DNA from: Candidatus Poribacteria bacterium
GTDB lineage: Bacteria; Poribacteria; WGA-4E; WGA-3G
DNA length: 64,000 bases
NCBI GenBank assembly: GCA_003635195.1
Contig: PYIY01000075.1
Span: 27,608-91,607 of the forward strand
Reading direction: 5' to 3'
Part shown: positions 1 to 64,000 of the stretch, one piece after another
How the letters are laid out: each line of letters starts with the position of its first letter
Position numbering within the stretch: the stretch's first letter is position 1
The notes under the pieces: model-generated
What the model was told of the DNA's origin: nothing
What the model saw: the letters and a program-made list of their open reading frames with translations, nothing else
Databases searched by the model: none
Made by a program: the position numbers and the translations under genes

Positions 1-28
1 GTTTGCCAAAGGTGTTGGTGTCGTTAAA

Positions 29-1570
29 ATGCGCTATGAACGTTTCAACGGTGTCACCACGGAAGCAGAATTGCTTGACTACAATGTTCCGAGAGGTGAA
101 GAATATCTCCCTTTGCAATACGGTAATATGTGGACATACAAATTGCAAAACGAGCATCAAGAAAAACCAATTATTGAAAAGTGCGAGGTTGTCGAAAATA
201 GCGAGCAGCCCCTGGATCGTGACTTTTTACGTTCCAGTCGTCCGAAAGTGATAAGGACTATACCTGATTTATCTGAAAAAGTTTCAATCGTTATAGAGGA
301 CATACGGGTTGGTTTTAGTGAAGCGCTGATGGGTGTTGATATTGCGTATGCAAGTGTACCCATAGGCGACCTTAAATGGATAGACGGCGGTAGAACCCTT
401 GTTATCCCGTTTAGTCGACCCCTATTACCTTCAAAAACCTATAGGCTTATATTGGCGGAAGGCTATAGGAATATGGCAGGCGTTGCGTTCCCAGAATATA
501 CGCTCACTTTCACAACCGAAGGTCCCGAACCGGTTACACCTACTTTTGTAGACACCACGCCTGTTTATGTAGCAGATATTGAAAAATTGGACCTCTCAAA
601 TGAACTGCTCTGCCGCGTTACTGTGAATCCTTCAGAGGGTTTTAACTTCCCTTATTACCTGTTCATCCCCCAAGGGATAGACTTGAACAAACCGGTTCAC
701 CTGCTCGTGGAACCCTGCAACACAGGGGTAAGTCGGACTCGTAAAAGTCTTGATAGAAAGACAAAGGCATTGGCTGAGGCATCTCATGCGACTGTCATCG
801 CCAAAAGACTGAGGGGCCCGTTGCTCGTGCCTGTTTTTCCGAGGCCCGGTGGAGATCAATGGCTCGTGCCTGTTTCTCCGAAACCCGACGAAGATCAATG
901 GCAAGCCTACACGCATGCCTTGGATAGAGACACCCTCCTGATTAAGGATGGCGACCTCAAGAGAATCGACTTGCAGCTCATCAATATGATTGCACATGCC
1001 CAAAGACTTTTGCGGCATAATAACGTAAAAGTGAATGAAAAAGTCTTCATGAACGGGTTTTCGGCTTCCGGGACGTTTGCAAATCGGTTTGCGATTTTAC
1101 ATCCAACGGTTGTCCGTGCGGTCGCAACTGGCGGCATCAATAGCATTCCGACCTTTCCGACAGAGCGTTGGGATGATGTCACGATGCGTTATCCAGTCGG
1201 CATCGCGGATGTAAAAGGGATCGCTGATATAGCATTTGATGAAAAGGCATATAAACGCGTTTCGCAGTACATCTACATGGGAGCTTTGGATGACAATGAT
1301 ACTATTCCGTATCGAGATGCCTACGATGCGGTGGATGCCGAGTTGGTCAAAAGCCTCATTGGAGCGAAAATGATGCCGGATCGGTGGGACATGAGTCAGT
1401 TAATATACAAGGCACTTGAGATTTCTGCGCAATTTGTTACCTACGAAAATACTGGGCATCAAATCAAGAGTGAGATGATTGATGATATTGTCGCTTTTTT
1501 CGAGGCGAATTCTGGCGACGAAATTGTTAAGATTGTTCCGTATCAATATCCGTCCTCGTCTGGAGAGTGA
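29..1570 (+). CDS. Ig-like (SbsA/Big_5-type) domain plus alpha/beta-hydrolase-like protein, possibly truncated at the 5-prime end by the window edge
   Basis: 513-aa ORF. The frame stays open from base 2 to the ATG at 29. An Ig-like segment ends in TYRLILAEGYRNMAGVAFPEYTLTFTT. The C-terminal half looks esterase-like (FMNGFSASGTFANRF, YENTGHQI). Assignment is from motif recall only. Confidence 0.5.
   Translation: MRYERFNGVTTEAELLDYNVPRGEEYLPLQYGNMWTYKLQNEHQEKPIIEKCEVVENSEQPLDRDFLRSSRPKVIRTIPDLSEKVSIVIEDIRVGFSEALMGVDIAYASVPIGDLKWIDGGRTLVIPFSRPLLPSKTYRLILAEGYRNMAGVAFPEYTLTFTTEGPEPVTPTFVDTTPVYVADIEKLDLSNELLCRVTVNPSEGFNFPYYLFIPQGIDLNKPVHLLVEPCNTGVSRTRKSLDRKTKALAEASHATVIAKRLRGPLLVPVFPRPGGDQWLVPVSPKPDEDQWQAYTHALDRDTLLIKDGDLKRIDLQLINMIAHAQRLLRHNNVKVNEKVFMNGFSASGTFANRFAILHPTVVRAVATGGINSIPTFPTERWDDVTMRYPVGIADVKGIADIAFDEKAYKRVSQYIYMGALDDNDTIPYRDAYDAVDAELVKSLIGAKMMPDRWDMSQLIYKALEISAQFVTYENTGHQIKSEMIDDIVAFFEANSGDEIVKIVPYQYPSSSGE
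824..901 (+). repeat. 39-bp tandem duplication inside the CDS (2 units)
   Basis: Units at 824-862 and 863-901 differ at only a few bases. They encode LVPVFPRPGGDQW and LVPVSPKPDEDQW. Confidence 0.8.
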
Positions 1571-1580
1571 AATTTTGTCA

Positions 1581-1601
1581 GGGCGGTGCTAAATGCCGCC
1601 C
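1581..1601 (+). terminator. Weak hairpin downstream of the first CDS
   Basis: GGGCGG-tgctaaatg-CCGCCC lies 11 nt after the stop codon. The following T tract (attt) is poor. Confidence 0.3.
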
Positions 1602-1736
1602 ATTTCCAACCCTACCCTCTTCTCTTTCCTTCAAAGTCCACTCTTTTTTCAGAATTAAGCAACCGTTTTGCCCCTAAATTGCGTCACTATAGGTTGATAT
1701 GTCATGAATCAACTATCGCTTTCTGGGAGGTATCTG

Positions 1737-2930
1737 ATGAAAAACAACGATGTTGCACTTATTCAACGAGTTCTCGCTGGTGATGAAACCGCTTTTGCGG
1801 AACTGGTGAATAAATATCAAAAGCCGGTTCATACACTCGCTTGGCGAAAAATCGGGGATTTTCATATCGCCGAGGACATCACCCAGGAGGTCTTCCTGAA
1901 AGTGTATCAGAGACTCCATATCCTGAAAGATCCGAACCAGTTTTCTGGATGGCTTTATGTGATTACAGCGAACTTATGTGCCACATGGCTCCGCAAAAAA
2001 CGGATACAGACGCAACCGTTGAAGGACACAGAAACAACGATGATACAAGAAGATGCTTATTCTCGACACGTTGTAGAAGAGCGGATGAAAACCACAGCGG
2101 AATCACAACGCGAAGTCGTCAAAAAGCTGCTCGCGAAGCTAAAAGAGAGTGAACGCACAGTGATGGCACTCCACTACCTTGGCGAGATGACGGTTACGGA
2201 AATTAGCCGATTCTTAGGCGTGTCGGCGAGTACCATTAAAAGTCGTTTGAGACGTGCACGAAACCGTTTAAAAGAGGAGGAACCGATGATTAGAGAAGCA
2301 CTCGACCATTTTCAAATCACACCGAATCTTACAGAGAATATCATGTGCGAGATTTCGCGGTTGAAACCGGTTGCACCCTCTAACAGTAAGCCGTTAGTAC
2401 CGTGGGCAATCGGCGTTTCTACGGTAGCCGTCATCTTTTTGATGTTAGGCATAGGCAATCAGTATATGTCGCGTTTCCAAAAGCCGTATAGTTTCGACGC
2501 GCCATCAGAGATGACAGTCGAGTTGATTGAAGCACCCGTTGTGCTAAACCTTGAAGCCAAGCCGGATATTCGGACGCAATTTGGGAGTGTTCGGACACCG
2601 AGCGAGGGAAAGATCTCCAACCAACAGCCTAATGACGTTTCAGCTTCGGCTGCAGAAGCAGAAGCAGATGAGACAGTTAAAAACCACGCGCATTGGAAGT
2701 TGCCCAAAGCCGCAAAAGCGCGCTTCGGAAAAGGTGGGATTACTACAATTCAGTTTTCACCGGATGGCACCGTACTCGCAGTCGGTAGCAATATCGGGGT
2801 ATGGCTGTATGATGTGGAAACGGGTGAGGAGAAATCTTTGTTTGCCGGTGGAATGTGTCAAGCCCTCAGATTTTCGCCGGATGGCCGTTTCCTAACCAGC
2901 TCTTCTGCGGAGACGCTCATCCAATTGTAG
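1737..2930 (+). CDS. ECF-type RNA polymerase sigma-70 factor fused to a TM helix and the first WD40 repeats (N-terminal part of an interrupted fusion gene)
   Basis: GGGAGG at 1725-1730 lies 6 nt before ATG 1737. ECF region 2 and 4 motifs are present (DITQEVFLKVYQRL, ISRFLGVSASTIKSRLRRARNRL). A TM helix follows (LVPWAIGVSTVAVIFLMLGIG), then WD40 units (QFSPDGTVLAVGS..VWLYDVETG, RFSPDGRFLTSS). The ORF stops at TAG 2928-2930, in the same frame as the next ORF. Confidence 0.8.
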   Translation: MKNNDVALIQRVLAGDETAFAELVNKYQKPVHTLAWRKIGDFHIAEDITQEVFLKVYQRLHILKDPNQFSGWLYVITANLCATWLRKKRIQTQPLKDTETTMIQEDAYSRHVVEERMKTTAESQREVVKKLLAKLKESERTVMALHYLGEMTVTEISRFLGVSASTIKSRLRRARNRLKEEEPMIREALDHFQITPNLTENIMCEISRLKPVAPSNSKPLVPWAIGVSTVAVIFLMLGIGNQYMSRFQKPYSFDAPSEMTVELIEAPVVLNLEAKPDIRTQFGSVRTPSEGKISNQQPNDVSASAAEAEADETVKNHAHWKLPKAAKARFGKGGITTIQFSPDGTVLAVGSNIGVWLYDVETGEEKSLFAGGMCQALRFSPDGRFLTSSSAETLIQL

Positions 2931-2951
2931 GAGATCGCTACCGAGCGCGAA

Positions 2952-4769
2952 GTGCCGCTGATTGACTTGTACGGGGATGCTTCCGTATTGCGATTCTCTT
3001 CAGACGGGAAAACGCTGGTCGGTTTGAGTAGTTCGGGTGCAATTACGCGATTAAATATTGAGAACGGGAAAGGGAAAACAAAACACCTTAAAACTGGGTT
3101 GTTCGGGATCGGTCTCCTTAGTTCGGAGGATTTTAATGGTGTTTACGCGATGGCGAGCGATAAAATCGCGATCGGAAAACGGGACGGGATGATCCAGTTA
3201 TGGGACGCAGCAACCCGTAAAAAGTTATTGACGCTCAGAGGACACGTAGATTTGCCGCTTCAGCCATTAGATAAACCTGGGAATCCGCTGTTTAAAAAGA
3301 ATTGGGTCTTAGCTGTGGCGTTTTCGCCGGATGGCACCCGTCTCGCCAGTGGCAGCACAGATACGACAGTCCGATTGTCGGATACTACTGGTGACAGGGA
3401 TTCGATGACGCTGCAGAAACATACTGGACCGACAAATGTGCTGGCGTTTTCACCCGATGGAAAAATACTTGCCAGCGGCAGTACCGATAAAACAGTCCAA
3501 TTGTGGGATACCACTACCGGAGAACCCCTCACGACGCTCACCGGCCATATCAACGGTATTACGGCGTTAGCATTTTCACCCGATGGTCGTACACTCGTAA
3601 GCGGGAGTACGGATGGCACAATCCGATTCTGGCAGACAGCGACTGGGGTTCCAGCAGATACCCTTATCACTGGACACACACAATCCATAAAAGCGGCAAC
3701 CTTCCTTCAGGATCGTAGGGGCGAGGTCACCTCAAAGAAATCCGCAGAAACACCCAAGCAAAAACCCTCAAGCAAAAACCCCCTACTCGTCAGCGCGGCG
3801 TTTAACGGTGAAATTACCTTTTGGGATGTGGAAACAGCGCGGCGTAGGGACGAGGTGACCTCGCCCCTACGCCAAAATAGAGGACATCGGGATTGGTACT
3901 CAGCTTTAGCGTTTTCGCCGGATGGCACGAAACTCGTCAGTGCGGGGGCAGACGGTACGATAGTTTTCGGTGGGTTCCCTACTGGGTTCTCTGATACGAA
4001 GCCGGATAATCTAATTCGGTTGACGGATGTATCGACTGGAGACGAACTTGCGACGTTGCAGCGCGGGAGCAGCGAACTTATCTTTTCTCCTGACGATAGA
4101 ACTAAAACGGTGGCGACTCCTACGCGAGTTGGCAACATTCGCTTATGGAATACGGAAACAGGCGATGAATTGGTAATTCCTCTTAATGATGACCTGAAAC
4201 CCGGCTTCGGCGGCAATTTGCCAATGGTTTTGGCATTGGCGTTTTCGCCAGATGGTAGATGGCTTGTGAGTGGAACTACAGAAGGGGAAATCCGAATGTG
4301 GGACGTTGCGACCGGTGAAGCTTTGACCGTCTTTTCAGAACTGACAGAACCGATGGAACAAGAGCATCTGAGGCATATTTCGGCATTGGCGTTTTCACCA
4401 GACCGCGCCTTGCTCGCTGCGGGTACGCCGAGTCAACTCCATTTATGGAACGTGCGTACCGGTCATAAACTTTTTTCGGTTAGCACCGTGCATAAACGAG
4501 GCTGGCGGACATACCATGATTATCCAGGTCCGTTGGTGTTTTCACCAGATGGCGCAATTTTCGTCAGTGGACATGGCAGCGGTACAATCCAATTATGGGA
4601 TGCCAAGACTGGAGACAGAATCGCTGCGCTTGATGGGCATACGCAGCAAGTGAAGACGTTGAAATTTTCGCCTGACGGGGAAATGTTGGTTAGCACAGCG
4701 CAGGATGGCACAATCTTTTTGTGGGATTGGGATGAGGCTGTCACCGGTTCCGCCAACACCGACGAATAG
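2952..4769 (+). CDS. WD40-repeat beta-propeller protein (C-terminal part of the interrupted ECF-TM-WD40 gene)
   Basis: About 12 repeats of the type AFSPDG..L.SGS.D.T..LWD..TG. It is in frame with the ORF ending at 2930 (2931+21=2952). The GTG at 2952 is only the first possible start after the TAG. Confidence 0.8.
   Translation: MPLIDLYGDASVLRFSSDGKTLVGLSSSGAITRLNIENGKGKTKHLKTGLFGIGLLSSEDFNGVYAMASDKIAIGKRDGMIQLWDAATRKKLLTLRGHVDLPLQPLDKPGNPLFKKNWVLAVAFSPDGTRLASGSTDTTVRLSDTTGDRDSMTLQKHTGPTNVLAFSPDGKILASGSTDKTVQLWDTTTGEPLTTLTGHINGITALAFSPDGRTLVSGSTDGTIRFWQTATGVPADTLITGHTQSIKAATFLQDRRGEVTSKKSAETPKQKPSSKNPLLVSAAFNGEITFWDVETARRRDEVTSPLRQNRGHRDWYSALAFSPDGTKLVSAGADGTIVFGGFPTGFSDTKPDNLIRLTDVSTGDELATLQRGSSELIFSPDDRTKTVATPTRVGNIRLWNTETGDELVIPLNDDLKPGFGGNLPMVLALAFSPDGRWLVSGTTEGEIRMWDVATGEALTVFSELTEPMEQEHLRHISALAFSPDRALLAAGTPSQLHLWNVRTGHKLFSVSTVHKRGWRTYHDYPGPLVFSPDGAIFVSGHGSGTIQLWDAKTGDRIAALDGHTQQVKTLKFSPDGEMLVSTAQDGTIFLWDWDEAVTGSANTDE
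3714..3790 (+). repeat. Family C element copy C1, in frame inside the WD40 CDS
   Basis: Sequence cgtaggggcgaggtcacctcaaagaaatccgcagaaacacccaagcaaaaaccctcaagcaaaaaccccctac. The same GAAACACC.AGCAAAAAC..CCCTAC core occurs at 30216, 42798 and 59660. Confidence 0.7.
3843..3873 (+). repeat. GC-rich palindrome (GTAGGGACGAGG-tga-CCTCGCCCCTAC), in frame inside the WD40 CDS
   Basis: 3852-3871 is the exact reverse complement of 3714-3733 (20/20). The local hairpin has one mismatch. Confidence 0.8.
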
Positions 4770-4792
4770 CCCAATTAGGAGCGAGCATCATT

Positions 4793-5590
4793 GTGAGAAG
4801 TATATCCACCCTTTTGAAGGCAATTTATAATCTATTCGTTGTTTTGGGGCTATGTCCCATTTTGTTGTTTTTCAGTTGTTCTGGTGAAACGGATGTAACC
4901 TTAGAACCGGAGGACGCAGCTGAGGAGATAGCAGTTACGGGCGAAGATTTGTACGAGCAGACGTTCAAAGTGTTGCAGAAAGCGTACCCGCCCCCAATTT
5001 TAGATGATCGGTTTGAGACACTTCATCGAATGCGTTCGGATCCTATCTATTTTGCGTTTCTCAGAAGTGTTTATCCAGACGTGCTGCATCAAGATCTTAA
5101 AACGTTTATTGAAAATAGTCCGCCCGATGCTGAAGTATACGAAGTTGTTTTGCATAAACATTTCGGGAAACCTACAAGAACGGACATTGTTGTGGCGCAC
5201 CGTCTACACCAAAACTTCCAAAAGGGCAGGATTTTAGTCTATCATGGAACAGATAAAGACACAGTGATAGATGAAGTCCTTATCCCGGCTTTTAAGAAAG
5301 CCCCTATTTTCGGATGGTTTGTCGAACATGCGAAGGATAATGAAGAAGGTTTTGAGGCATTTGATGCGGATTTTCAACGATTGAGTCGAGACATTGAGTT
5401 GCGGAACATCATCAAGATAAACAAAATCCTTATGGGTCAAAGTAACGAACGGCAACGTGCCGATGAGTTCATCTGGCTTATGCTGCGGGAGCCGGTTTTG
5501 ATGGGAGAGGTACTTGATGGCTTTACTGATACTGAGATATTTCTTGAATGGCTCAAAGGGAAATTTCAGGAACCAGAGATAAAGTTCTAA
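4793..5590 (+). CDS. Hypothetical exported protein or lipoprotein
   Basis: 265-aa ORF with a GTG start. A hydrophobic N-terminus ends in LLFFSC. I recognised no family. Confidence 0.55.
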   Translation: MRSISTLLKAIYNLFVVLGLCPILLFFSCSGETDVTLEPEDAAEEIAVTGEDLYEQTFKVLQKAYPPPILDDRFETLHRMRSDPIYFAFLRSVYPDVLHQDLKTFIENSPPDAEVYEVVLHKHFGKPTRTDIVVAHRLHQNFQKGRILVYHGTDKDTVIDEVLIPAFKKAPIFGWFVEHAKDNEEGFEAFDADFQRLSRDIELRNIIKINKILMGQSNERQRADEFIWLMLREPVLMGEVLDGFTDTEIFLEWLKGKFQEPEIKF

Positions 5591-5610
5591 ACATCCCCAC
5601 CAATATCACG

Positions 5611-8600
5611 TTAAAGTTCCGCGCTGATTGTCATCTCTAAGCGGTGTTCAGGTTTGCGCTGCTTTGTGGAGAGCAGCCGGTAATTGAGGCGAAACAGTAG
5701 GTCTGTGAATTTTCGTAGCCTATAATCTGCTGTTGTGCGTACTTCGTGACTAATGCCCTCATAAAAAGTGTATTGCGCGAAGGGGATGCCACCGCTACTT
5801 TGACCGTAGCCGAGTTTATAGTTGAAAACGATGCGTCCTTTACCGATAAGCCTGTATGTGATTCGGTTTTCATAAGAGAAGGTGCGCGTTCTGGCTTCAG
5901 GTTCCTCGTCAAGTTGTTCCTCGTCGGTTGTCCGTTTATAGCCGCCAATACCGCTCCACTCCAGTGAGTTGTTCAGATCATATCGGAGGTTCAGTTCAGT
6001 TATCTGTTCAAGTTGACGGAGGTCTGATATAGGTGTAGCGGGAGGATCTCCCATCTTTTCGGTAGGATCGGTTCCCTGCGCGAGGTCCTCAAAATTGAAT
6101 TGGCTATACTTTTCATTTTCTCGACGTTGCTCCCAATTTGCTCTGACAGATAGGCGTTTCGTAGGGTTCACGGAGAAACTGACATCCCAGGTGTTGTGTT
6201 GTCTGTGGCGTTCTTGGTTATTAATTCGCTTGTTGAGCGTCTCTCCCATCCGGAAGTTAATTTCAAAACTGAATGCCGTTGAGGGGACAAATTCGAGTTG
6301 ATGATGTTGGTTCACCCGCCCAAAAAGTGTATCTGGCCCCTGTAGATTTTGGAGTAGATATAGAGAAACAGCGTCCTCTACCTCTTGTTCCTCTGTTAGC
6401 CAAAGTCGTGTTCGTCCTCTGAGTGCACTCAAAAACCACTCTAAACGGCTGTCAGCCATTGGCTCTCGGCTATCAGTAACAGGAGGTTTCTGGTTAACAG
6501 AAAACCCTCTTTGCTGATTGCTGACTGCTGACTGCTGATTGCTATCTTGCTGACTGCTGACTACTGAGGATTGACTGCTATTTCGTGTTGGACGCAAACT
6601 GTCGGGTTTCAGCATTGACTCACGTTGCTGCTGTTGCCGCGCTCTTGCACGCCGTGCGAAGTACTGACGCGGTTGAAAACGGATACGGAATTCCGCATCT
6701 ACCGCTGTTGTTGGCTTATCACCGACATTTTGGTAGATTTTGATGTAGGTGCCTTCCTCGGGATCTTCTACATAGTGCAGATCGTCCAATTTCACGTAAT
6801 AGCCTTCGCCAGGTTGAAGGAGAAGTCCGGTGTGTGGATGAATGTTGGTATAGATTTCGTGGCGTTGGCTTGTCAATTTTTTATCTAACTCGTAGGTGAG
6901 TTCTATGTCAATTGCCCGACTGAGTGGTGTCAATTGAAGGTTGATATCGGCGAGTTGCGTCGTCGTATCTGCGCCGATATCCGTGTGTGCCTTCAGCATT
7001 CGGCGAGCAAGGTTCGCACTCAGATTCACGCCGCCGCTGAGAAAAGATTTGTGTTGTGAAAAGAGACCGACTTTCCATGTTCGCGCTGTAGTGCTTCGCT
7101 GCCAATCGGATAGACCGATGGGTTGGTTGTCCACAGTGAGCAACGGCTCTTTCGCATAAGCCTCCTCAAGTTCGTAGCTGGTATTGACGGAGACCCAACT
7201 GAAATCAACGAGATTAATACGTCCAATCGCACGGTTCCGCTTTCGGTTGAGTGTCGCATTGCGTGCCTCGTTTGATTCCAATCTACCCAAAGTCCCAATA
7301 ATTCTGAACGGTCCGATCGGATAGGACAGGTTGCCCTCCTGTCGCGACTTTTGCTGCGATTCTGTCTGTGTTGAATCTTCACTCTCGACCCGTGAACTGC
7401 TCCGATAATCATCCCAACGGAAATTCGGCAACTTCCTTAGGAGCTGCGCGCCTTTAGAGGATGCCTTTTCTGACGCTATAGCTTCCTTCGGTCGTCCCGT
7501 TGTAAACCTGCTTTCTCGTGTGCGGGTAGCGATTACATTTCCACTGCCTGAACGCTGATTGAAGTTTACGCCCCAGTTGAAATTATCACGGATCGTTGCG
7601 TTGGTAGGAGTGGTTCTTTCAAATTGTTGGAAACCATCTGGTGAATCAGATCCTTCTGACTGACTGTTCTCACTGCGAAGCAGGCGTGCCGGCTGACGGC
7701 TGTTTTCCTCGCTCCTACCGACTCCGGCATTAACCGCGAACCAATCCGTCGGTATCACTCGGATGTCAAAGTTTGCGGTTCTTTCATCTCGGGCAATTTG
7801 TGAGTGTCGTGCAGTATCAAAGAGAAACGCATCATCAAAACCCTCTTTGGCGTATTGCGTTTCATAACGGGAACGGGAACGGTTACCACTTGATGCGCCG
7901 ACAGGTAGAAAATCGGCATCCATTGCGCGTATGTCAAAGTTTGTGTTCAATTTAGGTCGGAATTTCTCTGTCCATGTAGCGAAGTCCCAGTCCGCATAGC
8001 CGATCAGTTTCCACGCCTGACTCACCTCTTTACGGTCTACGGTGGAATAGGTGTTTTTATCAAGATTGCTGTAGGCGAGTTCACCTTCAATCCACGCTTT
8101 TTCGGTGATATTCACGCGACTTTCTACACCCCATACTGTATGTTTTTGCGGTGCCGTGAGGAGTGATCTGCCGTCTTCTTCAGGATCAAGGAGATTTTGA
8201 CGCAGTGCCTCCAGATCCGCGTCGCTGAGTTGGATTAAAGCCTGTTCAGGTTGGTTCAGGTCCGCCTCAACGGCATAAGAGGCACCGAGACTTATCCAGT
8301 CTCCGGGTAGTGTGAAGACGCTGCTGAGTCCGTAAAGATTCTGTTGATAGGCCCGTTCTTCAGGGATATATTCAAAGTCAATCCGAATTGTGTCGTTGCT
8401 TGTTATCAGGTGTTTGCTGTTGAATTCGACGATCGGATCCCCATATTCTCGGATGACGTAATCGTTGTTCTCACCGCGCCGCATCCGCTCGCCATTCAAC
8501 CAGACGATTTCACTCCCTGCTTTCACGATGACGTATTGCCCATCAACCGTAATCCGGTATTCGCTCCGTCCTTCTTCTCCACGAAGGACTAAACTTGTAG

Positions 8601-9486
8601 ACTGTCCTTTCGGGATAGCACTCGGAATGAGGTGAAATTTCGCCCACTTGAAATCGCCTTCGACTTGTACGCCTTCGAGCGCACGTGGGAAAAAGATAAA
8701 TTCCGAGGCACCGAGTGATCCCTCAAAGTCGCCTAATGTGCCTCTCATGTTCGGATGCGTGATACGAACCAATTTCTGATCAATGTCTTGGATATTCTCG
8801 GTTGTGCCTTCGGGTTGAATTGGTAAATCTTGGTCGGACAGCAGTGCAAGGACACTGATATTCTCGGAGACTTTACCCTCTACATTGACCCGGAGTTCCT
8901 GGTTCAGTGTCACGCCGCGCCCGCTGCCGACTGAGATACCGGATGTTTGACTTCCGGACACTTCTAATTGGCTATCGGGAGAATAGTTGTCAGTTGTCAG
9001 TTGTCGGTTGTCAGTTAAAAATCGGTTTGTCTCATCAGACTTCTCTTTCACTGATGACTCCTGCGCTGATGGAAACCGAAGGCTATCGGGGTTTTGCTCA
9101 CCGTAAAGGTCGCGTTTATAGACCTCTTTTATTGCGAAAGGCAGCGTGCGATAGGTTATCTTTAATCTATAGGGATCGGTAATGGAATCTTGCTTTACTA
9201 TAGTAATCTTTCCCGGATAGAAATCAATTTGATAGTCCACATTTCGGACAAGGGTTTTTCCGTTCGCCGCTACCAACTGTTCACTGTCAGGGAGAATCGG
9301 CGGGTACTTTACTGTAAATTCCAGTTCACTATCTTTCAGTTCAAAGGATTCTGTTTTCTGGAGAACGGAAAAGGTGGGAAGTTTGAGGACTTTAGTCTTG
9401 TCGTCAGCGGATTCTTGTGCCGGACTTTCGGGACAAGGTAGCAGGCACAAACAGAAGGAAACGAAAAAAAAGAGTCGGATAGGCAT
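5611..9486 (-). CDS. Very large secreted, outer-membrane beta-barrel-like protein (1291 aa), family unknown
   Basis: Signal peptide MPIRLFFFVSFCLCLLPCPESPAQ. The C-terminal two thirds are long, aromatic-rich and have an alternating pattern. Two low-complexity segments are encoded by family A repeat DNA. Confidence 0.6.
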   Translation of the reverse strand: MPIRLFFFVSFCLCLLPCPESPAQESADDKTKVLKLPTFSVLQKTESFELKDSELEFTVKYPPILPDSEQLVAANGKTLVRNVDYQIDFYPGKITIVKQDSITDPYRLKITYRTLPFAIKEVYKRDLYGEQNPDSLRFPSAQESSVKEKSDETNRFLTDNRQLTTDNYSPDSQLEVSGSQTSGISVGSGRGVTLNQELRVNVEGKVSENISVLALLSDQDLPIQPEGTTENIQDIDQKLVRITHPNMRGTLGDFEGSLGASEFIFFPRALEGVQVEGDFKWAKFHLIPSAIPKGQSTSLVLRGEEGRSEYRITVDGQYVIVKAGSEIVWLNGERMRRGENNDYVIREYGDPIVEFNSKHLITSNDTIRIDFEYIPEERAYQQNLYGLSSVFTLPGDWISLGASYAVEADLNQPEQALIQLSDADLEALRQNLLDPEEDGRSLLTAPQKHTVWGVESRVNITEKAWIEGELAYSNLDKNTYSTVDRKEVSQAWKLIGYADWDFATWTEKFRPKLNTNFDIRAMDADFLPVGASSGNRSRSRYETQYAKEGFDDAFLFDTARHSQIARDERTANFDIRVIPTDWFAVNAGVGRSEENSRQPARLLRSENSQSEGSDSPDGFQQFERTTPTNATIRDNFNWGVNFNQRSGSGNVIATRTRESRFTTGRPKEAIASEKASSKGAQLLRKLPNFRWDDYRSSSRVESEDSTQTESQQKSRQEGNLSYPIGPFRIIGTLGRLESNEARNATLNRKRNRAIGRINLVDFSWVSVNTSYELEEAYAKEPLLTVDNQPIGLSDWQRSTTARTWKVGLFSQHKSFLSGGVNLSANLARRMLKAHTDIGADTTTQLADINLQLTPLSRAIDIELTYELDKKLTSQRHEIYTNIHPHTGLLLQPGEGYYVKLDDLHYVEDPEEGTYIKIYQNVGDKPTTAVDAEFRIRFQPRQYFARRARARQQQQRESMLKPDSLRPTRNSSQSSVVSSQQDSNQQSAVSNQQRGFSVNQKPPVTDSREPMADSRLEWFLSALRGRTRLWLTEEQEVEDAVSLYLLQNLQGPDTLFGRVNQHHQLEFVPSTAFSFEINFRMGETLNKRINNQERHRQHNTWDVSFSVNPTKRLSVRANWEQRRENEKYSQFNFEDLAQGTDPTEKMGDPPATPISDLRQLEQITELNLRYDLNNSLEWSGIGGYKRTTDEEQLDEEPEARTRTFSYENRITYRLIGKGRIVFNYKLGYGQSSGGIPFAQYTFYEGISHEVRTTADYRLRKFTDLLFRLNYRLLSTKQRKPEHRLEMTISAEL
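6492..6583. repeat. Family A element, half copy (A1), inside the 1291-aa CDS
   Basis: aaaaccctcttt is followed by the 7-nt units gctgatt gctgact gctgact gctgatt gctat. This parallels aaacctcttt aactgat aactgat aactgat aactattt at 16317-16353. Confidence 0.65.
8983..9025. repeat. Family A arm (A2) inside the 1291-aa CDS
   Basis: The sequence atagttgtcagttgtcagttgtcggttgtcagttaaaaatcgg is the same arm seen at 22315 and 58652. Confidence 0.7.
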
Positions 9487-9502
9487 ATTGGCTGTCGGGG
9501 GA

Positions 9503-9632
9503 AATGGCTATCGGCTATCAGCAGTCAGCAAAGACGCAAGCGTTACAGAACGGCTTTTTTCTTTACCGGCAGCCGAAAGGTTTTTCATGCCTCGCAGTGA
9601 GAGAAAACCGCCCTGAGAGCCGATGGCTATTT
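9503..9632. repeat. Family A element (A3, subtype with AAAGACGCAAGC core)
   Basis: The arms atggctatcggctatcagcagtcagc and gagccgatggctat flank aaagacgcaagcgttacagaac..ccgaaaggtttttcatgcctcgcagtgagagaaaaccgccctga. It is near-identical in layout to 20908-21024 and overlaps the stop codon of the NHL gene. Confidence 0.8.
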
Positions 9633-10781
9633 TTGACGGAAGACTTGGAACACCTTTATATCGTTCGCTTCCGCGTCACTCACAAAGACACGTCCACTTT
9701 TCGAGACGGCGATGCCTATCGGTTCAAGGAGTGTAGAGGTGGTAAATTCTGTGATGCTCTTACCATCAGGAGCGAAGACTTGGATACGTCGATTACCGCT
9801 GTCCGTTACGTAAAGATAATTCCAGTCATCTAAGGCGATGCACTTCGGTTCTCGCAGCTGCCCGAGTCTGTCTCCTTCACTGCCCCAAGCACTGATAGGA
9901 TTGCCGCTAAAGTCGTATTTTTTGATGAGATGGTTGCCTGTATCGACGACGTAAACACTCCCGTGGGTATCAACACCGAGGTCTGTAGGATTCCAGAGTT
10001 GTTCTGTACCACTCCCGAAGCTGCCGCGTGCGACAACTGACACCCCCGCGACGTTGAATTCAATCCAGCGATGATTGCCGGTATCTACAATATACACCTC
10101 GCCATTGCGTCCGATACCGATGCCTTCGGGCTGGTCTAACAGGGTGCCTTCAATACTCTGGCTAAGCGGATAAAAAATTTGATCAATGAAATTGCAGTAT
10201 TGTACCCGATTGTTCCGCGTGTCTACGACATAGAGGTGGCGGTAACTCCGTTGGAAACTCAATGCTATATCTGATGGATGATCAAATTCGCCTGTCTGCC
10301 ACCCACGTCCTCCGAATTCGGTGATGTAATTTCCAGCGGCATCAATAACTTGTACCCGATTGTTCCCGGCATCGGCGATGTAGATTCTATCTGATTCATC
10401 TATTGCGAGTCCCAAGGGCATCTGAAATTCACCCGCGCCTTGTCCGGCAGTGCCGAGGGTTTTGACGTAGCGAATACCGACGATAGGGAGCGGTTCGCGT
10501 TCACGGTTCGATGGGAGAATTTCAATCTGACCCTTCCCTGTAACAGGTGGGGCTCCCGGCGGCGCAACTTCACCTTCGGGGACGGCACAACTCAAACAAA
10601 GGGAAACCAAGAGAAAAAAACAGAAGGAGTAGTTAACAGTGGCCAGTGGCCAGTAACCGGTAAAGAAGCTTCCCTTCTGGTAACTGGTAAGCGGGGTCCC
10701 GATATTAGCCGCGTTGCACCTTAAATTTGAAAACGAACGTCGTTTGTTGGTCATTGAACTCACTTGTGACTCCCGGCACAA
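9627..10781 (-). CDS. NHL-repeat beta-propeller lipoprotein (start codon uncertain)
   Basis: Six NHL-type units are present (IYIADAGNNRVQVID, LYVVDTRNNRVQY, VYIVDTGNHRWIEF, VYVVDTGNHLIKKYD, LYVTDSGNRRIQVF, VFVSDAEANDIKVF). There is a lipobox LCLSC. The only ATG starts (10781, 10754) overlap the upstream gene by 77 or 50 nt. Confidence 0.75.
   Translation of the reverse strand: MCRESQVSSMTNKRRSFSNLRCNAANIGTPLTSYQKGSFFTGYWPLATVNYSFCFFLLVSLCLSCAVPEGEVAPPGAPPVTGKGQIEILPSNREREPLPIVGIRYVKTLGTAGQGAGEFQMPLGLAIDESDRIYIADAGNNRVQVIDAAGNYITEFGGRGWQTGEFDHPSDIALSFQRSYRHLYVVDTRNNRVQYCNFIDQIFYPLSQSIEGTLLDQPEGIGIGRNGEVYIVDTGNHRWIEFNVAGVSVVARGSFGSGTEQLWNPTDLGVDTHGSVYVVDTGNHLIKKYDFSGNPISAWGSEGDRLGQLREPKCIALDDWNYLYVTDSGNRRIQVFAPDGKSITEFTTSTLLEPIGIAVSKSGRVFVSDAEANDIKVFQVFRQK
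10631..10692. repeat. Family A-like arm pair (A4) within the 5-prime end of the NHL ORF
   Basis: The sequence agttaacagtggccagtggccagtaaccggtaaagaagcttcccttctggtaactggtaagc has the same CCAGT-type units as 17077-17104. Confidence 0.55.
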
Positions 10782-11361
10782 CGATCCGTAAGTTGCTATA
10801 CTTAATACTCCGTTTACGGAAATAGAGGTAGAATCTCGCGTATTGCCTCGGCATCACGGTTGTTTTCTCAATGTCTTCTCTGGGGAGTACTGCTGGATCA
10901 CCTTGTATTCTGATGGACTTGTCCCATCGGAACACTTCTGCCGCAAATTCAGGAGGCAGAGGCGGTCTAAAATTCTTTTTTAGATAAAAGGATTCCTGCG
11001 ATTTGTCAATAGGTTTCGTAAAGTTCCCTGTCCCATCAAGCATCAGGCAATCCTTCTTTTTGAAGGAGATCCAGTGGTTGGTCCCGTTATAGATAAAGAC
11101 ACCGAACGCATCAACTGCTTTCACATCGTTGAGCGGGACCACCATTACCTTAATGCCGTTTTTGGCATAACCGACGGTGCCTGTCTGCCGCATAATATGC
11201 GCATCCGGATCAAAGACTGGGACAATCACTTCTGGTTGGAAGGTATCTTTTATGAAATCTGGCACCTTTGCACAACTTAAGGGAATGAATGCTAAACAGA
11301 GTGCCGCTAGAATTTGTAAGACAGACACCCGATAATGTATCTCATTTTTCATTTTTTTCAA
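10705..11361 (-). CDS. Hypothetical lipoprotein
   Basis: 218-aa ORF with signal peptide and lipobox (LAFIPLSCAK). I recognised no family. Confidence 0.6.
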   Translation of the reverse strand: MKKMKNEIHYRVSVLQILAALCLAFIPLSCAKVPDFIKDTFQPEVIVPVFDPDAHIMRQTGTVGYAKNGIKVMVVPLNDVKAVDAFGVFIYNGTNHWISFKKKDCLMLDGTGNFTKPIDKSQESFYLKKNFRPPLPPEFAAEVFRWDKSIRIQGDPAVLPREDIEKTTVMPRQYARFYLYFRKRSIKYSNLRIVVPGVTSEFNDQQTTFVFKFKVQRG

Positions 11362-11582
11362 GTTCCTTTATTGAAGTCATATTGAGTAAAACACGAGAAT
11401 TTAGTCCGATAGGGAACGAAAGGGAGCTCATTTGTGTCCTTTTCTCTCCGCCTCAGATCCCCATTTGATTTGAATTCTTACCTCCTACTCGCTATGGGTT
11501 CAATAAGAAAAGCACGCATGCTTTTTACCCAAGCTTGAGGGGCTTCTATTCTGAGCTGATCTAAGAGGCGAAGTTCTTCTTT

Positions 11583-12206
11583 TTAGAGCCAGCGTTCTTC
11601 TTGTTCTATTGTAGCCTGTAGCAGGTTTCTTGTTGTTTCAAATGCCTGTTGATTACCAGGACCCGGAAATAGAAAATACATTGCTGCCGACTTAGCGACT
11701 ACTTGTATAGCACGCTCAAGTGTTACAATTCCGCCTCGCCGCATTCGATTAGACTCTACGATGTAACGAACCTGTGGGATGTCTCCGAATTGTTGAAAGA
11801 ACTTAGCTTCGCGATGTTTTTTGCGTAACGCTTCGTCTGCTCCGTCAAAGGCCCAACCTGGGGGAACATTGAGGTTCATGAGTTCTTTAACTTCCGCGTC
11901 TGTTACCCTGATCCAATCTTTGTCTTTCAACTTTTCCCAATCTTCGTCTTTTAAATTTCCCCAGTCTTTGAGCGTTAAGTGTAGCCATTGTTCAGCGTCT
12001 TTCAAGTCTATGTCTGTCAATTGTGGTAATTGATCATCAGATTGTAGGGGGTATTCATCGAACGTATTATAGTTCGGTTTGATTACTTCTTGCTCGTCTT
12101 CTGTGTCTCCACAACCGAAACAGAGCAGGAGACTGAGGATAGCTGTCAGATAAAAAAAGTTGGAAAGGATAAATCCGTTTTTCATGGTGTGCCTCCATTG
12201 GTCCAA
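11583..12206 (-). CDS. Hypothetical lipoprotein
   Basis: 207-aa ORF with signal peptide and lipobox (LLCFGCGD). It contains a KDxDW-rich repeat segment. Confidence 0.55.
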   Translation of the reverse strand: MDQWRHTMKNGFILSNFFYLTAILSLLLCFGCGDTEDEQEVIKPNYNTFDEYPLQSDDQLPQLTDIDLKDAEQWLHLTLKDWGNLKDEDWEKLKDKDWIRVTDAEVKELMNLNVPPGWAFDGADEALRKKHREAKFFQQFGDIPQVRYIVESNRMRRGGIVTLERAIQVVAKSAAMYFLFPGPGNQQAFETTRNLLQATIEQEERWL

Positions 12207-12265
12207 ACAAGTTATGAAATTTGGCAGATTTTATTCCGACAATAGCCGAGAAACAAGATAACAGT

Positions 12266-13402
12266 TCATTTAAAAGATCCTTCAAGGGCAAGCATCGCAG
12301 CACCTACAATACCAGCATCGTTTCCGAGGTGTGCCTTCACAATTTTCATTTGCGCCGGTATATCCATTGCACGTTTAGAGAGTTCAGTGCGGATAGGTTC
12401 AAACAGCAGTTTTTCGCCAGCTTCAGCGATGCCACCACCGATAATCGCGATTTGCGGATTGAGAATATGTGCGATTGAGGTGAGGGCAATGCCTATATAC
12501 CGCCCCGTTTCGGCAAAAATCTCAATTGCGAGTTCGTCCCCTGCTTGTGCGGCTTCAGCTATCATCCGTGGTGTTAATGCTGTTCCGGCATTCGCTGCGG
12601 TGGCTAAAGTCGTTCTGCGTCCAGTCGCTATCTTTTCTTGGGTACGTTCAACAATATTTTTCGCACCCGCGTAAGCCTCAAGACATCCCTGATTACCGCA
12701 ACCACAATAACGTCCATTAGGTTCAACGACAGTATGCCCTAATTCTCCGGCAGTATTTTGGCTCCCGTGATAAACCTCACCATCAATTACCACACCGCCG
12801 CCTACACCTGTGCCGAGTGTCAATGCGACAAGGTTATTATATCCGACACCCGCACCGTGATGCAGTTCACCCAAAGTCATCGCATTCACATCGTTGTCCA
12901 TACCGCGCAGTATCGGCTTGTACTTCTTATGGGTATGGAGTTGTAAAGGCTGTAGTTTCACCAGTTCTGCGTTTACATAAGTAATAAGCGGAATATCACT
13001 CCACCCCGGAAAGTTCGGTGAAAAGTGGACGACCCCCGTTTCAGCGATGATGAGTCCGGGTGAACCGAGTCCAACTCCAATATGGATTTCAGATACCAGT
13101 GTCTCGCTTGATGTTGGCTGTGTGGCATCCGGCTTTGATGCGACATGGATGCCTTCAGTTTCTGCTTCCGAAAGGACTTGGCGAACGGCTTCTGCGATCC
13201 GTGATGCTACTACCTTCGGACCACCTGTTTCTACGTCTGTCGGGACTACGACGCGACAAGAAATATCACCTACCGATGAAACCAATCCAGCCTTGATATC
13301 CGTTCCGCCAAGGTCAACGCCGATACTATGTTCCATTTTTTCGATATTTTTAACTTTCCTTGTGGTTCGGTTAGGTGGGTTTTTAACCAAGAACGCTTGC
13401 AT
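12266..13402 (-). CDS. ROK-family sugar kinase (glucokinase-like)
   Basis: It has the ATP-binding motif IGVDLGGTDIKAGLV and the ROK zinc motif GHTVVEPNGRYCGCGNQGCLEAYAG. An alternative start at 13336 (MEHSIGVDLGG) is plausible. Confidence 0.85.
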   Translation of the reverse strand: MQAFLVKNPPNRTTRKVKNIEKMEHSIGVDLGGTDIKAGLVSSVGDISCRVVVPTDVETGGPKVVASRIAEAVRQVLSEAETEGIHVASKPDATQPTSSETLVSEIHIGVGLGSPGLIIAETGVVHFSPNFPGWSDIPLITYVNAELVKLQPLQLHTHKKYKPILRGMDNDVNAMTLGELHHGAGVGYNNLVALTLGTGVGGGVVIDGEVYHGSQNTAGELGHTVVEPNGRYCGCGNQGCLEAYAGAKNIVERTQEKIATGRRTTLATAANAGTALTPRMIAEAAQAGDELAIEIFAETGRYIGIALTSIAHILNPQIAIIGGGIAEAGEKLLFEPIRTELSKRAMDIPAQMKIVKAHLGNDAGIVGAAMLALEGSFK

Positions 13403-13450
13403 TATCTTCTAATATCGGATATTTAGACGCAAAAAGCGGTAATTTTCGTT

Positions 13451-13550
13451 CTTTAAACCCCCTAAAGAATCAACGGTATGAATGCCTTATGGGCATTCCC
13501 CGCCCCTTATCAGGGGGACTTTAAGAGGGAATGCGTAAGTCCTATAAATA
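13451..13550. repeat. Family B element, copy B1
   Basis: Pattern ctttaaaccccctaaag...ttatcagggggactttaagagggaatgcgtaagtcctataaata. It aligns with 30325-30393 and has an extra internal hairpin gaatgcc-ttat-gggcattc. Confidence 0.75.
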
Positions 13551-13619
13551 TCTGAAATCGTGTTCTTGGTTAAACTTGAAGTCTCATTCCGTAGACAAAT
13601 CGGAGCAGAAACCTAATAT

Positions 13620-14870
13620 TTAAAAAAGCCGAAAAACTTGTGCGCCGTCGCTGACGTTACAGAGGTAAATCTCAGGTTCAATGCCGGTCTGTTTGTGGTA
13701 TTCCATTGTTATACGGGTCTGGAACATCTCTAAAGCGTCTTGATGAACAATGCTGACTGTGCATCCCCCAAATCCCGCGCCTGTCATACGACTCCCAATG
13801 ACACCCGAAGTGCTACGTGCGATGTCTGTGAGTAGATCTAACTCCTTGCAGCTAACTTCGTAATCGTCGCGCAGCCCGTTATGTGAGGCGTTCATTAGAT
13901 TCCCAAATTGTGTAAGCGATTCATTTGTATTATCTGATGTACTTTGGCTGCGTCCTTTAAGGACAGAAACAGCATCTAACACGCGGGCGTTTTCCTCAAT
14001 TACATACCTGCATCTTTTTTGTGTTAATGCCGGTAATTCTTCTTCATGTTTTTTGAAATCCGTTAACGCGATGTCACGCAGTGAAGAGATGCCCGGTATC
14101 CACTGACTCAGAATATCTACACCCTTTTCACATTCCGCACGCCGTTTGTTGTATTCAGAGGCAGCGAGTTCCCGTTTTATCTTCGTGTTGCAAATCGCAA
14201 TAGCGTGCTCTGTCAAATTGAGCGGAACATGCTCATATTCAAGCGAACGACAATCAAGAAATAGGGCATGGTTTTCTTGCCCTAACAGCGAAATCGTCTG
14301 ATCCATGATACCACACTTAACACCAGCGAATTCATGTTCTACGCGTTGGCACAATGCTGCGAGGTCTTTTTTTTCAGCCTCCGATTCTCCTGTTTCAGGT
14401 TCAGAACCCGCGGTTAGAAAGGCAAAGGTCGCAGCGACTGAAAGCGCGGCTGAAGAACTTAACCCCGCACCAATTGGCACATCACCAGTGATGACCGCAT
14501 CTATCCCAGCGATTTCTCTCCCAGATGCTTGGAGAAGGGATGCAACACCGATGAGGTAATGACTCCAAGCGGGTGCTTGTGGTGGTATAGCACTCAACGT
14601 GTCAAGGCAAAACTCCCAAGAATCACCGACATCCAACGCGTATAGCGTGACATGGCGGTCAGATCGTTTACGCGCGGCGACGTTAAGATATTTATCGATC
14701 GCGACAGGAAACACATAACCGTCGTTGTAATCAGTATGTTCACCGATAAGGTTCACTCTACCGGGGGCGGATGCGACGAACGTGGGGGGACCCCCGAAGG
14801 TCTCTTCAAACTTCTGTGTGATGAAAGCGGTTCGATCGGATTTTTTGTCGAGAGTTCTGAACGTCCTCAT
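13620..14870 (-). CDS. galK: Galactokinase
   Basis: It carries the galactokinase signature GRVNLIGEHTDYNDGYVFP and the GHMP motif PIGAGLSSSAAL. Confidence 0.9.
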   Translation of the reverse strand: MRTFRTLDKKSDRTAFITQKFEETFGGPPTFVASAPGRVNLIGEHTDYNDGYVFPVAIDKYLNVAARKRSDRHVTLYALDVGDSWEFCLDTLSAIPPQAPAWSHYLIGVASLLQASGREIAGIDAVITGDVPIGAGLSSSAALSVAATFAFLTAGSEPETGESEAEKKDLAALCQRVEHEFAGVKCGIMDQTISLLGQENHALFLDCRSLEYEHVPLNLTEHAIAICNTKIKRELAASEYNKRRAECEKGVDILSQWIPGISSLRDIALTDFKKHEEELPALTQKRCRYVIEENARVLDAVSVLKGRSQSTSDNTNESLTQFGNLMNASHNGLRDDYEVSCKELDLLTDIARSTSGVIGSRMTGAGFGGCTVSIVHQDALEMFQTRITMEYHKQTGIEPEIYLCNVSDGAQVFRLF

Positions 14871-14961
14871 AGCGTTTTTTAAAGTTCCTCGCGGTTTGAT
14901 GAGGCAATTATTTAAAAATCCATTTTTATTTGTAAATTGTAGGTGACGCAGTGTCTATCCG

Positions 14962-15684
14962 CTACGCCGAAAAAAATTTTAAAAATAGCCCTAACACGTT
15001 AGGGAGCTCCTCGCGCGGGATATAACAATCGACGCTTATATCAGGTTCTATACCTGTTTTTAGTGTTGGTGCCTGTGTGATGAGTTGTTCTTCTGGGGCA
15101 TGTGGTGCGGGTTGTAGATTTGGTGGTGTCGATTTTTTGATGGCTACTGTCCCTTCCGCGATCACCAATTCGCCGATTGGGAGATGCGTGGCGAGTGGAT
15201 AAACCTCCGTTTCAGTCATAACTGTGATATGCGGTAGTGAAGCCTCGGCGAGTTGTTCCATTTGCATTGTCAAATAGGGGGTTTCCTTCAAAGTATCTTC
15301 ATATCCCTCCGGTTGGCAGGCGACGACGGTGATCAGTGGAATTCGTTTCTGTAAGGCGTTTTCAATAGCTGCCAGCAGCAAGGACACATCAATTTCTGTG
15401 GGAATCACATCTATATCAGCAATAAAGAGACAGGCGGGATACTCAGAGATCGTCCCTTCGGCGGTGAAGCCAGCAGCCTTGGTTGATCTGATTTTTGCAG
15501 CTGATGGATCGTCCAACAAGTATTCGAGCCGTTTCTCCGCAAGTAAAGGAAACAGCGCGCCACAGTGTGAACAAGTATAGAGGTTGCGTTCGAGTTCACC
15601 TCTGAAAACAACTTCCTTGCACTGTGTGCATTTATACCATAAATTAAGGCTCTGTTCCGTGTCAGTAGAAATGCTTGTTTCCAT
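14962..15684 (-). CDS. AccD-like protein: carboxyltransferase-beta-type N-terminal zinc ribbon with a degenerate, shortened CT domain
   Basis: WYKCTQCKEVVFRGELERNLYTCSHCGALFPLLAEKRLEYLLD matches the AccD Cys4 ribbon as I remember it from E. coli. The rest aligns only loosely and lacks the FMGGSMG-type glycine motif. The ORF-track start at 15750 runs through repeat DNA, so ATG 15684 is preferred. Confidence 0.55.
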   Translation of the reverse strand: METSISTDTEQSLNLWYKCTQCKEVVFRGELERNLYTCSHCGALFPLLAEKRLEYLLDDPSAAKIRSTKAAGFTAEGTISEYPACLFIADIDVIPTEIDVSLLLAAIENALQKRIPLITVVACQPEGYEDTLKETPYLTMQMEQLAEASLPHITVMTETEVYPLATHLPIGELVIAEGTVAIKKSTPPNLQPAPHAPEEQLITQAPTLKTGIEPDISVDCYIPREELPNVLGLFLKFFSA

Positions 15685-15694
15685 ATTTTTTGGG

Positions 15695-15827
15695 TAGTTT
15701 TTAGTTATCGGTTGTTGGTTATCAGTTAAGAGGATGATCTGATTCATCAAGTCTTTCTGTTAACTGAAAGCTGAAAGATTTTTCATGCCTCGCAGTGAGA
15801 GAAAATCGGACTGAAAACTGATAACTA
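15695..15827. repeat. Family A element(s) (A5)
   Basis: Pattern tagtttttagttatcggttgttggttatcagttaagagg...ctgttaactgaaagctgaaag, followed by tttttcatgcctcgcagtgagagaaaatcggactgaaaactgataacta. Confidence 0.8.
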
Positions 15828-15833
15828 TTAAAC

Positions 15834-16193
15834 CTATAAGAAATGACCGATGGCTTCTGCTTCTGTATTGTAGCAGTCAAAAATCGTCATCAGTTTAGCC
15901 ATAACAATAAGACTTCTGATATTGCCGCCCAGATTCAGCAGCACCACGCGTCCCTCATTCCGGCGGATAGTCGTATAAGCAGCGACGAGTATCCCTAAGC
16001 CGGTGCTATCCATCATCTGGACGCGCTCCATGTTGAAAATTAAATTAAGATTTTCTCCGTGTTCTGCCTCGCTACTGAGCGTTTGAATCTGTTGATCAAT
16101 GATGGATTTAAGTGCCAAGGCATCTGCCCCAATAATTTTTCCCTCAATATCTAAGATTGTAATACTGCCTTTGTTTCGAACATTGACTTGCAT
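15834..16193 (-). CDS. STAS-domain anti-sigma-factor antagonist (RsbV/SpoIIAA-like)
   Basis: 119 aa with the motifs ITILDIEGKI and MDSTGLGILVAAY and the typical length. Confidence 0.85.
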   Translation of the reverse strand: MQVNVRNKGSITILDIEGKIIGADALALKSIIDQQIQTLSSEAEHGENLNLIFNMERVQMMDSTGLGILVAAYTTIRRNEGRVVLLNLGGNIRSLIVMAKLMTIFDCYNTEAEAIGHFL

Positions 16194-16208
16194 GATAATT
16201 CCTTAGCG

Positions 16209-16350
16209 TAGTTGTCAGTTTGCCTTGCAGTGAGAGTCGTCAGTGGTCAGTTAAGAGAGGTCTTGGGGTGTCAAGCTCTCTGGTGGCATCTATAAGTTGA
16301 TGGAATACTACAGCAAACCTCTTTAACTGATAACTGATAACTGATAACTA
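16209..16350. repeat. Family A element (A6), full copy
   Basis: The left arm is tagttgtcagtt, followed by the box tgccttgcagtgagag. The inner stem is cagttaagagaggtctt...aaacctctttaactg, and the right arm is aactgataactgataactgataacta. Confidence 0.85.
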
Positions 16351-16351
16351 T

Positions 16352-17047
16352 TTATGTCTTATATTTAACCATTTTGATGATAGTGCCGTTGGCTTCGTAA
16401 GTAACAGAGTCCATACAGGCTTCCATCAAGAATAAACCTCTCCCACTGCTTTTGAGCAAATTCTCTGGGTCAAGTGGGTCCGCAACTTCTTTGCGTGTGA
16501 ATCCCTCGCCTTCATCCTCAACGATAATTGTGAGTTTATCTTCATCGAGAAGGAACTGCATAATCGCCTTTTTGCTTGGATTCTCTTTATTTCCGTGTTT
16601 GATCGCGTTTGTACCTGCCTCAATGGCAGCAAGGTTAATCTGCTCTTGGATCTCCTCAGCGAAATCCGAATCTTTCAAGACCTCAGTAACGACGACATCA
16701 AGGAGGTAAACATGTCGCATTGAGCTTGGGAGAGAAAGCGTAATAACTTGTTCAATTTCGGGCGCTTTGTGCGTGGATGCCTCACCCTCGTCGATAGTGT
16801 TGATGGTGAGTCCATCTTCATTAAGAATTAATTGAAAAATTGTTGATTTGCCCGGATCCTCTCTATCGCCGTGTTCTTCGATCGCGTTTGTACCCGCTTC
16901 AATGGCAGCAAGGTTAATCCGCTCTTGGGTGCCTTCATCAAAGTCCGCCTCTTTTAGGATTTCAGTGACAACAGCCCTGAGTAGATAAACATGTCGCATT
17001 GAGCTTGGGAGAGAAAGCGTAATAACCTGTTCAGTTCTCTCGCCCAC
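16352..17047 (-). CDS. RsbW/SpoIIAB-like anti-sigma serine kinase (HATPase_c) with an internal 93-aa tandem duplication
   Basis: It has a GTG start. EQVITLSLPSSMRHVYLL..INLAAIEAGTNAI occurs twice, 279 nt apart. Only the second copy continues into DEGEGF and SGRGLFLM (G boxes). Confidence 0.8.
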   Translation of the reverse strand: MGERTEQVITLSLPSSMRHVYLLRAVVTEILKEADFDEGTQERINLAAIEAGTNAIEEHGDREDPGKSTIFQLILNEDGLTINTIDEGEASTHKAPEIEQVITLSLPSSMRHVYLLDVVVTEVLKDSDFAEEIQEQINLAAIEAGTNAIKHGNKENPSKKAIMQFLLDEDKLTIIVEDEGEGFTRKEVADPLDPENLLKSSGRGLFLMEACMDSVTYEANGTIIKMVKYKT

Positions 17048-17076
17048 GTTTGAAGCTCCTTCTCTATGATCAAGAA

Positions 17077-17164
17077 GTTACCAGTAACCAGTGGCCAGTT
17101 ACCAGAAAGAGACTTTGGAACTATCCAAAACCTCTGAAAACTGGAAACTGGAAACTGGAAACTG
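17077..17164. repeat. Family A element (A7)
   Basis: The left arm is gttaccagtaaccagtggccagttaccag. The core is aaagagactttggaactatccaaaacctct, and the right arm is gaaaactggaaactggaaactggaaactg. Confidence 0.8.
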
Positions 17165-17215
17165 TTCTTTCATTGTTTGTTTTGCGGGCAAGCGATGTTG
17201 CTTGCCCGTTGTGAT

Positions 17216-18460
17216 TTAAACGTCGCGTTTTATAACAATTAAAGCCCTATCGTCACGGGTTTGTGTGCTTCCACTAAAGCGTGCTAAATCGCTAACAACG
17301 GCTTTGCATAACGCTGATGCTGACAGTGCTGCGTTTTTGGAAAGGCAGGCAGCAAGCCTATCACTGCCGTAAAATATATCGGTCAGTATAGCATCTTCGT
17401 GTATGTCATCTTGTTCTGAACGCATGGACTCGCTGTGATTTCCATCGGAAACCGGAGCGTCACCAGCCTCCGTTTCAGTGATACCATCTGTATAGAACAC
17501 GAGAACATCGCCGGGTGCCAGGAGACAGGTGCCAGTCGTGAAAGTTGCTTCCTCAAATGCCCCTATCAACATACCACCTACTTTTAAAACCTCTATACTT
17601 CGAGCATTGTTCCAATGAAGTGGATAGCAGTGCCCTCCATTTGCGTATGTAAAGGTTGAAGTCTCGGTGTCTAATATGCCGTAAATCATCGTTGCGAACA
17701 GGTCTGCCTCAGTATCACGCGCCACTAAGTCATTAATCCGTTTCAGGCTTGCAGCGGGCGTGTCTTCCTCATGACAGAGTAAGCGGAGTGCTGTCCGAAT
17801 CATCACCATCAGTAGTGCTGCCGGGATACCATTGCCCTTTACATCACCGAGAACAATCCCAATCTGTGTTTCGCTGAGTGGGATGAAATCGTAGAAATCG
17901 CCAGAAACAGATGTAGAACTTTGCAGCAGTGTTGCGATGTCAAACCCGTCGAGACGCGGAGCCTGTTCAGGTAGCAATTTTTTTTGAATTGCAGCGGCGG
18001 CTTGTAGATGCCCTGCGAGTTGTTCGAGTCCTTCCTCGCTAAACCCTTCCCCCATCGCGCGTATAAGTGGATTGATATATTTAATCGGTCGAGTTCTGCC
18101 GAGGACGGCTTCAACGCGGGCAGTTACCTCGCGTAAGTCAAACGGTTTGGTGATGTAATCGTCCGCCCCAGTATCCAAGCCACGGACTTTATCCTCCGTC
18201 TGTCCGCGCGCTGTAACTAAAATGACAGGAACACTTTTTGTTTCCTCTATATCTTTGAGTTCTTCAATGACCTGGAAACCGTCTTTATGTGGCATCATTA
18301 CATCGAGAAGGATAAGATCGGGTGGGTCTGTGCATGCGCTTTGCACTGCGCTCTCGCCATCGCTTGCAGTGCGTACATTGTACCCCTCCGGTTCTAAGTT
18401 CATCTTTAACAGTTCAAGTATATCCAGATCGTCGTCAACCACTAAAATCGTTTCAGCCAT
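17216..18460 (-). CDS. Response-regulator receiver fused to a PP2C/SpoIIE phosphatase (RsbU-like)
   Basis: The REC domain shows ILVVDDDLDILE and LILLDVMMPHKDG. The PP2C domain shows SGDFYDFIP and FYTDGITE. ATG 18460 overlaps the kinase stop as ATGGCTGA. The ORF-track start at 18553 lies inside the kinase gene. Confidence 0.85.
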   Translation of the reverse strand: MAETILVVDDDLDILELLKMNLEPEGYNVRTASDGESAVQSACTDPPDLILLDVMMPHKDGFQVIEELKDIEETKSVPVILVTARGQTEDKVRGLDTGADDYITKPFDLREVTARVEAVLGRTRPIKYINPLIRAMGEGFSEEGLEQLAGHLQAAAAIQKKLLPEQAPRLDGFDIATLLQSSTSVSGDFYDFIPLSETQIGIVLGDVKGNGIPAALLMVMIRTALRLLCHEEDTPAASLKRINDLVARDTEADLFATMIYGILDTETSTFTYANGGHCYPLHWNNARSIEVLKVGGMLIGAFEEATFTTGTCLLAPGDVLVFYTDGITETEAGDAPVSDGNHSESMRSEQDDIHEDAILTDIFYGSDRLAACLSKNAALSASALCKAVVSDLARFSGSTQTRDDRALIVIKRDV

Positions 18461-20867
18461 TTGTCCCCTTTTCCAACGGAATAAAAAACTGGAAGTTGGA
18501 TCCGTGTCCATTATCCCCGGCATCAACCCATAATTTTCCACCGTGCGCTTCAACGATTCCAGAAGCGATTGAAAGTCCTAAACCGGTCCCACCCTGTTGC
18601 CGTGTCTGTACACTTCCGAGTTGTCTGAATTTATCGAAGACTTTTTCTCGCTCCTCAGCGGCGATACCGGGGCCTGTGTCGATAACTTCGATGTGGAAGC
18701 CGTCGCTTTCGCTCCCGTTCTGTGAAGATTTTGATATTCTGACCGTCACCTTTCCGTTATCAGGTGTGAATTTAATGGCGTTTCCGATGAGATTAATAAA
18801 AATCTGTCCAATCCGGTCTGTATCGCCAATCATCACGGGTAGGTTCGCCGGTGCCTCCAAGAGCAGAGATATTGTCTTTTCATCTGCTTGTGGACGCAGT
18901 TCTTCGATTCTCCGTTTTGCTATCCAGTCTATCTGTATCTGTTCCTGCTTCATCTCAATCCGTCCGGCTTCAATTCGAGAGATGTCAAGCAGATCGTTGA
19001 TAAGTAGAGCGAGTCGTTTTGATTGGCGGAGGGCGCGACTTAAACTTTCATATTGTTTTTGATTAATTTCGCCGGTCTTTCCATCAAGTATGAGCGAAAT
19101 GAAACCGATGATGGATGTCAGTGGTGTCCGCAATTCATGGGATACGAGAGAGACGAATTCCGATTTCATCTGCTCTATTTCGTGTTCATTGGTAATATCA
19201 TCAAAAACATAAACTGTGCCCGCGATGTTGTTGCTCTCATCAGGAAATTGGCTTGCGATAATGCGTAGCACCCGAGTGCCGTCCCCGTTTGGCTGTTGCT
19301 CATTGACATCCACTTCTGCAATCATCGTTTGATGCTGTGTCACCTCACGCTGCGAAGAAGACAGGATTTTCATGCCAACGGTTCTTGTTCTCGTGTCTGA
19401 GGTCTGGGCTTCCTCGCTTGGTTCTAATACCTTTGTCCAGCGGATTGTCTCGGTTTCAGTATCAAGTGTGATAAAGTTTTCATAATCACCGGTTTCTCCA
19501 AGATTAAGGAGTTGTTCAGCTACAGGATTAACGTAGAGCACACGCCCTGAAGGTTCAACAACAATCAGTCCTTCACCGAGGTTATCAACGATGGCAGTAA
19601 GTTTTCTCTCCTCTTGCGTTAGTTTGTCAACTGCGGTTTTCAGATTCCGGCGCATTTCATTGAATTCTTCAGCGAGGACCCCGACTTCATCATCGCTATC
19701 AACGACGATTTCGCTGTCAAATTCGCCCTGTCCAATGCTACGCGCCCCTTCTGCTACTTTCAATATCGGTGTTGCTATCCGTTGTGCTGCCCACCATGCA
19801 ATAAGTACAACGATGCAACTTGACACAATGGTAACATAAAAAATATAGTTGTTTAATTTTTCAACCCCTGCATAAGCAAAGGAAGTCGGTCGAGAAATAA
19901 AAACGATCCAGTTGCTGAAGTTTTGTCGCTCTTTCCACTTTGCAGGTGAGGGTCGGGTTCGCGCCCAACCATAAACCCGCGGTTCGTTGAAACTATCTGT
20001 TTCCCCTTCGGCTTCATAATAGTAGTATTTTCCGTGTTTGCCTTTTTTTGCCTCAATAATCGCTTCTTCTGCTGCGTTGTTCATCTCTATGTCGGTATCT
20101 ACTCGATACCCGCTGTCTGGTGAAGCGGCAATGATTTTACCAGATTCGTTTGTTAAAAGCGTCTGCGTTTCTTCCAACTCGAGGCTGGATTCGACTATAT
20201 TTTTCAGTTCAGGAAGTAAAATCACAATTCTCAGTACCCCGACTGTATTTTTTTCACCTGGCGCAGCGGGGACTTTAGAAGCCGTACGTATAGGGAGTGC
20301 GATTGGGAGCAGATGTACTCTCCGTGATGCGTCATAGCGGATGTCTTCAGCGAACGGGTAACCGACACCGTGATTATAGGCTTTCTGCCACCAGACTGTG
20401 TTGTTCACTCGACGCGGTGCCCCTCTTTTTGTATAGTATTCGAGTTCCTGATTGTTTGATCGGAGCACTTGTCCGGATGCATTGGTAATAGTTACCTCAG
20501 TTTTGTCTCCCGCGTATGTCTCAAGTAGACGGATGCTATCCACGAGTTGTGTCCAAACATCGAAAAATACGGCTACCTCTCCGTTAGCAGTGTTAGAATA
20601 CACGACTGCTGCTCGGATGTTTGGGAGTTCAGCTTCAATCTTTGCGATTTTCTCGGAGATGGCATTGTCCGCACGTGCGAGTTTCTCTTGTGCAAGGAGC
20701 ACATGGTTTTCACCAACGGTGTCTTTTAACGCATTTTCACCTAACACCTTGATCGCCAATGAAATAGCGAACAACGGCATGAGTGCTACCAACAAAAAAA
20801 GCACGACCTGTTGACCACGTAGTCCAACCTTAAACCGAAAACGTTTTGTACGATTTTTGTCTTTCAT
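18453..20867 (-). CDS. Sensor histidine kinase (2 TM, large periplasmic sensor, HAMP, PAS, HisKA, HATPase_c)
   Basis: The H box is SHELRTPLTSIIGF, the HAMP region has DEVGVLAEEFNEMRRNL, and the G box is GTGLGLSIASGIVEAHGG. There are two hydrophobic helices. Confidence 0.9.
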   Translation of the reverse strand: MKDKNRTKRFRFKVGLRGQQVVLFLLVALMPLFAISLAIKVLGENALKDTVGENHVLLAQEKLARADNAISEKIAKIEAELPNIRAAVVYSNTANGEVAVFFDVWTQLVDSIRLLETYAGDKTEVTITNASGQVLRSNNQELEYYTKRGAPRRVNNTVWWQKAYNHGVGYPFAEDIRYDASRRVHLLPIALPIRTASKVPAAPGEKNTVGVLRIVILLPELKNIVESSLELEETQTLLTNESGKIIAASPDSGYRVDTDIEMNNAAEEAIIEAKKGKHGKYYYYEAEGETDSFNEPRVYGWARTRPSPAKWKERQNFSNWIVFISRPTSFAYAGVEKLNNYIFYVTIVSSCIVVLIAWWAAQRIATPILKVAEGARSIGQGEFDSEIVVDSDDEVGVLAEEFNEMRRNLKTAVDKLTQEERKLTAIVDNLGEGLIVVEPSGRVLYVNPVAEQLLNLGETGDYENFITLDTETETIRWTKVLEPSEEAQTSDTRTRTVGMKILSSSQREVTQHQTMIAEVDVNEQQPNGDGTRVLRIIASQFPDESNNIAGTVYVFDDITNEHEIEQMKSEFVSLVSHELRTPLTSIIGFISLILDGKTGEINQKQYESLSRALRQSKRLALLINDLLDISRIEAGRIEMKQEQIQIDWIAKRRIEELRPQADEKTISLLLEAPANLPVMIGDTDRIGQIFINLIGNAIKFTPDNGKVTVRISKSSQNGSESDGFHIEVIDTGPGIAAEEREKVFDKFRQLGSVQTRQQGGTGLGLSIASGIVEAHGGKLWVDAGDNGHGSNFQFFIPLEKGTNG

Positions 20868-20907
20868 GTTTCCAAGAATAGTGCCGGACAGCGCGCTTTC
20901 TGGGCGA

Positions 20908-21024
20908 ATAGTCGTCAGCCATCAGCTGTCAGCAAAGACGCAAGCTTTACAGAACACCTCTTTTCTTTACTGATAGCCGAAAGGTTTTTCGCAGAAAAAC
21001 CGCCCTGACAACCGACTGCTATTT
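20908..21024. repeat. Family A element (A8, AAAGACGCAAGC subtype)
   Basis: Pattern atagtcgtcagccatcagctgtcagc aaagacgcaagctttacagaac..ccgaaaggtttttcgcagaaaaaccgccctgacaaccgactgctattt. It is collinear with 9503-9632. Confidence 0.8.
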
Positions 21025-21035
21025 CCGTTTTTCCC

Positions 21036-21383
21036 TTACATGAAAGCGTCGCGCGCGGACTCCTCCGTATCATATATCTCAATAACGGTTGCGAGGTGTG
21101 TTACCTCCAAAACTTCTTGGACTGCTTTCTGAGGGTTGAGCAAAACGAGTTTGCCTCCCGATTCCTGACAGGACTTCAAGGTCGTCACTATTGCGCCCAA
21201 CGCACTACTATCGATTAGCGGGACGTTCGTTAAGTCAACGACTAATTTATCGTGTCCTGTTTGAAGCTGCAGCTCCATTTCCTTACGAAATGCATCTGAG
21301 GCATTTCCAAGAATCTTGCCCTCGATATGAAGCGTGGAGATGTTTTCCTCTCCGATTGTTGTATCAAGATTCATAGGACTCAC
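21036..21383 (-). CDS. STAS-domain anti-sigma-factor antagonist (second copy)
   Basis: 115 aa with the motifs LHIEGKILGNAS and IDSSALGAIVTTL. Confidence 0.85.
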   Translation of the reverse strand: MSPMNLDTTIGEENISTLHIEGKILGNASDAFRKEMELQLQTGHDKLVVDLTNVPLIDSSALGAIVTTLKSCQESGGKLVLLNPQKAVQEVLEVTHLATVIEIYDTEESARDAFM

Positions 21384-21621
21384 CCTTAGTATTCCCCTTT
21401 AGGATGTCGTGTTTTTTTTGCATCTTGTCCGAGTGTATCGTAGTTCAGCCACACCTCAAATAACATAGAGACGGGGGACGGGACCTCGCCTTGCATAAAT
21501 ACCTTTATGAAGTAGAAAACGCCATTATTTTAAGAAAGTCCGGTGTGGTTATAAACCTCCTGTACCGGGATCGTATTTATGAGATATGCTCTAAGCAGAC
21601 GAAATAATATCTTTTCCGTGC

Positions 21622-22314
21622 TCATGTATCAACGCGGTGCACCACAACATAACTTCGATTGAATTTTGGGTTTGTGAAAACGGTTTCAATGTTTCCACCC
21701 AGCGCCCTGAGGTGCGTCGCGCTGTCGTCAATTTCGGTATCTATTATTTCCGGTCCAAGTTTGTAAGCCACCCATCTTCCGGTCGGTTTCAGGAACGGCA
21801 GACAGTACACAGCAGAGTCTCGAATAGTTGCGACGTAACGGGTGAAAACCCAATCATAAGCACCAACACGATCGGGGTCTCGCGCACAAACCTCCGCACG
21901 TTCGGTAAGTACTTCAACGTCTACCTTTTGATAGACGTTCACCTTTTGGTGAAGGTTTAGTTGCGGGATTAGAAATTTTAGGAAACTCCCTTTCTTTTTT
22001 GATGCTTCAACGAGCGTTAATCGAATGTCAGGCACGTAAATTTTTAATACAATTCCTGGGAATCCGGCACCTGTCCCGATGTCAATCACGGTGTCCCCTT
22101 TTTTAAGTGTTATATGTTCCAAAACACTTAACGCATCAAGAAAATGCTTATGAACAATTTCATTGTTATCTGTGATTGCGGTCAGGTTCATACGCGCATT
22201 CCACCGAAGCAGTTCAGCACGATACTTGTCAAACTGTTCGGCTTGATACGTGCTTAATGGAAATCCATGTCGCTTGAACGTCTCTTTTAAGACGTGCGTA
22301 TCCTGTGCCAACAT
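21622..22314 (-). CDS. rsmG: 16S rRNA (guanine527-N7)-methyltransferase
   Basis: It has the SAM motif DIGTGAGFPGIVLK, an RsmG-like N-terminus, and lies downstream of mnmG. Confidence 0.9.
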   Translation of the reverse strand: MLAQDTHVLKETFKRHGFPLSTYQAEQFDKYRAELLRWNARMNLTAITDNNEIVHKHFLDALSVLEHITLKKGDTVIDIGTGAGFPGIVLKIYVPDIRLTLVEASKKKGSFLKFLIPQLNLHQKVNVYQKVDVEVLTERAEVCARDPDRVGAYDWVFTRYVATIRDSAVYCLPFLKPTGRWVAYKLGPEIIDTEIDDSATHLRALGGNIETVFTNPKFNRSYVVVHRVDT

Positions 22315-22414
22315 TAGTTGTCAGTTATCAGTTGTCAGTTTGCCTTGCAGTGAGAGTTAAGAGACCTCTTGTGGCAGGTAAATATGTTGTTACTGCCACA
22401 GCAGACTTCTTAAC
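22315..22414. repeat. Family A element (A9)
   Basis: Pattern tagttgtcagttatcagttgtcagtt tgccttgcagtgagag ttaagagacctctt gtggcag..ctgccac ..cttcttaac. It starts 1 nt after the rsmG start codon. Confidence 0.85.
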
Positions 22415-22423
22415 TTATATGAG

Positions 22424-24304
22424 TTACTTCCGCGCCCTCTGTTGATGAAGGATAACCGTCAAGATTGAAATATCAGCTGGCGAAACGCCGGGCAGTCGTG
22501 ACGCTTGCCCGATAGAGGCGGGACGAATCTTTGCGAGTTTCTCTCGCGCTTCCGTTTTCAGCCCCTGAACGTTTGCATAGTCCAATGTATCCGGGATTCG
22601 GAAATTTTCCAATCTCTTAAATTGGTGAATCTGTCGCTGCTGCCGTTGGATGTACCCATCGTATTTAATCTGAATTTCCACCTGTTCCTGCACAGCGGGT
22701 GGCAGCGTTTCACTGGGTGATGCGATTTGTGTTATATGTTCATAACGAAGTTCTGGACGTTTCAAAAGGTCTGCCAATGATGTCGGTTGCTTTAGTTCGC
22801 CTGTCTTGAGAATATTTTCTAAATTCTTGACAGTCGCTGTGGTTGGCTTAAGAAGCGTCTCCTGTAAGCGTTCCAATTCTGCCTGTATGTCTGCTGCCTT
22901 CTTTTGGAACTGGTGATATCTGTTGTCATCAATCAGCCCGATTTGCCTACCGATTTCAGTAAGCCGCAAATCGGCGTTGTCTTCTCGCAACGCTAATCTA
23001 TATTCAGCGCGCGAAGTGAACATCCGGTAAGGTTCACGGATGTCGAGCGTAACCAGATCATCAATAAGCACGGCTATATACGCCTGTGCTCTATCCAGAA
23101 GAAGCGGTTGTTCGCCGTTAACCTTTAGCGCAGCATTAATTCCGGCGATAAGTCCTTGTGCGGCGGCTTCCTCGTAACCCGTGGTGCCGTTGAGTTGTCC
23201 AGCGAAGTAGAGTCCTGGCACGTTTTTGGTCTCAAGTGTTGGTTGGAGTTGTGTTGCTGGCGCGAAATCGTATTCCACGGCGTATCCGAAGCGCATAATC
23301 TCAGCGTTCTCTAACCCTTTGATGCTATGCACCATTTCTACCTGTACATCTTCAGGAAGGCTCGCGGAGATACCGTTGAGATAAATCTCATCCGTGTCCC
23401 GTCCCTCCGGTTCTACGAAGACTTGGTGCTCGGTTTTTTCAGAAAAGCGAACAACCTTATCCTCAATTGATGGACAATAGCGGGGACCAATCCCTACGAT
23501 GCGACCGCTGTACATTGCCGAACGGTGAAGATTCTCGCGAATGACATCGTGTGTTTTTTCGTTTGTATAAGTAAGGTAACATGGGAGTTGTGGCTGCGTG
23601 ATCCGTTCGGTTGAAAATGAGAAGGGAAGAGGGTTTTCGTCACCGGGTTGGATCTCCATTACGCTGAAATCAACCGTCTGGGCATTGACCCGTGGCGGTG
23701 TGCCTGTTTTGAGTCGCCCAATTTCAAAGCCGAGGCTCAAAAAACTTTCTGAGAGTTTTTCTGCCGAAGATTCACCTGCCCTGCCTGCGCTATATGAAAC
23801 ATCACCGATATGAATGATGCCTTTTAAGAAAGTACCTGTCGTCAGAATTACAGTCTCTCCGAAGTAAGCAGTTTGTGTCTGACTCAGGATCCCGATGCAC
23901 CGCCCATTTTCAACGAGGAGTTCTTCGACCAATACCTGTTTGATGTCAAGCCTTTGTTGTGCTTCCAGGACGCGTTTCATTTCATCTTGATACGCCTTTT
24001 TATCGGCTTGCGCGCGACTTGAGCGAACCGCGGGTCCCTTTTTGGTATTCAAGCGTCGAAATTGAATCCCTGTCTTGTCGATGTTTTTTGCCATCTCCCC
24101 GCCGAGGGCATCTATCTCTTTAACGAGGTGTCCCTTGGCGAGTCCACCGATAGCCGGGTTGCAAGACATCTTGGCAATTGTATCGAGGTTGATTGTGACG
24201 ATCAGCGTTTCGCAACCCATTCGCGCGGCGGCGAGCGCGGCTTCGCACCCTGCGTGCCCCGCTCCGACAACGATAACGTCATAATGTTTGTGATAGGTAT
24301 TCAT
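22424..24304 (-). CDS. mnmG: tRNA uridine-5-carboxymethylaminomethyl modification enzyme
   Basis: It has the FAD motif YDVIVVGAGHAGCEAA and is collinear with GidA throughout its 626 aa. Confidence 0.95.
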   Translation of the reverse strand: MNTYHKHYDVIVVGAGHAGCEAALAAARMGCETLIVTINLDTIAKMSCNPAIGGLAKGHLVKEIDALGGEMAKNIDKTGIQFRRLNTKKGPAVRSSRAQADKKAYQDEMKRVLEAQQRLDIKQVLVEELLVENGRCIGILSQTQTAYFGETVILTTGTFLKGIIHIGDVSYSAGRAGESSAEKLSESFLSLGFEIGRLKTGTPPRVNAQTVDFSVMEIQPGDENPLPFSFSTERITQPQLPCYLTYTNEKTHDVIRENLHRSAMYSGRIVGIGPRYCPSIEDKVVRFSEKTEHQVFVEPEGRDTDEIYLNGISASLPEDVQVEMVHSIKGLENAEIMRFGYAVEYDFAPATQLQPTLETKNVPGLYFAGQLNGTTGYEEAAAQGLIAGINAALKVNGEQPLLLDRAQAYIAVLIDDLVTLDIREPYRMFTSRAEYRLALREDNADLRLTEIGRQIGLIDDNRYHQFQKKAADIQAELERLQETLLKPTTATVKNLENILKTGELKQPTSLADLLKRPELRYEHITQIASPSETLPPAVQEQVEIQIKYDGYIQRQQRQIHQFKRLENFRIPDTLDYANVQGLKTEAREKLAKIRPASIGQASRLPGVSPADISILTVILHQQRARK

Positions 24305-24371
24305 TTTAGTAGTTGTTGGTTGTTAGTCGCTAACGGGCGGGGAAACCCCGCCCCTACGGGGTTCGTGCCCG
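24305..24371. repeat. Family A-like arm fused to a GC-rich palindrome
   Basis: The arm tttagtagttgttggttgttagtcgctaac is followed by gggcgggg-aaa-ccccgccc ctacgggg, which is related to the palindrome at 3843. Confidence 0.5.
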
Positions 24372-24412
24372 ATAGAAAATCGGAATTTATTATTTAATGT
24401 TGCTGAACTATC

Positions 24413-25378
24413 TTACAATCCATCGTAAATAATGCTAATAACGAGTGTCGCGACGACTTCCAAACTTTTGGGACTACATTTATCAACAGTATCTTCAATT
24501 GTATGCCAATAAGGGTAAGTGAAGTCAATGATATCAACCATCGGAATACCGACTTTGATTAACGGCACGTGATCATCCATAATAGCATCCCCCAAGCGTT
24601 GTTGAAAGGGTCCCAAACCGAGGGTTGCTGCGCGATGCCATATAGCCTCAGTAAACTCACGATTGGCAGTCCAAGAGTAGCGTTCCATGGGGAGCATTAA
24701 ATCTTTGTCGCCTACCATATCTAACAGGATGCCATAGTCTGGCTTCCATTTTCCGAGGTTTTTAGCAAAAAACCGGGAACCGATAAACATATCGTTGGTA
24801 GACCTACCGTAATCCTCACCATCGAAAAGGACAATAACAACACGTCGCGGTGGTGGGTGCGCCTTCAAGACCCTGGCAATTTCGAGGAGGATGGCAACTC
24901 CTGAAGCCCCATCATTGGCACCGAGGATCGGTTTATCCCGATTTTCGGGTTTTGGATCGTGATCGGCGAAAGGTCGCGTATCCCAATGTGCCGCAAGTAG
25001 CAGTGTTTCCCCCGTGGGGGGGCCGAATTCTGCCAAGATATTGTTCAGATGCAACGTGGCAGTTTTTGCCTTGTACACGTGCGGCTGAAGTGCTGCACTG
25101 TTTGCGTATTTCTGAAGTTCTGTAAACAAATATTCCTGCGTTTTCCGATGCGCTGCTGAACCTGGGGGCCGTGGACCGAATTCGCACTGCTTTTCCAATA
25201 TTGCAAACGCACGTTGGGCATCAAAGGTTGCATTCGCTTGACGCGCAGTGCTCACACTGGACTCAGTGGTTTCTTTTACTTCCGTTTTTTGGCTATCTGA
25301 ATCTGGTGCCGCGCAAGCAACACTCAACAGACTACAATACAGATAAACAAAAAATAGTAGGGACCATCGTTTACTCAT
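24413..25378 (-). CDS. M28-family metallopeptidase / glutaminyl-cyclase-like protein, secreted
   Basis: It has a signal peptide and the motifs AAHWDTRPFADHD and GANDGASGVAILLEIARVL. Confidence 0.75.
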   Translation of the reverse strand: MSKRWSLLFFVYLYCSLLSVACAAPDSDSQKTEVKETTESSVSTARQANATFDAQRAFAILEKQCEFGPRPPGSAAHRKTQEYLFTELQKYANSAALQPHVYKAKTATLHLNNILAEFGPPTGETLLLAAHWDTRPFADHDPKPENRDKPILGANDGASGVAILLEIARVLKAHPPPRRVVIVLFDGEDYGRSTNDMFIGSRFFAKNLGKWKPDYGILLDMVGDKDLMLPMERYSWTANREFTEAIWHRAATLGLGPFQQRLGDAIMDDHVPLIKVGIPMVDIIDFTYPYWHTIEDTVDKCSPKSLEVVATLVISIIYDGL

Positions 25379-26011
25379 TTAAGCTTTCCGCCTGCCTTCA
25401 AGTGCTTTCGCAAGGGTTACTTCGTCAATGTACTCCAAATCCCCACCCACTGGGATACCGTAAGCGATACGCGTAACAGCGACTTCAAACGTTTCGAGAT
25501 GTTGTGTAAGATAGAGGGCGGTTGCTTGTCCTTCTGTTGTCCAATTCGTTGCAAGAATTACTTCTTGCACCGGTTCAGCGTTTACGGCGGAATCCTTGAT
25601 ACGTTGAAAGAGTGTATTAATTCCGAGTTCATCAGGTCCGGTTCCGTCTAACGGTGAGAGTACGCCGCCAAGTACATGATATAACCCTTTATACCCGTTA
25701 GTTCTTTCAATAGCCCAAAGGTCATCCGACTCTTCAACGACACAAATTATCCGTGGGTCTCGGCGTGGATTGGTACAGATATAACACGGATTTGTATCGG
25801 TAATCGTGCCACAAACATCGCAGTAGCAGAGTTGTTGTTTTACCTGTGCGATGGCTTCCGCGATTTGGGCGGTTTCAGTGTCAGGTAACTTTAGCATAAA
25901 AAACGCTAAACGTTGCGCTGTTTTCTGACCAATCGTCGGTAACTTTTGGAGTTCAGTGATAAGCTTCGCCAGCGGTTTCGGGTACTCTTGCATGGATTCT
26001 TTGTGCGGCAA
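25379..26011 (-). CDS. recR: Recombination protein RecR
   Basis: It has the zinc finger CYCDVCGTITDTNPCYIC and a Toprim segment, with a TTG start. Its stop abuts the next gene's start (TAAATG). Confidence 0.95.
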   Translation of the reverse strand: MPHKESMQEYPKPLAKLITELQKLPTIGQKTAQRLAFFMLKLPDTETAQIAEAIAQVKQQLCYCDVCGTITDTNPCYICTNPRRDPRIICVVEESDDLWAIERTNGYKGLYHVLGGVLSPLDGTGPDELGINTLFQRIKDSAVNAEPVQEVILATNWTTEGQATALYLTQHLETFEVAVTRIAYGIPVGGDLEYIDEVTLAKALEGRRKA

Positions 26012-26013
26012 GA

Positions 26014-26110
26014 GCCATCAGTCATCAGCCATCAGTCATCAGTAAAAGAGGTATTTGGTTATGCGAAAACCTGTTTGCTGATGGTCTCCGACGGCTGACA
26101 GCCGACAGCC
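26014..26110. repeat. Family A-like element (A11)
   Basis: Pattern gccatcagtcatcagccatcagtcatcagt aaaagaggtatttgg...aaaacctgtttgctgatgg..gctgacagccgacagcc. Confidence 0.65.
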
Positions 26111-26114
26111 ATTC

Positions 26115-26423
26115 TTATGGGAGTCCGGGAATTTTAAGACCGCCAGTCAATTTGCTCATTTCCGCGGACATCAATTCTTGCGATTGTTGCAGGGCTTCAT
26201 TGACTGCTGCAACAACGAGGTCCTCAAGCATTTCGGTATCTTCTGGGTCAACAACTTCGGGTGTAATCCGGAGAGAGATAACTTCCTGTTGTCCATTAAC
26301 AACAGCGGTGACCATTCCACCGCCGACAGTTGCTTCAACAGTTCGGTTTGCGAGTTCTTCTCGGATTTCAAGCATCCGTTTTTGCATTTGTTGCGCCTGT
26401 TTCATCAGGTCGTTCATCTTCAT
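26115..26423 (-). CDS. ybaB: YbaB/EbfC nucleoid-associated protein
   Basis: 102 aa with MQKRMLEIREELA..VEATVGGGMVTAVVNGQQEV. It sits between dnaX and recR. Confidence 0.9.
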   Translation of the reverse strand: MKMNDLMKQAQQMQKRMLEIREELANRTVEATVGGGMVTAVVNGQQEVISLRITPEVVDPEDTEMLEDLVVAAVNEALQQSQELMSAEMSKLTGGLKIPGLP

Positions 26424-26558
26424 AGTTTTCGTCCTATCACCAAGCGACTTTGGATTATGTGTACATCCGTGTTTCGTTCCTATTTGTTACAAAAATGCTT
26501 GGTGTTATAAAAGTTTCCTTACTTATAAAATAGGCTGTCCCAGTTTGGGAAGCAGCGA

Positions 26559-28334
26559 TTATTGGGTTTCTAAGACTGTGGCATCAAAAAGTTCAAGCGC
26601 AGTTTTGAGCTGCGGATCGTCTTGTGCTTCAGCTTTCCGTATCATTGGTGTCTTTCGTTCTACTTTCTCAGTCGCGTCTTGAGCAGATGCTGACTCCGAG
26701 ATAGTATCTAACGCAACCACCTCGACTGTCACGGGTCTTCCGACTTCCTGCGTTAGAAGGTTGGCTATGATTTTCTTGTCTTCCTCTGTAAATATTGAGA
26801 GGTTTGTCGGTGAACATGCAATTTGAACAGCGTCACTCCCGTTCACAGAGGGAACAGACCTGTCTAACAAGCCAGATCTGAGTTTGCCCGATGGTAATTT
26901 TAATTTTACCTCTTCCCAAAACAGGGGCAGATTTACAAGATCGCGGGTTCCTTGTGGCGTTGACGATGGGTTTGGGACATTTGAATCCGGTGCAGCAGTC
27001 GTAGATGAATCTGTATAATGTATTGCCGGATCAGGTTCGGTGGAGGTAAAAATATTCTTACTTGTGCGACGAGGTGTCTGCGGTGATGCAGTTTGCCGGT
27101 CTGACAGATTTACTTCTGAAGGCGGAAGTTGCTGTCGTGCGGGTGCAGAAATCCCAGCGGCATCAAACTTCTGCTCTAAGGCGGACAATTTGTCAACAAT
27201 TTCTTGAAGCGGGACACCCTCTTCAAGTGAGTTAAGTTGAATGAACGCAGCCTCTAATTGGAGTTGTGGGTAACCGTACTGTTTAATATCGCGGTCGGTA
27301 TGCATCAATATTCTAATGATCCGCGACAGTCGGCTGACCGACATCTGTTCTGCTTTTTGCTTGAGTTCTGATAAATCTGATTGGGGACTTTGAATTAGAT
27401 CACTTAAGTTGTCATCAATTGCTAAAAGGCGTAGGTCTCGAAAATAGCCGATGAGTTGATCCAAACACTGCGACGGATCTGTCCCTTGCTTCGTTAAGTC
27501 GTTTAGCGTTTTCAGGCTTTTTGAAATATCTCTTTCCGCAATTGCTGTTGTAAGTTTTTGGAGGAGCGCACTCGAACCGAGTCCGATAATTTGTTCAACG
27601 GCATCCGTTGTCAAATCCTTGCCAGCAGATGAGACGAGACGTTCCAACAAGTTTTCAGCATCGCGTAGACAACCTTCGGATTGACGGGTGATGAGCGTGA
27701 GGACCTCCAGGTCCGCTGAAATTTCTTCTTCTTTGGCAATTAACTGTAAGCGCGCAATTATTTTTTCATCTTCCAAGTGTCGGAAATCAAAATCTTGACA
27801 GCGGGAGCTAATCGTCTTCGGGATTTTGGCATGCTCGGTCGTTGCCATGATGAATATGACGTGTGGGGGAGGTTCCTCGAGTGTCTTAAGCAGCGCGTTG
27901 AATGCTTCTGGTGAGAGCATGTGCGCTTCATCTATAATATAAATTTTGTAGGTGCAGGTGGCAGGAGAGAGTTTAACGTTTTCACGAAGGTCCCGAATTG
28001 TATCGATCCCGCGATTGGAGGCGGCATCCATTTCGAGGACATCAAGGGAGCGATCCTGTGAGATGTCGTTACAGAATACGCATTGATTGCAAGGTTCTGC
28101 GGTTTGGACGGCATCAAATTCGGTTTCTTGGACACGGTTAGGGCAGTTAACAGCTTTGGCAAAGATACGTGCGACAGTGGTTTTACCGGTACCGCGGGGT
28201 CCCCAAAAAAGATAAGCATGCCCGACGCGTTCAGACAGAATCTGATTTTTTAACGTTGTGGTAACGTGTTCCTGTCCGACAACGTCACTGAAGTTTTGCG
28301 GACGCCATCTTTGGGCGAGAACCTCGTAAGACAT
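26559..28334 (-). CDS. dnaX: DNA polymerase III subunit gamma/tau
   Basis: It has the Walker A motif GPRGTGKTT, a zinc module CNQCVFC, and the motifs IIDEAHML and SRC. Confidence 0.95.
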   Translation of the reverse strand: MSYEVLAQRWRPQNFSDVVGQEHVTTTLKNQILSERVGHAYLFWGPRGTGKTTVARIFAKAVNCPNRVQETEFDAVQTAEPCNQCVFCNDISQDRSLDVLEMDAASNRGIDTIRDLRENVKLSPATCTYKIYIIDEAHMLSPEAFNALLKTLEEPPPHVIFIMATTEHAKIPKTISSRCQDFDFRHLEDEKIIARLQLIAKEEEISADLEVLTLITRQSEGCLRDAENLLERLVSSAGKDLTTDAVEQIIGLGSSALLQKLTTAIAERDISKSLKTLNDLTKQGTDPSQCLDQLIGYFRDLRLLAIDDNLSDLIQSPQSDLSELKQKAEQMSVSRLSRIIRILMHTDRDIKQYGYPQLQLEAAFIQLNSLEEGVPLQEIVDKLSALEQKFDAAGISAPARQQLPPSEVNLSDRQTASPQTPRRTSKNIFTSTEPDPAIHYTDSSTTAAPDSNVPNPSSTPQGTRDLVNLPLFWEEVKLKLPSGKLRSGLLDRSVPSVNGSDAVQIACSPTNLSIFTEEDKKIIANLLTQEVGRPVTVEVVALDTISESASAQDATEKVERKTPMIRKAEAQDDPQLKTALELFDATVLETQ

Positions 28335-28407
28335 GGCGCAATCCTTTCCTCTACGGCTTGGTTTCGGGGATGAGACGTGGTCTGTCCAGTTAATATACCG
28401 AAAAACT

Positions 28408-28676
28408 GGCTATGCACCCAGAGTTGACAAGCTTCTCCAGGCGTTGCCCGCGCCGTTAGCTCAGGTCAGGCACCCTTGCGTCACACGAACAACTCATCTA
28501 CCGCTGCTTCCTTCCGGACCTGACGGGGTTCAACAAGCATTCGTTGCTCAAGACCCAACCCTCAACACTACGTACGTGGGACAGGCCCCACAGAAACAGG
28601 CCGCATCCTGGGGATTCAGTCCTGCTATAGCGGATTGCAGATACAGGGCACCGCTACCTCCCCACTTAGCATAGCC
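28408..28676 (-). ncRNA. ffs: Signal recognition particle RNA, long (Alu-domain-containing, Bacillus-type) form
   Basis: The minus strand reads GUCAGGUCCGGAAGGAAGCAGC (28503-28524), which is the conserved domain IV motif. The 5-prime part GGUAGCGGUGCCCUGUAUCUGCAAUCCGCUAUAGCAGG resembles the B. subtilis scRNA Alu domain. The terminal helix pairs GGCUAUGC with GCAUAGCC. It lies upstream of dnaX, as in the Bacillus-type arrangement. Confidence 0.85.
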
Positions 28677-28697
28677 AAGGTATTAGATATAAGAAAC

Positions 28698-28789
28698 TGG
28701 CGGAGAGAGTGGGATTCGAACCCACGGTACTGCAAAACAGCACACATGATTTCCAGTCATGCCAGTTCAACCAACTCCTGCATCTCTCC
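28698..28789 (-). tRNA. tRNA-Ser(GGA), CCA encoded
   Basis: The acceptor stem is GGAGAGA/UCUCUCC. The anticodon loop is CUGGAAA between CAUGA/UCAUG. It has a long variable arm and the T loop GGUUCGAAUCC. Confidence 0.9.
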
Positions 28790-28795
28790 GTTTTA

Positions 28796-28920
28796 TAGTT
28801 GTCAGTTAGAGGAAGTTAACAGTTGTCAGTACGATTTTTTCTGCAAAAAAAATCTTTCAGTTCTCAGTTAAGAGACTTTGGAACTATCGAAAACCTCTTG
28901 TAACTGATAACTGTTAACTA
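28796..28920. repeat. Family A element (A12) between two tRNA genes
   Basis: Pattern tagttgtcagtt..cagttgtcagt..ttttttctgcaaaaaaaatctttcagttctcagttaagagactttggaactatcgaaaacctcttgtaactgataactgttaacta. Confidence 0.8.
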
Positions 28921-28927
28921 TCATGTA

Positions 28928-29000
28928 TGGAGCAGACGGGATTTGAACCCGTGACCTCATCCGTGCGAGGGATGCACTCTCCCAACTGAGCTACTGCCCC
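28928..29000 (-). tRNA. tRNA-Ala(CGC)
   Basis: It starts GGGGCAGUAGCUCAG and has G3:U70. The anticodon loop is CUCGCAC, and no CCA is encoded. Confidence 0.9.
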
Positions 29001-29088
29001 AGAGTTTATAAAATTTATCGGGTTTACAAAACCCTCCTACAGCATCTTGCGATGACTGATTATCGTTCACCTTGAAAATATCAAAAAA

Positions 29089-29173
29089 CGGAGAGAGTGG
29101 GATTCGAACCCACGGTGACTTGCGCCACAACAGTTTTCGAGACTGTCCAGTTCAACCACTCCTGCATCTCTCC
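29089..29173 (-). tRNA. tRNA-Ser(CGA)
   Basis: The acceptor stem is GGAGAGA, the anticodon loop is CUCGAAA, and it has a long variable arm. Confidence 0.9.
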
Positions 29174-29251
29174 TTATGATGCGTCATAACGATAGCGTCG
29201 TATACCAGAGCCATTCAATTTGAAGTCGCGATTCGGAGATCGCTCCTACTT

Positions 29252-29710
29252 TTACAGTTTATGGCGGCGTCCCTGAAAAAAGGATTTGAGCAGCGCACTG
29301 CTCTCATCTGCTAACACACCACTTACCAATTCAACCCGATGGTTTAGCCGTTCATCTTGGAGAATATTATAGAGTGTGCCGGCTGCCCCAGATTTCGGGT
29401 CTGCCGTGCCGTAAACCACCTTCGGGATGCGTGCTAAGACGATAGCCCCTGCACACATTGGGCACGGTTCTAACGTCACATAAAGCGTTGTGTCTGTAAA
29501 TCGCCAGTTCCCAATTTTTTCGGATGCCGCTTGTATAACAAGCATTTCTGCATGAGCGATAGGGCTACCAGACTGTTCACGCAGGTTGGAGGCTTCCGCG
29601 ATGCGGACCTCGTTGCTAACGAGTACTGCCCCAACGGGTACTTCACCGTTCTCGGCGGCTTGCTTCGCTAGCTCAAGTGCGTGTCGCATCCAGAAAAGAT
29701 CGCTATCCAA
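29252..29710 (-). CDS. tadA: tRNA adenosine(34) deaminase
   Basis: It has the deaminase motifs HAEMLVI and LEPCPMCAGAI. The TTG at 29710 or the ATG at 29689 could be the start. Confidence 0.9.
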   Translation of the reverse strand: MDSDLFWMRHALELAKQAAENGEVPVGAVLVSNEVRIAEASNLREQSGSPIAHAEMLVIQAASEKIGNWRFTDTTLYVTLEPCPMCAGAIVLARIPKVVYGTADPKSGAAGTLYNILQDERLNHRVELVSGVLADESSALLKSFFQGRRHKL

Positions 29711-29735
29711 GTTATGTCCAACAAATGGCTTATGA

Positions 29736-29809
29736 AGCGCCTGAGAGGATTCGAACCCCTGGCCTTCTGATCCGTAGTCAGATGCTCTAATCCACTGAGC
29801 TACAGGCGC
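29736..29809 (-). tRNA. tRNA-Arg(ACG)
   Basis: It starts GCGCCUGUAGCUCAGUGGAUUAGAGC and the anticodon loop is CUACGGA. It ends 26 nt upstream of the tadA ORF. The 3-prime boundary is accurate to about 1 nt. Confidence 0.85.
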
Positions 29810-29885
29810 GTATTGTACGGTATTGAAGCGTTAGGCAGCTACGCCTTGCCTATACGTTTTTGTGTCTGATTTGTTGCTTTAAAGA

Positions 29886-29970
29886 CGGAGAGGGTGGGAT
29901 TCGAACCCACGATGGCTTGCGCCATAACTGCTTAGCAGGCAGTCCAGTTCAACCACTCCTGCACCTCTCC
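29886..29970 (-). tRNA. tRNA-Ser(GCU)
   Basis: The acceptor stem is GGAGAGG, the anticodon loop is CUGCUAA, and it has a long variable arm. Confidence 0.9.
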
Positions 29971-29974
29971 ATAA

Positions 29975-30062
29975 TGGCGGTGGGAGTAGGATTCGAACCC
30001 ACGATGGCTTGCGCCATAACGGTTTTCAAGACCGCCGCTTTCGTCCACTCAGCCATCCCACC
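29975..30062 (-). tRNA. tRNA-Ser(UGA), CCA encoded
   Basis: The acceptor stem is GGUGGGA/UCCCACC and the anticodon loop is CUUGAAA. The variable arm and T arm are almost identical to those of Ser(GCU). It lies 4 nt from the neighbouring tRNA. Confidence 0.85.
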
Positions 30063-30096
30063 TATGTTTCGTTCTTCGTATCACCTAAACGTATAT

Positions 30097-30125
30097 ATTA
30101 TACAATATCTGGGGTATTTTGTCAA
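30097..30125 (-). promoter_or_regulatory. Consensus sigma-70 promoter for the tRNA-tadA cluster
   Basis: The minus strand reads TTGACA-aaataccccagatattg-TATAAT (17-nt spacer). The -10 box ends about 35 nt upstream of the tRNA-Ser(UGA) 5-prime end. Confidence 0.7.
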
Positions 30126-30215
30126 GTTATATATTCAATTAATCCAGAGCCATTCAATTCTCGGTTTTCTGAGAGCATTATCGGGCATAGGTCCGCGCTG
30201 CTATCTACAAGAATC

Positions 30216-30281
30216 GGGGTTCCTTAAAGAAATAAGGAAACACCCAAGCACAAACACCCTCCCACAAGAGTGATTTGTAAC
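30216..30281. repeat. Family C element, copy C2
   Basis: Sequence ggggttccttaaagaaataaggaaacacccaagcacaaacaccctcccacaagagtgatttgtaac. Confidence 0.65.
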
Positions 30282-30324
30282 AATTCAAGAATTAAGCGAA
30301 TTTAGCACGCGGCAGTAGATTTTT

Positions 30325-30393
30325 GCTTTTTAAACCCCCTAAATTTTTCTTATCAGCGGGACTTTAAGCGGAAGTGCGTAAGTCCTAAAAATG
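30325..30393. repeat. Family B element, copy B2
   Basis: Sequence gctttttaaaccccctaaatttttcttatcagcgggactttaagcggaagtgcgtaagtcctaaaaatg. It aligns with 13451-13550. Confidence 0.75.
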
Positions 30394-30561
30394 TTACACC
30401 AGTGTAACATTGGGTATAGATAGGTTATCGGCATAAGCCCAGTTGTTGTAAGGGCTTAGAGACAATTGTGTTGTTGCTCTCCGTTGCAAAAAAAAAAATA
30501 ATTTGGTGGAAAGTTCGGATATTAGTGCTCTGAACGCTTGCTCGGTATACGGATTCTGGTT

Positions 30562-31233
30562 CTACCGAATTTCTTGGTTCCACTCGAGTGGTTCATTTCG
30601 CAAGTATGGGAGCAGCATACCCTGAAGCTGCCGGTGTGCATGGTGCAAGTGTGCTTTAACCGTGCCCTCCGACCTGTTTAGCAGGGCTGCGATCTCTTTG
30701 ATCGCGAGTTCACGTCGGTGCCGCAAATTAAAGACCCGACGCTGACCGGGTGGGAGTTTCCTCACTGCCTTTCGGATGATAAGCCCAAGTTCCTTCTCAT
30801 CAAGAAGTCTCTCAGGAGACGGATAGGAGTCGGTCATTTTTAGCATCTCGTCCGCTTCAAGGGGTAATTCTTCAAACGTAAGCACCTTATCGCGGTTACG
30901 TTGACGCTGAAAATCGATGCTGCAGTTGATAGCGATCCGGTAGATCCAACTATAAAATGCGGAGCCGCCTTTGAAGTTGGGTAGGGCATTGAACGCTTTC
31001 AGGAAAACCTCTTGGCAGAGATCTTTTGCTGTTTCTTGATCGCGAACCCGTTGGTACATGAGATTGTAAATTTTCTTTTGATATTTAAGCATAAGAGGAT
31101 TAAAAGCCTCTGTGTCACCGTTCTGGAACTGATTGACAAGTGCTTTCTCATCAATCTGTTCAAGTTCGACATCTGTGTAAAAAGTGGTGTTTTTTGGAGT
31201 AAAGGTCATGTCTATTTTCTCCGTAGAGCGCAA
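30562..31233 (-). CDS. ECF-type RNA polymerase sigma-70 factor
   Basis: Region 2 shows DLCQEVFLKAFNALPNF and YSWIYRIAINCSIDFQRQR. Region 4 shows IKEIAALLNRSEGTVKAHLHHAHRQL. No anti-sigma gene lies downstream. Confidence 0.9.
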   Translation of the reverse strand: MRSTEKIDMTFTPKNTTFYTDVELEQIDEKALVNQFQNGDTEAFNPLMLKYQKKIYNLMYQRVRDQETAKDLCQEVFLKAFNALPNFKGGSAFYSWIYRIAINCSIDFQRQRNRDKVLTFEELPLEADEMLKMTDSYPSPERLLDEKELGLIIRKAVRKLPPGQRRVFNLRHRRELAIKEIAALLNRSEGTVKAHLHHAHRQLQGMLLPYLRNEPLEWNQEIR

Positions 31234-31876
31234 AGTTAATTTTCAAGTGCCTCAGTTGACCGTGTCATCAAATTCTTCGGGCAGGAGATCCCTGTCTTTA
31301 GGCAGGGGAGGAATGCCCTCTCCTTTTTTTCTTGTAGATTCCCCGAAGTGAGGTGCGGGTTGTTTTTTCGCCACAGACCCGTAGGCGATTCTCTCCGATG
31401 GGCTGCTTCTTTTCGGAAGTGCTGTCACCATCTCCAATCCGACCTGACCCAGTGTCTTTGAGAAAACAGGTAAAATCCCTTGTGGGTGTATATTGCCCCT
31501 TAGAGATCACAATGTCCGCATTTACCTGAGACTTGGGGAGCATCTTTAAGTATATTTACTACCACTTCAATATACCGTTTTAACAGATACGTTGGTGTCG
31601 GCACACACCGACATTGTGATATTTTACTCTAGTCAATGAGTTACCCTCGTTCAACCTATAGGCTTGGCTGCCGTATTGAACAAGCTCCCATGCTTTAGCA
31701 GGGGGTCACTGACCGTTATAGAATTATTTAATACACACCGTACGTGCCAAAAAGTTCCTAAATTCCAGTACATTAGACGTATTTGATCGGATTTTGTTCG
31801 ATTTAAATATCACTCACGCGGACAAGTTGCTCCAATTATTTTCAATATAGGAGGACCTGTAACGAAATAATCATGG

Positions 31877-31905
31877 TTGACATATCAACTGCTTTGGATT
31901 ATACT
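31877..31905 (+). promoter_or_regulatory. Near-consensus sigma-70 promoter facing the histidine kinase gene
   Basis: TTGACA (31877-31882), a 17-nt spacer, then TATACT (31900-31905). It would give a leader of about 240 nt before ATG 32154. Confidence 0.55.
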
Positions 31906-32153
31906 AACAACGACCTCAATGAATCACCTGATAGGACTTGCGCCAACATATTCTCCTTGAAATTGAATTGAAGAGAGCCTTCAATTGTTAGTGACGCGAT
32001 TTGTAGGCAAAAAGGGTGCATAATTTCAGAAAAACCGAGATTTTGTGTGCTCCAAAAAGAACCTATCGCGCGAGTATCAGATGATCGGCGGGAATCGACG
32101 TGCGAAATTTTTACAATCGGCTGATAGTGGCAATCTAAGAAAAGAGGGTTCCA

Positions 32154-33563
32154 ATGCGTCGGTATAGCATTCAAACCAAAATTGTTCTTCCGTTTTTGCT
32201 CCTTTTTGCTTTGGTTGCTGTTGTGCTATCTTTGGTTGCTATTGAGATCTTTGCTTGGAAGTACAGTGAACAGTTTACACGTGAAACGGAAGCATGGCTC
32301 AATACCATCAGGGAAACAGGGTATTTTCAGATGTATTTTGACGAGAACAAAGAAAAAATAAAACGCACCTATAGCGTTGAGATTATGATTTTTGGTTCTG
32401 ATTATACGCTTAATGGTACTACGCTCGACCACCTCTCCGATGTAGAACAAGATTGGACGAATTTAGCGGATAAAATGCGGCTGCGTGAAGTCAGACCGCA
32501 CTTAGAGAACCCTGATGGAAAATCTGTTATACGAGACGTTACACTTGATGGGAAACCGTATAAAGTTTTTTACTTGCCCCTTGAACTCGGACGGTTTCAT
32601 TGTATATTGCGTCCGATGGAAGCTATTGCTGAAGCGAAACGGACGCTTACATGGTACATGCTCAGCATCGCTGTTCTTGTTATAGGACTGGTTGCTCTTA
32701 TTAGTCACCTGATCGGAAAAAATTTGACGAACCCGATCAAGGTTTTGGTTGATTCGACGGCGCGCGTCGCGACGGGAGACTTGGACGAGCAGTGCGAACT
32801 TAAAACACACGACGAGATCGGGGATCTCGCTGCAGCGTTCAATCAGATGACCAGAGATCTCAAACAGTCGAGGGATCAGCTGATTCAAGCGGAACGCTTG
32901 GCGACAGCTGGCAAGATGTCCGCCTCCTTTGCCCACGAGATCCGGAATCCATTGTCATCTATGCGGATGTTGGCACAGATGCTGATGCAGAAACCGGAGA
33001 TGACCGTCGAGAAGCATCAACAATCGTTGCGTTATATCCTCGAAGAGATTGAGCAAATCGATACGATTGTCAAAGGCTTGATGGATTTTGCTCGTCCGAC
33101 GGCACTTAACCTTATGCAACAACCCCTCTCACCTGTCCTGCAAGCCGTCTTAGCCTTGATGGAAGCCAATTTAGCACACCACCAAATTCACTTAGAATTA
33201 GACGTGTTACCTGAAACTCCAGAAATTCAATTTGATTCAGATAAATTGAAGCAAGCGTTTATGAATGTCGTCTTGAATGCGATGGAAGCGATGCCGCAAG
33301 GCGGTATATTGAAAGTTTCTACAATTGTGAATGAAGATCGGGTCGGCATCAAGGTTGTTGATAACGGTGTTGGCATATCAGCGGAAGATTTAGCACATCT
33401 GTTTGAACCGTTTTTTACCAAAAAGACGCGAGGCACAGGTCTCGGTTTGGCAAATGTGAAACGGATTCTTGAGGAGCATGGCGGTAACGTTGAGATTGAA
33501 AGCACGCTCGGTGCAGGAACAACGGTTTTGATGTGGTTGCCGGTGGAGGTCTCTGCGCTTTGA
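32154..33563 (+). CDS. Sensor histidine kinase (2 TM, HAMP, HisKA, HATPase_c)
   Basis: The H box is FAHEIRNPLSSM, the HAMP region has DEIGDLAAAFNQMTRDL, and the G box is GTGLGLANVKRILEEHGG. Confidence 0.9.
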   Translation: MRRYSIQTKIVLPFLLLFALVAVVLSLVAIEIFAWKYSEQFTRETEAWLNTIRETGYFQMYFDENKEKIKRTYSVEIMIFGSDYTLNGTTLDHLSDVEQDWTNLADKMRLREVRPHLENPDGKSVIRDVTLDGKPYKVFYLPLELGRFHCILRPMEAIAEAKRTLTWYMLSIAVLVIGLVALISHLIGKNLTNPIKVLVDSTARVATGDLDEQCELKTHDEIGDLAAAFNQMTRDLKQSRDQLIQAERLATAGKMSASFAHEIRNPLSSMRMLAQMLMQKPEMTVEKHQQSLRYILEEIEQIDTIVKGLMDFARPTALNLMQQPLSPVLQAVLALMEANLAHHQIHLELDVLPETPEIQFDSDKLKQAFMNVVLNAMEAMPQGGILKVSTIVNEDRVGIKVVDNGVGISAEDLAHLFEPFFTKKTRGTGLGLANVKRILEEHGGNVEIESTLGAGTTVLMWLPVEVSAL

Positions 33564-33664
33564 AACAAAAAAAAATGGCTTGACCCCTCCGGTAAAAATC
33601 GGCTATATTATATACACTGATTTATGGACTTGGATACTTTTTCTATAGTGCCGAGGCTAAAGAT

Positions 33665-34243
33665 ATGAATTTATTAGAATATCACCACTTTGATCAAGAA
33701 GGAGTTCTCCCTGAAAACGTTACGATGACGTTGGAGGAATTTCTTGAAAATGGATTAGAAGGATATGAATACGTTCAAGGAGAATTGATCCAGATGCCAG
33801 CGACTTCAGTGGAACACGGTTTGGTTGGTGCCAATGTTTTTCTACGTTTAGGTCCGTATGTGTATGAGCATCAACTCGGGGCGGTGTTTTTCGCAGAGAC
33901 GGGCTTTCTGGTAGGAGATCGGGTGCTCAAACCGGATATCGCCTTTCTCTCTACTGAGCGTATTCCGGAAGAACGGCGCAAGGCTTCGCCGGTCGCCCCA
34001 GATCTGGCGGTTGAAGTTATCTCGCCAACCGATATGTTTGATCGTGTTGAGGAAAAAGCGTTTGCGTATCTGGAAGCCGGCACACAGATGGTATGGGTGA
34101 TTGCTCCGCGATCGAAGATTGTGATGGTGTATCGTTCTGAAACTGACATCAAGCTGCTGACCTGTAATGACACACTCAGTGGTGAAGATGTGGTCGAAGG
34201 TTTTTCGTGTGAGGTGGCGAAATTGTTTGAATTGCCCAAATAG
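33665..34243 (+). CDS. Uma2-family (DUF820) putative endonuclease
   Basis: It has the PD-(D/E)xK-like pattern KPDIAFL ... PDLAVEVISPTD that is typical of Uma2 proteins. Confidence 0.75.
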   Translation: MNLLEYHHFDQEGVLPENVTMTLEEFLENGLEGYEYVQGELIQMPATSVEHGLVGANVFLRLGPYVYEHQLGAVFFAETGFLVGDRVLKPDIAFLSTERIPEERRKASPVAPDLAVEVISPTDMFDRVEEKAFAYLEAGTQMVWVIAPRSKIVMVYRSETDIKLLTCNDTLSGEDVVEGFSCEVAKLFELPK

Positions 34244-34328
34244 GTAGGGGAGGACAGAAATCTTGCCTACAGACGGCTTTTACAAGAAAACGTCCGCTTT
34301 CGAGATTTAAAAATCAGAGGCACGGGGC

Positions 34329-35717
34329 TCACTTCATCATTAACATTTTGCGTGTGGTAGTAAAGTTGCGTGCTGTAACGGAGTCGCGTGTGGACTCCGT
34401 GGACAATGTATAGAAATAGATGCCGCTTGCGACAGGTTCGCCCTGCCTGTTTTTACCGTCCCAATAGGCAGCGCGGGATTTGTCGTGGTAGATGCCTGCC
34501 TGTTTAGGTCCTAACGCAAGGGTCCTGACCAACTTTCCATCTGCGGAATAAATGGATACGCTGACATCCGCCGGTTTTGCCAACTGATACGGTATCCACG
34601 TCTCTGGGTTGAACGGGTTCGGATAATTCGGCAAGAGCGCTGTTTCTGCGGGTAGTACAGGTGGTGCCTTAGCAGCATTTATGTCTGCAGTGGTATCAAC
34701 ATCATTAAAGTAGAAGGTTTGAACGATGACCCACATTCTGCCACGCAAAAACCACCCGTCTTCAATCTCACCCCAGAGTTTAATTGAGCGGTCATTCGTC
34801 CGCGTCCATCCGTCTACGCTTGCTGTACCTGTGGAGGTTAGCAGTTCAATATCCGAGACCTGTACAATACTAAACGGATTTTGAAATGTGAGCGTCTCTT
34901 CCCATTCGCGCCTACCGCCTCGGAATTTGATTTCACCGTAGACTTCAATCGCCTGCATGTCCGACCAGTAATCACGGTAACTCGTTTGAAAAGAAGGGGC
35001 TTCTGACGGGACGACCACCGTATTCGGATTAAGGTGGAGGCTATTGATTAGACCTACATCGATTTGGAATTCGTACCATTCCTCGCCTGTTGTCTCATAT
35101 TCCGGTTGCCATTCCAGGGTCCAATGCGCGTTGAGTTGATCAGCATTCCACCATTTGAAGTGTCCGTTAGGATCGGCAATCAAGATTTCGTCCCACCGGG
35201 TATCGTAGCCTACAGCGACCACCCAGTGATACCCTCTATTTGAAAGCCTCAGGAGCATAATAGGCGGACGATTATTTCTAATGTAGCGGCGTATGTCATC
35301 AAGTGTCTGTTTGCTGTACCAGCGTGCGGAAACGCCTGATTCATTGAGTGCCTTTCGGAGTTGGCTCGGTGATGTTCCGAATGTGACAGTTCGGATGCCG
35401 CCTGCCTTCCAGATATCCTTGAGTCGCCGATGCTTTCTGTGATAGTAGAGCAGCATCTGGACGCTATTGGGACCACAGTTTTTATCGAACTGCTCCATCA
35501 TGATGAAATCGTTTCCACCTTTATGTGGGATATACCCGTTGCCCATCAGGTCATACCGTGTTAGATCAAGTGGGAGCCCTTTGAGGGTGACTATTTCGTT
35601 ACCTTTGCCGTAAGGATACGGATAGACTTCTGCCTCGCTGCATATTGGGGTAGCAGCAAGCATGAGTAGGACAAGCGCGATGTAGAACGTGTTGTGTGAA
35701 TAGCGGAGATGTTTCAT
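34329..35717 (-). CDS. Secreted papain-like/C39-like cysteine peptidase with a C-terminal T9SS-type (FlgD-Ig-like) sorting domain
   Basis: It has a signal peptide. NCGPNSVQMLLYY (Cys) and GYHWVVAVGYD (His) are the candidate catalytic motifs. The C-terminus is LLPNYPNPFNPETWIPYQL...SGIYFYTL. Confidence 0.65.
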   Translation of the reverse strand: MKHLRYSHNTFYIALVLLMLAATPICSEAEVYPYPYGKGNEIVTLKGLPLDLTRYDLMGNGYIPHKGGNDFIMMEQFDKNCGPNSVQMLLYYHRKHRRLKDIWKAGGIRTVTFGTSPSQLRKALNESGVSARWYSKQTLDDIRRYIRNNRPPIMLLRLSNRGYHWVVAVGYDTRWDEILIADPNGHFKWWNADQLNAHWTLEWQPEYETTGEEWYEFQIDVGLINSLHLNPNTVVVPSEAPSFQTSYRDYWSDMQAIEVYGEIKFRGGRREWEETLTFQNPFSIVQVSDIELLTSTGTASVDGWTRTNDRSIKLWGEIEDGWFLRGRMWVIVQTFYFNDVDTTADINAAKAPPVLPAETALLPNYPNPFNPETWIPYQLAKPADVSVSIYSADGKLVRTLALGPKQAGIYHDKSRAAYWDGKNRQGEPVASGIYFYTLSTESTRDSVTARNFTTTRKMLMMK

Positions 35718-35849
35718 ATCCTTTCCTTTTGATGCAGTTTACCAAAACTTTCGTTTTTAGTCAAATCGAAAACGGAAAATCTTCTATGGAAAAAAAGATG
35801 ATTGTGATATAGTATGCAGCAAGGTTAGGAGAATTTACGGAACTCTATT

Positions 35850-37781
35850 TTGAAAGGCAATCACTTGATTCAACAACAAGTCAGAGATAGCCTCACATGG
35901 CGTGCAGTATTGATAGGCTTAGCGTGTGCGACTACCGAATGTCTTCTCGCGCCTTACAACGATTACGTCATCCGTAACATCTTCCTTGCAGGTGGACACT
36001 TCCCAGTCGCCCCCTTCTTTGTCCTGACGATTTTTGTGTTGGGCATCAACGTCTTCTTGAAACGATTTTATCCTGCCTCAGCGTTTTCACCCGGAGAACT
36101 TGTCACGATTTGGTGCATCATGCTTGCCCCGGCAGGTATCCCGTCTTCAGGGATGATGCGTTACGCGCTCAGCCCGATGGTGGCTTATAAGTATCTTGCT
36201 ACGCCGGAAAACGACTGGGAATCGCTATTTCACCACTATATCCCGCATTGGCGCGTGGTACAAGACCATACTGCAGCCCAGTCATTCTTTGAAGGGTTGT
36301 TTGCAGGTGAATCGGTGCCCTGGGGCGCATGGATAACCCCGATCTTGACGTGGAGCGCGTACGTGTTGGTTGTCTATTTCGTGATGATCTGTCTCTCTGT
36401 GCTACTCCGCAAGCAGTGGGTGGAGCACGAGCGTTGTGCATTTCCGCTCGTTAAGTTACCAGCGGAAATGGCGGGGCAAGGTCGCGGCAGCCTTGGTCCG
36501 CTTTTTAAGAACAGTGCGCTCTGGTTCGGCTTTGCGTTTCCTGTGTTCCTACATACAATGAACGGTCTGCATACGTTTTTTCCGAACACACCACATATCC
36601 CACGCGATTTTTGGCTCAACCAGTACCTCGTTGAGCGTCCTTGGAGTGCCTTACGTCCATTTCAAATTGTTATCTTCTGGTCGATGGTCGGATTTAGTTA
36701 TCTGCTCACCTTAGAGGTATCGTTTAGTATATGGTTTTTCTTTGTCTTTTACAAACTGCAATGCCTCTTGGGTGTAATGCTCGGTTTTCAACTCACTTCA
36801 GGCCCGGGAGTACAGTGGACAGGTAAGTCATTTAGTGCAGCACAAGAGGCGGGGGCGTGTCTGGCATTCGTCGCTATTGCGCTCTGGAAGGCGAGACACC
36901 ACATTAAAAACATGCTCCAGTTTCGACCCTCCGATGAAGCACTTCCACATAGTGTCACAATCTTCGGACTTCTCGGCGGTATCTGTGTGCTTATATTTTT
37001 CAACCATCTGATGGGGATGTCCCTCTTATTTGCGGTCGGTTTCGTGCTATTTCTGCTGGCGATGTATATTGTGCTGACGTGGCAGGTAATCAACGGCGGA
37101 ATCCCGTTTATCAATCCTTCGTTTTCACCGCAGAGTTTTTACCTGACAACCCTCGGTACCTCAAAAATCCACCCCTCTACGTTGACTTCGATAATGATGC
37201 ATCCGGTGTGCCTCACATTAGACCTTCGCGAATTTATGATGCCGAATATTATGAACGGGTTAAAAGCAGCAGACGAGGTTCGCGTCAAACGTCGGCAACT
37301 TCTGATCGCGATGGGGGTTGCGATGGTTATCGGACTCGCTGTTTCTTATTACTCTGCAATCAAAATTAGTTATGCACATGGCGCGCCTTATACCGGTGGC
37401 AGTTGGTTTATGCGGCAACTTGAAGGACTCCTCACCAGCCCGAAGACAAGTACAAATTGGACGAACACCGGGTTTATGGTCTTTGGCAGTGGTTTCACGG
37501 TCTTTTTAATGTGGATGCGTCAAACCTTTGTGTGGTGGCCCCTGCATCCGCTCGGTTATACGATGCTGAGTTCCTGGGCGACGTTTAAGCTCTGGTTCTC
37601 CATATTCTTGGGTTGGGGACTGAAGTTTAGTATCGTGAAATATGGTGGATTGAAGGCGTATCGGAGCGCGAGACCGATATTCCTTGGACTGGTCCTTGGG
37701 GAGATGACATGTGCTGGACTCTGGGCAATTATCGGGATGGTTACTGGGATTAGCACGGGGTATCGGATTTTACCAGATTAG
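35850..37781 (+). CDS. Polytopic inner-membrane protein of unknown function (at least 12 predicted TM helices)
   Basis: 643-aa ORF with a TTG start. It is hydrophobic throughout, and I recognised no transporter signature. Confidence 0.6.
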   Translation: MKGNHLIQQQVRDSLTWRAVLIGLACATTECLLAPYNDYVIRNIFLAGGHFPVAPFFVLTIFVLGINVFLKRFYPASAFSPGELVTIWCIMLAPAGIPSSGMMRYALSPMVAYKYLATPENDWESLFHHYIPHWRVVQDHTAAQSFFEGLFAGESVPWGAWITPILTWSAYVLVVYFVMICLSVLLRKQWVEHERCAFPLVKLPAEMAGQGRGSLGPLFKNSALWFGFAFPVFLHTMNGLHTFFPNTPHIPRDFWLNQYLVERPWSALRPFQIVIFWSMVGFSYLLTLEVSFSIWFFFVFYKLQCLLGVMLGFQLTSGPGVQWTGKSFSAAQEAGACLAFVAIALWKARHHIKNMLQFRPSDEALPHSVTIFGLLGGICVLIFFNHLMGMSLLFAVGFVLFLLAMYIVLTWQVINGGIPFINPSFSPQSFYLTTLGTSKIHPSTLTSIMMHPVCLTLDLREFMMPNIMNGLKAADEVRVKRRQLLIAMGVAMVIGLAVSYYSAIKISYAHGAPYTGGSWFMRQLEGLLTSPKTSTNWTNTGFMVFGSGFTVFLMWMRQTFVWWPLHPLGYTMLSSWATFKLWFSIFLGWGLKFSIVKYGGLKAYRSARPIFLGLVLGEMTCAGLWAIIGMVTGISTGYRILPD

Positions 37782-37885
37782 GCATCCGTCTGGAGAGTTT
37801 TGCCTTGACATTCGGATGAATACCGCGTATCATTAAAAAAGAATCCCACGGTTAAAAGATTAAAGTAAAAACTCTATAGGAACCT

Positions 37886-39901
37886 ATGAAAAAACACCCT
37901 GTTATCTTACTCTTTCTATCCGTTTTCTGCTCGCTATGCGTCGGATTACCGTCCGCATTTTCAGTCGATTTTATCCAATTAGAGCGTGAATTCGCTGGCA
38001 AAGGTTCAACCCAAGGACGGTTTAGCAAGGATATACACCTCGCCTTTGATAAACAACACATCTATGTTAGCGACACCGAGAACCGGCTCATCCAGAAGTT
38101 GTCAGCGACCGGAGAATTTCTACTTCAATTTCCAGAAGTCCCCGAATCCCCAGATAATATCCTACGGAAACCTGGGCATCTCGCCGTGGATAGCACCGGG
38201 AACATTTACGTTGCTGATGTAACAGTGCAGCATATCGCTGAAACCGCTGACCCAAAAGTTTATATGTTCGCACCGTGTGTCCACAAATTCGGTCCAATCG
38301 GTGAATTGTTAGACACCTACTTTGTTGACACAATAGATGTCTATCCAAAGGTTGTGTTGCCAGGAAATATCATCATTGACGAAGCGGGAAAAAGTGCTTT
38401 TGCCATTCAACCGAGAGGACATGATAGAGCTCTCCGCGTTGCGCTCAATGCCCAAGATGAACTCTATGTCTTGGACGCGGAGCGGGGACGTATTCACAAG
38501 TTCGGTGCCGATGGGAAAAAGATGACCATTTTCGGTAGATACGGTGCGGGCGATGGTGAATTTGATACGGATGCCTCCGACATTGCTATTGATGCGCGCG
38601 GAAATATTCTCATCGCGGATACTGGTAATCACCGAGTTGTGAGGTTTGATGCAGCAGGGAAATCGCTCGGCAGCTTCGGACGAAAAGGCCGTGGGAACGG
38701 CGAATTCATGAAGCCGATGGCACTTGTTGCGCTGCCGACTGGCGAAATTCTCGTTAAAGATGCCAGCCGATTTCGGAGAAAAGTCGGTGGGCTGCCAGAG
38801 GTTGTCGTCCTTTCACCGACCTTGACGCAGTTGACGGAGAGCGCACCCGGTCAAACAGAACTCGCCGATACGATCACGAGTGCGACGCGGGCTCAATACG
38901 GTCCGTTTGCACAGAATCCTGCAGTGGCTGCCGATACCGCTGCCCTGAATAGACGCGTCCGCTTGTTGGAAGAAGCAGAATACAGTCGCTACTACGCCGA
39001 TGAAACCGACGCAGAATACACAGAAGAACTTGCTGAAGAACTGAAACGCAAAGACATCCGGCTGACACTCTTTCATAATGTCATCTCACGTATCCAAAAG
39101 TTTGATGGCAGGGGACGGTATATCGGACGGATTGTTTATGAGACAGACCAACTCAGCGAAGAGAAGCACGATCAGACTTTCTTGGATCTTGATGCCGCGG
39201 GCTATCTCTATCTACGGGATGATAGTGATTTTACCATCGCGCAGTATTCTGTCACAGGGTTTACTGTGAAGCCTTCTCACATGAACGGTTTTTATAGCCT
39301 GCGTGCTGCCAATCTCCATAATCACTACTTGGAAGATTATGAAGACATCGATTTTTCAACGGATGTTGACGATAAACTCAGCCAATTGGAACTTAAAAAT
39401 CTATTTGGATGGACGTATAGTCTCTCTGAACGGTGGCACTTGACATTCCTTGACGAATTAACGTATGGCGAGCAGGATGAACGTTATATCACGCCTGCAA
39501 AGAGAGAGGACAGTTACGATTTTGGGACACAGGCGTTAGAGAACGCTTTCGCCGCGAATCTGAAATTTATCACCAATCCGAACCCATATCGGTATAAAGA
39601 GTTGAATTTTTCTATTGGACGGGTCGATGGTACGTCTGATTTGACGCAGGATGCCCTCTACCCGGACCTTAACAAACAGCGTAGAATTGACACTGGCGAT
39701 GCAAGTTCCACAGTTATCGAATTGAATTGGGATATCTGGTCCCGGACAAACCTATGGCTCCGTTATGCTGATCTCAATCCCGCAGAAACGAGCCGTAATT
39801 TTATCCGGCGATTTTACGATGTTTCCGGCGATCTCTATGAAGTGTTTGGGAGCCGTAATCAGGCGCGCCAGTTCCTTGGCGAGTTGACTATAAAGTTTTA
39901 A
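37886..39901 (+). CDS. Secreted NHL-repeat protein with a C-terminal beta-rich domain
   Basis: It has a signal peptide and NHL units (IYVSDTENRLIQKL, IYVADV, LYVLDAERGRIHKF, ILIADTGNHRVVRFD). The C-terminal 250 aa are aromatic-rich and end in LTIKF. Confidence 0.7.
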   Translation: MKKHPVILLFLSVFCSLCVGLPSAFSVDFIQLEREFAGKGSTQGRFSKDIHLAFDKQHIYVSDTENRLIQKLSATGEFLLQFPEVPESPDNILRKPGHLAVDSTGNIYVADVTVQHIAETADPKVYMFAPCVHKFGPIGELLDTYFVDTIDVYPKVVLPGNIIIDEAGKSAFAIQPRGHDRALRVALNAQDELYVLDAERGRIHKFGADGKKMTIFGRYGAGDGEFDTDASDIAIDARGNILIADTGNHRVVRFDAAGKSLGSFGRKGRGNGEFMKPMALVALPTGEILVKDASRFRRKVGGLPEVVVLSPTLTQLTESAPGQTELADTITSATRAQYGPFAQNPAVAADTAALNRRVRLLEEAEYSRYYADETDAEYTEELAEELKRKDIRLTLFHNVISRIQKFDGRGRYIGRIVYETDQLSEEKHDQTFLDLDAAGYLYLRDDSDFTIAQYSVTGFTVKPSHMNGFYSLRAANLHNHYLEDYEDIDFSTDVDDKLSQLELKNLFGWTYSLSERWHLTFLDELTYGEQDERYITPAKREDSYDFGTQALENAFAANLKFITNPNPYRYKELNFSIGRVDGTSDLTQDALYPDLNKQRRIDTGDASSTVIELNWDIWSRTNLWLRYADLNPAETSRNFIRRFYDVSGDLYEVFGSRNQARQFLGELTIKF

Positions 39902-39955
39902 AAGTAGTAGGCACAGTCCCTGTGCCGTCCACCAAAAGTGAGAGTATCTATAAAT

Positions 39956-40918
39956 ATGGAGTTTCGCGCCCTTTATCCTGATGAGTTAGAGAAGTGGCTG
40001 GACCATGTCACGCACGTCTTTACGGGCGGTCGCCAATACTTTTCTAACCATTGGCATAACGACCCGTGGCGGGACCCAGAGGGTATCCGAATTGCGGTTG
40101 ACGAGGGTAAAATCGTCAGCACGGTTCGTGTTTTTATTCGTAAGATGTTTCTGCACGGTGAACTGGTAACTGTTGGTGGCATCGGCGAAGTCAGCACACG
40201 CCCAGAATACCAGCGGCGTGGACTTGCGACGCAGCTTCTCAAGGATTCAATTCAGTTCATGGAATCCCGCGATATAGTTATGTCTTCGCTGCACGGCAGC
40301 CAACGTATCTACTCGGTTGAGGGATGGGAGAGAGTGCCGCGTTACTATGCGAGACAACCTCTCGCGGCGAAAAAACAGGTGGCGTGGGAGGTGCGTCCTG
40401 CTAATTTTGATGATGGAGCCGAAGTCAAGCGGATTGCCACTATCTACGACGCATACGCACGTAAATTCAACGGCACTTTTGTTAGAGACGATATGGCGTA
40501 TTGGCGGGAGTGGGTGCGGACGGAGTCGCCGAGTGCTTGGGTGGCTGAACGCGACGGCAGTATTGAAGGTTATGTTTCTGTCATTCGCCGAGAAGACCAA
40601 CTGAATGTTGAGGAATTCGTCGCTTCGGAAGCAGCTTTCGCGCAGGAGAGAGGTAAGCAACTTTTTGAAGATATGCTATCTAATGTAATCGCACAGATAG
40701 ATGAGGTATCGCTTGAAGTCGTCTATCCAGCACCTATCGCAGACGGTTTCAATGCACCTGTGATTGACGAACACGGCAGTACGATGTATCGCATCAATCA
40801 GCCCGATGCGCTTTCCAATTCATTTGATTCAATCCCGAATCTGTTACACAACCAACCGCAACCTCTATCACAAGGCATCAAATCGCATCACGTCTTTTGG
40901 TATACTGATGGATATTAA
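39956..40918 (+). CDS. GNAT-family N-acetyltransferase (Eis-like architecture)
   Basis: The acetyl-CoA motif is VGGIGEVSTRPEYQRRGLATQLL. The ATG at 39956 is preferred over the GTG at 39938. Confidence 0.75.
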   Translation: MEFRALYPDELEKWLDHVTHVFTGGRQYFSNHWHNDPWRDPEGIRIAVDEGKIVSTVRVFIRKMFLHGELVTVGGIGEVSTRPEYQRRGLATQLLKDSIQFMESRDIVMSSLHGSQRIYSVEGWERVPRYYARQPLAAKKQVAWEVRPANFDDGAEVKRIATIYDAYARKFNGTFVRDDMAYWREWVRTESPSAWVAERDGSIEGYVSVIRREDQLNVEEFVASEAAFAQERGKQLFEDMLSNVIAQIDEVSLEVVYPAPIADGFNAPVIDEHGSTMYRINQPDALSNSFDSIPNLLHNQPQPLSQGIKSHHVFWYTDGY

Positions 40919-40958
40919 GGCATTTTCTGGCATTTTTTCGATAAGTTAATTTTGAAAT

Positions 40959-41222
40959 ATGGCAATCTCAAGTCGCGAGGTTATAAAAAGATTAAGAAAA
41001 GAAAAGTGGATGTTAGTTCATGTTGTTGGAAGTCATCACCACTACAAACACCCTAACAAGCCTGGTAGAGTAACTGTTCCTCACCCCAACAAAGACCTAC
41101 GGAGACAGACTTTGCTAAGTATTTGTAGGCAAGCAGGATGGGATGGTTGGGATCCAGATTGGAAAAAACAAAAGAAGCAAAGTACACGAGGTGTTCTATG
41201 TATAGGCATTACGCTATTGTGA
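40959..41222 (+). CDS. hicA: HicA-family mRNA-interferase toxin
   Basis: The motif is VIKRLRKEKWMLVHVVGSHHHYKHPNKPGRVTVPHP. The 3-prime end overlaps hicB. Confidence 0.8.
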   Translation: MAISSREVIKRLRKEKWMLVHVVGSHHHYKHPNKPGRVTVPHPNKDLRRQTLLSICRQAGWDGWDPDWKKQKKQSTRGVLCIGITLL

Positions 41223-41545
41223 TTCACAAAGACTCAGATAGTGACTACTGTGTAACCGTTCCAGATCTACCCGGTTGCATAACGGCTGGGGATACATTGG
41301 AGGACGCACAAAATCAAGCGGTCGAAGCTATCCAATGTCACGTTGAAGGCATGCTACTTGATGGTGAACCAATTCCTGAAACGAAAGAGATTGCATTCCA
41401 CCAAGATAATCCAGACTATGCTGATGGGGTGTGGAAATCCATAACAATAGTTCTGCCCGACATTTCCGAAATTCGGGTCTCTCGCCCTGGTCGGATTCGG
41501 AAATTTTTCCAGTGGTTCAGCCAAACGACGCAAATTTTGCGTTAA
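41198..41545 (+). CDS. hicB: HicB-family antitoxin (N-terminal HicB fold; no recognisable RHH/HTH tail)
   Basis: GAGGTG lies 5 nt before ATG 41198. The motif is YAIVIHKDSDSDYCVTVPDLPGCITAGDTLEDAQNQAVEAIQCHVE. Confidence 0.75.
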   Translation: MYRHYAIVIHKDSDSDYCVTVPDLPGCITAGDTLEDAQNQAVEAIQCHVEGMLLDGEPIPETKEIAFHQDNPDYADGVWKSITIVLPDISEIRVSRPGRIRKFFQWFSQTTQILR

Positions 41546-41602
41546 AATTAATTTGGGCTACGAAATTATGGGAGTGAAACTTAACACAAGAAAGACTACA
41601 TA

Positions 41603-42418
41603 ATGGAATATAACAAAAAGCCGTTCCTATATTTCATAGGTTTAATGTTTCTCCTTCTTTGTGGAATGACTGTAGCAAATGCCCAAAGTCCACAGCAAAT
41701 TGCGAAAAAAGCGTTGGCTTCTACGGTACTTTTGGTCATGGAAGATGCTAACGGTCAACCGCTTTCACTTGGTAGTGGATTCTTTGTCCGTGATGGTCAG
41801 GTTGCTACAAATCTTCATGTTGTTAAGGGTGCTTCGCGAGGTTACGTCAGACTGGTAGATCAAAAGACGAAATACGACATTGAAGGCATCACAGCGGTTA
41901 ACGCGGAGCGCGATCTGGTCATCCTGAAAATTTCAGTTCCCGGAGTGCAGGTAATTTCGCTTGGTGATAGCGATATGGTTCAAGTTGGTTCACCTATTTA
42001 TGCCGTGGGCAACCCACGGGGATTGGAAGGCACGTTCTCACAAGGCATCATCAGTAGTATCCGAAAAGTTGGAACGGATAAAATTCTGCAGCTCACTGCG
42101 CCGATCCCTCCAGGGAGCAGCGGTGGACCCGTGTTAAGTGACAAAGGACAAGTTATCGGTGTTTCTGTGGCAACCTTCCGCGGTGGACAAAATCTCAACT
42201 TCGCGATTCCATCAAATTACCTTAAGAAATTGATGGAACAGATAGGACCCGCGAAACCGTTTCCAAAAGCAACCCTTGTTGAACCTAAACAATCTATCTT
42301 GGATGGCGTTGGTGATAAAATCACTGAAGGAATAGTCGTCGGCAAGAAAATTGTTGATGGTAGTATAGTTTCTTTTTCTATACGTTCCCATCTGCGTCAA
42401 GATGTGCAGCATTGTTAA
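41603..42418 (+). CDS. Secreted trypsin-like serine protease (S1C/HtrA-like core, no PDZ)
   Basis: It has a signal peptide and the motifs GSGFFV..ATNLHVV, ERDLVILK and PPGSSGGPVL. Confidence 0.8.
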   Translation: MEYNKKPFLYFIGLMFLLLCGMTVANAQSPQQIAKKALASTVLLVMEDANGQPLSLGSGFFVRDGQVATNLHVVKGASRGYVRLVDQKTKYDIEGITAVNAERDLVILKISVPGVQVISLGDSDMVQVGSPIYAVGNPRGLEGTFSQGIISSIRKVGTDKILQLTAPIPPGSSGGPVLSDKGQVIGVSVATFRGGQNLNFAIPSNYLKKLMEQIGPAKPFPKATLVEPKQSILDGVGDKITEGIVVGKKIVDGSIVSFSIRSHLRQDVQHC

Positions 42419-42654
42419 GAAGCTCCATCACGGGAAGAGACAACATCAATGATTATTTCGTTCTCGAGTGCACGTGCAGCATAGGCGAGGACCGCCCGGA
42501 TGCTTTCTTCACTTAGTTCTGGATAGTCCGCGATGATCTCTTCATGTGACATACCGCTCGCCAATAATCCTAATATATGCTCCACGCTCAAACGTGTGCC
42601 ATCAACAATCGGTTTTCCGCCAAGGATTCCCGGATTAGCAACTATTCTGGCCAT
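42415..42654 (-). CDS. DUF433-domain protein (antitoxin-like HTH)
   Basis: The motif is ILGGKPIVDGTRLSVEHILGLLASGMSHEEIIADYPELSEESIRAVLAYA. Confidence 0.8.
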   Translation of the reverse strand: MARIVANPGILGGKPIVDGTRLSVEHILGLLASGMSHEEIIADYPELSEESIRAVLAYAARALENEIIIDVVSSRDGAS

Positions 42655-42797
42655 AATTTTTACCTCCGTATTGAAAAATCGTTAATCTCACTTGTATATA
42701 GTTTACCAGAATTTGTGGTTTGTATCAAATCGTTTTGCTGAATTCCGCAAGGCTATTTATACTAAACTTTGGACAATTTTTAGTGGGATAGACATGC

Positions 42798-42890
42798 CGA
42801 AGAAACACCCCAGCAAAAACCCCCTACGGGGCTTGGCCGCGGGGGTCCGCCTTTTCTATAGACATTTCGTCCCTACGGGACTGGCCCTCG
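42798..42890. repeat. Family C element, copy C3
   Basis: Sequence cgaagaaacaccccagcaaaaaccccctacggggcttggccgcgggggtccgcc...cgtccctacgggactggccctcg. Confidence 0.65.
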
Positions 42891-43042
42891 GTGCAGTCGA
42901 GTTTATTTTTCTGTGAGTTACGTTGTGTGATAAACTTTCAGAAAAATCAGAGATGCTTTGAAAACAGGTTATTGAACTCGACAGAAACTGTCCAAACTAT
43001 AGTATTTATACTAAAACCTATAATTAATTGGGCACTCTCAAA

Positions 43043-43075
43043 CAGTCTGAATGCCTATAACAGGCATTCAGACTG
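43043..43075. other. Perfect 14-bp stem hairpin
   Basis: cagtctgaatgcct-ataac-aggcattcagactg, with no U tract on either side. Confidence 0.8.
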
Positions 43076-43167
43076 GCACAAACTAAAAGTTTATGCTACC
43101 AAGGGGTCAGGTGAGTACGCCGCAAATCAAGTATTTTCTCGGATTTCACGGATTGAGAAATGCGTGC

Positions 43168-43274
43168 CACAGGCTAACGGTTTCCTATGCTACAAGTGAT
43201 ACTTTGCCTAGACTAACGGTCTCCTATGCTACAAGTGATACTTTGCACAGGCTAACGGTTTCCTATGCTACAGG
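43168..43274. repeat. 39-bp direct tandem repeat, 2.7 units
   Basis: Units start at 43168, 43207 and 43246. The unit is cacaggctaacggtttcctatgctacaagtgatactttg with a few substitutions. It lies about 185 nt upstream of the oxidoreductase gene. Confidence 0.85.
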
Positions 43275-43459
43275 ACAGCATTTTTATCTATCGCGCGTCA
43301 AAAACTTTACATGCCCTGCTGAATTATCTCCGATTTCCTACAAAAAGTTTGACTTCTATTTCGGCACGGTATATAATCGTTGCTATGATAAAATTGTGAA
43401 TCTCATAGCCATCTTGTTTTTAGTTTTTCGTCGTTTGAAGTTACAGGGAGGATATGGAC

Positions 43460-44458
43460 ATGGCAAATTTACGCGTTGGGGTTATTGGGTGTAGCGGTAT
43501 CGGCACGACACATGCATCGGGGATCGTCGGTCTGCCGAATGTTGAGTTAGCCGCGGGCTGCGATTTTGTTCAGAGTACGTTAGATGCTTTCAAAGAGAAA
43601 TATCAGGACAATTGGGACAACATTTCTCTATATACTAACCATCAGGAGATGCTTGCTGCTGAGAATTTAGATGTCGTGACGGTGGCAACGTCTGATCATC
43701 GGCACGCCGACCTCGTCGTTGACGCGGCGAATGCCGGTGTAAAGGGTATCTTCTGTGAAAAGCCGATGGCAACGAGTGTTGAAGATGCGGACAGGATGAT
43801 GGAGGCAACAGAGCGAAACGGTACCATTCTGTCAATCGATCACACCCGTCGGTGGCAACCGTTGTGGCGGCATACGCACGATGTGATTGTCGGTGGTGGA
43901 CGTATCGGCGATGTCCAGTATGTCATCGGCACGTTGAGCGGCGGACGCGCAATGCTTTTCCGTAACGGAACGCACCTCGTTGATGCGATCTGCTATTTCG
44001 CTGACTCAGAACCCGAATGGGTCTCTGCCGAATTAGAGGACGGCTACGAGGATTATAACGAGTATAAAGGCGATGGTGGACATGTACCAGCAACCGAACC
44101 GTCGGCACACGGATATATCCACTTTGCGAACGGTGTGCGCGGCTATTATGCGGGTGGACCGAAGACGACCCTCTCTGGGTTCCGTGTAGAGATTGTCGGC
44201 ACCAACGGTTATATTCTCATCAGTGACAAGGGAGCAACGCTCCACCAAGACGATGCCGTTGAGACGATTGAGGCACCATCATGGGATATGACGGGTATCC
44301 CCGCAGGTGTTCGAGAGTTAGTAGGTCTTGTTGCAGAGGGTGGTCAACCTGTTTCGCCTGGGAGTGAGGGTTACAAAGTCGTCCAGATTATCATCGGCTT
44401 CTTAACCTCGCAGCAGCGTGATAACGGGAAAGTCAAACTGCCGTTGTCGGGTGGTTAG
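43460..44458 (+). CDS. Gfo/Idh/MocA-family NAD(P)-dependent oxidoreductase
   Basis: The Rossmann motif is LRVGVIGCSGIGTTH, and the EKP motif is GIFCEKPMA. GGGAGG lies 8 nt before ATG 43460. Confidence 0.85.
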   Translation: MANLRVGVIGCSGIGTTHASGIVGLPNVELAAGCDFVQSTLDAFKEKYQDNWDNISLYTNHQEMLAAENLDVVTVATSDHRHADLVVDAANAGVKGIFCEKPMATSVEDADRMMEATERNGTILSIDHTRRWQPLWRHTHDVIVGGGRIGDVQYVIGTLSGGRAMLFRNGTHLVDAICYFADSEPEWVSAELEDGYEDYNEYKGDGGHVPATEPSAHGYIHFANGVRGYYAGGPKTTLSGFRVEIVGTNGYILISDKGATLHQDDAVETIEAPSWDMTGIPAGVRELVGLVAEGGQPVSPGSEGYKVVQIIIGFLTSQQRDNGKVKLPLSGG

Positions 44459-44498
44459 TATTACTCTTTCATCCGAGTATTCTAATAGGGAAAACACT

Positions 44499-44993
44499 AT
44501 GAAAGGAACTTTCAACTCTGAAACGTTCAAAAAGACGTTTCTGTCCTATTTGATAGTGTTAAGTGTGACTTGGGGCGTTTTAGTCCTCTCAGGATTTGGA
44601 TTCCCGTTAGTATTAAAGGCGATACCACATTCCCGTCTGGCTATTGGCGAAATTGTATCAGGTATTACCGCAATCGGTTTCGTTGCAATCGGTTCGCTGT
44701 CTATAGGTATTGTTTCTATCGGGATTATCTCAGTGGGTGTTTTTGCTTGCGGTGCTACGGCTTGTGGCATTATCGCTTTCGGGACAGGAGCAGTCGGTGT
44801 TATCGCGATTGGCATGAATGCTGTGGGAGTTGTTGCGATTGGATACAACGCTATGGGTATCTATACGTTATCTTATAGAGTCAAAAACAGGGGCAGATAT
44901 ATATTTTCGCCAGAACGCCAAGATGCTAAAGCCGTAGTATTGTTTACACGCTGGATGCCAAAATTGAAGAATGCGTTTATAACAGAAAGTTAA
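44499..44993 (+). CDS. Small membrane protein with reiterated (A/V)(I/V)G glycine-zipper-like repeats
   Basis: ATG 44499 lies downstream of the upstream gene's stop. The repeat run reads AIGFVAIGSLSIGIVSIGIISVGVFACGATACGIIAFGTGAVGVIAIGMNAVGVVAIGYNAMG. Confidence 0.55.
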   Translation: MKGTFNSETFKKTFLSYLIVLSVTWGVLVLSGFGFPLVLKAIPHSRLAIGEIVSGITAIGFVAIGSLSIGIVSIGIISVGVFACGATACGIIAFGTGAVGVIAIGMNAVGVVAIGYNAMGIYTLSYRVKNRGRYIFSPERQDAKAVVLFTRWMPKLKNAFITES

Positions 44994-46075
44994 TCGGTTT
45001 TCAAAACGATTGCGTTTTCTGGTGTCCATTGTAGATAGACTTTGTCGCCGCGTTGAAAGCGGTGTGTGTCTCTCGCGCCTGTGTTCTGTTGGTGTGCGAT
45101 GAGTGGGGTCGGGTAGCCTGTTTGCACGGTGTATTGCAGCGTCGTACCGAGGTAACTTTCATCTTGGATCACGCCGCGTAAGAAATTAGGGGCATTGGAG
45201 GTAAGGGTTGTCCGCAAGTCAAAACGTTCTGGACGAATCGCTATGGTGACAGGTGTGTTCAATGGCACGTCACTATTCGGCACGCAGACAACCTTAAGCG
45301 GTGGTTCTGTCGTCAAGGCGATTTCATTCTCGCTGATGAGTGTGCCTTCAAGGAAGTTGGAGGTGCCGATAAAGTCTGCGACGAAGCGGCTCTGGGGTGA
45401 ATCGTAGATTTCGGACGGTGTTCCGACCTGAAGGATTTTTCCATCGTTCATCACTGCCATGCGATCTGACAGCGCTAACGCCTCGCCTTGATCGTGTGTA
45501 ACGTAGACAAATGTGATGCCGACTTTGCGTTGCAACGCCTTGAGTTCCAATTGCATCTGTTTTCGGAGTTTCAGATCAAGTGCGGAGAGCGGTTCGTCTA
45601 ACAGCAGGATGGTCGGTTCATTAATGAGCGCGCGTGCGAGTGCGACGCGCTGCCTCTCGCCACCGGAGAGTTCGCTCGGTTTCCGATCATCGTATCCCGG
45701 CAACTGAATTAAATCCAATGAACGTTCAACGGCATCTGAAGTTTCTGCTTTCGATGCCTTTTTCATTTGTAGTCCGAATGCGATGTTTTGTGCGACTGTT
45801 TTATGTGGGAACAAGGCGTAGTTTTGGAAAACCGTGTTGACTGGGCGGCGGTAGGGTGGTGTTTCTGCCATCATTTCGTCGTCAATATAGATCTCCCCAG
45901 CAGTAGGATATTCAAACCCGCCGATGATGCGCAGCGTTGTCGTTTTTCCGCACCCGCTCGGTCCGAGTAGCGAAAAGAATTCACCACCCTCTATCTGTAG
46001 TGATACATCATCAACTGCGATTGTGTCGCCGAACCGTTTTGTTACAGATGTGAGGGTAATCTGTCCTATTGACAT
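44990..46075 (-). CDS. ABC transporter ATP-binding protein (PotA/FbpC/MalK-type with TOBE-like C-terminus), no cognate permease in the window
   Basis: It has Walker A GPSGCGKTT, the signature LSGGERQRVALARAL, and Walker B ILLLDEPLSALD. Confidence 0.85.
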   Translation of the reverse strand: MSIGQITLTSVTKRFGDTIAVDDVSLQIEGGEFFSLLGPSGCGKTTTLRIIGGFEYPTAGEIYIDDEMMAETPPYRRPVNTVFQNYALFPHKTVAQNIAFGLQMKKASKAETSDAVERSLDLIQLPGYDDRKPSELSGGERQRVALARALINEPTILLLDEPLSALDLKLRKQMQLELKALQRKVGITFVYVTHDQGEALALSDRMAVMNDGKILQVGTPSEIYDSPQSRFVADFIGTSNFLEGTLISENEIALTTEPPLKVVCVPNSDVPLNTPVTIAIRPERFDLRTTLTSNAPNFLRGVIQDESYLGTTLQYTVQTGYPTPLIAHQQNTGARDTHRFQRGDKVYLQWTPENAIVLKTD

Positions 46076-46113
46076 TTTTTTAAATATTGGGTTTTCGCTC
46101 CGATTTCAGCATC

Positions 46114-47379
46114 TTAAAAATTGCGATTATGCGTCCTCTGACAAACAACGATGTTTTCTTCGTGCATCGTTGTGGAGGTTTCACCTGCAACGTTGGAAGG
46201 GCTGTTCTTCTTCGGCATCCGCTTGTTTGGTATGTTTCTGACGATGGTCGCCTTATGCGTAAAACCGTGCTGACGAAAGGCATCAACGATAAATTCGTCG
46301 GTCGGCAGCATAACCTCTTTGACTCGGCGATTGCCTACGACATAACAGATTGTAGCATGTCGTGAAAGTACTTGAACTATTGAATTGATGCTACACCTAA
46401 GGTCAATGTAAAATGCTGACACCTCCCGCGCTCGCTTTTCATCGACTAAACGGATTTTGTCAATAGCGGGTGATATTGGAGAATCCTTCAATATTTTTTT
46501 TGAATGCTGTCCGCCCATTGCGAGTTTGTCAATTTTGCGAGCATTCGGCAAACCTATCCATTCCGCTGCCAGCCGCGAATATTGTCCGTACGCCACCGTG
46601 GTCTGTGAATCTCCATACGGCGGAGATGTAATCACGACATCATAGCCTCCGAGAGGTCGAGGCATTGGGAGTTCACCTTGGACTGTGTTTGCTTCGGATA
46701 CCAATACCTCAACGTTTTTCCGTTTTTCGAGGAACGCTGCTAAGCCGTGCCGATTTCTGCTGAGTTTCTTGCTAAAGATACCGAACACGTCAGGTTTGAA
46801 GCCTTCAAGTTTTTCGACAGGCATGCGATATAATTTAAACTCTCCGTTCCGCGTATACGATACCTCTCGAACCGTCTCTGAAAACGCGACCAGTATGAAG
46901 TTTCGGACGGCTTCATCTTCTACCTTGTTAATCCAAGCGCGTAGATACGCGAGATATCTAATAACTTCTTCGGAGAACCAATACGCAAGGTTCGGAATCT
47001 CAGGAATCGGAGCGTCAGGGACCCTGCCTTCTTGGAATTCAACCTGAAAGAGATCATCATTTAACTTGCCGAGTGTTTCATCTAAAGTCGATGGACAAAT
47101 CTGTGTTGACTTAGCAGTTGCTATCAGGCGTACGAGAGGGTTAATATCACATCCAACACTGTGCATGCCGCATAGGGATGCTTCAACCAGCGAGGTGCCG
47201 GTGCCACAATAGGGGTCAAGCAGCCATCCACCGTCTGCGCCATACGTTTTAAGAAGTTTCCGCGCAATTTGCGGAATCATCATTGCCGGGTACGTGTGGA
47301 AGCAGTGCGTGTATTCTTTGGTATCAGATTCTCGAAAGTCCCACGATTCGTCTTTATATTTTAGATTGTCGGTGCTCAT
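46114..47379 (-). CDS. Type II DNA methyltransferase (exocyclic amino MTase, N4-C or N6-A; SPPY motif)
   Basis: Motif I is LLDPYCGTGTSLVEA and motif IV is VVITSPPYGD. Its start overlaps the upstream REase stop as ATGA. Confidence 0.8.
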   Translation of the reverse strand: MSTDNLKYKDESWDFRESDTKEYTHCFHTYPAMMIPQIARKLLKTYGADGGWLLDPYCGTGTSLVEASLCGMHSVGCDINPLVRLIATAKSTQICPSTLDETLGKLNDDLFQVEFQEGRVPDAPIPEIPNLAYWFSEEVIRYLAYLRAWINKVEDEAVRNFILVAFSETVREVSYTRNGEFKLYRMPVEKLEGFKPDVFGIFSKKLSRNRHGLAAFLEKRKNVEVLVSEANTVQGELPMPRPLGGYDVVITSPPYGDSQTTVAYGQYSRLAAEWIGLPNARKIDKLAMGGQHSKKILKDSPISPAIDKIRLVDEKRAREVSAFYIDLRCSINSIVQVLSRHATICYVVGNRRVKEVMLPTDEFIVDAFRQHGFTHKATIVRNIPNKRMPKKNSPSNVAGETSTTMHEENIVVCQRTHNRNF

Positions 47380-48065
47380 ATCAGTTTTTCTCGTTTACCA
47401 AAGCATAGATTCCAAAATCTTTCGTCAATTCTGAAACCCGTTCCGTGATTTCTGACGACCCTATTTTCTCGCAGATGCATTCTAACATCAACGATTATGA
47501 TGTCTTTCTTAATGAGATCCAAAAAATTATCCTCGTCTGGTTCGGTTAATAGATATGCCTCCTTGAACCAAAATTCTTCCTTTTGATCTGAATTAATACG
47601 AGTGTCTGCATTCACAATAATCAGGGAAGGCATCTTACTTCTGAATCTATCAATCAAACGTTCTCCCGACCACTCAGCAACAAGGGTTCCATCTACATGA
47701 TAAAGCCGGACGATTTCATGCTCAACTGTTACGAAAAGTCCCTGGTTATTCGGTTTGCTGTTGGCAGTGCAGTATAGGGATGGTCGACCATTTGTATCTA
47801 TATAGCCATATTTCTCAATCAATTCCTTCGTTTTTATTTTCCAAACCCCACGATTGAAGGTAAACATGGTTACCCGATTGTTGACTCCAATTCTCTGAGA
47901 TTTCAGTTCTATATCTCCAAAATCAGGAGTTTTAAGGTTATTTTCCTCCAATCCAAGTAAAGTTTCCAATGTATAGCCTATGCCAGTGTTGTTTTTTCGT
48001 AGTGAAACAACATAGCCCATCTGGTTAATTTCAGATAGTTTGTCTTTTAATTGGGCTATATTCAT
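47376..48065 (-). CDS. MvaI/BcnI-family type IIP restriction endonuclease
   Basis: TGIGYTLETLLGLEENNLKTPDFGDIELKSQR and FWFKEAYLLTE ... IIIVDVRMH ... RNHGTGFRI are collinear with BcnI as I recall its sequence. Confidence 0.7.
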   Translation of the reverse strand: MNIAQLKDKLSEINQMGYVVSLRKNNTGIGYTLETLLGLEENNLKTPDFGDIELKSQRIGVNNRVTMFTFNRGVWKIKTKELIEKYGYIDTNGRPSLYCTANSKPNNQGLFVTVEHEIVRLYHVDGTLVAEWSGERLIDRFRSKMPSLIIVNADTRINSDQKEEFWFKEAYLLTEPDEDNFLDLIKKDIIIVDVRMHLRENRVVRNHGTGFRIDERFWNLCFGKREKLI

Positions 48066-48074
48066 AGAAGTGCC

Positions 48075-49520
48075 TTAATCCGTTGACAAAACTCGGGCGA
48101 GGATCTGATTTACGAGTTGTGGATTCGCCTTTCCGCGAGTGGCGCGCATCACCTGTCCCACGAGGAATCCGATCGCTTTCTTCGTGCCGTCACGATAATC
48201 TTGGGCGGGACCAGGGTTCTCCTCAACAACCTGTAAGACAATGGCTTCTATCTCTGAGGTATCCGTAATTTGTGCTAAGCCCTTTTCAGCGACAATCTCT
48301 TTTGGCATTTTGCCTGTCTCAAAGGCATCATCAAGCACAGATTTGGCAATCTTGCCGCTGATGGTCGCGTTGTCAATCAATTGGATGAGTTGACTGAGAT
48401 GTGTTGGCGTGATTTTTGAATCTTGGATCTCAATTTCTTCCGTGTTGAGAAGTCGGGTGAGGTCCCCCATAATCCAGTTCGCACAGGTTGTCGGTTCGCT
48501 GCTGAGTTGTGCGGCTTCGTCAAAAAATTCAGCGAGGGCTCGGGTAGTCGTCAGGAACTCGGCGTTTTCGGCGGAGATGCCGTAATCTGCAATAAAACGT
48601 TTGCGCCGCGCTGCGGGGAGTTCGGGGAGCGTCGGTTGAACCTCCTGAATCCATTCATCACTTATCTCAACGTGAACGAGATCAGGTTCAGGGAAGTAGC
48701 GATAGTCGTCTGCTTCTTCCTTGCCGCGCATCGCTACGGTTTTACCTGTACTTGGATCAAACAAGAGCGTTTCTTGGACGACCTCTTCGCCGGCATCCAA
48801 AATCCGCGCCTGGCGTTTCACTTCGTACTCCATCGCATCTATCAGTTCTTGGAACGAGTTTTTGTTCTTGATCTCTGTGCGCGTGCCCAGTTCTTTACTG
48901 CCCTTGGGTCGTAGAGAAAGGTTCGGTTCGCATCGTAGACTGCCCTCTTCCATGTTACAATCGCTGACCTCAATATATTCTAAGATTTCTTTAACGGCGC
49001 GACAGTAGGCAATCGCCTCTTCAGGGGAGTGGAGTTCAGGTTCGCTTACGATTTCAAGGAGTGGGACACCTGCGCGATTGAAGTCCATGAAACTACGGGT
49101 CGGATCGCCTGTAACTTCGGCGTGGATAGATTTACCTGCATCCTCTTCTAAGTGGATTCTGCGGAGCGCAATGGTGCGAGGCTCTCCTTCAAATTCAAAT
49201 GTTACTTGTCCATTTTGGCACACTGGAATGTCGTATTGCGAAATCTGGTAGTTCTTCGGCAGGTCTGGGTAGAAATAGTTCTTCCGATCAAATTTGCTGG
49301 CGGTGGTAATTTCACATGCCATCGCCAAACCGGCGCGAACCGCAAACTCGACGGCGCGTCTATTGACGACCGGTAATGTTCCGGGCATCCCTAAGCAGAT
49401 GGGGCAGGTGCAGTCGTTCGCCGCTGCACCGAAGGTATAGGCGCAATTACAGAAGAGTTTACTTTCTGTGCATAACTCGGCGTGGATTTCCAAACCGATA
49501 ACGATTTCATATTTTTCCAT
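48075..49520 (-). CDS. gatB: Asp-tRNA(Asn)/Glu-tRNA(Gln) amidotransferase subunit B
   Basis: The N-terminus is YEIVIGLEIHAEL. It is collinear with GatB over its full length and has a YqeY-like tail. Confidence 0.95.
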   Translation of the reverse strand: MEKYEIVIGLEIHAELCTESKLFCNCAYTFGAAANDCTCPICLGMPGTLPVVNRRAVEFAVRAGLAMACEITTASKFDRKNYFYPDLPKNYQISQYDIPVCQNGQVTFEFEGEPRTIALRRIHLEEDAGKSIHAEVTGDPTRSFMDFNRAGVPLLEIVSEPELHSPEEAIAYCRAVKEILEYIEVSDCNMEEGSLRCEPNLSLRPKGSKELGTRTEIKNKNSFQELIDAMEYEVKRQARILDAGEEVVQETLLFDPSTGKTVAMRGKEEADDYRYFPEPDLVHVEISDEWIQEVQPTLPELPAARRKRFIADYGISAENAEFLTTTRALAEFFDEAAQLSSEPTTCANWIMGDLTRLLNTEEIEIQDSKITPTHLSQLIQLIDNATISGKIAKSVLDDAFETGKMPKEIVAEKGLAQITDTSEIEAIVLQVVEENPGPAQDYRDGTKKAIGFLVGQVMRATRGKANPQLVNQILARVLSTD

Positions 49521-49620
49521 GGATTTACTCTCGTTTTAGATGGCTACTACGATAAACAGCGCGAGCACCCACCTTGAGATGCAAAGCAGGACATCTCGCG
49601 CCATAATAAAATAAAACTTC

Positions 49621-50394
49621 CTATAAACCCTTCTCCGACAATTCGTTGACCACAGCGACATTCGCTTCCACTTCACTCTCCGAGGTCATGCCAATCGTCA
49701 TTGCGTGGACACACGGTAGTCCCATCACGAATTCGATTGCTTCGCGTTGGCTCTCAGCGTCTGTAGCCAATTTACCCATGCCTAAGACTTTCATACCGTA
49801 AATACCCTTGCCTGCAAATGCCATCTGTTCCATCGTTCGGATCACGTCCGCGGGGGATGCGTCCATGCTAACGCCGGCGTGGTTAATCCGAGCCAGGACA
49901 ACGTCAACCCATTCCGTCATTGCGGATGTTTGAAATGCCCCGTAGTCGTGGCAAGAGACACCGTGTGCACGGATCAATCCCTGCTCTTTACAACGGACGA
50001 GTGCTTCCATTGCATCTGGATAGCGTTGTGGCCAGTCTACTTGTGTGAGGCAGTGGAGCAGCACAATATCCACATAATCGGAGCCGATTTCTTTAAGAAA
50101 CCGTTTCACGTCTGCTTCTACTGTTTCCCGTGTGCGGGATGTTGTCTTTGTGGTGATAGTGACACTTTCTCGCGGTAATGCTTCAAGTGCCGCTTTGACA
50201 TGTGGATGGCTACCATATTGGTCGGCGGAATCCCAAAATGTTACGCCTTTTTCGTGTGAAAATAGCAGTAGGTCCCGGAACGTTTCAAATCCTAAATCTG
50301 TCTGATTTGAACGACCATTCCAGCCATTCGATCCGGTACCTATCGAAAGTCGTGAGACATTTAAACCTGTTTTCCCAAGTGCTACAATTTCCAT
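49621..50394 (-). CDS. Aldo/keto reductase-family oxidoreductase
   Basis: It shows an AKR-like pattern (FWDSADQYG, DIVLLHC, HGVSCH) over 257 aa. Confidence 0.7.
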   Translation of the reverse strand: MEIVALGKTGLNVSRLSIGTGSNGWNGRSNQTDLGFETFRDLLLFSHEKGVTFWDSADQYGSHPHVKAALEALPRESVTITTKTTSRTRETVEADVKRFLKEIGSDYVDIVLLHCLTQVDWPQRYPDAMEALVRCKEQGLIRAHGVSCHDYGAFQTSAMTEWVDVVLARINHAGVSMDASPADVIRTMEQMAFAGKGIYGMKVLGMGKLATDAESQREAIEFVMGLPCVHAMTIGMTSESEVEANVAVVNELSEKGL

Positions 50395-50516
50395 TAAATT
50401 TCTGTTCTTAAAAACCTATGTTTTTCTGAAGAAACCCATAGAATTCTTAAAGGGTCCTTAATCCCCTGTTACGACACCCGTCAGTGTCTTAGCCTACCTA
50501 CACCCAATGCAACCTG

Positions 50517-50720
50517 CTACGTGGCAGAAGGTATAAGCGACTTGCTTGCACCAAGGTTCGCGGTGCAAGGACGAACTGTCAAAGCACGCGCGACATAACG
50601 CCTTTGTCCACCCGGCGTTCTAATCGTAGAGATTGTGCCATTCTCTGCCAAGCGTCGGAGTCTGCCTATAGAAATACCGAGAATCTCCGATGTTTCTCGT
50701 GGTGTTTTATAGTGTTTCAT
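50517..50720 (-). CDS. Excisionase/MerR-type helix-turn-helix DNA-binding protein
   Basis: The motif is YKTPRETSEILGISIGRLRRLAENGTISTIRTPGGQRRY. ATG 50720 is preferred over 50744. Confidence 0.6.
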   Translation of the reverse strand: MKHYKTPRETSEILGISIGRLRRLAENGTISTIRTPGGQRRYVARALTVRPCTANLGASKSLIPSAT

Positions 50721-51471
50721 ACGATAATTAGGCCACAAAAACACAGAAAAAACAAGAAACCCATAGAAAAAGAACTATTTAGGAACTGCTCCTTACTGCT
50801 GAAAATGTGCTTTCAATCTGAATCGGACAGTCGGTTAAGTCTGAGTTAATAGTGTAACATAACGCCCTGAAATTTAGCAAGCGATTTCTATTATTCATGA
50901 ATGTGCCTACCCTCATTTACTTTTTTGTTGCTTTTTGCCAGTGATAAACGTTACAATTGAAAGTAAGAAGGTAAAACGCATCATCGGTCTATTGAATCTG
51001 TCCAAAACAATATCAGGAAGGTTCAAAGAAGGAGTGAAATGAAACATGTGATAGACCCCGCCCTAAAGGGCGAGGCTTCCGCAAAGTTATGCGAAAGCAC
51101 TTGTGGCTTCAAACAACATTGCGATTGATTTGAGAATGCCAAAAACAACCGGCTTACTATGCCTAAGCACAAAGGACGCTAACCCGCCCTCGCACCGAAG
51201 TGCCTTATGAACATTTTGATGTGTTGTCAAAGGTTATTAACCTTTGGACATTCTCTTGGGATTCGCCATGACGCGTCTTTCCCGAACACATGTCAAGCAT
51301 ATTTTAGATATTTATGAGGTGTATAGGCTTTTACGTAGTTGTCTCAATATCAAGCAATATACCAGTGCATCAACTCACAACCCATGCCGAATACAATAGA
51401 TATTATAGCAAATTCAGCAACTTATATCAAGGAGAAATAGCGTCTACATCTCCAAGCTGAAGCATGGAGTT

Positions 51472-53745
51472 TTGACGCTGAAGAATATGATAAATTTCTT
51501 TAGCAGAAATCGAAGTCAGTCCAGCGAAAGAGCAAACCCAAACATTATAATCCATAAGTTTTTTTGGGGTTTGCTTCTATTGGCTTTTAGCTGCTTTGCC
51601 GAAGGAACGCTGGCTTTCGCAGAAGAAGCGCGTAGTGATGCGTGGCGCGAAGCCTTTGCGCTCATTGATAAAGGGGAACGCAGACGCGCCGTTTTAAAAC
51701 TCGAAAGCTTATTGCAATCAGGTCTGTCCGAGTCGGATAAACTTAAAATCCATCATGCGCTCGGTTATAACTATGAGAAACTTCGGAATCGCCCAAAAGC
51801 CGTTGGCCACTACGCGCGGGTCGCCTCACTGAGGTATCCATTGGCAGATTGCGCTGTCTACCGTCTCGCGCAACTTTACGAAAGTATGAATAATAGAGAA
51901 CGGGCAATAAAATGGTATACGCAACTTGTCGAGGATTATCCGACAAGTTTCTATAGCGCAGCGGCAAAGTGGGCTTTAGGGCAGCTACACCTTGAGCAGA
52001 AGAAATACAAAACTGCGAAGTCGTACTTAGTAGACATCGTTAAACATTCGCAATACGCGAGAGAGGCGACTTTCGCTTTTGCACGCTGTGATGAAGGGTT
52101 GGGTAATGTTTCTGATGCGTTTAATACGTATCGTGAACTTATTAAAGAAAAGCAATCGTATAGCGTTGCCGAAGAGTCGCTCGGTCGGTTGAAACTGCTT
52201 GCCAGAAGACATAAATCCCTAAAGCTTACGGCAACGGATCGACTTAATTGTGGTATGGTGTTTTTCGCCAATAGGCAATGGCGGTCTGCCGTGAATGAAT
52301 TGGCACTGATACCCAAAACCGTCGATTTGGAGATGCGTGCCCACGCGCTTTATTTGACTGGCCGGAGTAATCAGGGACGCAAGTGGCCGAATGCATCAAT
52401 TAAGAACTTTGACGCTGTGATCGCACTCGGTGGCAAAAACAGTTATATTCCACGTGCGACCTATCAAATTGCGCAAAGTTATCGCCAGAAAGGGCACCTG
52501 AAGACTGCCACCAGCAGACTTGAGAACTTTGTAAAAACCTTCCCTGAGGACGAGTTGGTTGATGATGCGCTGTACGATATTGCCCAAATCCGCGAGAAAC
52601 GGGACCAATTGGAGTTAGCACTGGATGCGTATTCACGTTTAATTAAGGTCGCACCCAAGAGCCCATACGCGGATGTGGCGGCATGGCGAACAGGTTGGCA
52701 GCGTTTTGATCAGCGTCGCTATGAAGAGAGTTACAATGCTTTCAAAGGCTTGAAGGAACACTTCCCCGGCAATCGCTATGCAATGGGTGCGCATTTTTGG
52801 ATGGCAAAGATACGTGAACGCCAAAACAAGCCCGCGCTTGCACGGAAACTGTACAAGGAAGTAGCAGAGGCGCGATATTGGTACTACTCCGCAAGGGCGA
52901 AGGCGATTTTGGGAGTGGATGGCTCCGAATTGGAACCGAAAGCTGTCCAGGATGCGGAATTGCCGGAGCGTCAGGCGTGTCCAGCACAGGTGCCGATGTT
53001 GATGGAACTGAGACTTTATGAAGACGCTATTCCGCAATTGGATTACCACATTAACACAGTTTCACTTCCTGAACAGGAATGTTTTCATGATTTGATTGCG
53101 TGTTATGAAGGTCTCGCGATGTACGATAAAGCGCGGAAGGTAACCGAAAAATCGCTTGAAAGTTCCGCTTTCGCAAATGCGACACGCGCGGATTTGGAAA
53201 AACTTCAACACAAGCTCTACCCGCGCTACTATGCCGATACTGTTGAGAAGTATGCCAAGATGTATAACGTTGATACTTTCTTGATTGCCGCTATGATTTT
53301 GGAAGAGAGCCGATACAATGCTGAGGCAGTGAGTTGGGCAGGTGCGATTGGGTTAATGCAGATCATGCCTGCTACTGGGCGAGAACTCGCCCAGAAACTT
53401 AAGATTCGACGGTTCCGGACTTCAATGCTTAAGCAACCTGATGTTAATATTAGAATGGGCACGAAATATATTGGCGAACTCAACTCATGGTTTGATGGGA
53501 ATATAATGCACGTCATCGGCGCGTATAATGGCGGTCCCGGACGCATGGAGCGATGGGTGTCAACGAAAAATATTAAGGATATCGACTTATTCGTTGAGAA
53601 GATTACGATTCGGGAAACTCGGCTTCATATCAAGAAAGTGATTGACAGTTACGATAATTATGTCGAAATCTATGGGAAAAAGGACGAACCGCCCGCGGTG
53701 AACTCGGCGACGGAGATAGGAGCAAAGCGATTAGAAGGTTTTTGA
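51472..53745 (+). CDS. slt: Soluble lytic murein transglycosylase (Slt70-like: TPR/superhelical N-domain plus SLT domain)
   Basis: The SLT catalytic region is AAMILEESRYNAEAVSWAGAIGLMQIMPATG ... AYNGGPG. It has a signal-anchor-like N-terminus. The start is uncertain (TTG 51472 or ATG 51487). Confidence 0.85.
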   Translation: MTLKNMINFFSRNRSQSSERANPNIIIHKFFWGLLLLAFSCFAEGTLAFAEEARSDAWREAFALIDKGERRRAVLKLESLLQSGLSESDKLKIHHALGYNYEKLRNRPKAVGHYARVASLRYPLADCAVYRLAQLYESMNNRERAIKWYTQLVEDYPTSFYSAAAKWALGQLHLEQKKYKTAKSYLVDIVKHSQYAREATFAFARCDEGLGNVSDAFNTYRELIKEKQSYSVAEESLGRLKLLARRHKSLKLTATDRLNCGMVFFANRQWRSAVNELALIPKTVDLEMRAHALYLTGRSNQGRKWPNASIKNFDAVIALGGKNSYIPRATYQIAQSYRQKGHLKTATSRLENFVKTFPEDELVDDALYDIAQIREKRDQLELALDAYSRLIKVAPKSPYADVAAWRTGWQRFDQRRYEESYNAFKGLKEHFPGNRYAMGAHFWMAKIRERQNKPALARKLYKEVAEARYWYYSARAKAILGVDGSELEPKAVQDAELPERQACPAQVPMLMELRLYEDAIPQLDYHINTVSLPEQECFHDLIACYEGLAMYDKARKVTEKSLESSAFANATRADLEKLQHKLYPRYYADTVEKYAKMYNVDTFLIAAMILEESRYNAEAVSWAGAIGLMQIMPATGRELAQKLKIRRFRTSMLKQPDVNIRMGTKYIGELNSWFDGNIMHVIGAYNGGPGRMERWVSTKNIKDIDLFVEKITIRETRLHIKKVIDSYDNYVEIYGKKDEPPAVNSATEIGAKRLEGF

Positions 53746-53764
53746 TCGCTGATAGTTTACGGTC

Positions 53765-55447
53765 CTATAAGGAAATCGTTTCTGGTGGGTTGTCGCGTGT
53801 AATGAGGAGGCGTCGCTGCCATTCGGTATCATCCTGTGCCGGAAAATCGGCGCGATAGTGTGCACCGCGACTCTCTGTCCGAACAAGAGCAGATTGTGTT
53901 ATCATCAAAGCGACGTTGAGCATATTAACTGTTTCAATCGTTGCGACATCTGCGACTTCTGGACGCGTTAGCACGTTCCCTAAACTTTCCATTAAGTCTT
54001 GCAATTCGGCGAAGGTTTCTTGTAAACCTTCGCCGTTTCGTTCGATGCTAACGTTCTCCCAGAGTGCCTCTCGAATGACCTTTTTGATCGGTTCTATAGA
54101 ATAGTTTTCGGTTTTCAGTTTTCGGTTTTCAGTTAAAGCGTCTCTCGTGGCAGTCCCAGACCCCTCTTGTAACTGACTACTGATAACCGATGGCTGATAA
54201 CTCTTTGCGAATGTTGCAGCATTTGTGCCAGCGCGGGCCCCATAGACGAGGCATTCAAGCAGCGAGTTGCTTGCTAAACGATTCGCCCCGTGGACCCCTG
54301 TACATGCCACTTCTCCACAAGCATAAAGCCCTTTGAGGTTGGTTTGTGTATCTGTATTTGTGCGGATGCCGCCCATCATGAAGTGTGCGCCAGGACGGAC
54401 GGGGATTAAGTCCACGTTAATATTGAGACCATAGTGTTTTGTGGTCTCGGAGATGGTCGGAAATCGTTCAAGGATGAAGTCTTCGGATTTATGGGTAATA
54501 TCGAGGAAAACGCAGGGGAATTCGGTCAAGTCCATCTCGTTTTGAATCGCACGGCTCACGACATCCCGTGGGGCAAGTTCACCTTTCTCGTGGTATTTCT
54601 CCATAAAGCGTTCACCACGAATGCTCAAAAGTTTGCCGCCTTCGCCTCTAACGGCTTCTGAGATCAAGAAATTAGGTGCCCCATCCAAGAAGAGCGTTGT
54701 TGGGTGGAACTGGACGAATTCCATATCTATCATTTCGCATCCGGCGCGCCAGGCCGCAGCGAATCCGTCGCCGGTTGCTACTTTTGGATTAGAAGTACAT
54801 GGGTAAATCCGCCCAAGCCCGCCGGTCGCGAGAATTGTGGCTTTGGCGCGAAGACAGACGACTTGTTCCTCTACAATTGCCGTGACCCCGTAGCATGTGG
54901 GCGTATTTTCTCTTTCCAAATTGACATCCGCGTCAGTCAGTAAATCAATGGCGAAAGTGTTTTGCAGGACGTGAATCCGTTCCGTATTTAGCACGCGCTG
55001 GATAAGGACATCTGTCGTTTCACGCCCTGTTGCGTCCCCTTTGTGTACAATTCGACGGCGGCTGTGGGCAGCTTCTCGTGTAAAGCGGGGCAGCGTTCCT
55101 TCCCAATCAAAGTTCGCGCCCCAGTCTAACAGTTCTGCAACGCGTGGAATGCCTTCAGATACCATCATCTCAACCGCTTCCACATTACAAAGACCGGCAC
55201 CCGCGACACAGGTATCCTTTATGTGCAAGGCAATTGTGTCATCAAGGTTCATAGCAACAGCGATTCCACCTTGGGCGTAGTGGGTATTGCTCTCTGTCAA
55301 TGTAGTTTTGGTAATTAAGGTTACATCGGCGTGTTCACTCGCAGCGAGGGCAGCGCGCAACCCAGCAGCACCACTCCCGATAATGAGGACATCGGTGTCC
55401 CAAGTGAAATGCCGTTCTGGATTCATCGCAGATATTGGATTTTCCAT
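53765..55447 (-). CDS. nadB: L-aspartate oxidase carrying an in-frame repeat-derived insertion
   Basis: It has the FAD motif DVLIIGSGAAGLRAAL, the motifs HYAQGGIA and RGEGG, and a C-terminal ESRGAHYR. Confidence 0.9.
   Translation of the reverse strand: MENPISAMNPERHFTWDTDVLIIGSGAAGLRAALAASEHADVTLITKTTLTESNTHYAQGGIAVAMNLDDTIALHIKDTCVAGAGLCNVEAVEMMVSEGIPRVAELLDWGANFDWEGTLPRFTREAAHSRRRIVHKGDATGRETTDVLIQRVLNTERIHVLQNTFAIDLLTDADVNLERENTPTCYGVTAIVEEQVVCLRAKATILATGGLGRIYPCTSNPKVATGDGFAAAWRAGCEMIDMEFVQFHPTTLFLDGAPNFLISEAVRGEGGKLLSIRGERFMEKYHEKGELAPRDVVSRAIQNEMDLTEFPCVFLDITHKSEDFILERFPTISETTKHYGLNINVDLIPVRPGAHFMMGGIRTNTDTQTNLKGLYACGEVACTGVHGANRLASNSLLECLVYGARAGTNAATFAKSYQPSVISSQLQEGSGTATRDALTENRKLKTENYSIEPIKKVIREALWENVSIERNGEGLQETFAELQDLMESLGNVLTRPEVADVATIETVNMLNVALMITQSALVRTESRGAHYRADFPAQDDTEWQRRLLITRDNPPETISL
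54102..54202. repeat. Family A element (A13), complete copy inside the nadB CDS
   Basis: Pattern tagttttcggttttcagttttcggttttcagtt aaagcgtctctcgtggcagtcccagacccctctt gtaactgactactgataaccgatggctgataact. Confidence 0.8.
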
Positions 55448-55556
55448 GTTTTTAAGTTACCTTGCGGTGGGTCAAGGGCTTTGATGTATCCAAAGTTTGT
55501 GTACAAATGCCGTCCCTCCATTTCATTACGGGCTTTTATCAGAATTCCCAGAAAGT

Positions 55557-55997
55557 TCAGAACTGCGCTGGCACTTTCGGCGCGAAGTTCTCACCGACCG
55601 GGACGACTTTACCTGTACCCGTAGCAATGAGGGTGCCATCACTGAGCGTAACCTCTGCCTTTGCTTCCACTAACCTTTTGGAAACCTTAATACGCTCTGC
55701 GGAGACATGAAGTTTCACAGCGGTTGGTGCAGGATTACGAAAGCGGACTTCAAGCTGTGCTGTTACTGCGGGCTGATCAAAAGTGCTTATTCCGACGTAG
55801 GTAATCGCTTCATCTAACAGGGTACTGAGGATGCCACCGTGTAGAATGTTTGCCCAACCTTGCAAGTGTTCGGCGGGTGTGCATTCAATGCGAACGGATG
55901 CCCCATTACCTATAATTTCAGGTTTTACCTGAAAACCGAATGGGTTTTTCATACCGCAAACAAAGCAGTTATCATTGTTTTCAATCGCCATTTTCAC
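55557..55997 (-). CDS. PaaI-family hotdog-fold thioesterase
   Basis: It has HGGILSTLLDEA and an N-terminal CFVCG motif. Its start overlaps the valS stop by 17 nt. Confidence 0.8.
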   Translation of the reverse strand: MKMAIENNDNCFVCGMKNPFGFQVKPEIIGNGASVRIECTPAEHLQGWANILHGGILSTLLDEAITYVGISTFDQPAVTAQLEVRFRNPAPTAVKLHVSAERIKVSKRLVEAKAEVTLSDGTLIATGTGKVVPVGENFAPKVPAQF

Positions 55998-58647
55998 TTC
56001 CTGATTCGGTAAGCATTGCGAGACTCCGTGCCAATTTTTCCTGCTCTATGAGCAGCCGTTGAAGCTGTGCCCGCTTTTGGGCAACGACGTTTTCTGGGGC
56101 ACGCTCGACGAAGTTCGGGTTATCCAATGTCTTTTGTGCTGCTGCTACATCCTTCACTGCCTGTTGATGTCGTTTGCTAAGCCTTGCCTGTTCCGCTTCC
56201 AGATCAATTACATCAGCAAGTGGGATATAAATGGCAAGTTCCCCAATAACCGCTTCAGCTGAAGCAGGTGGTTTCTGCAGAGATTCAGCGATAGTGATGT
56301 CAGCTACCCGTGTGAAAGCCGGTAAGTACTGTGATAGATACGTTTCGAGTCGCTCGCGCACCGCACTGTTTGGCGATTGGATATGGACTTCGACAGACGC
56401 GCCAATCGGGACGTTCAACTCACCTCGGATGCTGCGAATACTCTCAATGACTTCCGTGAGCGTTGCCATCGTGGTTTCTGCAGTTGAATTTTCACCTGTT
56501 GGCTCCGGCCAAGGGGCGATTGTTACTGAATTATCGCTCTGAGTTCTATTGCGTGGGAGTTGTTGCCAAATTTCCTCGGTTAAGAAGGGCATAAGCGGGT
56601 GGAGGAGCCGCATTGTCTGTTCCAAAATGTCTGCAGCGACCCAGAGTGCCGCGGGTTCATCTTGCGCAATTCGTTGTTTAGTGAATTCGAGATACCAATC
56701 ACAGAATTCATGCCAAAGGAAAGCATAAAGTGTTTGTGCCGCTTCGTAGAAACGAAAGTTTTCGAGGGCTTCGGTTGTTGTTTTAATGGTATGGCTGAGG
56801 CGACTCCGTATCCACGTTATTTCAAGCGTTTCCTGTTCGGTATCCACAACATCCATCTCGGCGGGAATCGGGTGTTTTTCTAAATTCATGAGGATGAACC
56901 GAGCAGCATTCCAAATTTTATTGGCGAAGCGTCTGCCTGACTCAATTTGCGATTCCAGGAGTGTGACATAAGGGTTTGGCATGCTTGCATTTACGAGCGC
57001 GAAGCGGAATGCATCTGTCCCGTAAGTGTTAATTGTCTCTACTGGGTCGATGGTGTTTCCTTTCGATTTGCTCATTTTTTGTCCCTTTTCATCGGCGACA
57101 AGTCCGTGCAAATAGACGGTTCGGAATGGCACCTTATCCATACATCCGAGTCCTAACATTATCATTCTTGATACCCAGAAGAAGAGTATGTCCCAACCCG
57201 ACACAAGAACAGAGGTCGGATAAAAAGTTTTCAGTTCTTCGGTTTCTTCTGGCCAGCCCATAGTGGAGAAGGGCCACAACCCTGAACTGAACCATGTGTC
57301 AAGGACATCTTCGTCTTGACGGAAATCCGAGGCACCACACTCGCATCGCTGTGGCGTTTCCATTGCAGCGGTAACTGCGTCGCATGCGTTGCAGTACCAT
57401 ATCGGGAGTTGATGCCCCCACCAACGTTGCCGTGAGATGGGCCAAGGTTCGATAATCTCCATCCAGTGGTAGAAACGATCTGTTTCGCGTTCGGGAATGA
57501 ACCGGACTTCGCCTTTTTGGGTCGCTTCTATGGCGCGTTGCGCGAGGGGTCGGACATTCATGAACCATTGCAATGAGATAGCAGGCTCAACAATCGTATC
57601 ACATCGGTCATGATGCCCAACAGCGTGCCGATGGGGTACAATCTTGACGAGGTAATCCAAGTTCTTCAAATCTTCCACGACCCGTTTGCGACACTCCCAT
57701 CGGGATAAACCGACATATTTTTTGGGTGCCGCTTCGCTGATATGCGCGTCTTGTGTGAAGATCGTCCGTTGTTCGAGGTCGTGCCGCGAACCGATTTCAT
57801 AATCGTTAGGATCGTGTGCGGGTGTTACTTTCAAGGCCCCGGTGCCAAATTCTCTATCCACGTAAGGGTCGGCGATTATCGGGATTTCCCTGTCACAGAG
57901 CGGTAGATGTGCTGTTTTTCCGATGACGTGTTGATAGCGTTCGTCGTCGGGATGCACAGCAACAGCCGTGTCGCCTAACATTGTCTCTGGGCGCGTCGTG
58001 GCGATTTCAAGGACGATATCACTGTCTTTCACAGGATAGCGAATGTGGTAAAAGTTGCCGTCTACCTCAACCGGTTCCACTTCAAGGTTACTGATAGCAG
58101 TGTTACATTCTGGACACCAATTGACCATGTAGGTGTCGCGATAGATGAGTCCCTGATTATAGAGTTTGACGAATGCGGTGCGAACGGCTTTCGAGAGTCC
58201 TTCATCGAGTGTAAAACGCTCACGTTCCCAATCACAAGAGCATCCGAGCTGTTGAAGTTGTGAGACGATATAGCCAGCAGATTCTGCTTTCCATTGCCAC
58301 ATCCGCTCGGTGAATTTTTCCCTACCGAGTTCAGTGCGACTCGTCCCTTCCTCGGCGAGTTTTCGCTCCATGATGAGTTCGGTAACAATACCGGCGTGAT
58401 CGGTCCCAGGCATCCAGAGCGCGTTATACCCTTGCATGCGCCGCCATCGGATGAGACAATCTTGGAGTGTATTATCAAGGGCGTGTCCGATGTGGAGACT
58501 ACCTGTGATATTCGGTGGCGGAATCACAATGGCATAAGGCGATTTGTCGGAAGTTGCCGCCGCGTGGAAGTAGTCATTTTTTTCCCAAAATTGATACCAT
58601 TTCCCCTCAATTTCTTGAGGGGCATAGATTTTTGGAAGATTCGTCAT
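55981..58647 (-). CDS. valS: Valine-tRNA ligase
   Basis: The HIGH motif is PPPNITGSLHIGHAL and the KMSKS motif is KMSKSKGN. It has a C-terminal coiled coil. Confidence 0.95.
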   Translation of the reverse strand: MTNLPKIYAPQEIEGKWYQFWEKNDYFHAAATSDKSPYAIVIPPPNITGSLHIGHALDNTLQDCLIRWRRMQGYNALWMPGTDHAGIVTELIMERKLAEEGTSRTELGREKFTERMWQWKAESAGYIVSQLQQLGCSCDWERERFTLDEGLSKAVRTAFVKLYNQGLIYRDTYMVNWCPECNTAISNLEVEPVEVDGNFYHIRYPVKDSDIVLEIATTRPETMLGDTAVAVHPDDERYQHVIGKTAHLPLCDREIPIIADPYVDREFGTGALKVTPAHDPNDYEIGSRHDLEQRTIFTQDAHISEAAPKKYVGLSRWECRKRVVEDLKNLDYLVKIVPHRHAVGHHDRCDTIVEPAISLQWFMNVRPLAQRAIEATQKGEVRFIPERETDRFYHWMEIIEPWPISRQRWWGHQLPIWYCNACDAVTAAMETPQRCECGASDFRQDEDVLDTWFSSGLWPFSTMGWPEETEELKTFYPTSVLVSGWDILFFWVSRMIMLGLGCMDKVPFRTVYLHGLVADEKGQKMSKSKGNTIDPVETINTYGTDAFRFALVNASMPNPYVTLLESQIESGRRFANKIWNAARFILMNLEKHPIPAEMDVVDTEQETLEITWIRSRLSHTIKTTTEALENFRFYEAAQTLYAFLWHEFCDWYLEFTKQRIAQDEPAALWVAADILEQTMRLLHPLMPFLTEEIWQQLPRNRTQSDNSVTIAPWPEPTGENSTAETTMATLTEVIESIRSIRGELNVPIGASVEVHIQSPNSAVRERLETYLSQYLPAFTRVADITIAESLQKPPASAEAVIGELAIYIPLADVIDLEAEQARLSKRHQQAVKDVAAAQKTLDNPNFVERAPENVVAQKRAQLQRLLIEQEKLARSLAMLTESGSENGD

Positions 58648-58651
58648 TTTT

Positions 58652-58736
58652 TAGTTGTCAGTTATCAGTTGTCAGTTATCGGTTAAGAGATTTTCGTTTA
58701 AGCACAGTTTCCTCTTGTAACTGATAATTGATAACC
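58652..58736. repeat. Family A element (A14)
   Basis: Pattern tagttgtcagttatcagttgtcagttatcggttaagagattttcg..tttcctcttgtaactgataattgataacc. It starts 5 nt after the valS start codon. Confidence 0.85.
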
Positions 58737-58744
58737 ATTCCTCA

Positions 58745-58914
58745 TAGTTGTTAGTTGCCCGTTTTGACCAAGAACTCGCGCCTTAGCAAAAGTATCTGTA
58801 GACGAGTTGTTGGTCAAGGTTAAGAGTGGTCTGTAACAATTGATTGATGCCCTGAAATATTCCACGTGGGCGGAGATCGTTACAAAGAGACCTCTTAACT
58901 GAAAACTGATAGCT
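58745..58914. repeat. Family A element (A15), longer variant
   Basis: Pattern tagttgttagttgccc...gttgttggtcaaggttaagagtggtc...aaagagacctcttaactgaaaactgatagct. It ends at the hpf stop codon. Confidence 0.7.
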
Positions 58915-58915
58915 C

Positions 58916-59473
58916 TTAGGCAAAGAGAGGCTCTACCCACCCGTAGGTCCCCTGCTCCATTTCATAAAGTAAATTGACTTGCCGGGTTTCCGCGTTTAAA
59001 AACAGCAGAAATACGGTATTTGAAGCTTGAAGTTCCGTTGCGGCTTCCGCGACTGTCAGCGGTTTCGATGCGAATTTCTCTTGTGCTGCTACGATGACAG
59101 GTGCATCAGTACCATCAAGTTCGATTGCGGTTTCCACGTCGTCCGGGTTGAGTTGTGCGACGACTTCGCGATGTGGCGCATTATGCCGTCGGTCTTTGAC
59201 TCTGTCCTTGTAACGACGGATCTGACTGATAATCTTATCTGTTACAGCGTCTAATGCGGACAGAATCTCATACGTTTCACTTTTCGCATAAAACGACACG
59301 CGTGGTGCTGTCACTATCATCTCCGCGTCAAATCGATGTTTCTCGGATTTGAGGACGACGTTGAGTTCCTGCATATCTCCGAAACGGGTTTCAATTTTGT
59401 CAGCACGTTTTAGGATGTATGCATGAATATCATCCGTAATTTTTAGGTTATGTCCGGAATACGTTACTTTCAT
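58916..59473 (-). CDS. hpf: Ribosome hibernation promoting factor, long form
   Basis: It has an S30AE N-domain (MKVTYSGHNLKITDDI) plus a C-terminal dimerisation domain (VFLLFLNAETRQVNLLYE). It lies downstream of rpoN. Confidence 0.9.
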   Translation of the reverse strand: MKVTYSGHNLKITDDIHAYILKRADKIETRFGDMQELNVVLKSEKHRFDAEMIVTAPRVSFYAKSETYEILSALDAVTDKIISQIRRYKDRVKDRRHNAPHREVVAQLNPDDVETAIELDGTDAPVIVAAQEKFASKPLTVAEAATELQASNTVFLLFLNAETRQVNLLYEMEQGTYGWVEPLFA

Positions 59474-59530
59474 CGCGATACTCCTTCTTTTCTAATTATG
59501 ACAGAACAAGGCTCAAGGCAAAAGAGTCGT

Positions 59531-59626
59531 TTCAGCTTTCAACTCGGATTTTTCCTGCGAAAAAAATCCTTTCAGTTTTCAACAAGGGACTTTGGACTTA
59601 TCAAAACCTCTTAACTGATAATTAAT
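59531..59626. repeat. Family A element (A16)
   Basis: Pattern ttcagctttcaactcggatttttcctgcgaaaaaaatcctttcagttttcaacaagggactttggacttatcaaaacctcttaactgataattaat. It is collinear with 28840-28920. Confidence 0.75.
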
Positions 59627-59659
59627 ATTATAGTAGAGCCCGTAATTATTTGCACACAT

Positions 59660-59733
59660 GGGGAACCGTAGGGATTGGGTAACCTCGAAGAAACACCTCA
59701 GCAAAAACAGCCCTACGAGTGACAAGTGTAAAC
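59660..59733. repeat. Family C element, copy C4
   Basis: Sequence ggggaaccgtagggattgggtaacctcgaagaaacacctcagcaaaaacagccctacgagtgacaagtgtaaac. Confidence 0.65.
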
Positions 59734-59789
59734 TTATTTTCGGATTTTACTATAATAGTCCTGAAAACGCATCCACTCTCGTCGGAAGT

Positions 59790-61661
59790 TCAACCAGCGC
59801 GATTCCCTGCATGGACAGCGGATCTTTCACGTGATGTCGGAATACCTAATTCGTCCCGATATTTCTGAACAGTTCGCCTCGCTAATAGGATACCTTTTGT
59901 TTTTAAGGCATTACTGATGGCTTGATCACTCAGCGGTTTTTTCGGTGTCTCAGCATCGACCATCTCTTGAATAAGGTTTTTCACTTGCTTGGCAGAAATT
60001 GCTTCGCCTTGCGTTGTTGCCAATTCATTACTAAAGAAAAACCGTAGCGGATACATGCCGTGTGGCGTTTGCACGTATTTATTGCTTGTCACTCGACTGA
60101 CGGTTGATTCGTGGACCCCTATTCTTTCAGCGATTGTTCTGAGTGTTAAAGGTTTGATACTTTTAGTGCCTTCTGTCAGAAATTCTGTTTGTACCTCAAA
60201 AATCGCCTCGGTGACTCGGGCGATTGTGCTACCGCGCTGGGCAAGGCTGCTGAGCAAATTCGATGCATCGCGATAGCGTTTTTCTATCCATTCTTTTGCC
60301 TCAGTATCAAGTGTGTCTTGCCGATTCCGCATTAGATTGAGATAGTAAGGATTCATCTGTAAACGGGGGATATAACTGTCTACAGAAATAGCCTGATACT
60401 TGCCGTTGAGGTACTGTATCTCTACATCTGGGGTAACGGTATCCACATGAGAATTTTTTTTCAGCGATCGCGTCATTGGATCGGTGAAGTAGCGACCTGG
60501 ATAAGGCGACAGTCTTCGTATCCACTTGACGACTGTATCAATAACTAAGATGTCAACTTTTAATGCCTCTGCGATGCAGTGCCATTGCTGATTGAGAAAA
60601 GCGTCGTAGTAGTTTTCGATAATCTCTTGTGCGAAAGATTGTACAGGCGTTTTTTTATTTCCGAAACCTTCACACTGCCACGGTTCACCGTTCAGACTTT
60701 CCGCGACTACCTGTATCTCTTCTGGTTTCTGATTGCGGATCTGGATGAGCAACGCCTCCCTTGTATCTCGGTGTGCGATGCCTATGGGTTCAAAGTTGTC
60801 TTGTATCTCGCGAAGCACTGTTTCAACGAGTGTTGTTTCACATCCAACGGTTTCGGCGATATCTTCCAACGTGAGTTGATAGAAATTCAGAGCGGGTTTG
60901 CGATTTCCCAATGTACGTTCATATATGATGGTATAAGTCCTGTTGTTGTCTGGATCGTTAACTTGCCATGTACAGTTTATAGGTGCCCCCTCGTTTTCGG
61001 CGGGCGTATGTGTTGTCTTTTTCCGTGAAATTGTAGCGTTTTTTGAGAATTTAACATTACTATTACCGATTGCGGCTTGTAACCCTTTTTGAATAATCGT
61101 GTGTAATTCTGCTGAGATCTCCCCTAAATTCAATGCGGTTAAACATTCGCACGGCATTTGAAACAGTTTGAGTTCCAGTTTTCCATCGTCGTTGAGATTC
61201 CCGAGAATATACTCTGCAATAGCGCGTTCCGTCTCTGTACTGATAATGTCGGCAAAAGCGAGGTCGAGCTGCTCAACAAGATGATCGTGCAGGGAACACT
61301 CGTATATGACATCCGGGGGAGGTTCATCAGGATCTGCGTGTTTGGTACTCATTCGGTCGCTGAGTGACACGCGGTCTTCAAAAGCCATATCCCAATCAAT
61401 ATCAACAGCCGTATCTTCCTGATCAAGATTACCTTCAGGTTCGTTCCATTCCAATGCGGGGTCTAATTCTTCAAGGGTGGGTCCGAGTTCATCAGCATCG
61501 TCTTCAAGTTCAAGAAATGGATTCTGCTCAAGTTCCTGACGAATGAAATGTGTTAGCTCTTGCAGCGGCATATTCAGCACTTTAAGTGCTTGCTGTAATC
61601 TGGGCGTGATAGACGTTTTTTGCGTCAGCTGAGGGGTCTGGGTAAGTTGCGCTTTATACAT
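59790..61661 (-). CDS. rpoN: RNA polymerase sigma-54 factor, unusually long (623 aa)
   Basis: Region I is ITPRLQQALKVLNMP. The HTH is HESTVSRVTSNKYV and the RpoN box is ARRTVQKYRDELGI. Confidence 0.9.
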   Translation of the reverse strand: MYKAQLTQTPQLTQKTSITPRLQQALKVLNMPLQELTHFIRQELEQNPFLELEDDADELGPTLEELDPALEWNEPEGNLDQEDTAVDIDWDMAFEDRVSLSDRMSTKHADPDEPPPDVIYECSLHDHLVEQLDLAFADIISTETERAIAEYILGNLNDDGKLELKLFQMPCECLTALNLGEISAELHTIIQKGLQAAIGNSNVKFSKNATISRKKTTHTPAENEGAPINCTWQVNDPDNNRTYTIIYERTLGNRKPALNFYQLTLEDIAETVGCETTLVETVLREIQDNFEPIGIAHRDTREALLIQIRNQKPEEIQVVAESLNGEPWQCEGFGNKKTPVQSFAQEIIENYYDAFLNQQWHCIAEALKVDILVIDTVVKWIRRLSPYPGRYFTDPMTRSLKKNSHVDTVTPDVEIQYLNGKYQAISVDSYIPRLQMNPYYLNLMRNRQDTLDTEAKEWIEKRYRDASNLLSSLAQRGSTIARVTEAIFEVQTEFLTEGTKSIKPLTLRTIAERIGVHESTVSRVTSNKYVQTPHGMYPLRFFFSNELATTQGEAISAKQVKNLIQEMVDAETPKKPLSDQAISNALKTKGILLARRTVQKYRDELGIPTSRERSAVHAGNRAG

Positions 61662-61695
61662 TTCATGCGTCTCCTTCGGTGTTACTGCAGCGTTT

Positions 61696-62436
61696 CTACT
61701 CTACCCGATAGGAGAAATTGTGTCCAAAATAGAGGTCTCTCGCTGTTGGGTCGTTAACGAGTTCTGTAGGTGTTCCAGCGAGGGTAATCTTTCCATCGAC
61801 GATGATGTATGCTCTGTCAACGATGTCAAGCGTTTCGGCAGCGTTGTGGTCGGTAATGAGTACCCCTAAGTTGCGGTCGCGCAAATGCAAGATGAGTTGC
61901 TTAATGTCTGCGACAGCAATGGGGTCTATTCCAGAAAGCGGTTCATCAAGGAGAATAAAATCCGGTTGCGCCGCGAGGGCTCGTGCTATCTCCGCCCGGC
62001 GACACTCACCCCCAGATAGTGTGTATGCCTTGCGCTGTAACAGGTTTGAGATGCCGAGCTCATCTGTCAGTTCATAGATACGAGAACTGCGTTCAGATTT
62101 GGGCATCCGTTGTGCCTCAAGGATGGCCTCAATGTTCTGTTGAACCGTCAGTTTACGGAAAATTGATGTCTCTTGTGCGAGATAACCGATACCGAGCCGC
62201 GCCCGCTTATACATCGGGTAGAAGGTGATGTCTTTTTCGGCATACGTGATTTTACCCGAATTGGGGCGAATCAATCCGACTACCATGTAGAACGTTGTCG
62301 ATTTGCCGGCACCATTGGGACCGAGCAGCCCGACAACTTCACCTTGCTGTACCGATAGACTCACCTCATTAACAACAATAGGACCGTTCCTTGTATACCG
62401 TTTTACGAGTCTGTGTGCTTGTAATTCTGTTGTCAT
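61696..62436 (-). CDS. lptB: LPS export ABC transporter ATP-binding protein
   Basis: It has Walker A GPNGAGKST, the signature LSGGECRRAEIARAL, is 246 aa long, and sits between lptA and rpoN. Confidence 0.9.
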   Translation of the reverse strand: MTTELQAHRLVKRYTRNGPIVVNEVSLSVQQGEVVGLLGPNGAGKSTTFYMVVGLIRPNSGKITYAEKDITFYPMYKRARLGIGYLAQETSIFRKLTVQQNIEAILEAQRMPKSERSSRIYELTDELGISNLLQRKAYTLSGGECRRAEIARALAAQPDFILLDEPLSGIDPIAVADIKQLILHLRDRNLGVLITDHNAAETLDIVDRAYIIVDGKITLAGTPTELVNDPTARDLYFGHNFSYRVE

Positions 62437-62480
62437 GATCTCTAACTATGATGTTCTACGCTTATGATTAACTGAGCTGT

Positions 62481-63437
62481 TTAATCGTTTTCGGATTCAT
62501 CCGCTTCAGGGTCTGCATCTGCGTCATCGGAGTTTTCAGTATCTGTATCAGTCGCTTCTTGGGAATCCGCATCTGCAGTGTTTCCAGTGTCTGTATCAGA
62601 TTTATCTTCCCCATCGGCATCCGCATCATCTGTCTCAGCATCTGTGTCTTTTTTTTCTTCTTCAGCCTTAGTTTCAGTTTTCTCAGGCGCAGCTTCAGCA
62701 GTTTTTTCTTCCTCAGTCCCCTCACCGCTTTCGGAATTCTCATCCGTTTCTGTGGTGACAGGTGCTGCTTGTGTAACGCTCACTTTGAATTTAACGCCAC
62801 CTTCGCCAGTCTGTTTACCTGTCGTCCGATTGAAAGTGAAAAGCTTGGTTTCCAGTCTATCCTTGTTTTGTAAGACAACGACGTTTTCCTTGAGCGTAAT
62901 GATATTCGTCAGGTTGTTCATGATAGCATGGTCACAGGTAGCGAAGATATCTTGGTCTCGAATTTCTACGTTGCCTTCAGCGATAATTTCTGTTGTTGTT
63001 CCAGTTTCAGGATCGCTGTTCATGGTAATTTTATCGGCGTTAAGGAACCCGATCTCAACATCTTGCGCGTTATAACGGACCGTCTTGGCATTGCCGATAA
63101 GGATCGTTATACCGTCCTTATCATATCTCTCCATTCTATCTGCGGTGCCGGTGATCTTTTCTTTCGGCATTTCTGACGTGGTATCGGTATTTCCAGGGGT
63201 GTCTGCCTTTTGCCCAGCGTTTTCCGTCATTTGTGTCTCTACTGCATTGGTCGCTGGAGGTTTCGCATCTTCTTCAGCAACAACAGTTACGGAAATAAGA
63301 AAGACCAGAAGCGCGAGAAATCCAACGGAGGCACAAAATTGACAGCGTTGAGATCCGCGTTTAGGGCTACTCTGATTCAATGGAGGCATTATGGTGTTCA
63401 TGTGTTTTCTCGTCTTTTGGGTAAAGTGTGAATTCAT
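62481..63437 (-). CDS. lptA: LptA/OstA-like periplasmic LPS transport protein with a roughly 95-aa acidic low-complexity tail (start uncertain)
   Basis: An OstA_N-like beta-jellyroll segment runs ITGTADRMERYDKDGITILIGNAKT...ATCDHAIMNNLTNIITLKENVVVLQ. The tail is D/E/T-rich. The ATGs at 63437, 63401 and 63389 all overlap lptC. Confidence 0.7.
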   Translation of the reverse strand: MNSHFTQKTRKHMNTIMPPLNQSSPKRGSQRCQFCASVGFLALLVFLISVTVVAEEDAKPPATNAVETQMTENAGQKADTPGNTDTTSEMPKEKITGTADRMERYDKDGITILIGNAKTVRYNAQDVEIGFLNADKITMNSDPETGTTTEIIAEGNVEIRDQDIFATCDHAIMNNLTNIITLKENVVVLQNKDRLETKLFTFNRTTGKQTGEGGVKFKVSVTQAAPVTTETDENSESGEGTEEEKTAEAAPEKTETKAEEEKKDTDAETDDADADGEDKSDTDTGNTADADSQEATDTDTENSDDADADPEADESEND

Positions 63438-64000
63438 TATTTTTCATTGTTACAGTTTCAAGTGTCGGATTTGCTAACATTTCTGTTCCGAGCCAGGTGG
63501 AATCTCCACGCACGACTGTGGCTTCATCGGGAGCATACAATTTACCTGCGAGGTTCCGCCAATAGAGTGTTTCAGTAAAGAGTTTGCCGTCTTTACTGAC
63601 CCCTACGACATTCCCTGTCAGGTGCAAACTGTCCTTTTTCCTGCCACTCAGGAATTGTTTGCCTTTTTCACCATTCAAAGTGATAGAAACAACACCATTT
63701 TCAAAAATCTGAACAGTCGGATTTTCCACTTCAACGTAACTACCGTGAAATGTTGAAGTATCCCCGACAAGCGTCCATTTAAGTACGCCTGCCTCGGTGT
63801 GTTGTGTAGAAAACCTGCCGAGTTTCTGCGTTGGGGCAGCTTCTACAGACTCATCGGGTGCACTGACTGGGGTTTCTGTGCTTTTACAGGACGTTACACA
63901 GAGCAGCAAGGGTACAAAAACCCCTATGAAAATGCAGCTAATTCTGTGTTTTCCACCGTCGATGCATCCAAATCCATTGCGCTGGATATTGTCGGATATA
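63367..64000 (-). CDS. lptC: LptC-like protein, 5-prime end probably beyond or near the window edge
   Basis: An LptC-like beta-jellyroll is present (LKWTLVGDTSTFHGSYVEVENPTVQIF ... LHLTGNVVGVSKDGKLFTETLYW). The frame is open from 63909 (TTG) to base 63999. The upstream frame encodes KHRISCIFIGVFVPLLLCVTSC, a signal peptide/lipobox that the TTG start would cut off. Confidence 0.65.
   Translation of the reverse strand, partial: ISDNIQRNGFGCIDGGKHRISCIFIGVFVPLLLCVTSCKSTETPVSAPDESVEAAPTQKLGRFSTQHTEAGVLKWTLVGDTSTFHGSYVEVENPTVQIFENGVVSITLNGEKGKQFLSGRKKDSLHLTGNVVGVSKDGKLFTETLYWRNLAGKLYAPDEATVVRGDSTWLGTEMLANPTLETVTMKNNEFTLYPKDEKTHEHHNASIESE

Follow-up and report, generated by a model that had tools for sequence, protein, structure and literature searches.

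To our knowledge, heptamer repeats of the STRR/TAACTGA kind have been known for more than 30 years, and how they spread and what they do have yet to be established. The STRR heptanucleotide repeats of cyanobacteria were reportedly described by Mazel et al. in 1990; STRR1 is CCCCAGT, STRR2 is TTGGTCA, and STRR3 is CAACAGT. Vioque (1997) reportedly found that STRRs invade RNase P RNA and lengthen its helix P12, and that closely related strains have unrelated STRRs there. Other short elements are also comparable: Nezha of the Nostocales is a MITE, and Drosophila FB elements have inverted arms of short tandem repeats. Small dispersed repeats (SDR) of Nostoc were reportedly described by Elhai in 2008, and the Rickettsia palindromic elements (RPE) of Ogata et al., from 2000, are said to be about 100 nt long and to lie in frame in conserved genes as well as in intergenic DNA. 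The peptide that an RPE encodes is placed where the protein tolerates it, and RPE arms are not known to be tandem heptamers.

The TAACTGA heptamer itself was described in Beggiatoaceae, Cyanobacteria, and Bacteroidetes (MacGregor, 2015, Front Microbiol 6:1397; PMC4679880), a patchy set of taxa in which Poribacteria were not reported. Those repeats are mostly intergenic and direct (one inverted set among 170, with related heptamers rarely repeated), and forward arrays end 0 to 10 nt before SD-less start codons (PMC4679880). Forward units carry stops in each of the three frames; reverse units, which are open, occur inside ORFs as LSVISYQ-like peptides; and the array was proposed to be a protein-bound module for SD-independent translation initiation or regulation (PMC4679880). 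REP/REPIN sequences are palindromes of 20 to 40 nt with a conserved head and a RAYT (Y1 transposase) gene (Bertels & Rainey, 2011, PMC3116915).

The window analyzed here (the whole 64-kb stretch of DNA) comes from a “Candidatus Poribacteria” MAG, a sponge symbiont, and contains about 16 heptamer-armed repeats, typically about 100 nt long (62 to 170 nt for copies with inverted arms). They resemble the TAACTGA repeats of MacGregor in having the identical unit (16324-16349), in adjoining SD-less start codons, and in being mostly intergenic, and an 18-mer scan recovered the same taxa among the matches listed. Unlike those repeats, the Poribacteria arrays are nearly all inverted pairs forming hairpins, with many unit variants, a conserved inner stem, and nested modules. 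The earlier note on this DNA called the analogy to STRRs loose; it is direct, because the TAACTGA repeat has been described, shows the same proximity to start codons, and belongs to the STRR class. Its view that the element matches no described family stands for one part and not for another: the arm unit is the TAACTGA heptamer of MacGregor (2015, PMC4679880), and the searchable literature contained no report of the Poribacteria composite with the TTAAGAG/CTCTTAA core. As in cyanobacterial STRRs, tandem heptamers with a CAGT-containing unit are dispersed in non-coding DNA, and, like the STRRs reported at P12, they turn over between relatives. In contrast, the host phylum is Poribacteria, the TTAAGAG/CTCTTAA core is present in no cyanobacterial locus fetched, and tandem STRR1, STRR2, or STRR3 units are absent from the window.

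With MITEs and foldback elements the repeats share small size, non-coding and dispersed character, terminal inverted repeats, polymorphic presence, nested insertions, variable arm length, and TAGTT...AACTA (TA...TA) termini in about half of the copies; they differ in their variable arm sequence and in that neither an autonomous partner nor a consistent target-site duplication was found. No transposase domain was detected (Pfam) in the window ORFs or any fetched locus, and no arm pairs enclosed a 1- to 1.5-kb ORF in 1.2 Mb of loci. Arm pairs 0.5 to 3 kb apart, considered as a possible autonomous element, flank ordinary genes only. The likeness to RPEs (a palindrome of about 100 nt in frame in conserved genes) is one of behavior only: no kinship in sequence is expected, the host lineage is unrelated, the arms are heptameric, and the Poribacteria element replaces the linker. 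Like REP/REPIN sequences and the Nostoc SDR, the repeats are short extragenic palindromes, nested or clustered and abundant between genes, but, compared with REP/REPIN, they are longer, have periodic arms, and lack a GTAG-type REP head; no window ORF gave a Y1_Tnp (RAYT) match (Pfam). The repeats are read here, with confidence evenly balanced, as selfish, non-coding foldback (MITE-like) elements of the STRR/TAACTGA heptamer class that form a Poribacteria-specific family, possibly co-opted near start codons, and not as a novel regulatory RNA.

Architecture and modules of the family

The repeats are genuinely a dispersed family: they can form hairpins and have in common a 7-nt period, heptamer arms of fixed polarity, and inner modules. 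All 16 loci listed in the earlier note (Table 1) contain what had been described for them, each with a period-7 array; the copy said to start at 6492 reaches down to about 6440. The reported 7-nt period is the sole one enriched in a lag scan (7 strict and 12 relaxed arrays at lag 7, against 0 to 2 at the other lags from 4 to 12 and 0.05 to 0.3 in shuffles), and Tandem Repeats Finder placed period-7 arrays at 14 places in the window. At least 25 different units are used, and the variants CAACTGA, TAACCGA, and AAACTGA occur at copies other than the one with exact TAACTGA units. In the window, CAGTNNNCAGTNNNCAGT occurs seven times and the arm plus inner stem YRGTNNTCRGTTAAGAG five times, each against 0 expected, and TAACTGATAACTGA was found twice.

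The arms are inverted repeats, as had been claimed, and 13 of the 16 copies pair a CAGT-type with an ACTG-type arm; 8983-9025 and 24305-24333 are one-armed arrays, and 22315-22414 is without one outer arm. The order 5'-CAGT then ACTG was found in 31 pairs within 300 nt and the reverse order in one, a strict polarity expected under defined ends or common descent. The best pair of copies in the window is only 81% identical, and no near-identical copies were seen.

Table 1. Heptamer-armed copies in the window (z, folding z-scores, paired values for the two strands)
Copy	Positions	Arms, modules, and placement	z
In-ORF copy	6440-6583	CAGCAGT/CAGCAAT-type arms; inner stem AAAGAGGG...CCTCCTGT; in frame in ORF 5611-9486 (-)	
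One-armed array	8983-9025	AGTTGTC x4.6 on + strand; in-frame peptide FLTDNRQLTTDNY in ORF 5611-9486	
NHL gene/1291-aa ORF gap	9503-9632	GGCTATC/GATGGCT-type arms; box 9588-9603; terminal TAG is the stop codon of the NHL gene	-3.1/-2.4
Past stop of ORF 10705-11361	10631-10692	CCAGTNN/ACTGGNN-type arms, inverted; 12 nt past stop	
Focal copy 1, STAS to AccD-like gap	15695-15827	TAGTT...AACTA outline; inner stem TTAAGAGG/CTTTCTGTTAA; hairpin GATTTTTC..GAAAATC; box 15786-15801	-3.4/-4.1
Focal copy 2, RsbW-like to STAS gap	16209-16350	1 nt past stop codon; one arm (TAACTGA)x3.7, exact, at 16324-16349; box 16221-16236 within the other arm	-3.3/-3.95
Focal copy 3, PP2C to RsbW-like gap	17077-17164	CCAGTNN / ACTGGAA x4.4 arms enclosing core GACTTTGGAACTATCCAAAACCTCT (17111-17135)	-8.2/-7.7
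STAS to histidine kinase gap	20908-21024	Subtype of 9503-9632 (81% over 96 nt)	-2.7/-3.8
mnmG/rsmG	22315-22414	Starts at mnmG stop; flush with rsmG ATG (0 nt); box 22341-22356	
Short one-armed array	24305-24333	ACTAACAACCAACAACTACTAAA on sense strand; flush with mnmG ATG	no fold
ybaB/recR	26014-26110	Arms GCCATCAGTCATCAG / GACAGCCGACAGCC	-4.7/-4.0
tRNA-Ala/tRNA-Ser spacer	28796-28920	Fills spacer; core 28874-28898; GATTTTTTCTGCAAAAAAAATC hairpin	-3.7/-3.2
nadB	54102-54202	In frame in nadB (53765-55447, -); encodes SYQPSVISSQLQEGSGTATRDALTENRKLKTENY	
valS upstream	58652-58736	Ends 4 nt before valS ATG	-6.1/-4.8
Composite copy after hpf	58745-58914	1 nt past hpf stop; nested palindrome TTGACCAAGAACTCG..CGAGTTGTTGGTCAA	-5.8/-3.8
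Degenerate copy, rpoN to hpf gap	59531-59626	Diverged core; GGATTTTTCCTGCGAAAAAAATCC hairpin	about -1.3

Poribacteria elements have a conserved inner stem, TTAAGAG(G)/(C)CTCTTAA. Among Poribacteria loci (259 kb) the full inner-stem hairpin was matched 16 times, and loci of other phyla (865 kb) yielded no match. The stem, which appears to be specific to Poribacteria, and the small nested modules are probably new. The box TGCCTYGCAGTGAGAG recurs at the four sites described for it (9588, 15786, 16221, and 22341; 0 expected), with a shift of one position at the second, given previously as 15787. The core GACTTTGGAACTATCNAAAACCTCT was found twice, at 17111 and 28874, with the described diverged version in 59531-59626. 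The proposed subtype proved to be a stretch of 96 nt common to 9491-9586 and 20895-20990 (81% identity). Unlinked copies share stretches of 76 to 96 nt at 79 to 81% identity and identical modules of 16 to 25 nt, and unrelated loci (L047 and L069) in another Poribacteria genome carry the same modules; this sharing is counted for dispersal. An exact search of the first 126 fetched loci found neither box nor core, and diverged versions are present in L047, L127, and L128. Nesting is seen in the composite copy 58745-58914, where one arm contains a second palindrome, and a box insertion separates window copies 9503 and 15695 from their orthologues.

The arm is also distributed across phyla. By an exact 18-mer scan, at least eight phyla contain the same arm, and the matches listed come mainly from Cyanobacteria and Bacteroidota. 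Of 90 TAACTGA arrays sampled in cyanobacteria, 26 are preceded by a complementary CAGT array. In a plasmid BLAST only the TAACTGA arm was matched, in cyanobacterial plasmids without annotation.

Placement and turnover

Copies extend from 0 to 12 nt after stop codons to 0 to 15 nt before start codons, in agreement with the proximity to both noted earlier. All four gaps of the STAS-HK-PP2C-RsbW-STAS-AccD-like array hold an element, also as noted, and across the window an element is present in about 10 of the roughly 17 minus-strand gaps that measure at least 20 nt (ORF-list count), rather than in nearly every gap. No heptamer element occurs among the plus-strand genes of the window. On the sense strand, arrays end 0 nt (rsmG and mnmG), 4 nt (valS), and 10 nt (AccD-like gene) before the ATG, and none of these four genes has a visible SD. 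Of the two arms, the start-proximal one often exceeds its partner in length and is to that extent unpaired. A similar AACTAAAAAA-ATG ending is seen in native leaders that have no element. A role as intrinsic terminator was rejected, as no terminator-like U-tract site on the minus (sense) strand coincides with any element; sense-strand hairpins are followed by A-runs and a start codon, not by a U-tract. The ORF call of the NHL gene is inflated at its N terminus by a heptamer element.

Placement is not exclusively intergenic. Three copies, overlooked in the earlier note, are in frame inside ORFs: two in a conserved 1291-aa protein and one in nadB. They sit in hypervariable linkers and have a patchy presence among relatives. 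At the first linker of the 1291-aa protein (6440-6583), many homologues carry NGRQSSVISGQLRDG..SLTDNRKLITVNY and others an unrelated linker, and the second (8983-9025) is hypervariable and heptamer encoded in all homologues. The nadB element lies between the FAD-binding and C-terminal domains, where it replaces about 86 nt of unrelated linker of similar length and is not added on top. Of 120 homologues, 40 carry it, and a neighbor-joining (NJ) tree requires at least 14 changes of state; the ValS and NadB comparisons rest on homologues. Alignment with Escherichia coli NadB (1CHU) places a shorter linker in this region, and an AlphaFold prediction for NadB was of low quality (mean pLDDT, 39.6) and uninformative on the insert.

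Orthologous sites in relatives hold a different element, a remnant, or unrelated sequence, and these comparisons point to rapid turnover, which had also been overlooked. The RsbW-to-STAS gap measures 158 nt with its element in the window and 22 nt in L127, where the same SD and start are retained; a different element occupies it in L129 and L130, and unrelated sequence occupies it in L128. The PP2C-to-RsbW element (17077-17164) stands in place of about 52 nt present in L127 to L131. At the STAS-to-AccD-like site, the outer ends are kept in four of four orthologous loci and the interiors differ. The orthologue of 9503-9632 in L128 is without the box, and orthologues of 10631-10692 in L127 to L129 have five units in one arm, against two in the window. 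The rpoN-to-hpf and hpf-to-valS gaps also vary among relatives: the rpoN-to-hpf copy (59531-59626) is absent from L001 and L003, and the site upstream of valS has two tandem copies in L001 and L003 and none in L005 and L006. A clean TA target-site duplication at RsbW-to-STAS was considered and is weakened, because the sole short allele (L127; TAG-TCATC-TA-CGC) resembles a deletion remnant of an element; several sites were replaced rather than inserted into, and no consistent or clean duplication was found in the orthologous sites compared.

Folding, start codons, and possible growth in place

The three focal copies gave z-scores of -3.3 to -8.2 on both strands, with most others at about -2.5 to -6. 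These scores, the span from stop to start, the outer ends conserved in four lineages at the STAS-to-AccD-like site, and the matching of arm types within copies (own-arm duplexes, mean of -19.8 kcal/mol; cross-arm duplexes, -17.0 kcal/mol; permutation P = 0.03) would suit functional intercistronic RNA hairpins whose structure is selected, acting in cis as mRNA stabilizers, processing sites, or devices of translational coupling. The base of the hairpin would juxtapose stop and start, and a terminating ribosome would melt the stem and free the next start. Such hairpins are nevertheless an unlikely explanation. Watson-Crick pairs occupy 537 of 744 aligned arm positions (72%), and mismatches on the mRNA-sense strand are mostly A·C (87, versus 50 G·U), which makes folding poorer on the mRNA strand than on the antisense strand; together with a transition-to-transversion ratio of 137:70, this points to decay rather than maintenance. 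The strand preferred by G·U asymmetry varies by copy (RNAfold), and the pooled counts favor antisense, which argues against a selected mRNA structure and does not pinpoint a functional strand. All arms have a CAGT/ACTG core, and an arm pairs with those of other copies almost as well as with its own partner. Furthermore, unit number changes in one arm alone, the same site is taken by different elements, the close relative L127 copes with a 22-nt spacer, and some copies lie within coding regions or between tRNAs. Selection on structure rather than sequence, as proposed in the earlier note, is thus poorly supported. The arms are of low complexity and differ in register, and the question of structure was decided by the cross-arm duplex and mismatch tests. 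An Rfam covariance-model search, also proposed there, matched no copy at the gathering score or at E ≤ 1.

Equally doubtful is a reading in which the CAGTNNN/NNNACTG unit binds a single-strand nucleic-acid-binding protein (S1, Csp-like, or other) and the start-adjacent array would be an SD-independent initiation or regulatory module, with the hairpin partner as either a by-product or a switch. Cyanobacteria and Bacteroidota, in which the arm was mainly found among the matches listed, use few SD sequences. The unit and its position at start codons are as in Beggiatoaceae, and the SD-less starts of rsmG, mnmG, valS, and the AccD-like gene, the partly unpaired start-proximal arms, and the ending of element-free leaders are all consistent with this role. 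However, the heptamer variants are many and differ altogether in distant relatives, arrays are also found after stops, inside ORFs, and between tRNAs, close relatives differ in whether an array is present at housekeeping genes, and no candidate protein was identified.

Growth in place appears less probable again. In this scheme nothing would transpose: slippage during replication would give existing intergenic hairpins their arms of 7-nt period, together with repair templated by the hairpin or gene conversion, both from arm to arm and from copy to copy. In distant relatives the same architecture is built from GTGTTAG, ACGTAAT, and CCGTGAG heptamers in the same operon gaps, which an in-place process fits better than does a sequence-specific transposase. 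Variation in unit number is common, elements often replace sequence instead of inserting cleanly, and neither a transposase nor a target-site duplication was found; in addition, the same box change at two loci of one genome resembles gene conversion. Among long simple repeats in prokaryotes, heptamers are the most frequent, according to a paper citing Mrazek (2007), which would also fit. Growth in place does not readily account for whole elements of about 100 nt with non-repetitive cores common to unlinked loci and genomes, for the strict arm polarity, or for an inner stem that is conserved and lineage specific.

Origin and significance

Taken as selfish foldback elements, the copies would consist of inverted arms, 5'-(CAGTNNN)n ... 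(NNNACTG)n-3', around the TTAAGAG(G)/(C)CTCTTAA stem, with a variable apex that takes in small nested palindromic modules. They would disperse to unlinked sites and be gained, replaced, and deleted among close genomes, and their arms would grow and shrink in 7-nt steps via slippage, as suggested by orthologues in which unit number differs in one arm only. Persistence would be expected only where harm is small, namely, in operon spacers from stop to start codon, tRNA spacers, and disordered protein linkers, in which unit variants such as AAACYGA and CAACCGA would keep the frame open. In the transcript the palindrome would fold back and bring its flanks together, and operon expression would survive. 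The arm on the side of the downstream gene would provide stops in all three frames and an A-rich, SD-less leader at the start codon and was perhaps co-opted for translation initiation or coupling, as in the proposal for Beggiatoaceae. We infer that spread proceeded by a transposase acting in trans or by recombination, and the effect at the RNA level is put forward on the same footing. Adjacency to start codons recurs across phyla, a hint of function that counts against selfish elements. The lack of a transposase, of a clean duplication, and of near-identical copies, as well as the other heptamers of distant relatives, are further points on that side.

It is very improbable that one dedicated, horizontally transferable mechanism (a heptamer-reading single-strand-binding protein or hairpin-templated 7-nt expansion) makes or maintains such hairpins in at least eight phyla to serve SD-independent intercistronic coupling, with the stem joining stop and start and the proximal arm giving three-frame stops and an unstructured A-rich leader. 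If it did, Poribacteria would be the system in which to solve it, with many close long-read genomes and a lineage-specific core.

The findings extend heptamer repeats to a new, uncultivated phylum of sponge symbionts, with a hairpin organization of fixed polarity in Poribacteria and in about 30% of the sampled cyanobacterial arrays. They also reveal quick turnover at orthologous sites, even in conserved proteins such as L-aspartate oxidase. In practice, the elements inflate ORF calls, create hypervariable protein linkers, and likely break short-read assemblies. Hundreds of close Poribacteria genomes exist, so that gain, loss, and replacement of the elements can be mapped and their mechanism may be inferable.

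Structure and affinities of the heptamer repeats

Tandem 7-nt units were present at all 16 loci listed in the earlier note, both in the printed sequences and by Tandem Repeats Finder, and 7 was the sole enriched period in a lag scan of the window (at lag 7, 7 arrays under strict and 12 under relaxed criteria; 0 to 2 at other lags from 4 to 12; and 0.05 to 0.3 in shuffles). The element arms are inverted repeats, a typical copy reading TAGTTGTCAGTTATCAGTTAAGAG ... CTCTTAACTGATAACTGATAACTA. Across the loci sampled, a CAGT arm precedes an ACTG arm within 300 nt in 31 pairs, and the opposite order was found once. Folding z scores were -3.3 to -8.2 on both strands for the three focal copies and -2.5 to -6 for most others. 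The shared modules described previously were also recovered: the 16-nt box TGCCTYGCAGTGAGAG (four occurrences), the core GACTTTGGAACTATCNAAAACCTCT (two exact occurrences and one diverged) and a 96-nt subtype common to two copies (81% identity). Poribacteria loci totalling 259 kb contain 16 matches (both strands counted) to the complete inner-stem hairpin, GTTAARAG...CTYTT(G)TAAC, and loci of other phyla, 865 kb in all, contain none. The elements matched no Rfam family, even at E≤1, in a comparison that the earlier note had proposed. Classic STRR1-3 units (cyanobacterial short tandemly repeated repetitive heptamers) were not found in the window, and the literature searched contained nothing tying Poribacteria to heptamers, MITEs or palindromic repeats of such type.

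In a search of the genome collection for exact matches to AACTGATAACTGATAACT, an 18-mer from the most frequent arm, many Cyanobacteria, Beggiatoaceae (Parabeggiatoa and Thiomargarita) and Bacteroidota were among the matches listed, together with Planctomycetota, Acidobacteriota, Dialister, Anaerolineaceae, Verrucomicrobia and Poribacteria. The taxa among these listed matches reproduce the distribution of TAACTGA direct repeats (MacGregor 2015, PMC4679880). In “Ca. Maribeggiatoa,” those repeats mostly end ~1 nt upstream of start codons; they give three-frame stops in the forward orientation and are open in reverse, encoding LSVISYQ (MacGregor 2015, PMC4679880). A complementary CAGT array lies upstream of 26 of 90 cyanobacterial, 2 of 3 Poribacteria and 3 of 4 Dialister arrays sampled, and of none of the seven sampled from Beggiatoaceae. 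TAACTGA repeats are grouped with the cyanobacterial STRR heptamers. Vioque in 1997 reportedly found that STRRs extend the P12 helix of RNase P RNA and that related strains carry unrelated STRRs.

Placement between and within genes

The window belongs to a Candidatus Poribacteria MAG, and its NadB matches an NCBI Poribacteria protein at 100% identity. The element-bearing minus-strand operons are the STAS-HK-PP2C-RsbW-STAS-AccD-like array, mnmG-rsmG, dnaX-ybaB-recR and rpoN-hpf-valS-nadB (Pfam). On the sense strand, elements start 0 to 12 nt past the upstream stop codon, which one element itself provides, and end 0 to 15 nt ahead of the next start codon (rsmG and mnmG, 0; valS, 4; AccD-like, 10; STAS, 15). 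One copy fills the tRNA-Ala/tRNA-Ser spacer. On the sense strand, the hairpins lack trailing U-tracts of the terminator type, and a Pfam search of window ORFs revealed no transposase.

The intergenic placement reported earlier fails for three copies, which lie in frame within genes. One copy, in nadB, separates the FAD-binding domain from the C-terminal domain, and two are in a single ORF for a 1291-aa protein conserved in Poribacteria. NadB homologues have either an element-encoded linker (SYQ.SVIS.QL...LTDNRKL.T.NY) or an unrelated Pro-rich one; in the DNA, the ~101-nt element stands in place of ~86 nt between conserved flanks. It is present in 40 of 120 homologues, a pattern requiring at least 14 state changes on a tree from the remainder of NadB. 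One linker of the 1291-aa protein is NGRQSSVISGQLRDG..SLTDNRKLITVNY in many homologues and unrelated sequence in others, and the other is heptamer encoded in every homologue. Unit variants in coding copies (AAACYGA and CAACCGA, for example) escape the stop codons inherent to perfect TAACTGA repeats.

Coordinates of heptamer elements and of other features in the window and compared loci (L numbers, loci from other genomes)
Feature	Position	Observation
Focal copies	15695-15827, 16209-16350, 17077-17164	STAS-HK-PP2C-RsbW-STAS-AccD-like array
nadB copy	54102-54202	In frame
Copies in 1291-aa ORF	6440-6583, 8983-9025	In frame; span of the first corrected from the 6492-6583 originally listed
Box	9588, 15786, 16221, 22341	Similar to terminal inverted repeats CTGCTTCGCAGTGAGAAC / GTTCTCGCTGCGAAGCAC of the L128 insert
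~87-nt insert	L128 6722-6808	GalK-to-ROK gap; missing from window
Unrelated-heptamer arrays	L137 1765-1808 and 2290-2324; L138; L149 545-570	
Palindromic insert	59626-59757	Separate, ~130 nt, adjoins heptamer element; arms TATTATAGTAAAATCCG.. / ..CGGGCTCTACTATAATA; not present in L001 or L003; read as a MITE of another family because its junctions, TAT-TA-[GTAAAA..CTCTAC]-TA-ATATTAA, are compatible with TA target duplication
Inverted repeat	11368-11506	34-nt arms TTATTGAAGTCATATTGAG.. / ..GGGTTCAATAA without heptamer periodicity; gap between ORFs 11583-12206 and 10705-11361
NHL gene ORF	9627-10781	Extends through element 10631-10692, as do gene calls in L127-L129; annotated protein N-terminus therefore probably an artefact of the repeat's open reading frame
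RsbW-like anti-sigma kinase gene	16352-17047	Tandemly duplicated internally (16598-16757 and 16877-17036 are 82% identical), with two HATPase_c_2 stretches as a result; single-domain version in more distant relatives L135-L148
Restriction-modification pair	46114-48065	MvaI/BcnI-type endonuclease and N4/N6 DNA methylase between gatB and ABC ATPase gene; same site in L006, missing in L001 (variable defence islet)
Leader motif TTGACC..ACCGCAAGG(T/A)AA..TAAAAA	55457-55468	Directly 5' of nadB and valS start codons (upstream of valS in L005 and L006); single exact copy in window; may be a promoter for very short or leaderless mRNAs
SRP RNA, large (Alu domain), and tRNA cluster	28410-30062	SRP RNA adjoins cluster of six tRNA genes, four of them tRNA-Ser
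39-nt tandem repeats	823-902, 43168-43272	

Arm pairing and turnover

Selection on structure rather than sequence, as proposed in the earlier note, was poorly borne out. Mean duplex energy was -19.8 kcal/mol for own arms versus -17.0 for cross-copy duplexes (p = 0.03); a CAGT/ACTG core is common to all arms, and three arm types are matched within copies. Of the arm positions in 24 elements, 537 formed Watson-Crick pairs, 137 differed by a transition and 70 by a transversion. A·C mismatches were more numerous than G·U on the mRNA-sense strand (87 versus 50; p = 0.002, with orthologues not independent), so folding is poorer for the transcript strand than for the antisense strand. Selection acts on element structure only weakly, if at all, and the mismatch pattern is that of decaying inverted repeats with an A-rich coding strand, not of compensation-maintained helices.

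Syntenic loci from relatives (L001-L006, L127-L129 and L130-L149) differ at the same gaps. The RsbW-to-STAS gap is 158 nt including the element in the window and 22 nt in L127; L129 and L130 have another heptamer element there, and L128 has an unrelated sequence 208 nt long. The L127 allele, TAG-TCATC-TA-CGC, resembles both ends of a deleted element, so the TA...TA termini are weak evidence for target duplication. In the PP2C-to-RsbW gap, the window element replaces ~52 nt common to five relatives, and in the STAS-to-AccD-like gap the outer ends of the element there are kept in four lineages around a different interior. In the gap between the NHL and 1291-aa protein genes, L128 shares the arm type of the window, and L127 and L129 have a different one. 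Near nadB, presence varies in the ABC-to-rpoN, rpoN-to-hpf and hpf-to-valS gaps. Between orthologous copies, the number of units changes in just one arm (2 versus 5; elsewhere 2.5 to 4.5), and a 12-nt box insertion in a TTTTTC-TGCG-AAAAA hairpin sets two separate window copies apart from their orthologues. Another Poribacteria genome has the element modules too, at loci unrelated to these. Because it resembles the ends of the L128 insert, the box may be a solo terminus of another small mobile element. In more distant relatives, the same operon gaps contain arrays of unrelated heptamers (GTGTTAG, ACGTAAT and CCGTGAG) with complementary partner arms.

Origin of the elements

The earlier observation was confirmed and its interpretation partly supported. 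The elements are best read as selfish, MITE-like foldback repeats that form a family specific to Poribacteria and use a cross-phylum heptamer arm. On this reading, copies are dispersed, nested, replaced and deleted, arm length changes by slippage in 7-nt steps, and copies are tolerated at sites where an insert that folds on itself or encodes a linker is nearly neutral. In-situ slippage and repair could instead be the origin, since GTGTTAG, ACGTAAT and CCGTGAG build the same architecture in distant relatives. A simple transposon is disfavoured: no autonomous partner was found in the window or compared loci, no clean target duplication occurs at the orthologous sites compared, and the heptamers are varied.

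In these elements, the arm proximal to the downstream gene supplies stops in every frame and an A-rich leader that lacks a Shine-Dalgarno sequence. Native leaders without an element resemble that leader (AACTAAAAAA-ATG), which makes co-option of the arm for initiation or coupling plausible. Heptamer repeats are a known but poorly understood kind, to which the Poribacteria family is an addition.

Follow-up and report, generated by a model that had tools for sequence, protein, structure and literature searches.

A heptamer-armed hairpin repeat of sponge-symbiont Poribacteria occupies, in frame, the interdomain linker of L-aspartate oxidase

The Rickettsia palindromic elements (RPEs), as PMC10969869 summarises the work of Ogata et al. 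(2000 Science 290:347; 2002 Genome Res 12:808), are dispersed palindromes of about 100-150 nt that lie in frame in unrelated, functional housekeeping genes, where the encoded peptide occupies fold-compatible sites and one reading frame is reused at different host genes. The repeat described here from Candidatus Poribacteria behaves in the same way. It differs in coming from another phylum, with no known relationship in sequence to the RPEs, and in having arms that are tandem heptamer arrays. Whereas RPE-1 copies are reported mostly within ORFs, the Poribacteria copies are mostly intergenic and often adjoin start codons.

In sequence, the nearest described system is formed by the TAACTGA heptamer direct repeats of marine Beggiatoaceae, Cyanobacteria and some Bacteroidetes (MacGregor 2015, PMC4679880). 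Forward TAACTGA repeats contain stops in all frames (LITDN-stop), the reverse repeats read as LSVISYQ-like peptides, and occasional copies within ORFs are found at the peripheries of proteins. The Poribacteria family has the same or nearly the same heptamer, arrays of two to six units, and forward arrays a few nucleotides from start codons. The repeats of PMC4679880 are, however, direct arrays with only one inverted pair and without predicted secondary structure, whereas those of Poribacteria are inverted pairs around a conserved core that form long hairpins, and Poribacteria are absent from the taxa listed in that study. The MITEs and the REP/REPIN/BIME-type palindromes (e.g., Correia, ERIC, Nezha and REPINs; PMC10969869, PMC3116915) resemble the Poribacteria repeat in being small, present in many copies, bounded by terminal inverted repeats and devoid of transposase coding capacity. 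They also form hairpins, lie mostly between genes of the same direction with occasional in-frame intragenic copies, and are polymorphic at orthologous sites in presence or absence and in tandem duplication. The slippage-prone tandem-heptamer arms of the Poribacteria repeat are atypical for these families. The cyanobacterial STRR heptamers CCCCAGT, TTGGTCA and CAACAGT, which Mazel et al. are said to have described in 1990, are reportedly tandem arrays found mainly in non-coding DNA; they too are dispersed tandem heptamers, but with different sequences and without inverted pairs and a core. No Rfam model matched the elements, either at gathering thresholds across the whole window or at E values up to 10 across 53900-59000. 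The hairpin family appears to be undescribed.

The repeat is frequent in the intergenic DNA of one group of sponge-symbiont Poribacteria. Its units are hairpins of about 90-110 nt in which a 'reverse' AGTTNTC array, a core bordered by the short inner-stem sequences GTTACAAGAGG...CTCTTAAC and a 'forward' GANAACT (TAACTGA-like) array stand between the termini AAATAG...CTATT, and family hairpins fold with z-scores of -4 to -6.4. In the window, by which we mean the whole 64-kb stretch of DNA that was analysed, the arm pattern AGTTNTCRGTTNTCRGTT (≤2 mismatches) has 28 matches against 0.20 expected from shuffles, and five of the matches are within the nadB copy. About 12 heptamer arrays were counted in the 64-kb window, and 95 in Poribacteria DNA totalling 1.7 Mb. 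About one-fifth of the arrays lie within a long open frame, mostly as orthologous nadB copies; at least two other proteins contain in-frame copies, at two sites of a 1291-aa hypothetical protein and in a sigma-54-like protein of L016 and L017. Copy number and presence/absence polymorphism suggest that the family is mobile. The filled and unfilled sites that were compared either show replacement or have diverged beyond alignment, and the element ends are palindromic into the flanks (AA/TAG...CTA/TT, the slash marking the end); because the palindrome continues in this way, a target-site duplication is not definable.

The intergenic copies are on the minus strand of the window unless stated otherwise. 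In the copy at 58652..58738, which has orthologues across clades, the forward arm stops 5 nt before the ATG of valS, and the RNA fold z-score is -4.0 for the transcribed strand and -5.9 for the other. Depending on the species, this spacer holds zero, one, two, half or up to three elements, and so exhibits both presence/absence and tandem-duplication polymorphism. The forward arm of the copy at 22315..22410 adjoins the ATG of ORF 21622-22314, and the copy at 26013..26110, with AGCCATC/AGTCATC heptamers and a z-score of -4.6, adjoins the start of ORF 25379-26011. The AGTTACC-type copy at 17073..17164 has a strong hairpin (z-score -6.4), a short copy at 28852..28921 lies beside a tRNA gene, and in the copy at 15695..15830 a second repeat type is nested in one arm. 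A solo array, (TAACTGA)x3.7 and 100% perfect, is found on the plus strand at 16324..16351, just 3' of a stop codon, with the perfect units at 16324-16349; other arms in the window are built of the one-base TAACTGA variants CAACTGA, AAACTGA and AAACCGA.

The copy of principal interest lies in nadB (53765..55447, minus strand), an intact, essential gene of NAD synthesis that encodes an L-aspartate oxidase of 560 aa. The product matches the E. coli NadB structure 1CHU (E=4e-115), has precomputed Pfam matches to FAD_binding_2 and Succ_DH_flav_C, and is 100% identical to the NCBI entry 'L-aspartate oxidase [Candidatus Poribacteria bacterium]'. Outside the element, a dN/dS of ~0.05 (0.04-0.09) indicates strong purifying selection. 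According to the repeats and to a DNA alignment with alleles that carry the ancestral linker, the segment 54100..54206 (minus strand) is a genuine complete member of the heptamer-armed hairpin family ('family A'), in frame at residues K415-Y449. The preliminary description had already recognised a complete copy here; its limits of 54102-54202 are slightly too narrow, the element being 107 nt long with the terminal inverted repeat AATAG...CTCTT (+ strand) included. That terminal repeat is ~10 bp in length.

In the direction of the gene, the first arm is the reverse one (54170..54202), whose units AGTTATC AGCCATC GGTTATC AGTAGTC encode SYQPSVISSQL; on the + strand this inverted arm terminates ...CCTCTTGTAACTGACTACTGATAACCGATGGCTGATAACT at 54202. 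The core or loop (54135..54169) follows, with inner-stem remnants AGTTAAAGCG...CCTCTTGTAACT that match the consensus AGTTAAGAG...CCTCTTGTAACT with a single mismatch in the left junction, and it encodes approximately QEGSGTATRDA; in L047, L008, L010 and L011 the left junction is intact. The forward arm (54103..54134) reads ACT GAA AAC CGA AAA CTG AAA ACC GAA AAC in the mRNA, within the peptide LTENRKLKTEN, and is detected on the + strand by a tandem repeat finder as (AGTTTTC/GGTTTTC) x4.6 with a period of 7. The inverted repeats span 23 nt and are 78% complementary. In the direction of the gene, the ends of the element are AAAGAGTTATC...GAAAACTATT here and AAATAGTTATC...GATAACTATT in relatives; the family termini AAATAG...CTATT(T) are present in the nadB orthologues, with one change (AAAGAG) in the window copy, and identical termini are found on the copies in the 1291-aa protein. 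The 14-mer CCTCTTGTAACTGA at the junction of core and arm is exactly common to the nadB copy, the copy beside the tRNA gene (at 28894) and the valS-upstream copy (at 58711).

It is vanishingly unlikely that the segment is an ordinary lineage-specific linker with a coincidental likeness to the repeat, or an assembly chimera. The length and the sequence of the NadB linker do vary throughout the taxa, which would favour coincidence, but heptamer motifs have a density of 0.056 per nt in element-type linkers against 0.002-0.003 in the remainder of nadB and in ancestral linkers (20-30 times background). The excess of arm-pattern matches, the shared junction 14-mer and the joint presence of both arms, inner stem and termini likewise speak against it. 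A chimera, which the preliminary description had named as the other way for its finding to fail, is excluded because dozens of independent assemblies contain the segment; it occurs in eight species-level genomes, including the long complete chromosomes OZ241378.1, OX638352.1 and OZ220722.1.

The element encodes the peptide KSYQPSVISSQLQEGSGTATRDALTENRKLKTENY, and only one of its six frames is open, the one that nadB uses. A canonical (TAACTGA)n arm in the nadB register would have stops at codons 4 (TGA) and 5 (TAA). Every carrier instead reads CGA (CAA in L008) and AAA at these two codons, which shows that the repeat variant in nadB is ORF-compatible. The reverse-arm peptide is related to the LSVISYQ of reverse TAACTGA repeats (PMC4679880). 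That study does not describe a forward array that point changes have freed of stops and that is translated as part of an essential enzyme. Two further in-frame copies in the window, both on the minus strand, lie in the 1291-aa protein. One (8984..9095) encodes residues of about 131-168 (...NRFLTDNRQLTTDNYSPD), and the other (6480..6600) has AGCAGTC-type heptamers and encodes NSSQSSVVSSQQDSNQQSAVSNQQRG; in other species the latter site contains a sequence closely related to the nadB element (GRQPSVISGQLRDG...SLTDNRKLVTVNY), or else only a short remnant. The in-frame copy of L083 in this protein has arms nearly identical to those of the nadB copy, in the same frame.

The in-frame copies in other proteins bear out the RPE-like behaviour that had been suggested for the element. 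We nevertheless treat it as RPE-like in behaviour and not as a member of an RPE family, because the host is a Candidatus Poribacteria bacterium and because Rfam matches are absent. The preliminary description had also stated that the peptide recurs elsewhere in the window, and it does so, as LTDNRQLTTDNYS within the 1291-aa ORF and as LTDNQQPITKNY at 15695-15750. The latter is in a spurious N-terminal ORF extension created by the copy at 15695..15830, and is probably untranslated because the likely true start (METSIS...) comes after it. The nadB allele of P0024 is shorter by exactly 21 nt, i.e., three heptamers. Constraint on the peptide is relaxed, with a dN/dS of about 0.3-1.3 for the element versus ~0.3 for the ancestral linker. 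Separate translation of the C-terminal domain by internal restart was considered and rejected, because a start codon is absent within about 85 nt 3' of the forward arm.

Alignment to 1CHU puts the element at the junction of the FAD-binding domain and the C-terminal helical domain, as had been proposed. E. coli NadB, from an unrelated phylum, has no homologous segment at this position; such a segment would have made the element ancestral. The sequence alignment to the E. coli protein, together with the domain boundaries of NadB, presumably places the element in a surface loop. An AlphaFold2 model of NadB built with 68 close aligned orthologues was poor overall (mean pLDDT 45, pTM 0.41), and so its low confidence at residues 419-449 is unspecific. 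The site is a spacer without sequence constraint.

All other Poribacteria NadB proteins have, at the position of the element, an unrelated and vertically inherited linker of 28-30 residues (SQP.HPPDIP...). Among 80 species-level loci and 120 protein clusters, a NadB allele has either the element (34-35 aa) or the SQP.HPPDIP-type linker, never both together, and neither an intermediate allele with ancestral linker plus element nor an empty site was found in this set. In alignment with ancestral-linker alleles, every carrier has the same DNA boundaries, TTTGC/AAATAG...AACTAT/TCTATAGAA, and the stretch of ancestral linker displaced, roughly 90 nt, is exactly the same in all of them. Judged by these alignments, the element replaced the ancestral linker and simple insertion into an empty site is excluded, because every other Poribacteria NadB carries an unrelated linker of similar length. 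The clean flanks expected by the preliminary description are thus present as sharp boundaries, identical among carriers, but the empty site expected in relatives does not exist, and the 'about 34 extra residues' describe what the element encodes and not what the protein gained: since the sister linker already has 28-30 residues, the net gain is ~5. This is a departure from the RPEs, whose insertion adds a segment without removing host residues. The possibility that the ancestral linker is itself an older, decayed element was rejected, as its heptamer density is at background and its hairpin z-scores are near 0.

The element is found in 43 of the 120 closest NadB protein clusters. Its carriers are polyphyletic on both the NadB tree and the ValS tree, and represent at least four lineages in two clades. 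Full-length blastn matches to the whole element within the 1.7 Mb of Poribacteria DNA are confined to nadB orthologues. A metagenome scan for the nadB core GCYACRAGRGRCNCTTTAACTGA returned one chance match, in a glutaminyl-tRNA synthetase gene on an unrelated contig, and is uninformative on other copies of the core. The identical boundaries and the nadB-specific core in every carrier argue for a single origin of the element-type allele. The allele is old and patchily shared by several species, and a private, recent event in this genome is excluded; the RPEs differ in this respect also.

Several independent insertions into the nadB linker, through a hotspot or targeted integration, would account for the polyphyly of the carriers and for flanks that are those of the carrier's own clade right up to the element. 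There is precedent for turnover at a fixed site: at the second site in the 1291-aa protein, different subfamilies follow one boundary after CCAACAC(C/G), AGCAGTC-type in the window, AGTTATC-type in L083 and a remnant in L084, and the spacer upstream of valS has gathered one to three elements in different species. Independent insertions should nonetheless have produced varied positions, added length and different cores, whereas all nadB copies have the same core, absent elsewhere in the 1.7 Mb, and all replace the same roughly 90 nt. We consider this history improbable.

We think it probable that the segment is a clade-specific Poribacteria repeat that has been tolerated or exapted as an RPE-like protein-coding palindrome and passively links two domains of a functional NadB. 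The repeat would have come, in one lineage, to occupy the variable linker between the FAD-binding and C-terminal helical domains. The ancestral linker of ~30 residues would have been lost, either because a recombinational patch replaced it or because it disappeared after the element had inserted. Tolerance would be explained by an unconstrained spacer combined with an ORF-compatible repeat variant, and an in-frame copy in the unrelated 1291-aa protein has adopted this solution too, in a frame identical to that in nadB. Later slippage would survive only in steps of three heptamers (21 nt), of which P0024 provides one case. The peptide would now be a non-catalytic, flexible spacer, and the DNA or RNA hairpin would be decaying in this genome.

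For the spread of the allele, we see about an even chance that the single-origin allele reached the four or more lineages of both clades in the form of a short cassette; homologous recombination over short tracts, between Poribacteria that occur together, would be the most likely route. Between clades, dS is 0.14-0.42 in the element versus 1.2-1.6 in the rest of nadB. In L047 and L012 the flanks are like those of non-carrier relatives and element-type sequence is found only in or near the element; at informative sites, flanking sequence typical of the carrier's clade comes as close to the element as ~50 nt on its left side and 5-23 nt on its right. Repeated recombination events that all end within tens of nucleotides of the element would be unusual, and this counts against the spread step. 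Recent cross-clade transfer with hitch-hiking flanks was sought at 60-nt resolution and at informative sites, and was not found by either approach.

The low synonymous divergence could alternatively reflect constraint or homogenisation at the nucleotide level; the non-coding copy upstream of valS is also 80-98% identical across the same clades. If so, the recombination step would be weakened and there would be a hint of function beyond that of a passive linker. The element might then be kept in nadB as a functional nucleic acid or hairpin, as a protein-binding site, a means of slowing translation between domains or a stabiliser of the transcript, with purifying selection on nucleotides responsible for the similarity. 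In agreement with this, dS of the element is below that of the remainder of nadB by a factor of 3-9 and its dN/dS is near 0.5, so that both kinds of site are slowed relative to neutral, and the forward arm CTTTAACTGATAACCGAAAACTGAAAACCGATAAC is almost invariant among nine carriers. The copies in L047 and L008 still fold well (z-scores -5.1 and -4.3), and the valS-upstream copy is conserved, including its loop, across clades in which synonymous sites are saturated. Of the 95 arrays, read forward, 23 end no more than 30 nt ahead of an ORF start (ORFs of ≥100 aa), whereas in the control, with the arrays read on the opposite strand, 1 of 95 does so; this agrees with the account of TAACTGA repeats in PMC4679880.

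Several observations speak against this explanation. The window copy is weakly folded (z = -2.1, against -3.5 to -5.1 in the L002, L047 and L008 orthologues), its forward arm is not followed by a start codon, 77 of the 120 clusters manage without the element, and constraint alone does not explain the polyphyletic distribution. Maintenance of the nadB hairpin by compensatory change was unsupported: the covariation term is +0.65, there is one compensatory pair, and substitutions mostly break pairs. Retention for a nucleic acid function is, in our estimation, unlikely. We give little credence to a further, more active reading, in which an ORF-compatible subfamily of a conserved regulatory hairpin with TAACTGA-type arrays serves as an exchangeable 'linker cassette' that overwrites unconstrained linkers in essential proteins, a unit of ~105 nt moving between species almost free of flanks, driven by hairpin-initiated biased gene conversion or by selection on the nucleic acid, with in-frame copies that are no passive relics but are actively maintained for an RNA or DNA function. 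A passive linker derived from a tolerated or exapted repeat is the reading that we favour.

Repeats of this kind produce spuriously long ORFs, of which 15695-15750 is an example, and may lead to errors in gene calling as well as in phylogenies built from alignments. The sharp boundaries and patchy distribution of the element-type nadB allele make it a suitable subject for work on short-tract recombination or gene conversion in uncultivated symbionts, and the strongly conserved valS-upstream copy, adjoining a start codon, is a concrete site at which to test a role in translation. The family ties the poorly understood TAACTGA repeats of Beggiatoaceae and cyanobacteria to a new phylum and to a hairpin architecture. 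A second, unrelated RPE-like case, from sponge symbionts that are extracellular and have ~6-Mb genomes, would show that the capacity of repeats to seed or overwrite linkers in proteins is more general.

The 560-residue ORF on the minus strand at 53765-55447 is nadB, encoding L-aspartate oxidase; it matches the E. coli NadB structures 1CHU and 1KNR over its whole length (E=4e-115), and its product is identical to an NCBI protein of a Candidatus Poribacteria MAG. Read on the plus strand, a tandem heptamer arm (AGTTTTC/GGTTTTC, 4.6 copies, 54103-54134) is followed directly by a core and then by an inverted arm, ...CCTCTTGTAACTGACTACTGATAACCGATGGCTGATAACT, ending at 54202. Comparison with relatives sets the whole element at 54100-54206, and in gene direction its ends are AAATAGTTATC...GATAACTATT in the relatives, with one change (AAAGAG) in the window copy. 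It encodes K415-Y449 of NadB, a peptide with one arm of each kind, the reverse giving SYQ.SVIS.Q and the forward giving LTDNRKLKTDNY, and only one of the six frames is open across it, the frame that nadB uses. Both arms and the core are thus present with the frame intact, and the preliminary description of a complete family A copy within nadB holds. Chance does not explain the likeness of this linker to the repeat family: the window has 28 matches to the arm pattern where 0.2 would be expected, heptamer motifs are 20-30 times as dense in the linker as in the remainder of nadB, and the junction 14-mer CCTCTTGTAACTGA is common to two other family copies.

The element did not enter nadB as an insertion with clean flanks, as had been proposed, but took the place of an existing linker. 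Among 120 protein clusters and 80 species-level loci, NadB has either the element (43/120 clusters and 8/80 loci, the window being the ninth carrier) or an unrelated ancestral linker of 28-30 residues (SQP.HPPDIP...SNVGTS...), which aligns across the whole phylum and follows the species tree. No allele with both linkers or with neither was seen in this set, so the empty site sought in relatives did not appear. DNA alignment shows that ~90 nt of ancestral linker was replaced, with boundaries identical in every carrier (at the slashes in TTTGC/AAATAG...AACTAT/TCTATAGAA), and the supposed gain of about 34 residues shrinks to a net change of about +5. Ancestral linkers tested for heptamers and hairpin gave no enrichment and no signal, and E. 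coli NadB has its own unrelated linker of ~26 residues at the same position. Alignment with 1CHU, together with domain limits that we take to be those of that structure, would place the element at the junction of the FAD-binding and C-terminal helical domains, in agreement with the location first suggested. An AlphaFold model of NadB was too poor in quality to support this placement.

On both the ValS tree and a NadB tree built with the linker removed, the carriers occupy four or more separate positions: the window copy with L001-L003, L047, L008 with L010 and L011, and L012. L047 is nested among non-carriers and L012 adjoins the non-carrier clade in both trees, and at informative sites the flanks of these two loci match their non-carrier relatives, with element-type bases confined to the element and its close vicinity (a tract of about -100 to +78 in L012; a switch within 13 nt on the left in L047). 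Clade-diagnostic sites assign the flanks of each carrier to its own clade up to a distance from the element of ~50 nt (left) and 5-23 nt (right), and no excess flank similarity was found at 60-nt resolution. Because the boundaries are identical and the core was found only in nadB copies in the 1.7 Mb searched, we argue from these sequences for one origin of the element-type allele. Given a single origin, the patchy distribution requires either that a very short cassette has spread or that the polymorphism is long-standing and accompanied by constraint.

Between the two clades, dS is 0.14-0.42 in the element versus 1.2-1.6 in the rest of nadB, and dS of the ancestral linkers follows or exceeds that of the gene. 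Nucleotide-level conservation or homogenisation, without recent transfer, could lie behind the low element dS. The non-coding family copy upstream of valS is also 80-98% identical across the same clades, loop included, although synonymous sites between those species are saturated, and such conservation or homogenisation is therefore a family property. RNAalifold found no covariation for a hairpin in the nadB copies. The valS-upstream copy (58652-58738) lies between the upstream gene stop and the valS ATG, in an orthologous position in many species (~6600-6790 in L001, L003, L004, L006, L008, L010, L011, L013, L019, L030, L033 and L047). L001, L003, L047 and L019 have it as a tandem duplication, L014 and L050 keep only the forward arm, and L016, L018, L037 and L020 lack it. 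Its forward arm stops 5 nt short of the ATG, where inspection revealed no obvious Shine-Dalgarno sequence, and the copy looks like a functional leader element. Upstream of it, at ~58740-58915 (minus strand), a longer element, GGTTTTCAGTTAAGAGGTTTCTTTGTAACGATCTCCGCC...CAATTGTTACAGACCACTCTTAACC, is conserved between the window and L006, L008, L010, L013, L030, L033 and L036; in the window and L015 this longer element encloses another hairpin, TTGACCAACAACTCG...CGAGTTCTTGGTCAA.

There are ~12 heptamer arrays within the 64-kb window. In a full family copy, (AGTTNTC)n heptamers make up the reverse array and (GANAACT)n heptamers the forward array, and between them an inner stem encloses a variable loop. 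Folding is strong in the intergenic copies (z-scores -3.5 to -6.4); the nadB hairpin is weak in the window (z = -2.1) and better in L047 (z = -5.1) and L008 (z = -4.3). Among the 80 nadB loci, arrays are restricted to one large Poribacteria clade, and deeper lineages have none. In the window and L001-L080, the start of an ORF (100 aa or longer) lies no more than 30 nt downstream of the forward array in 23/95 arrays, versus 1/95 for the same arrays on the other strand; valS is one example, and the ORFs with starts at 22314 and 26011 are others. An Rfam search matched no family. A second dispersed repeat (core GAAAGGTTTTTCATGCCTCGCAGTGAGAGAAAACCGCCCTGA; 9556-9631, 15754-15829 and 20965-21024) is flanked by AGCNGTC-type heptamers; one copy is nested in an arm of the family A copy at 15695-15830, and pieces (CTCGCAGTGAGAG) lie within the valS-upstream elements of L011, L029 and L033. 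Arrays are also interspersed (28814-28921) in a minus-strand cluster at 28410-30062, where the SRP RNA (28410-28674) is grouped with six tRNA genes; three of these tRNAs (85-93 nt each) are mutually 73-85% identical. Two unrelated tandem repeats, 43168-43272 (2.7 copies, 87%) and 823-902 (2.1 copies, 85%), share a 39-nt period, which would be in frame if coding. A 605-aa plus-strand ORF (2952-4769) has at least five WD40-like repeats spaced ~126 nt apart; eukaryote-like repeat proteins of this kind are typical of sponge symbionts.

The element peptide recurs in frame in a 1291-aa hypothetical protein (5611-9486, minus strand; no Pfam domain), as the preliminary description had noted, whereas its recurrence in the ORF extension at 15695-15750, upstream of the likely true start, is probably untranslated. 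The 1291-aa protein is 72-100% identical in more than 120 Poribacteria clusters, and its two hypervariable sites (~aa 131-168 and 963-1003) are both in-frame heptamer elements. Occupants of the second site all begin at one shared boundary: AGCAGTC-type in the window, a close relative of the nadB element in L083, and a short remnant in L084. In a 623-aa sigma-54-like protein (59790-61661, minus strand), the variable linker after a conserved IQDNFEPxGIAxRD...LLIQIRN motif includes an in-frame AGCAGTC-type array (peptide AVSSQQSAVS) in L016 (4933-4961) and L017 (4783-4811). With in-frame copies in several proteins, the proposed likeness to Rickettsia palindromic elements (RPEs) is real and recurrent, always at variable linkers.

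In the nadB register a canonical forward arm would read ACT GAT AAC TGA TAA; every carrier has CGA (CAA in L008) in place of the TGA and AAA in place of the TAA. The window copy in the 1291-aa protein, ACT GAC AAC CGA CAA, is kept open in the same way and the same frame, and the L083 copy there has arms almost identical to those of nadB, also in that frame. This shared solution suggests that the copies belong to an ORF-compatible subfamily and were not repaired after insertion. In the nadB allele P0024, exactly 21 nt, or three heptamers, are missing; heptamer slippage is still going on, with only in-frame steps surviving.

The Poribacteria heptamer is the TAACTGA repeat of Beggiatoaceae, cyanobacteria and Bacteroidetes, where direct arrays stand immediately before start codons, stops close every frame of the forward orientation (LITDN*) and the reverse encodes LSVISYQ (MacGregor 2015, PMC4679880). 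Forward arrays just before ORF starts repeat the Beggiatoaceae pattern; in contrast to those direct arrays, the Poribacteria arrays are inverted and form a hairpin. In-frame palindromic repeats are already known from RPEs (Ogata 2000, 2002; PMC10969869), which likewise occur in unrelated proteins, and occasional in-frame ERIC, BOX, QMITE1 and Anabaena MITE copies are on record (PMC10969869). We found no paper connecting Poribacteria and MITE-like repeats. What is new is the phylum, the hairpin built from inverted heptamer arrays, the forward array kept open and translated inside an essential enzyme, the replacement of an existing linker, and the patchy, cassette-like distribution. In nadB, dN/dS is ~0.05 outside the element versus ~0.3-1.3 inside. 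The element peptide would serve to join the FAD-binding domain to the C-terminal helical domain, and the best-supported reading is that the nadB element is a protein-coding palindrome that has been tolerated or exapted and is now a passive interdomain spacer of a functional NadB.
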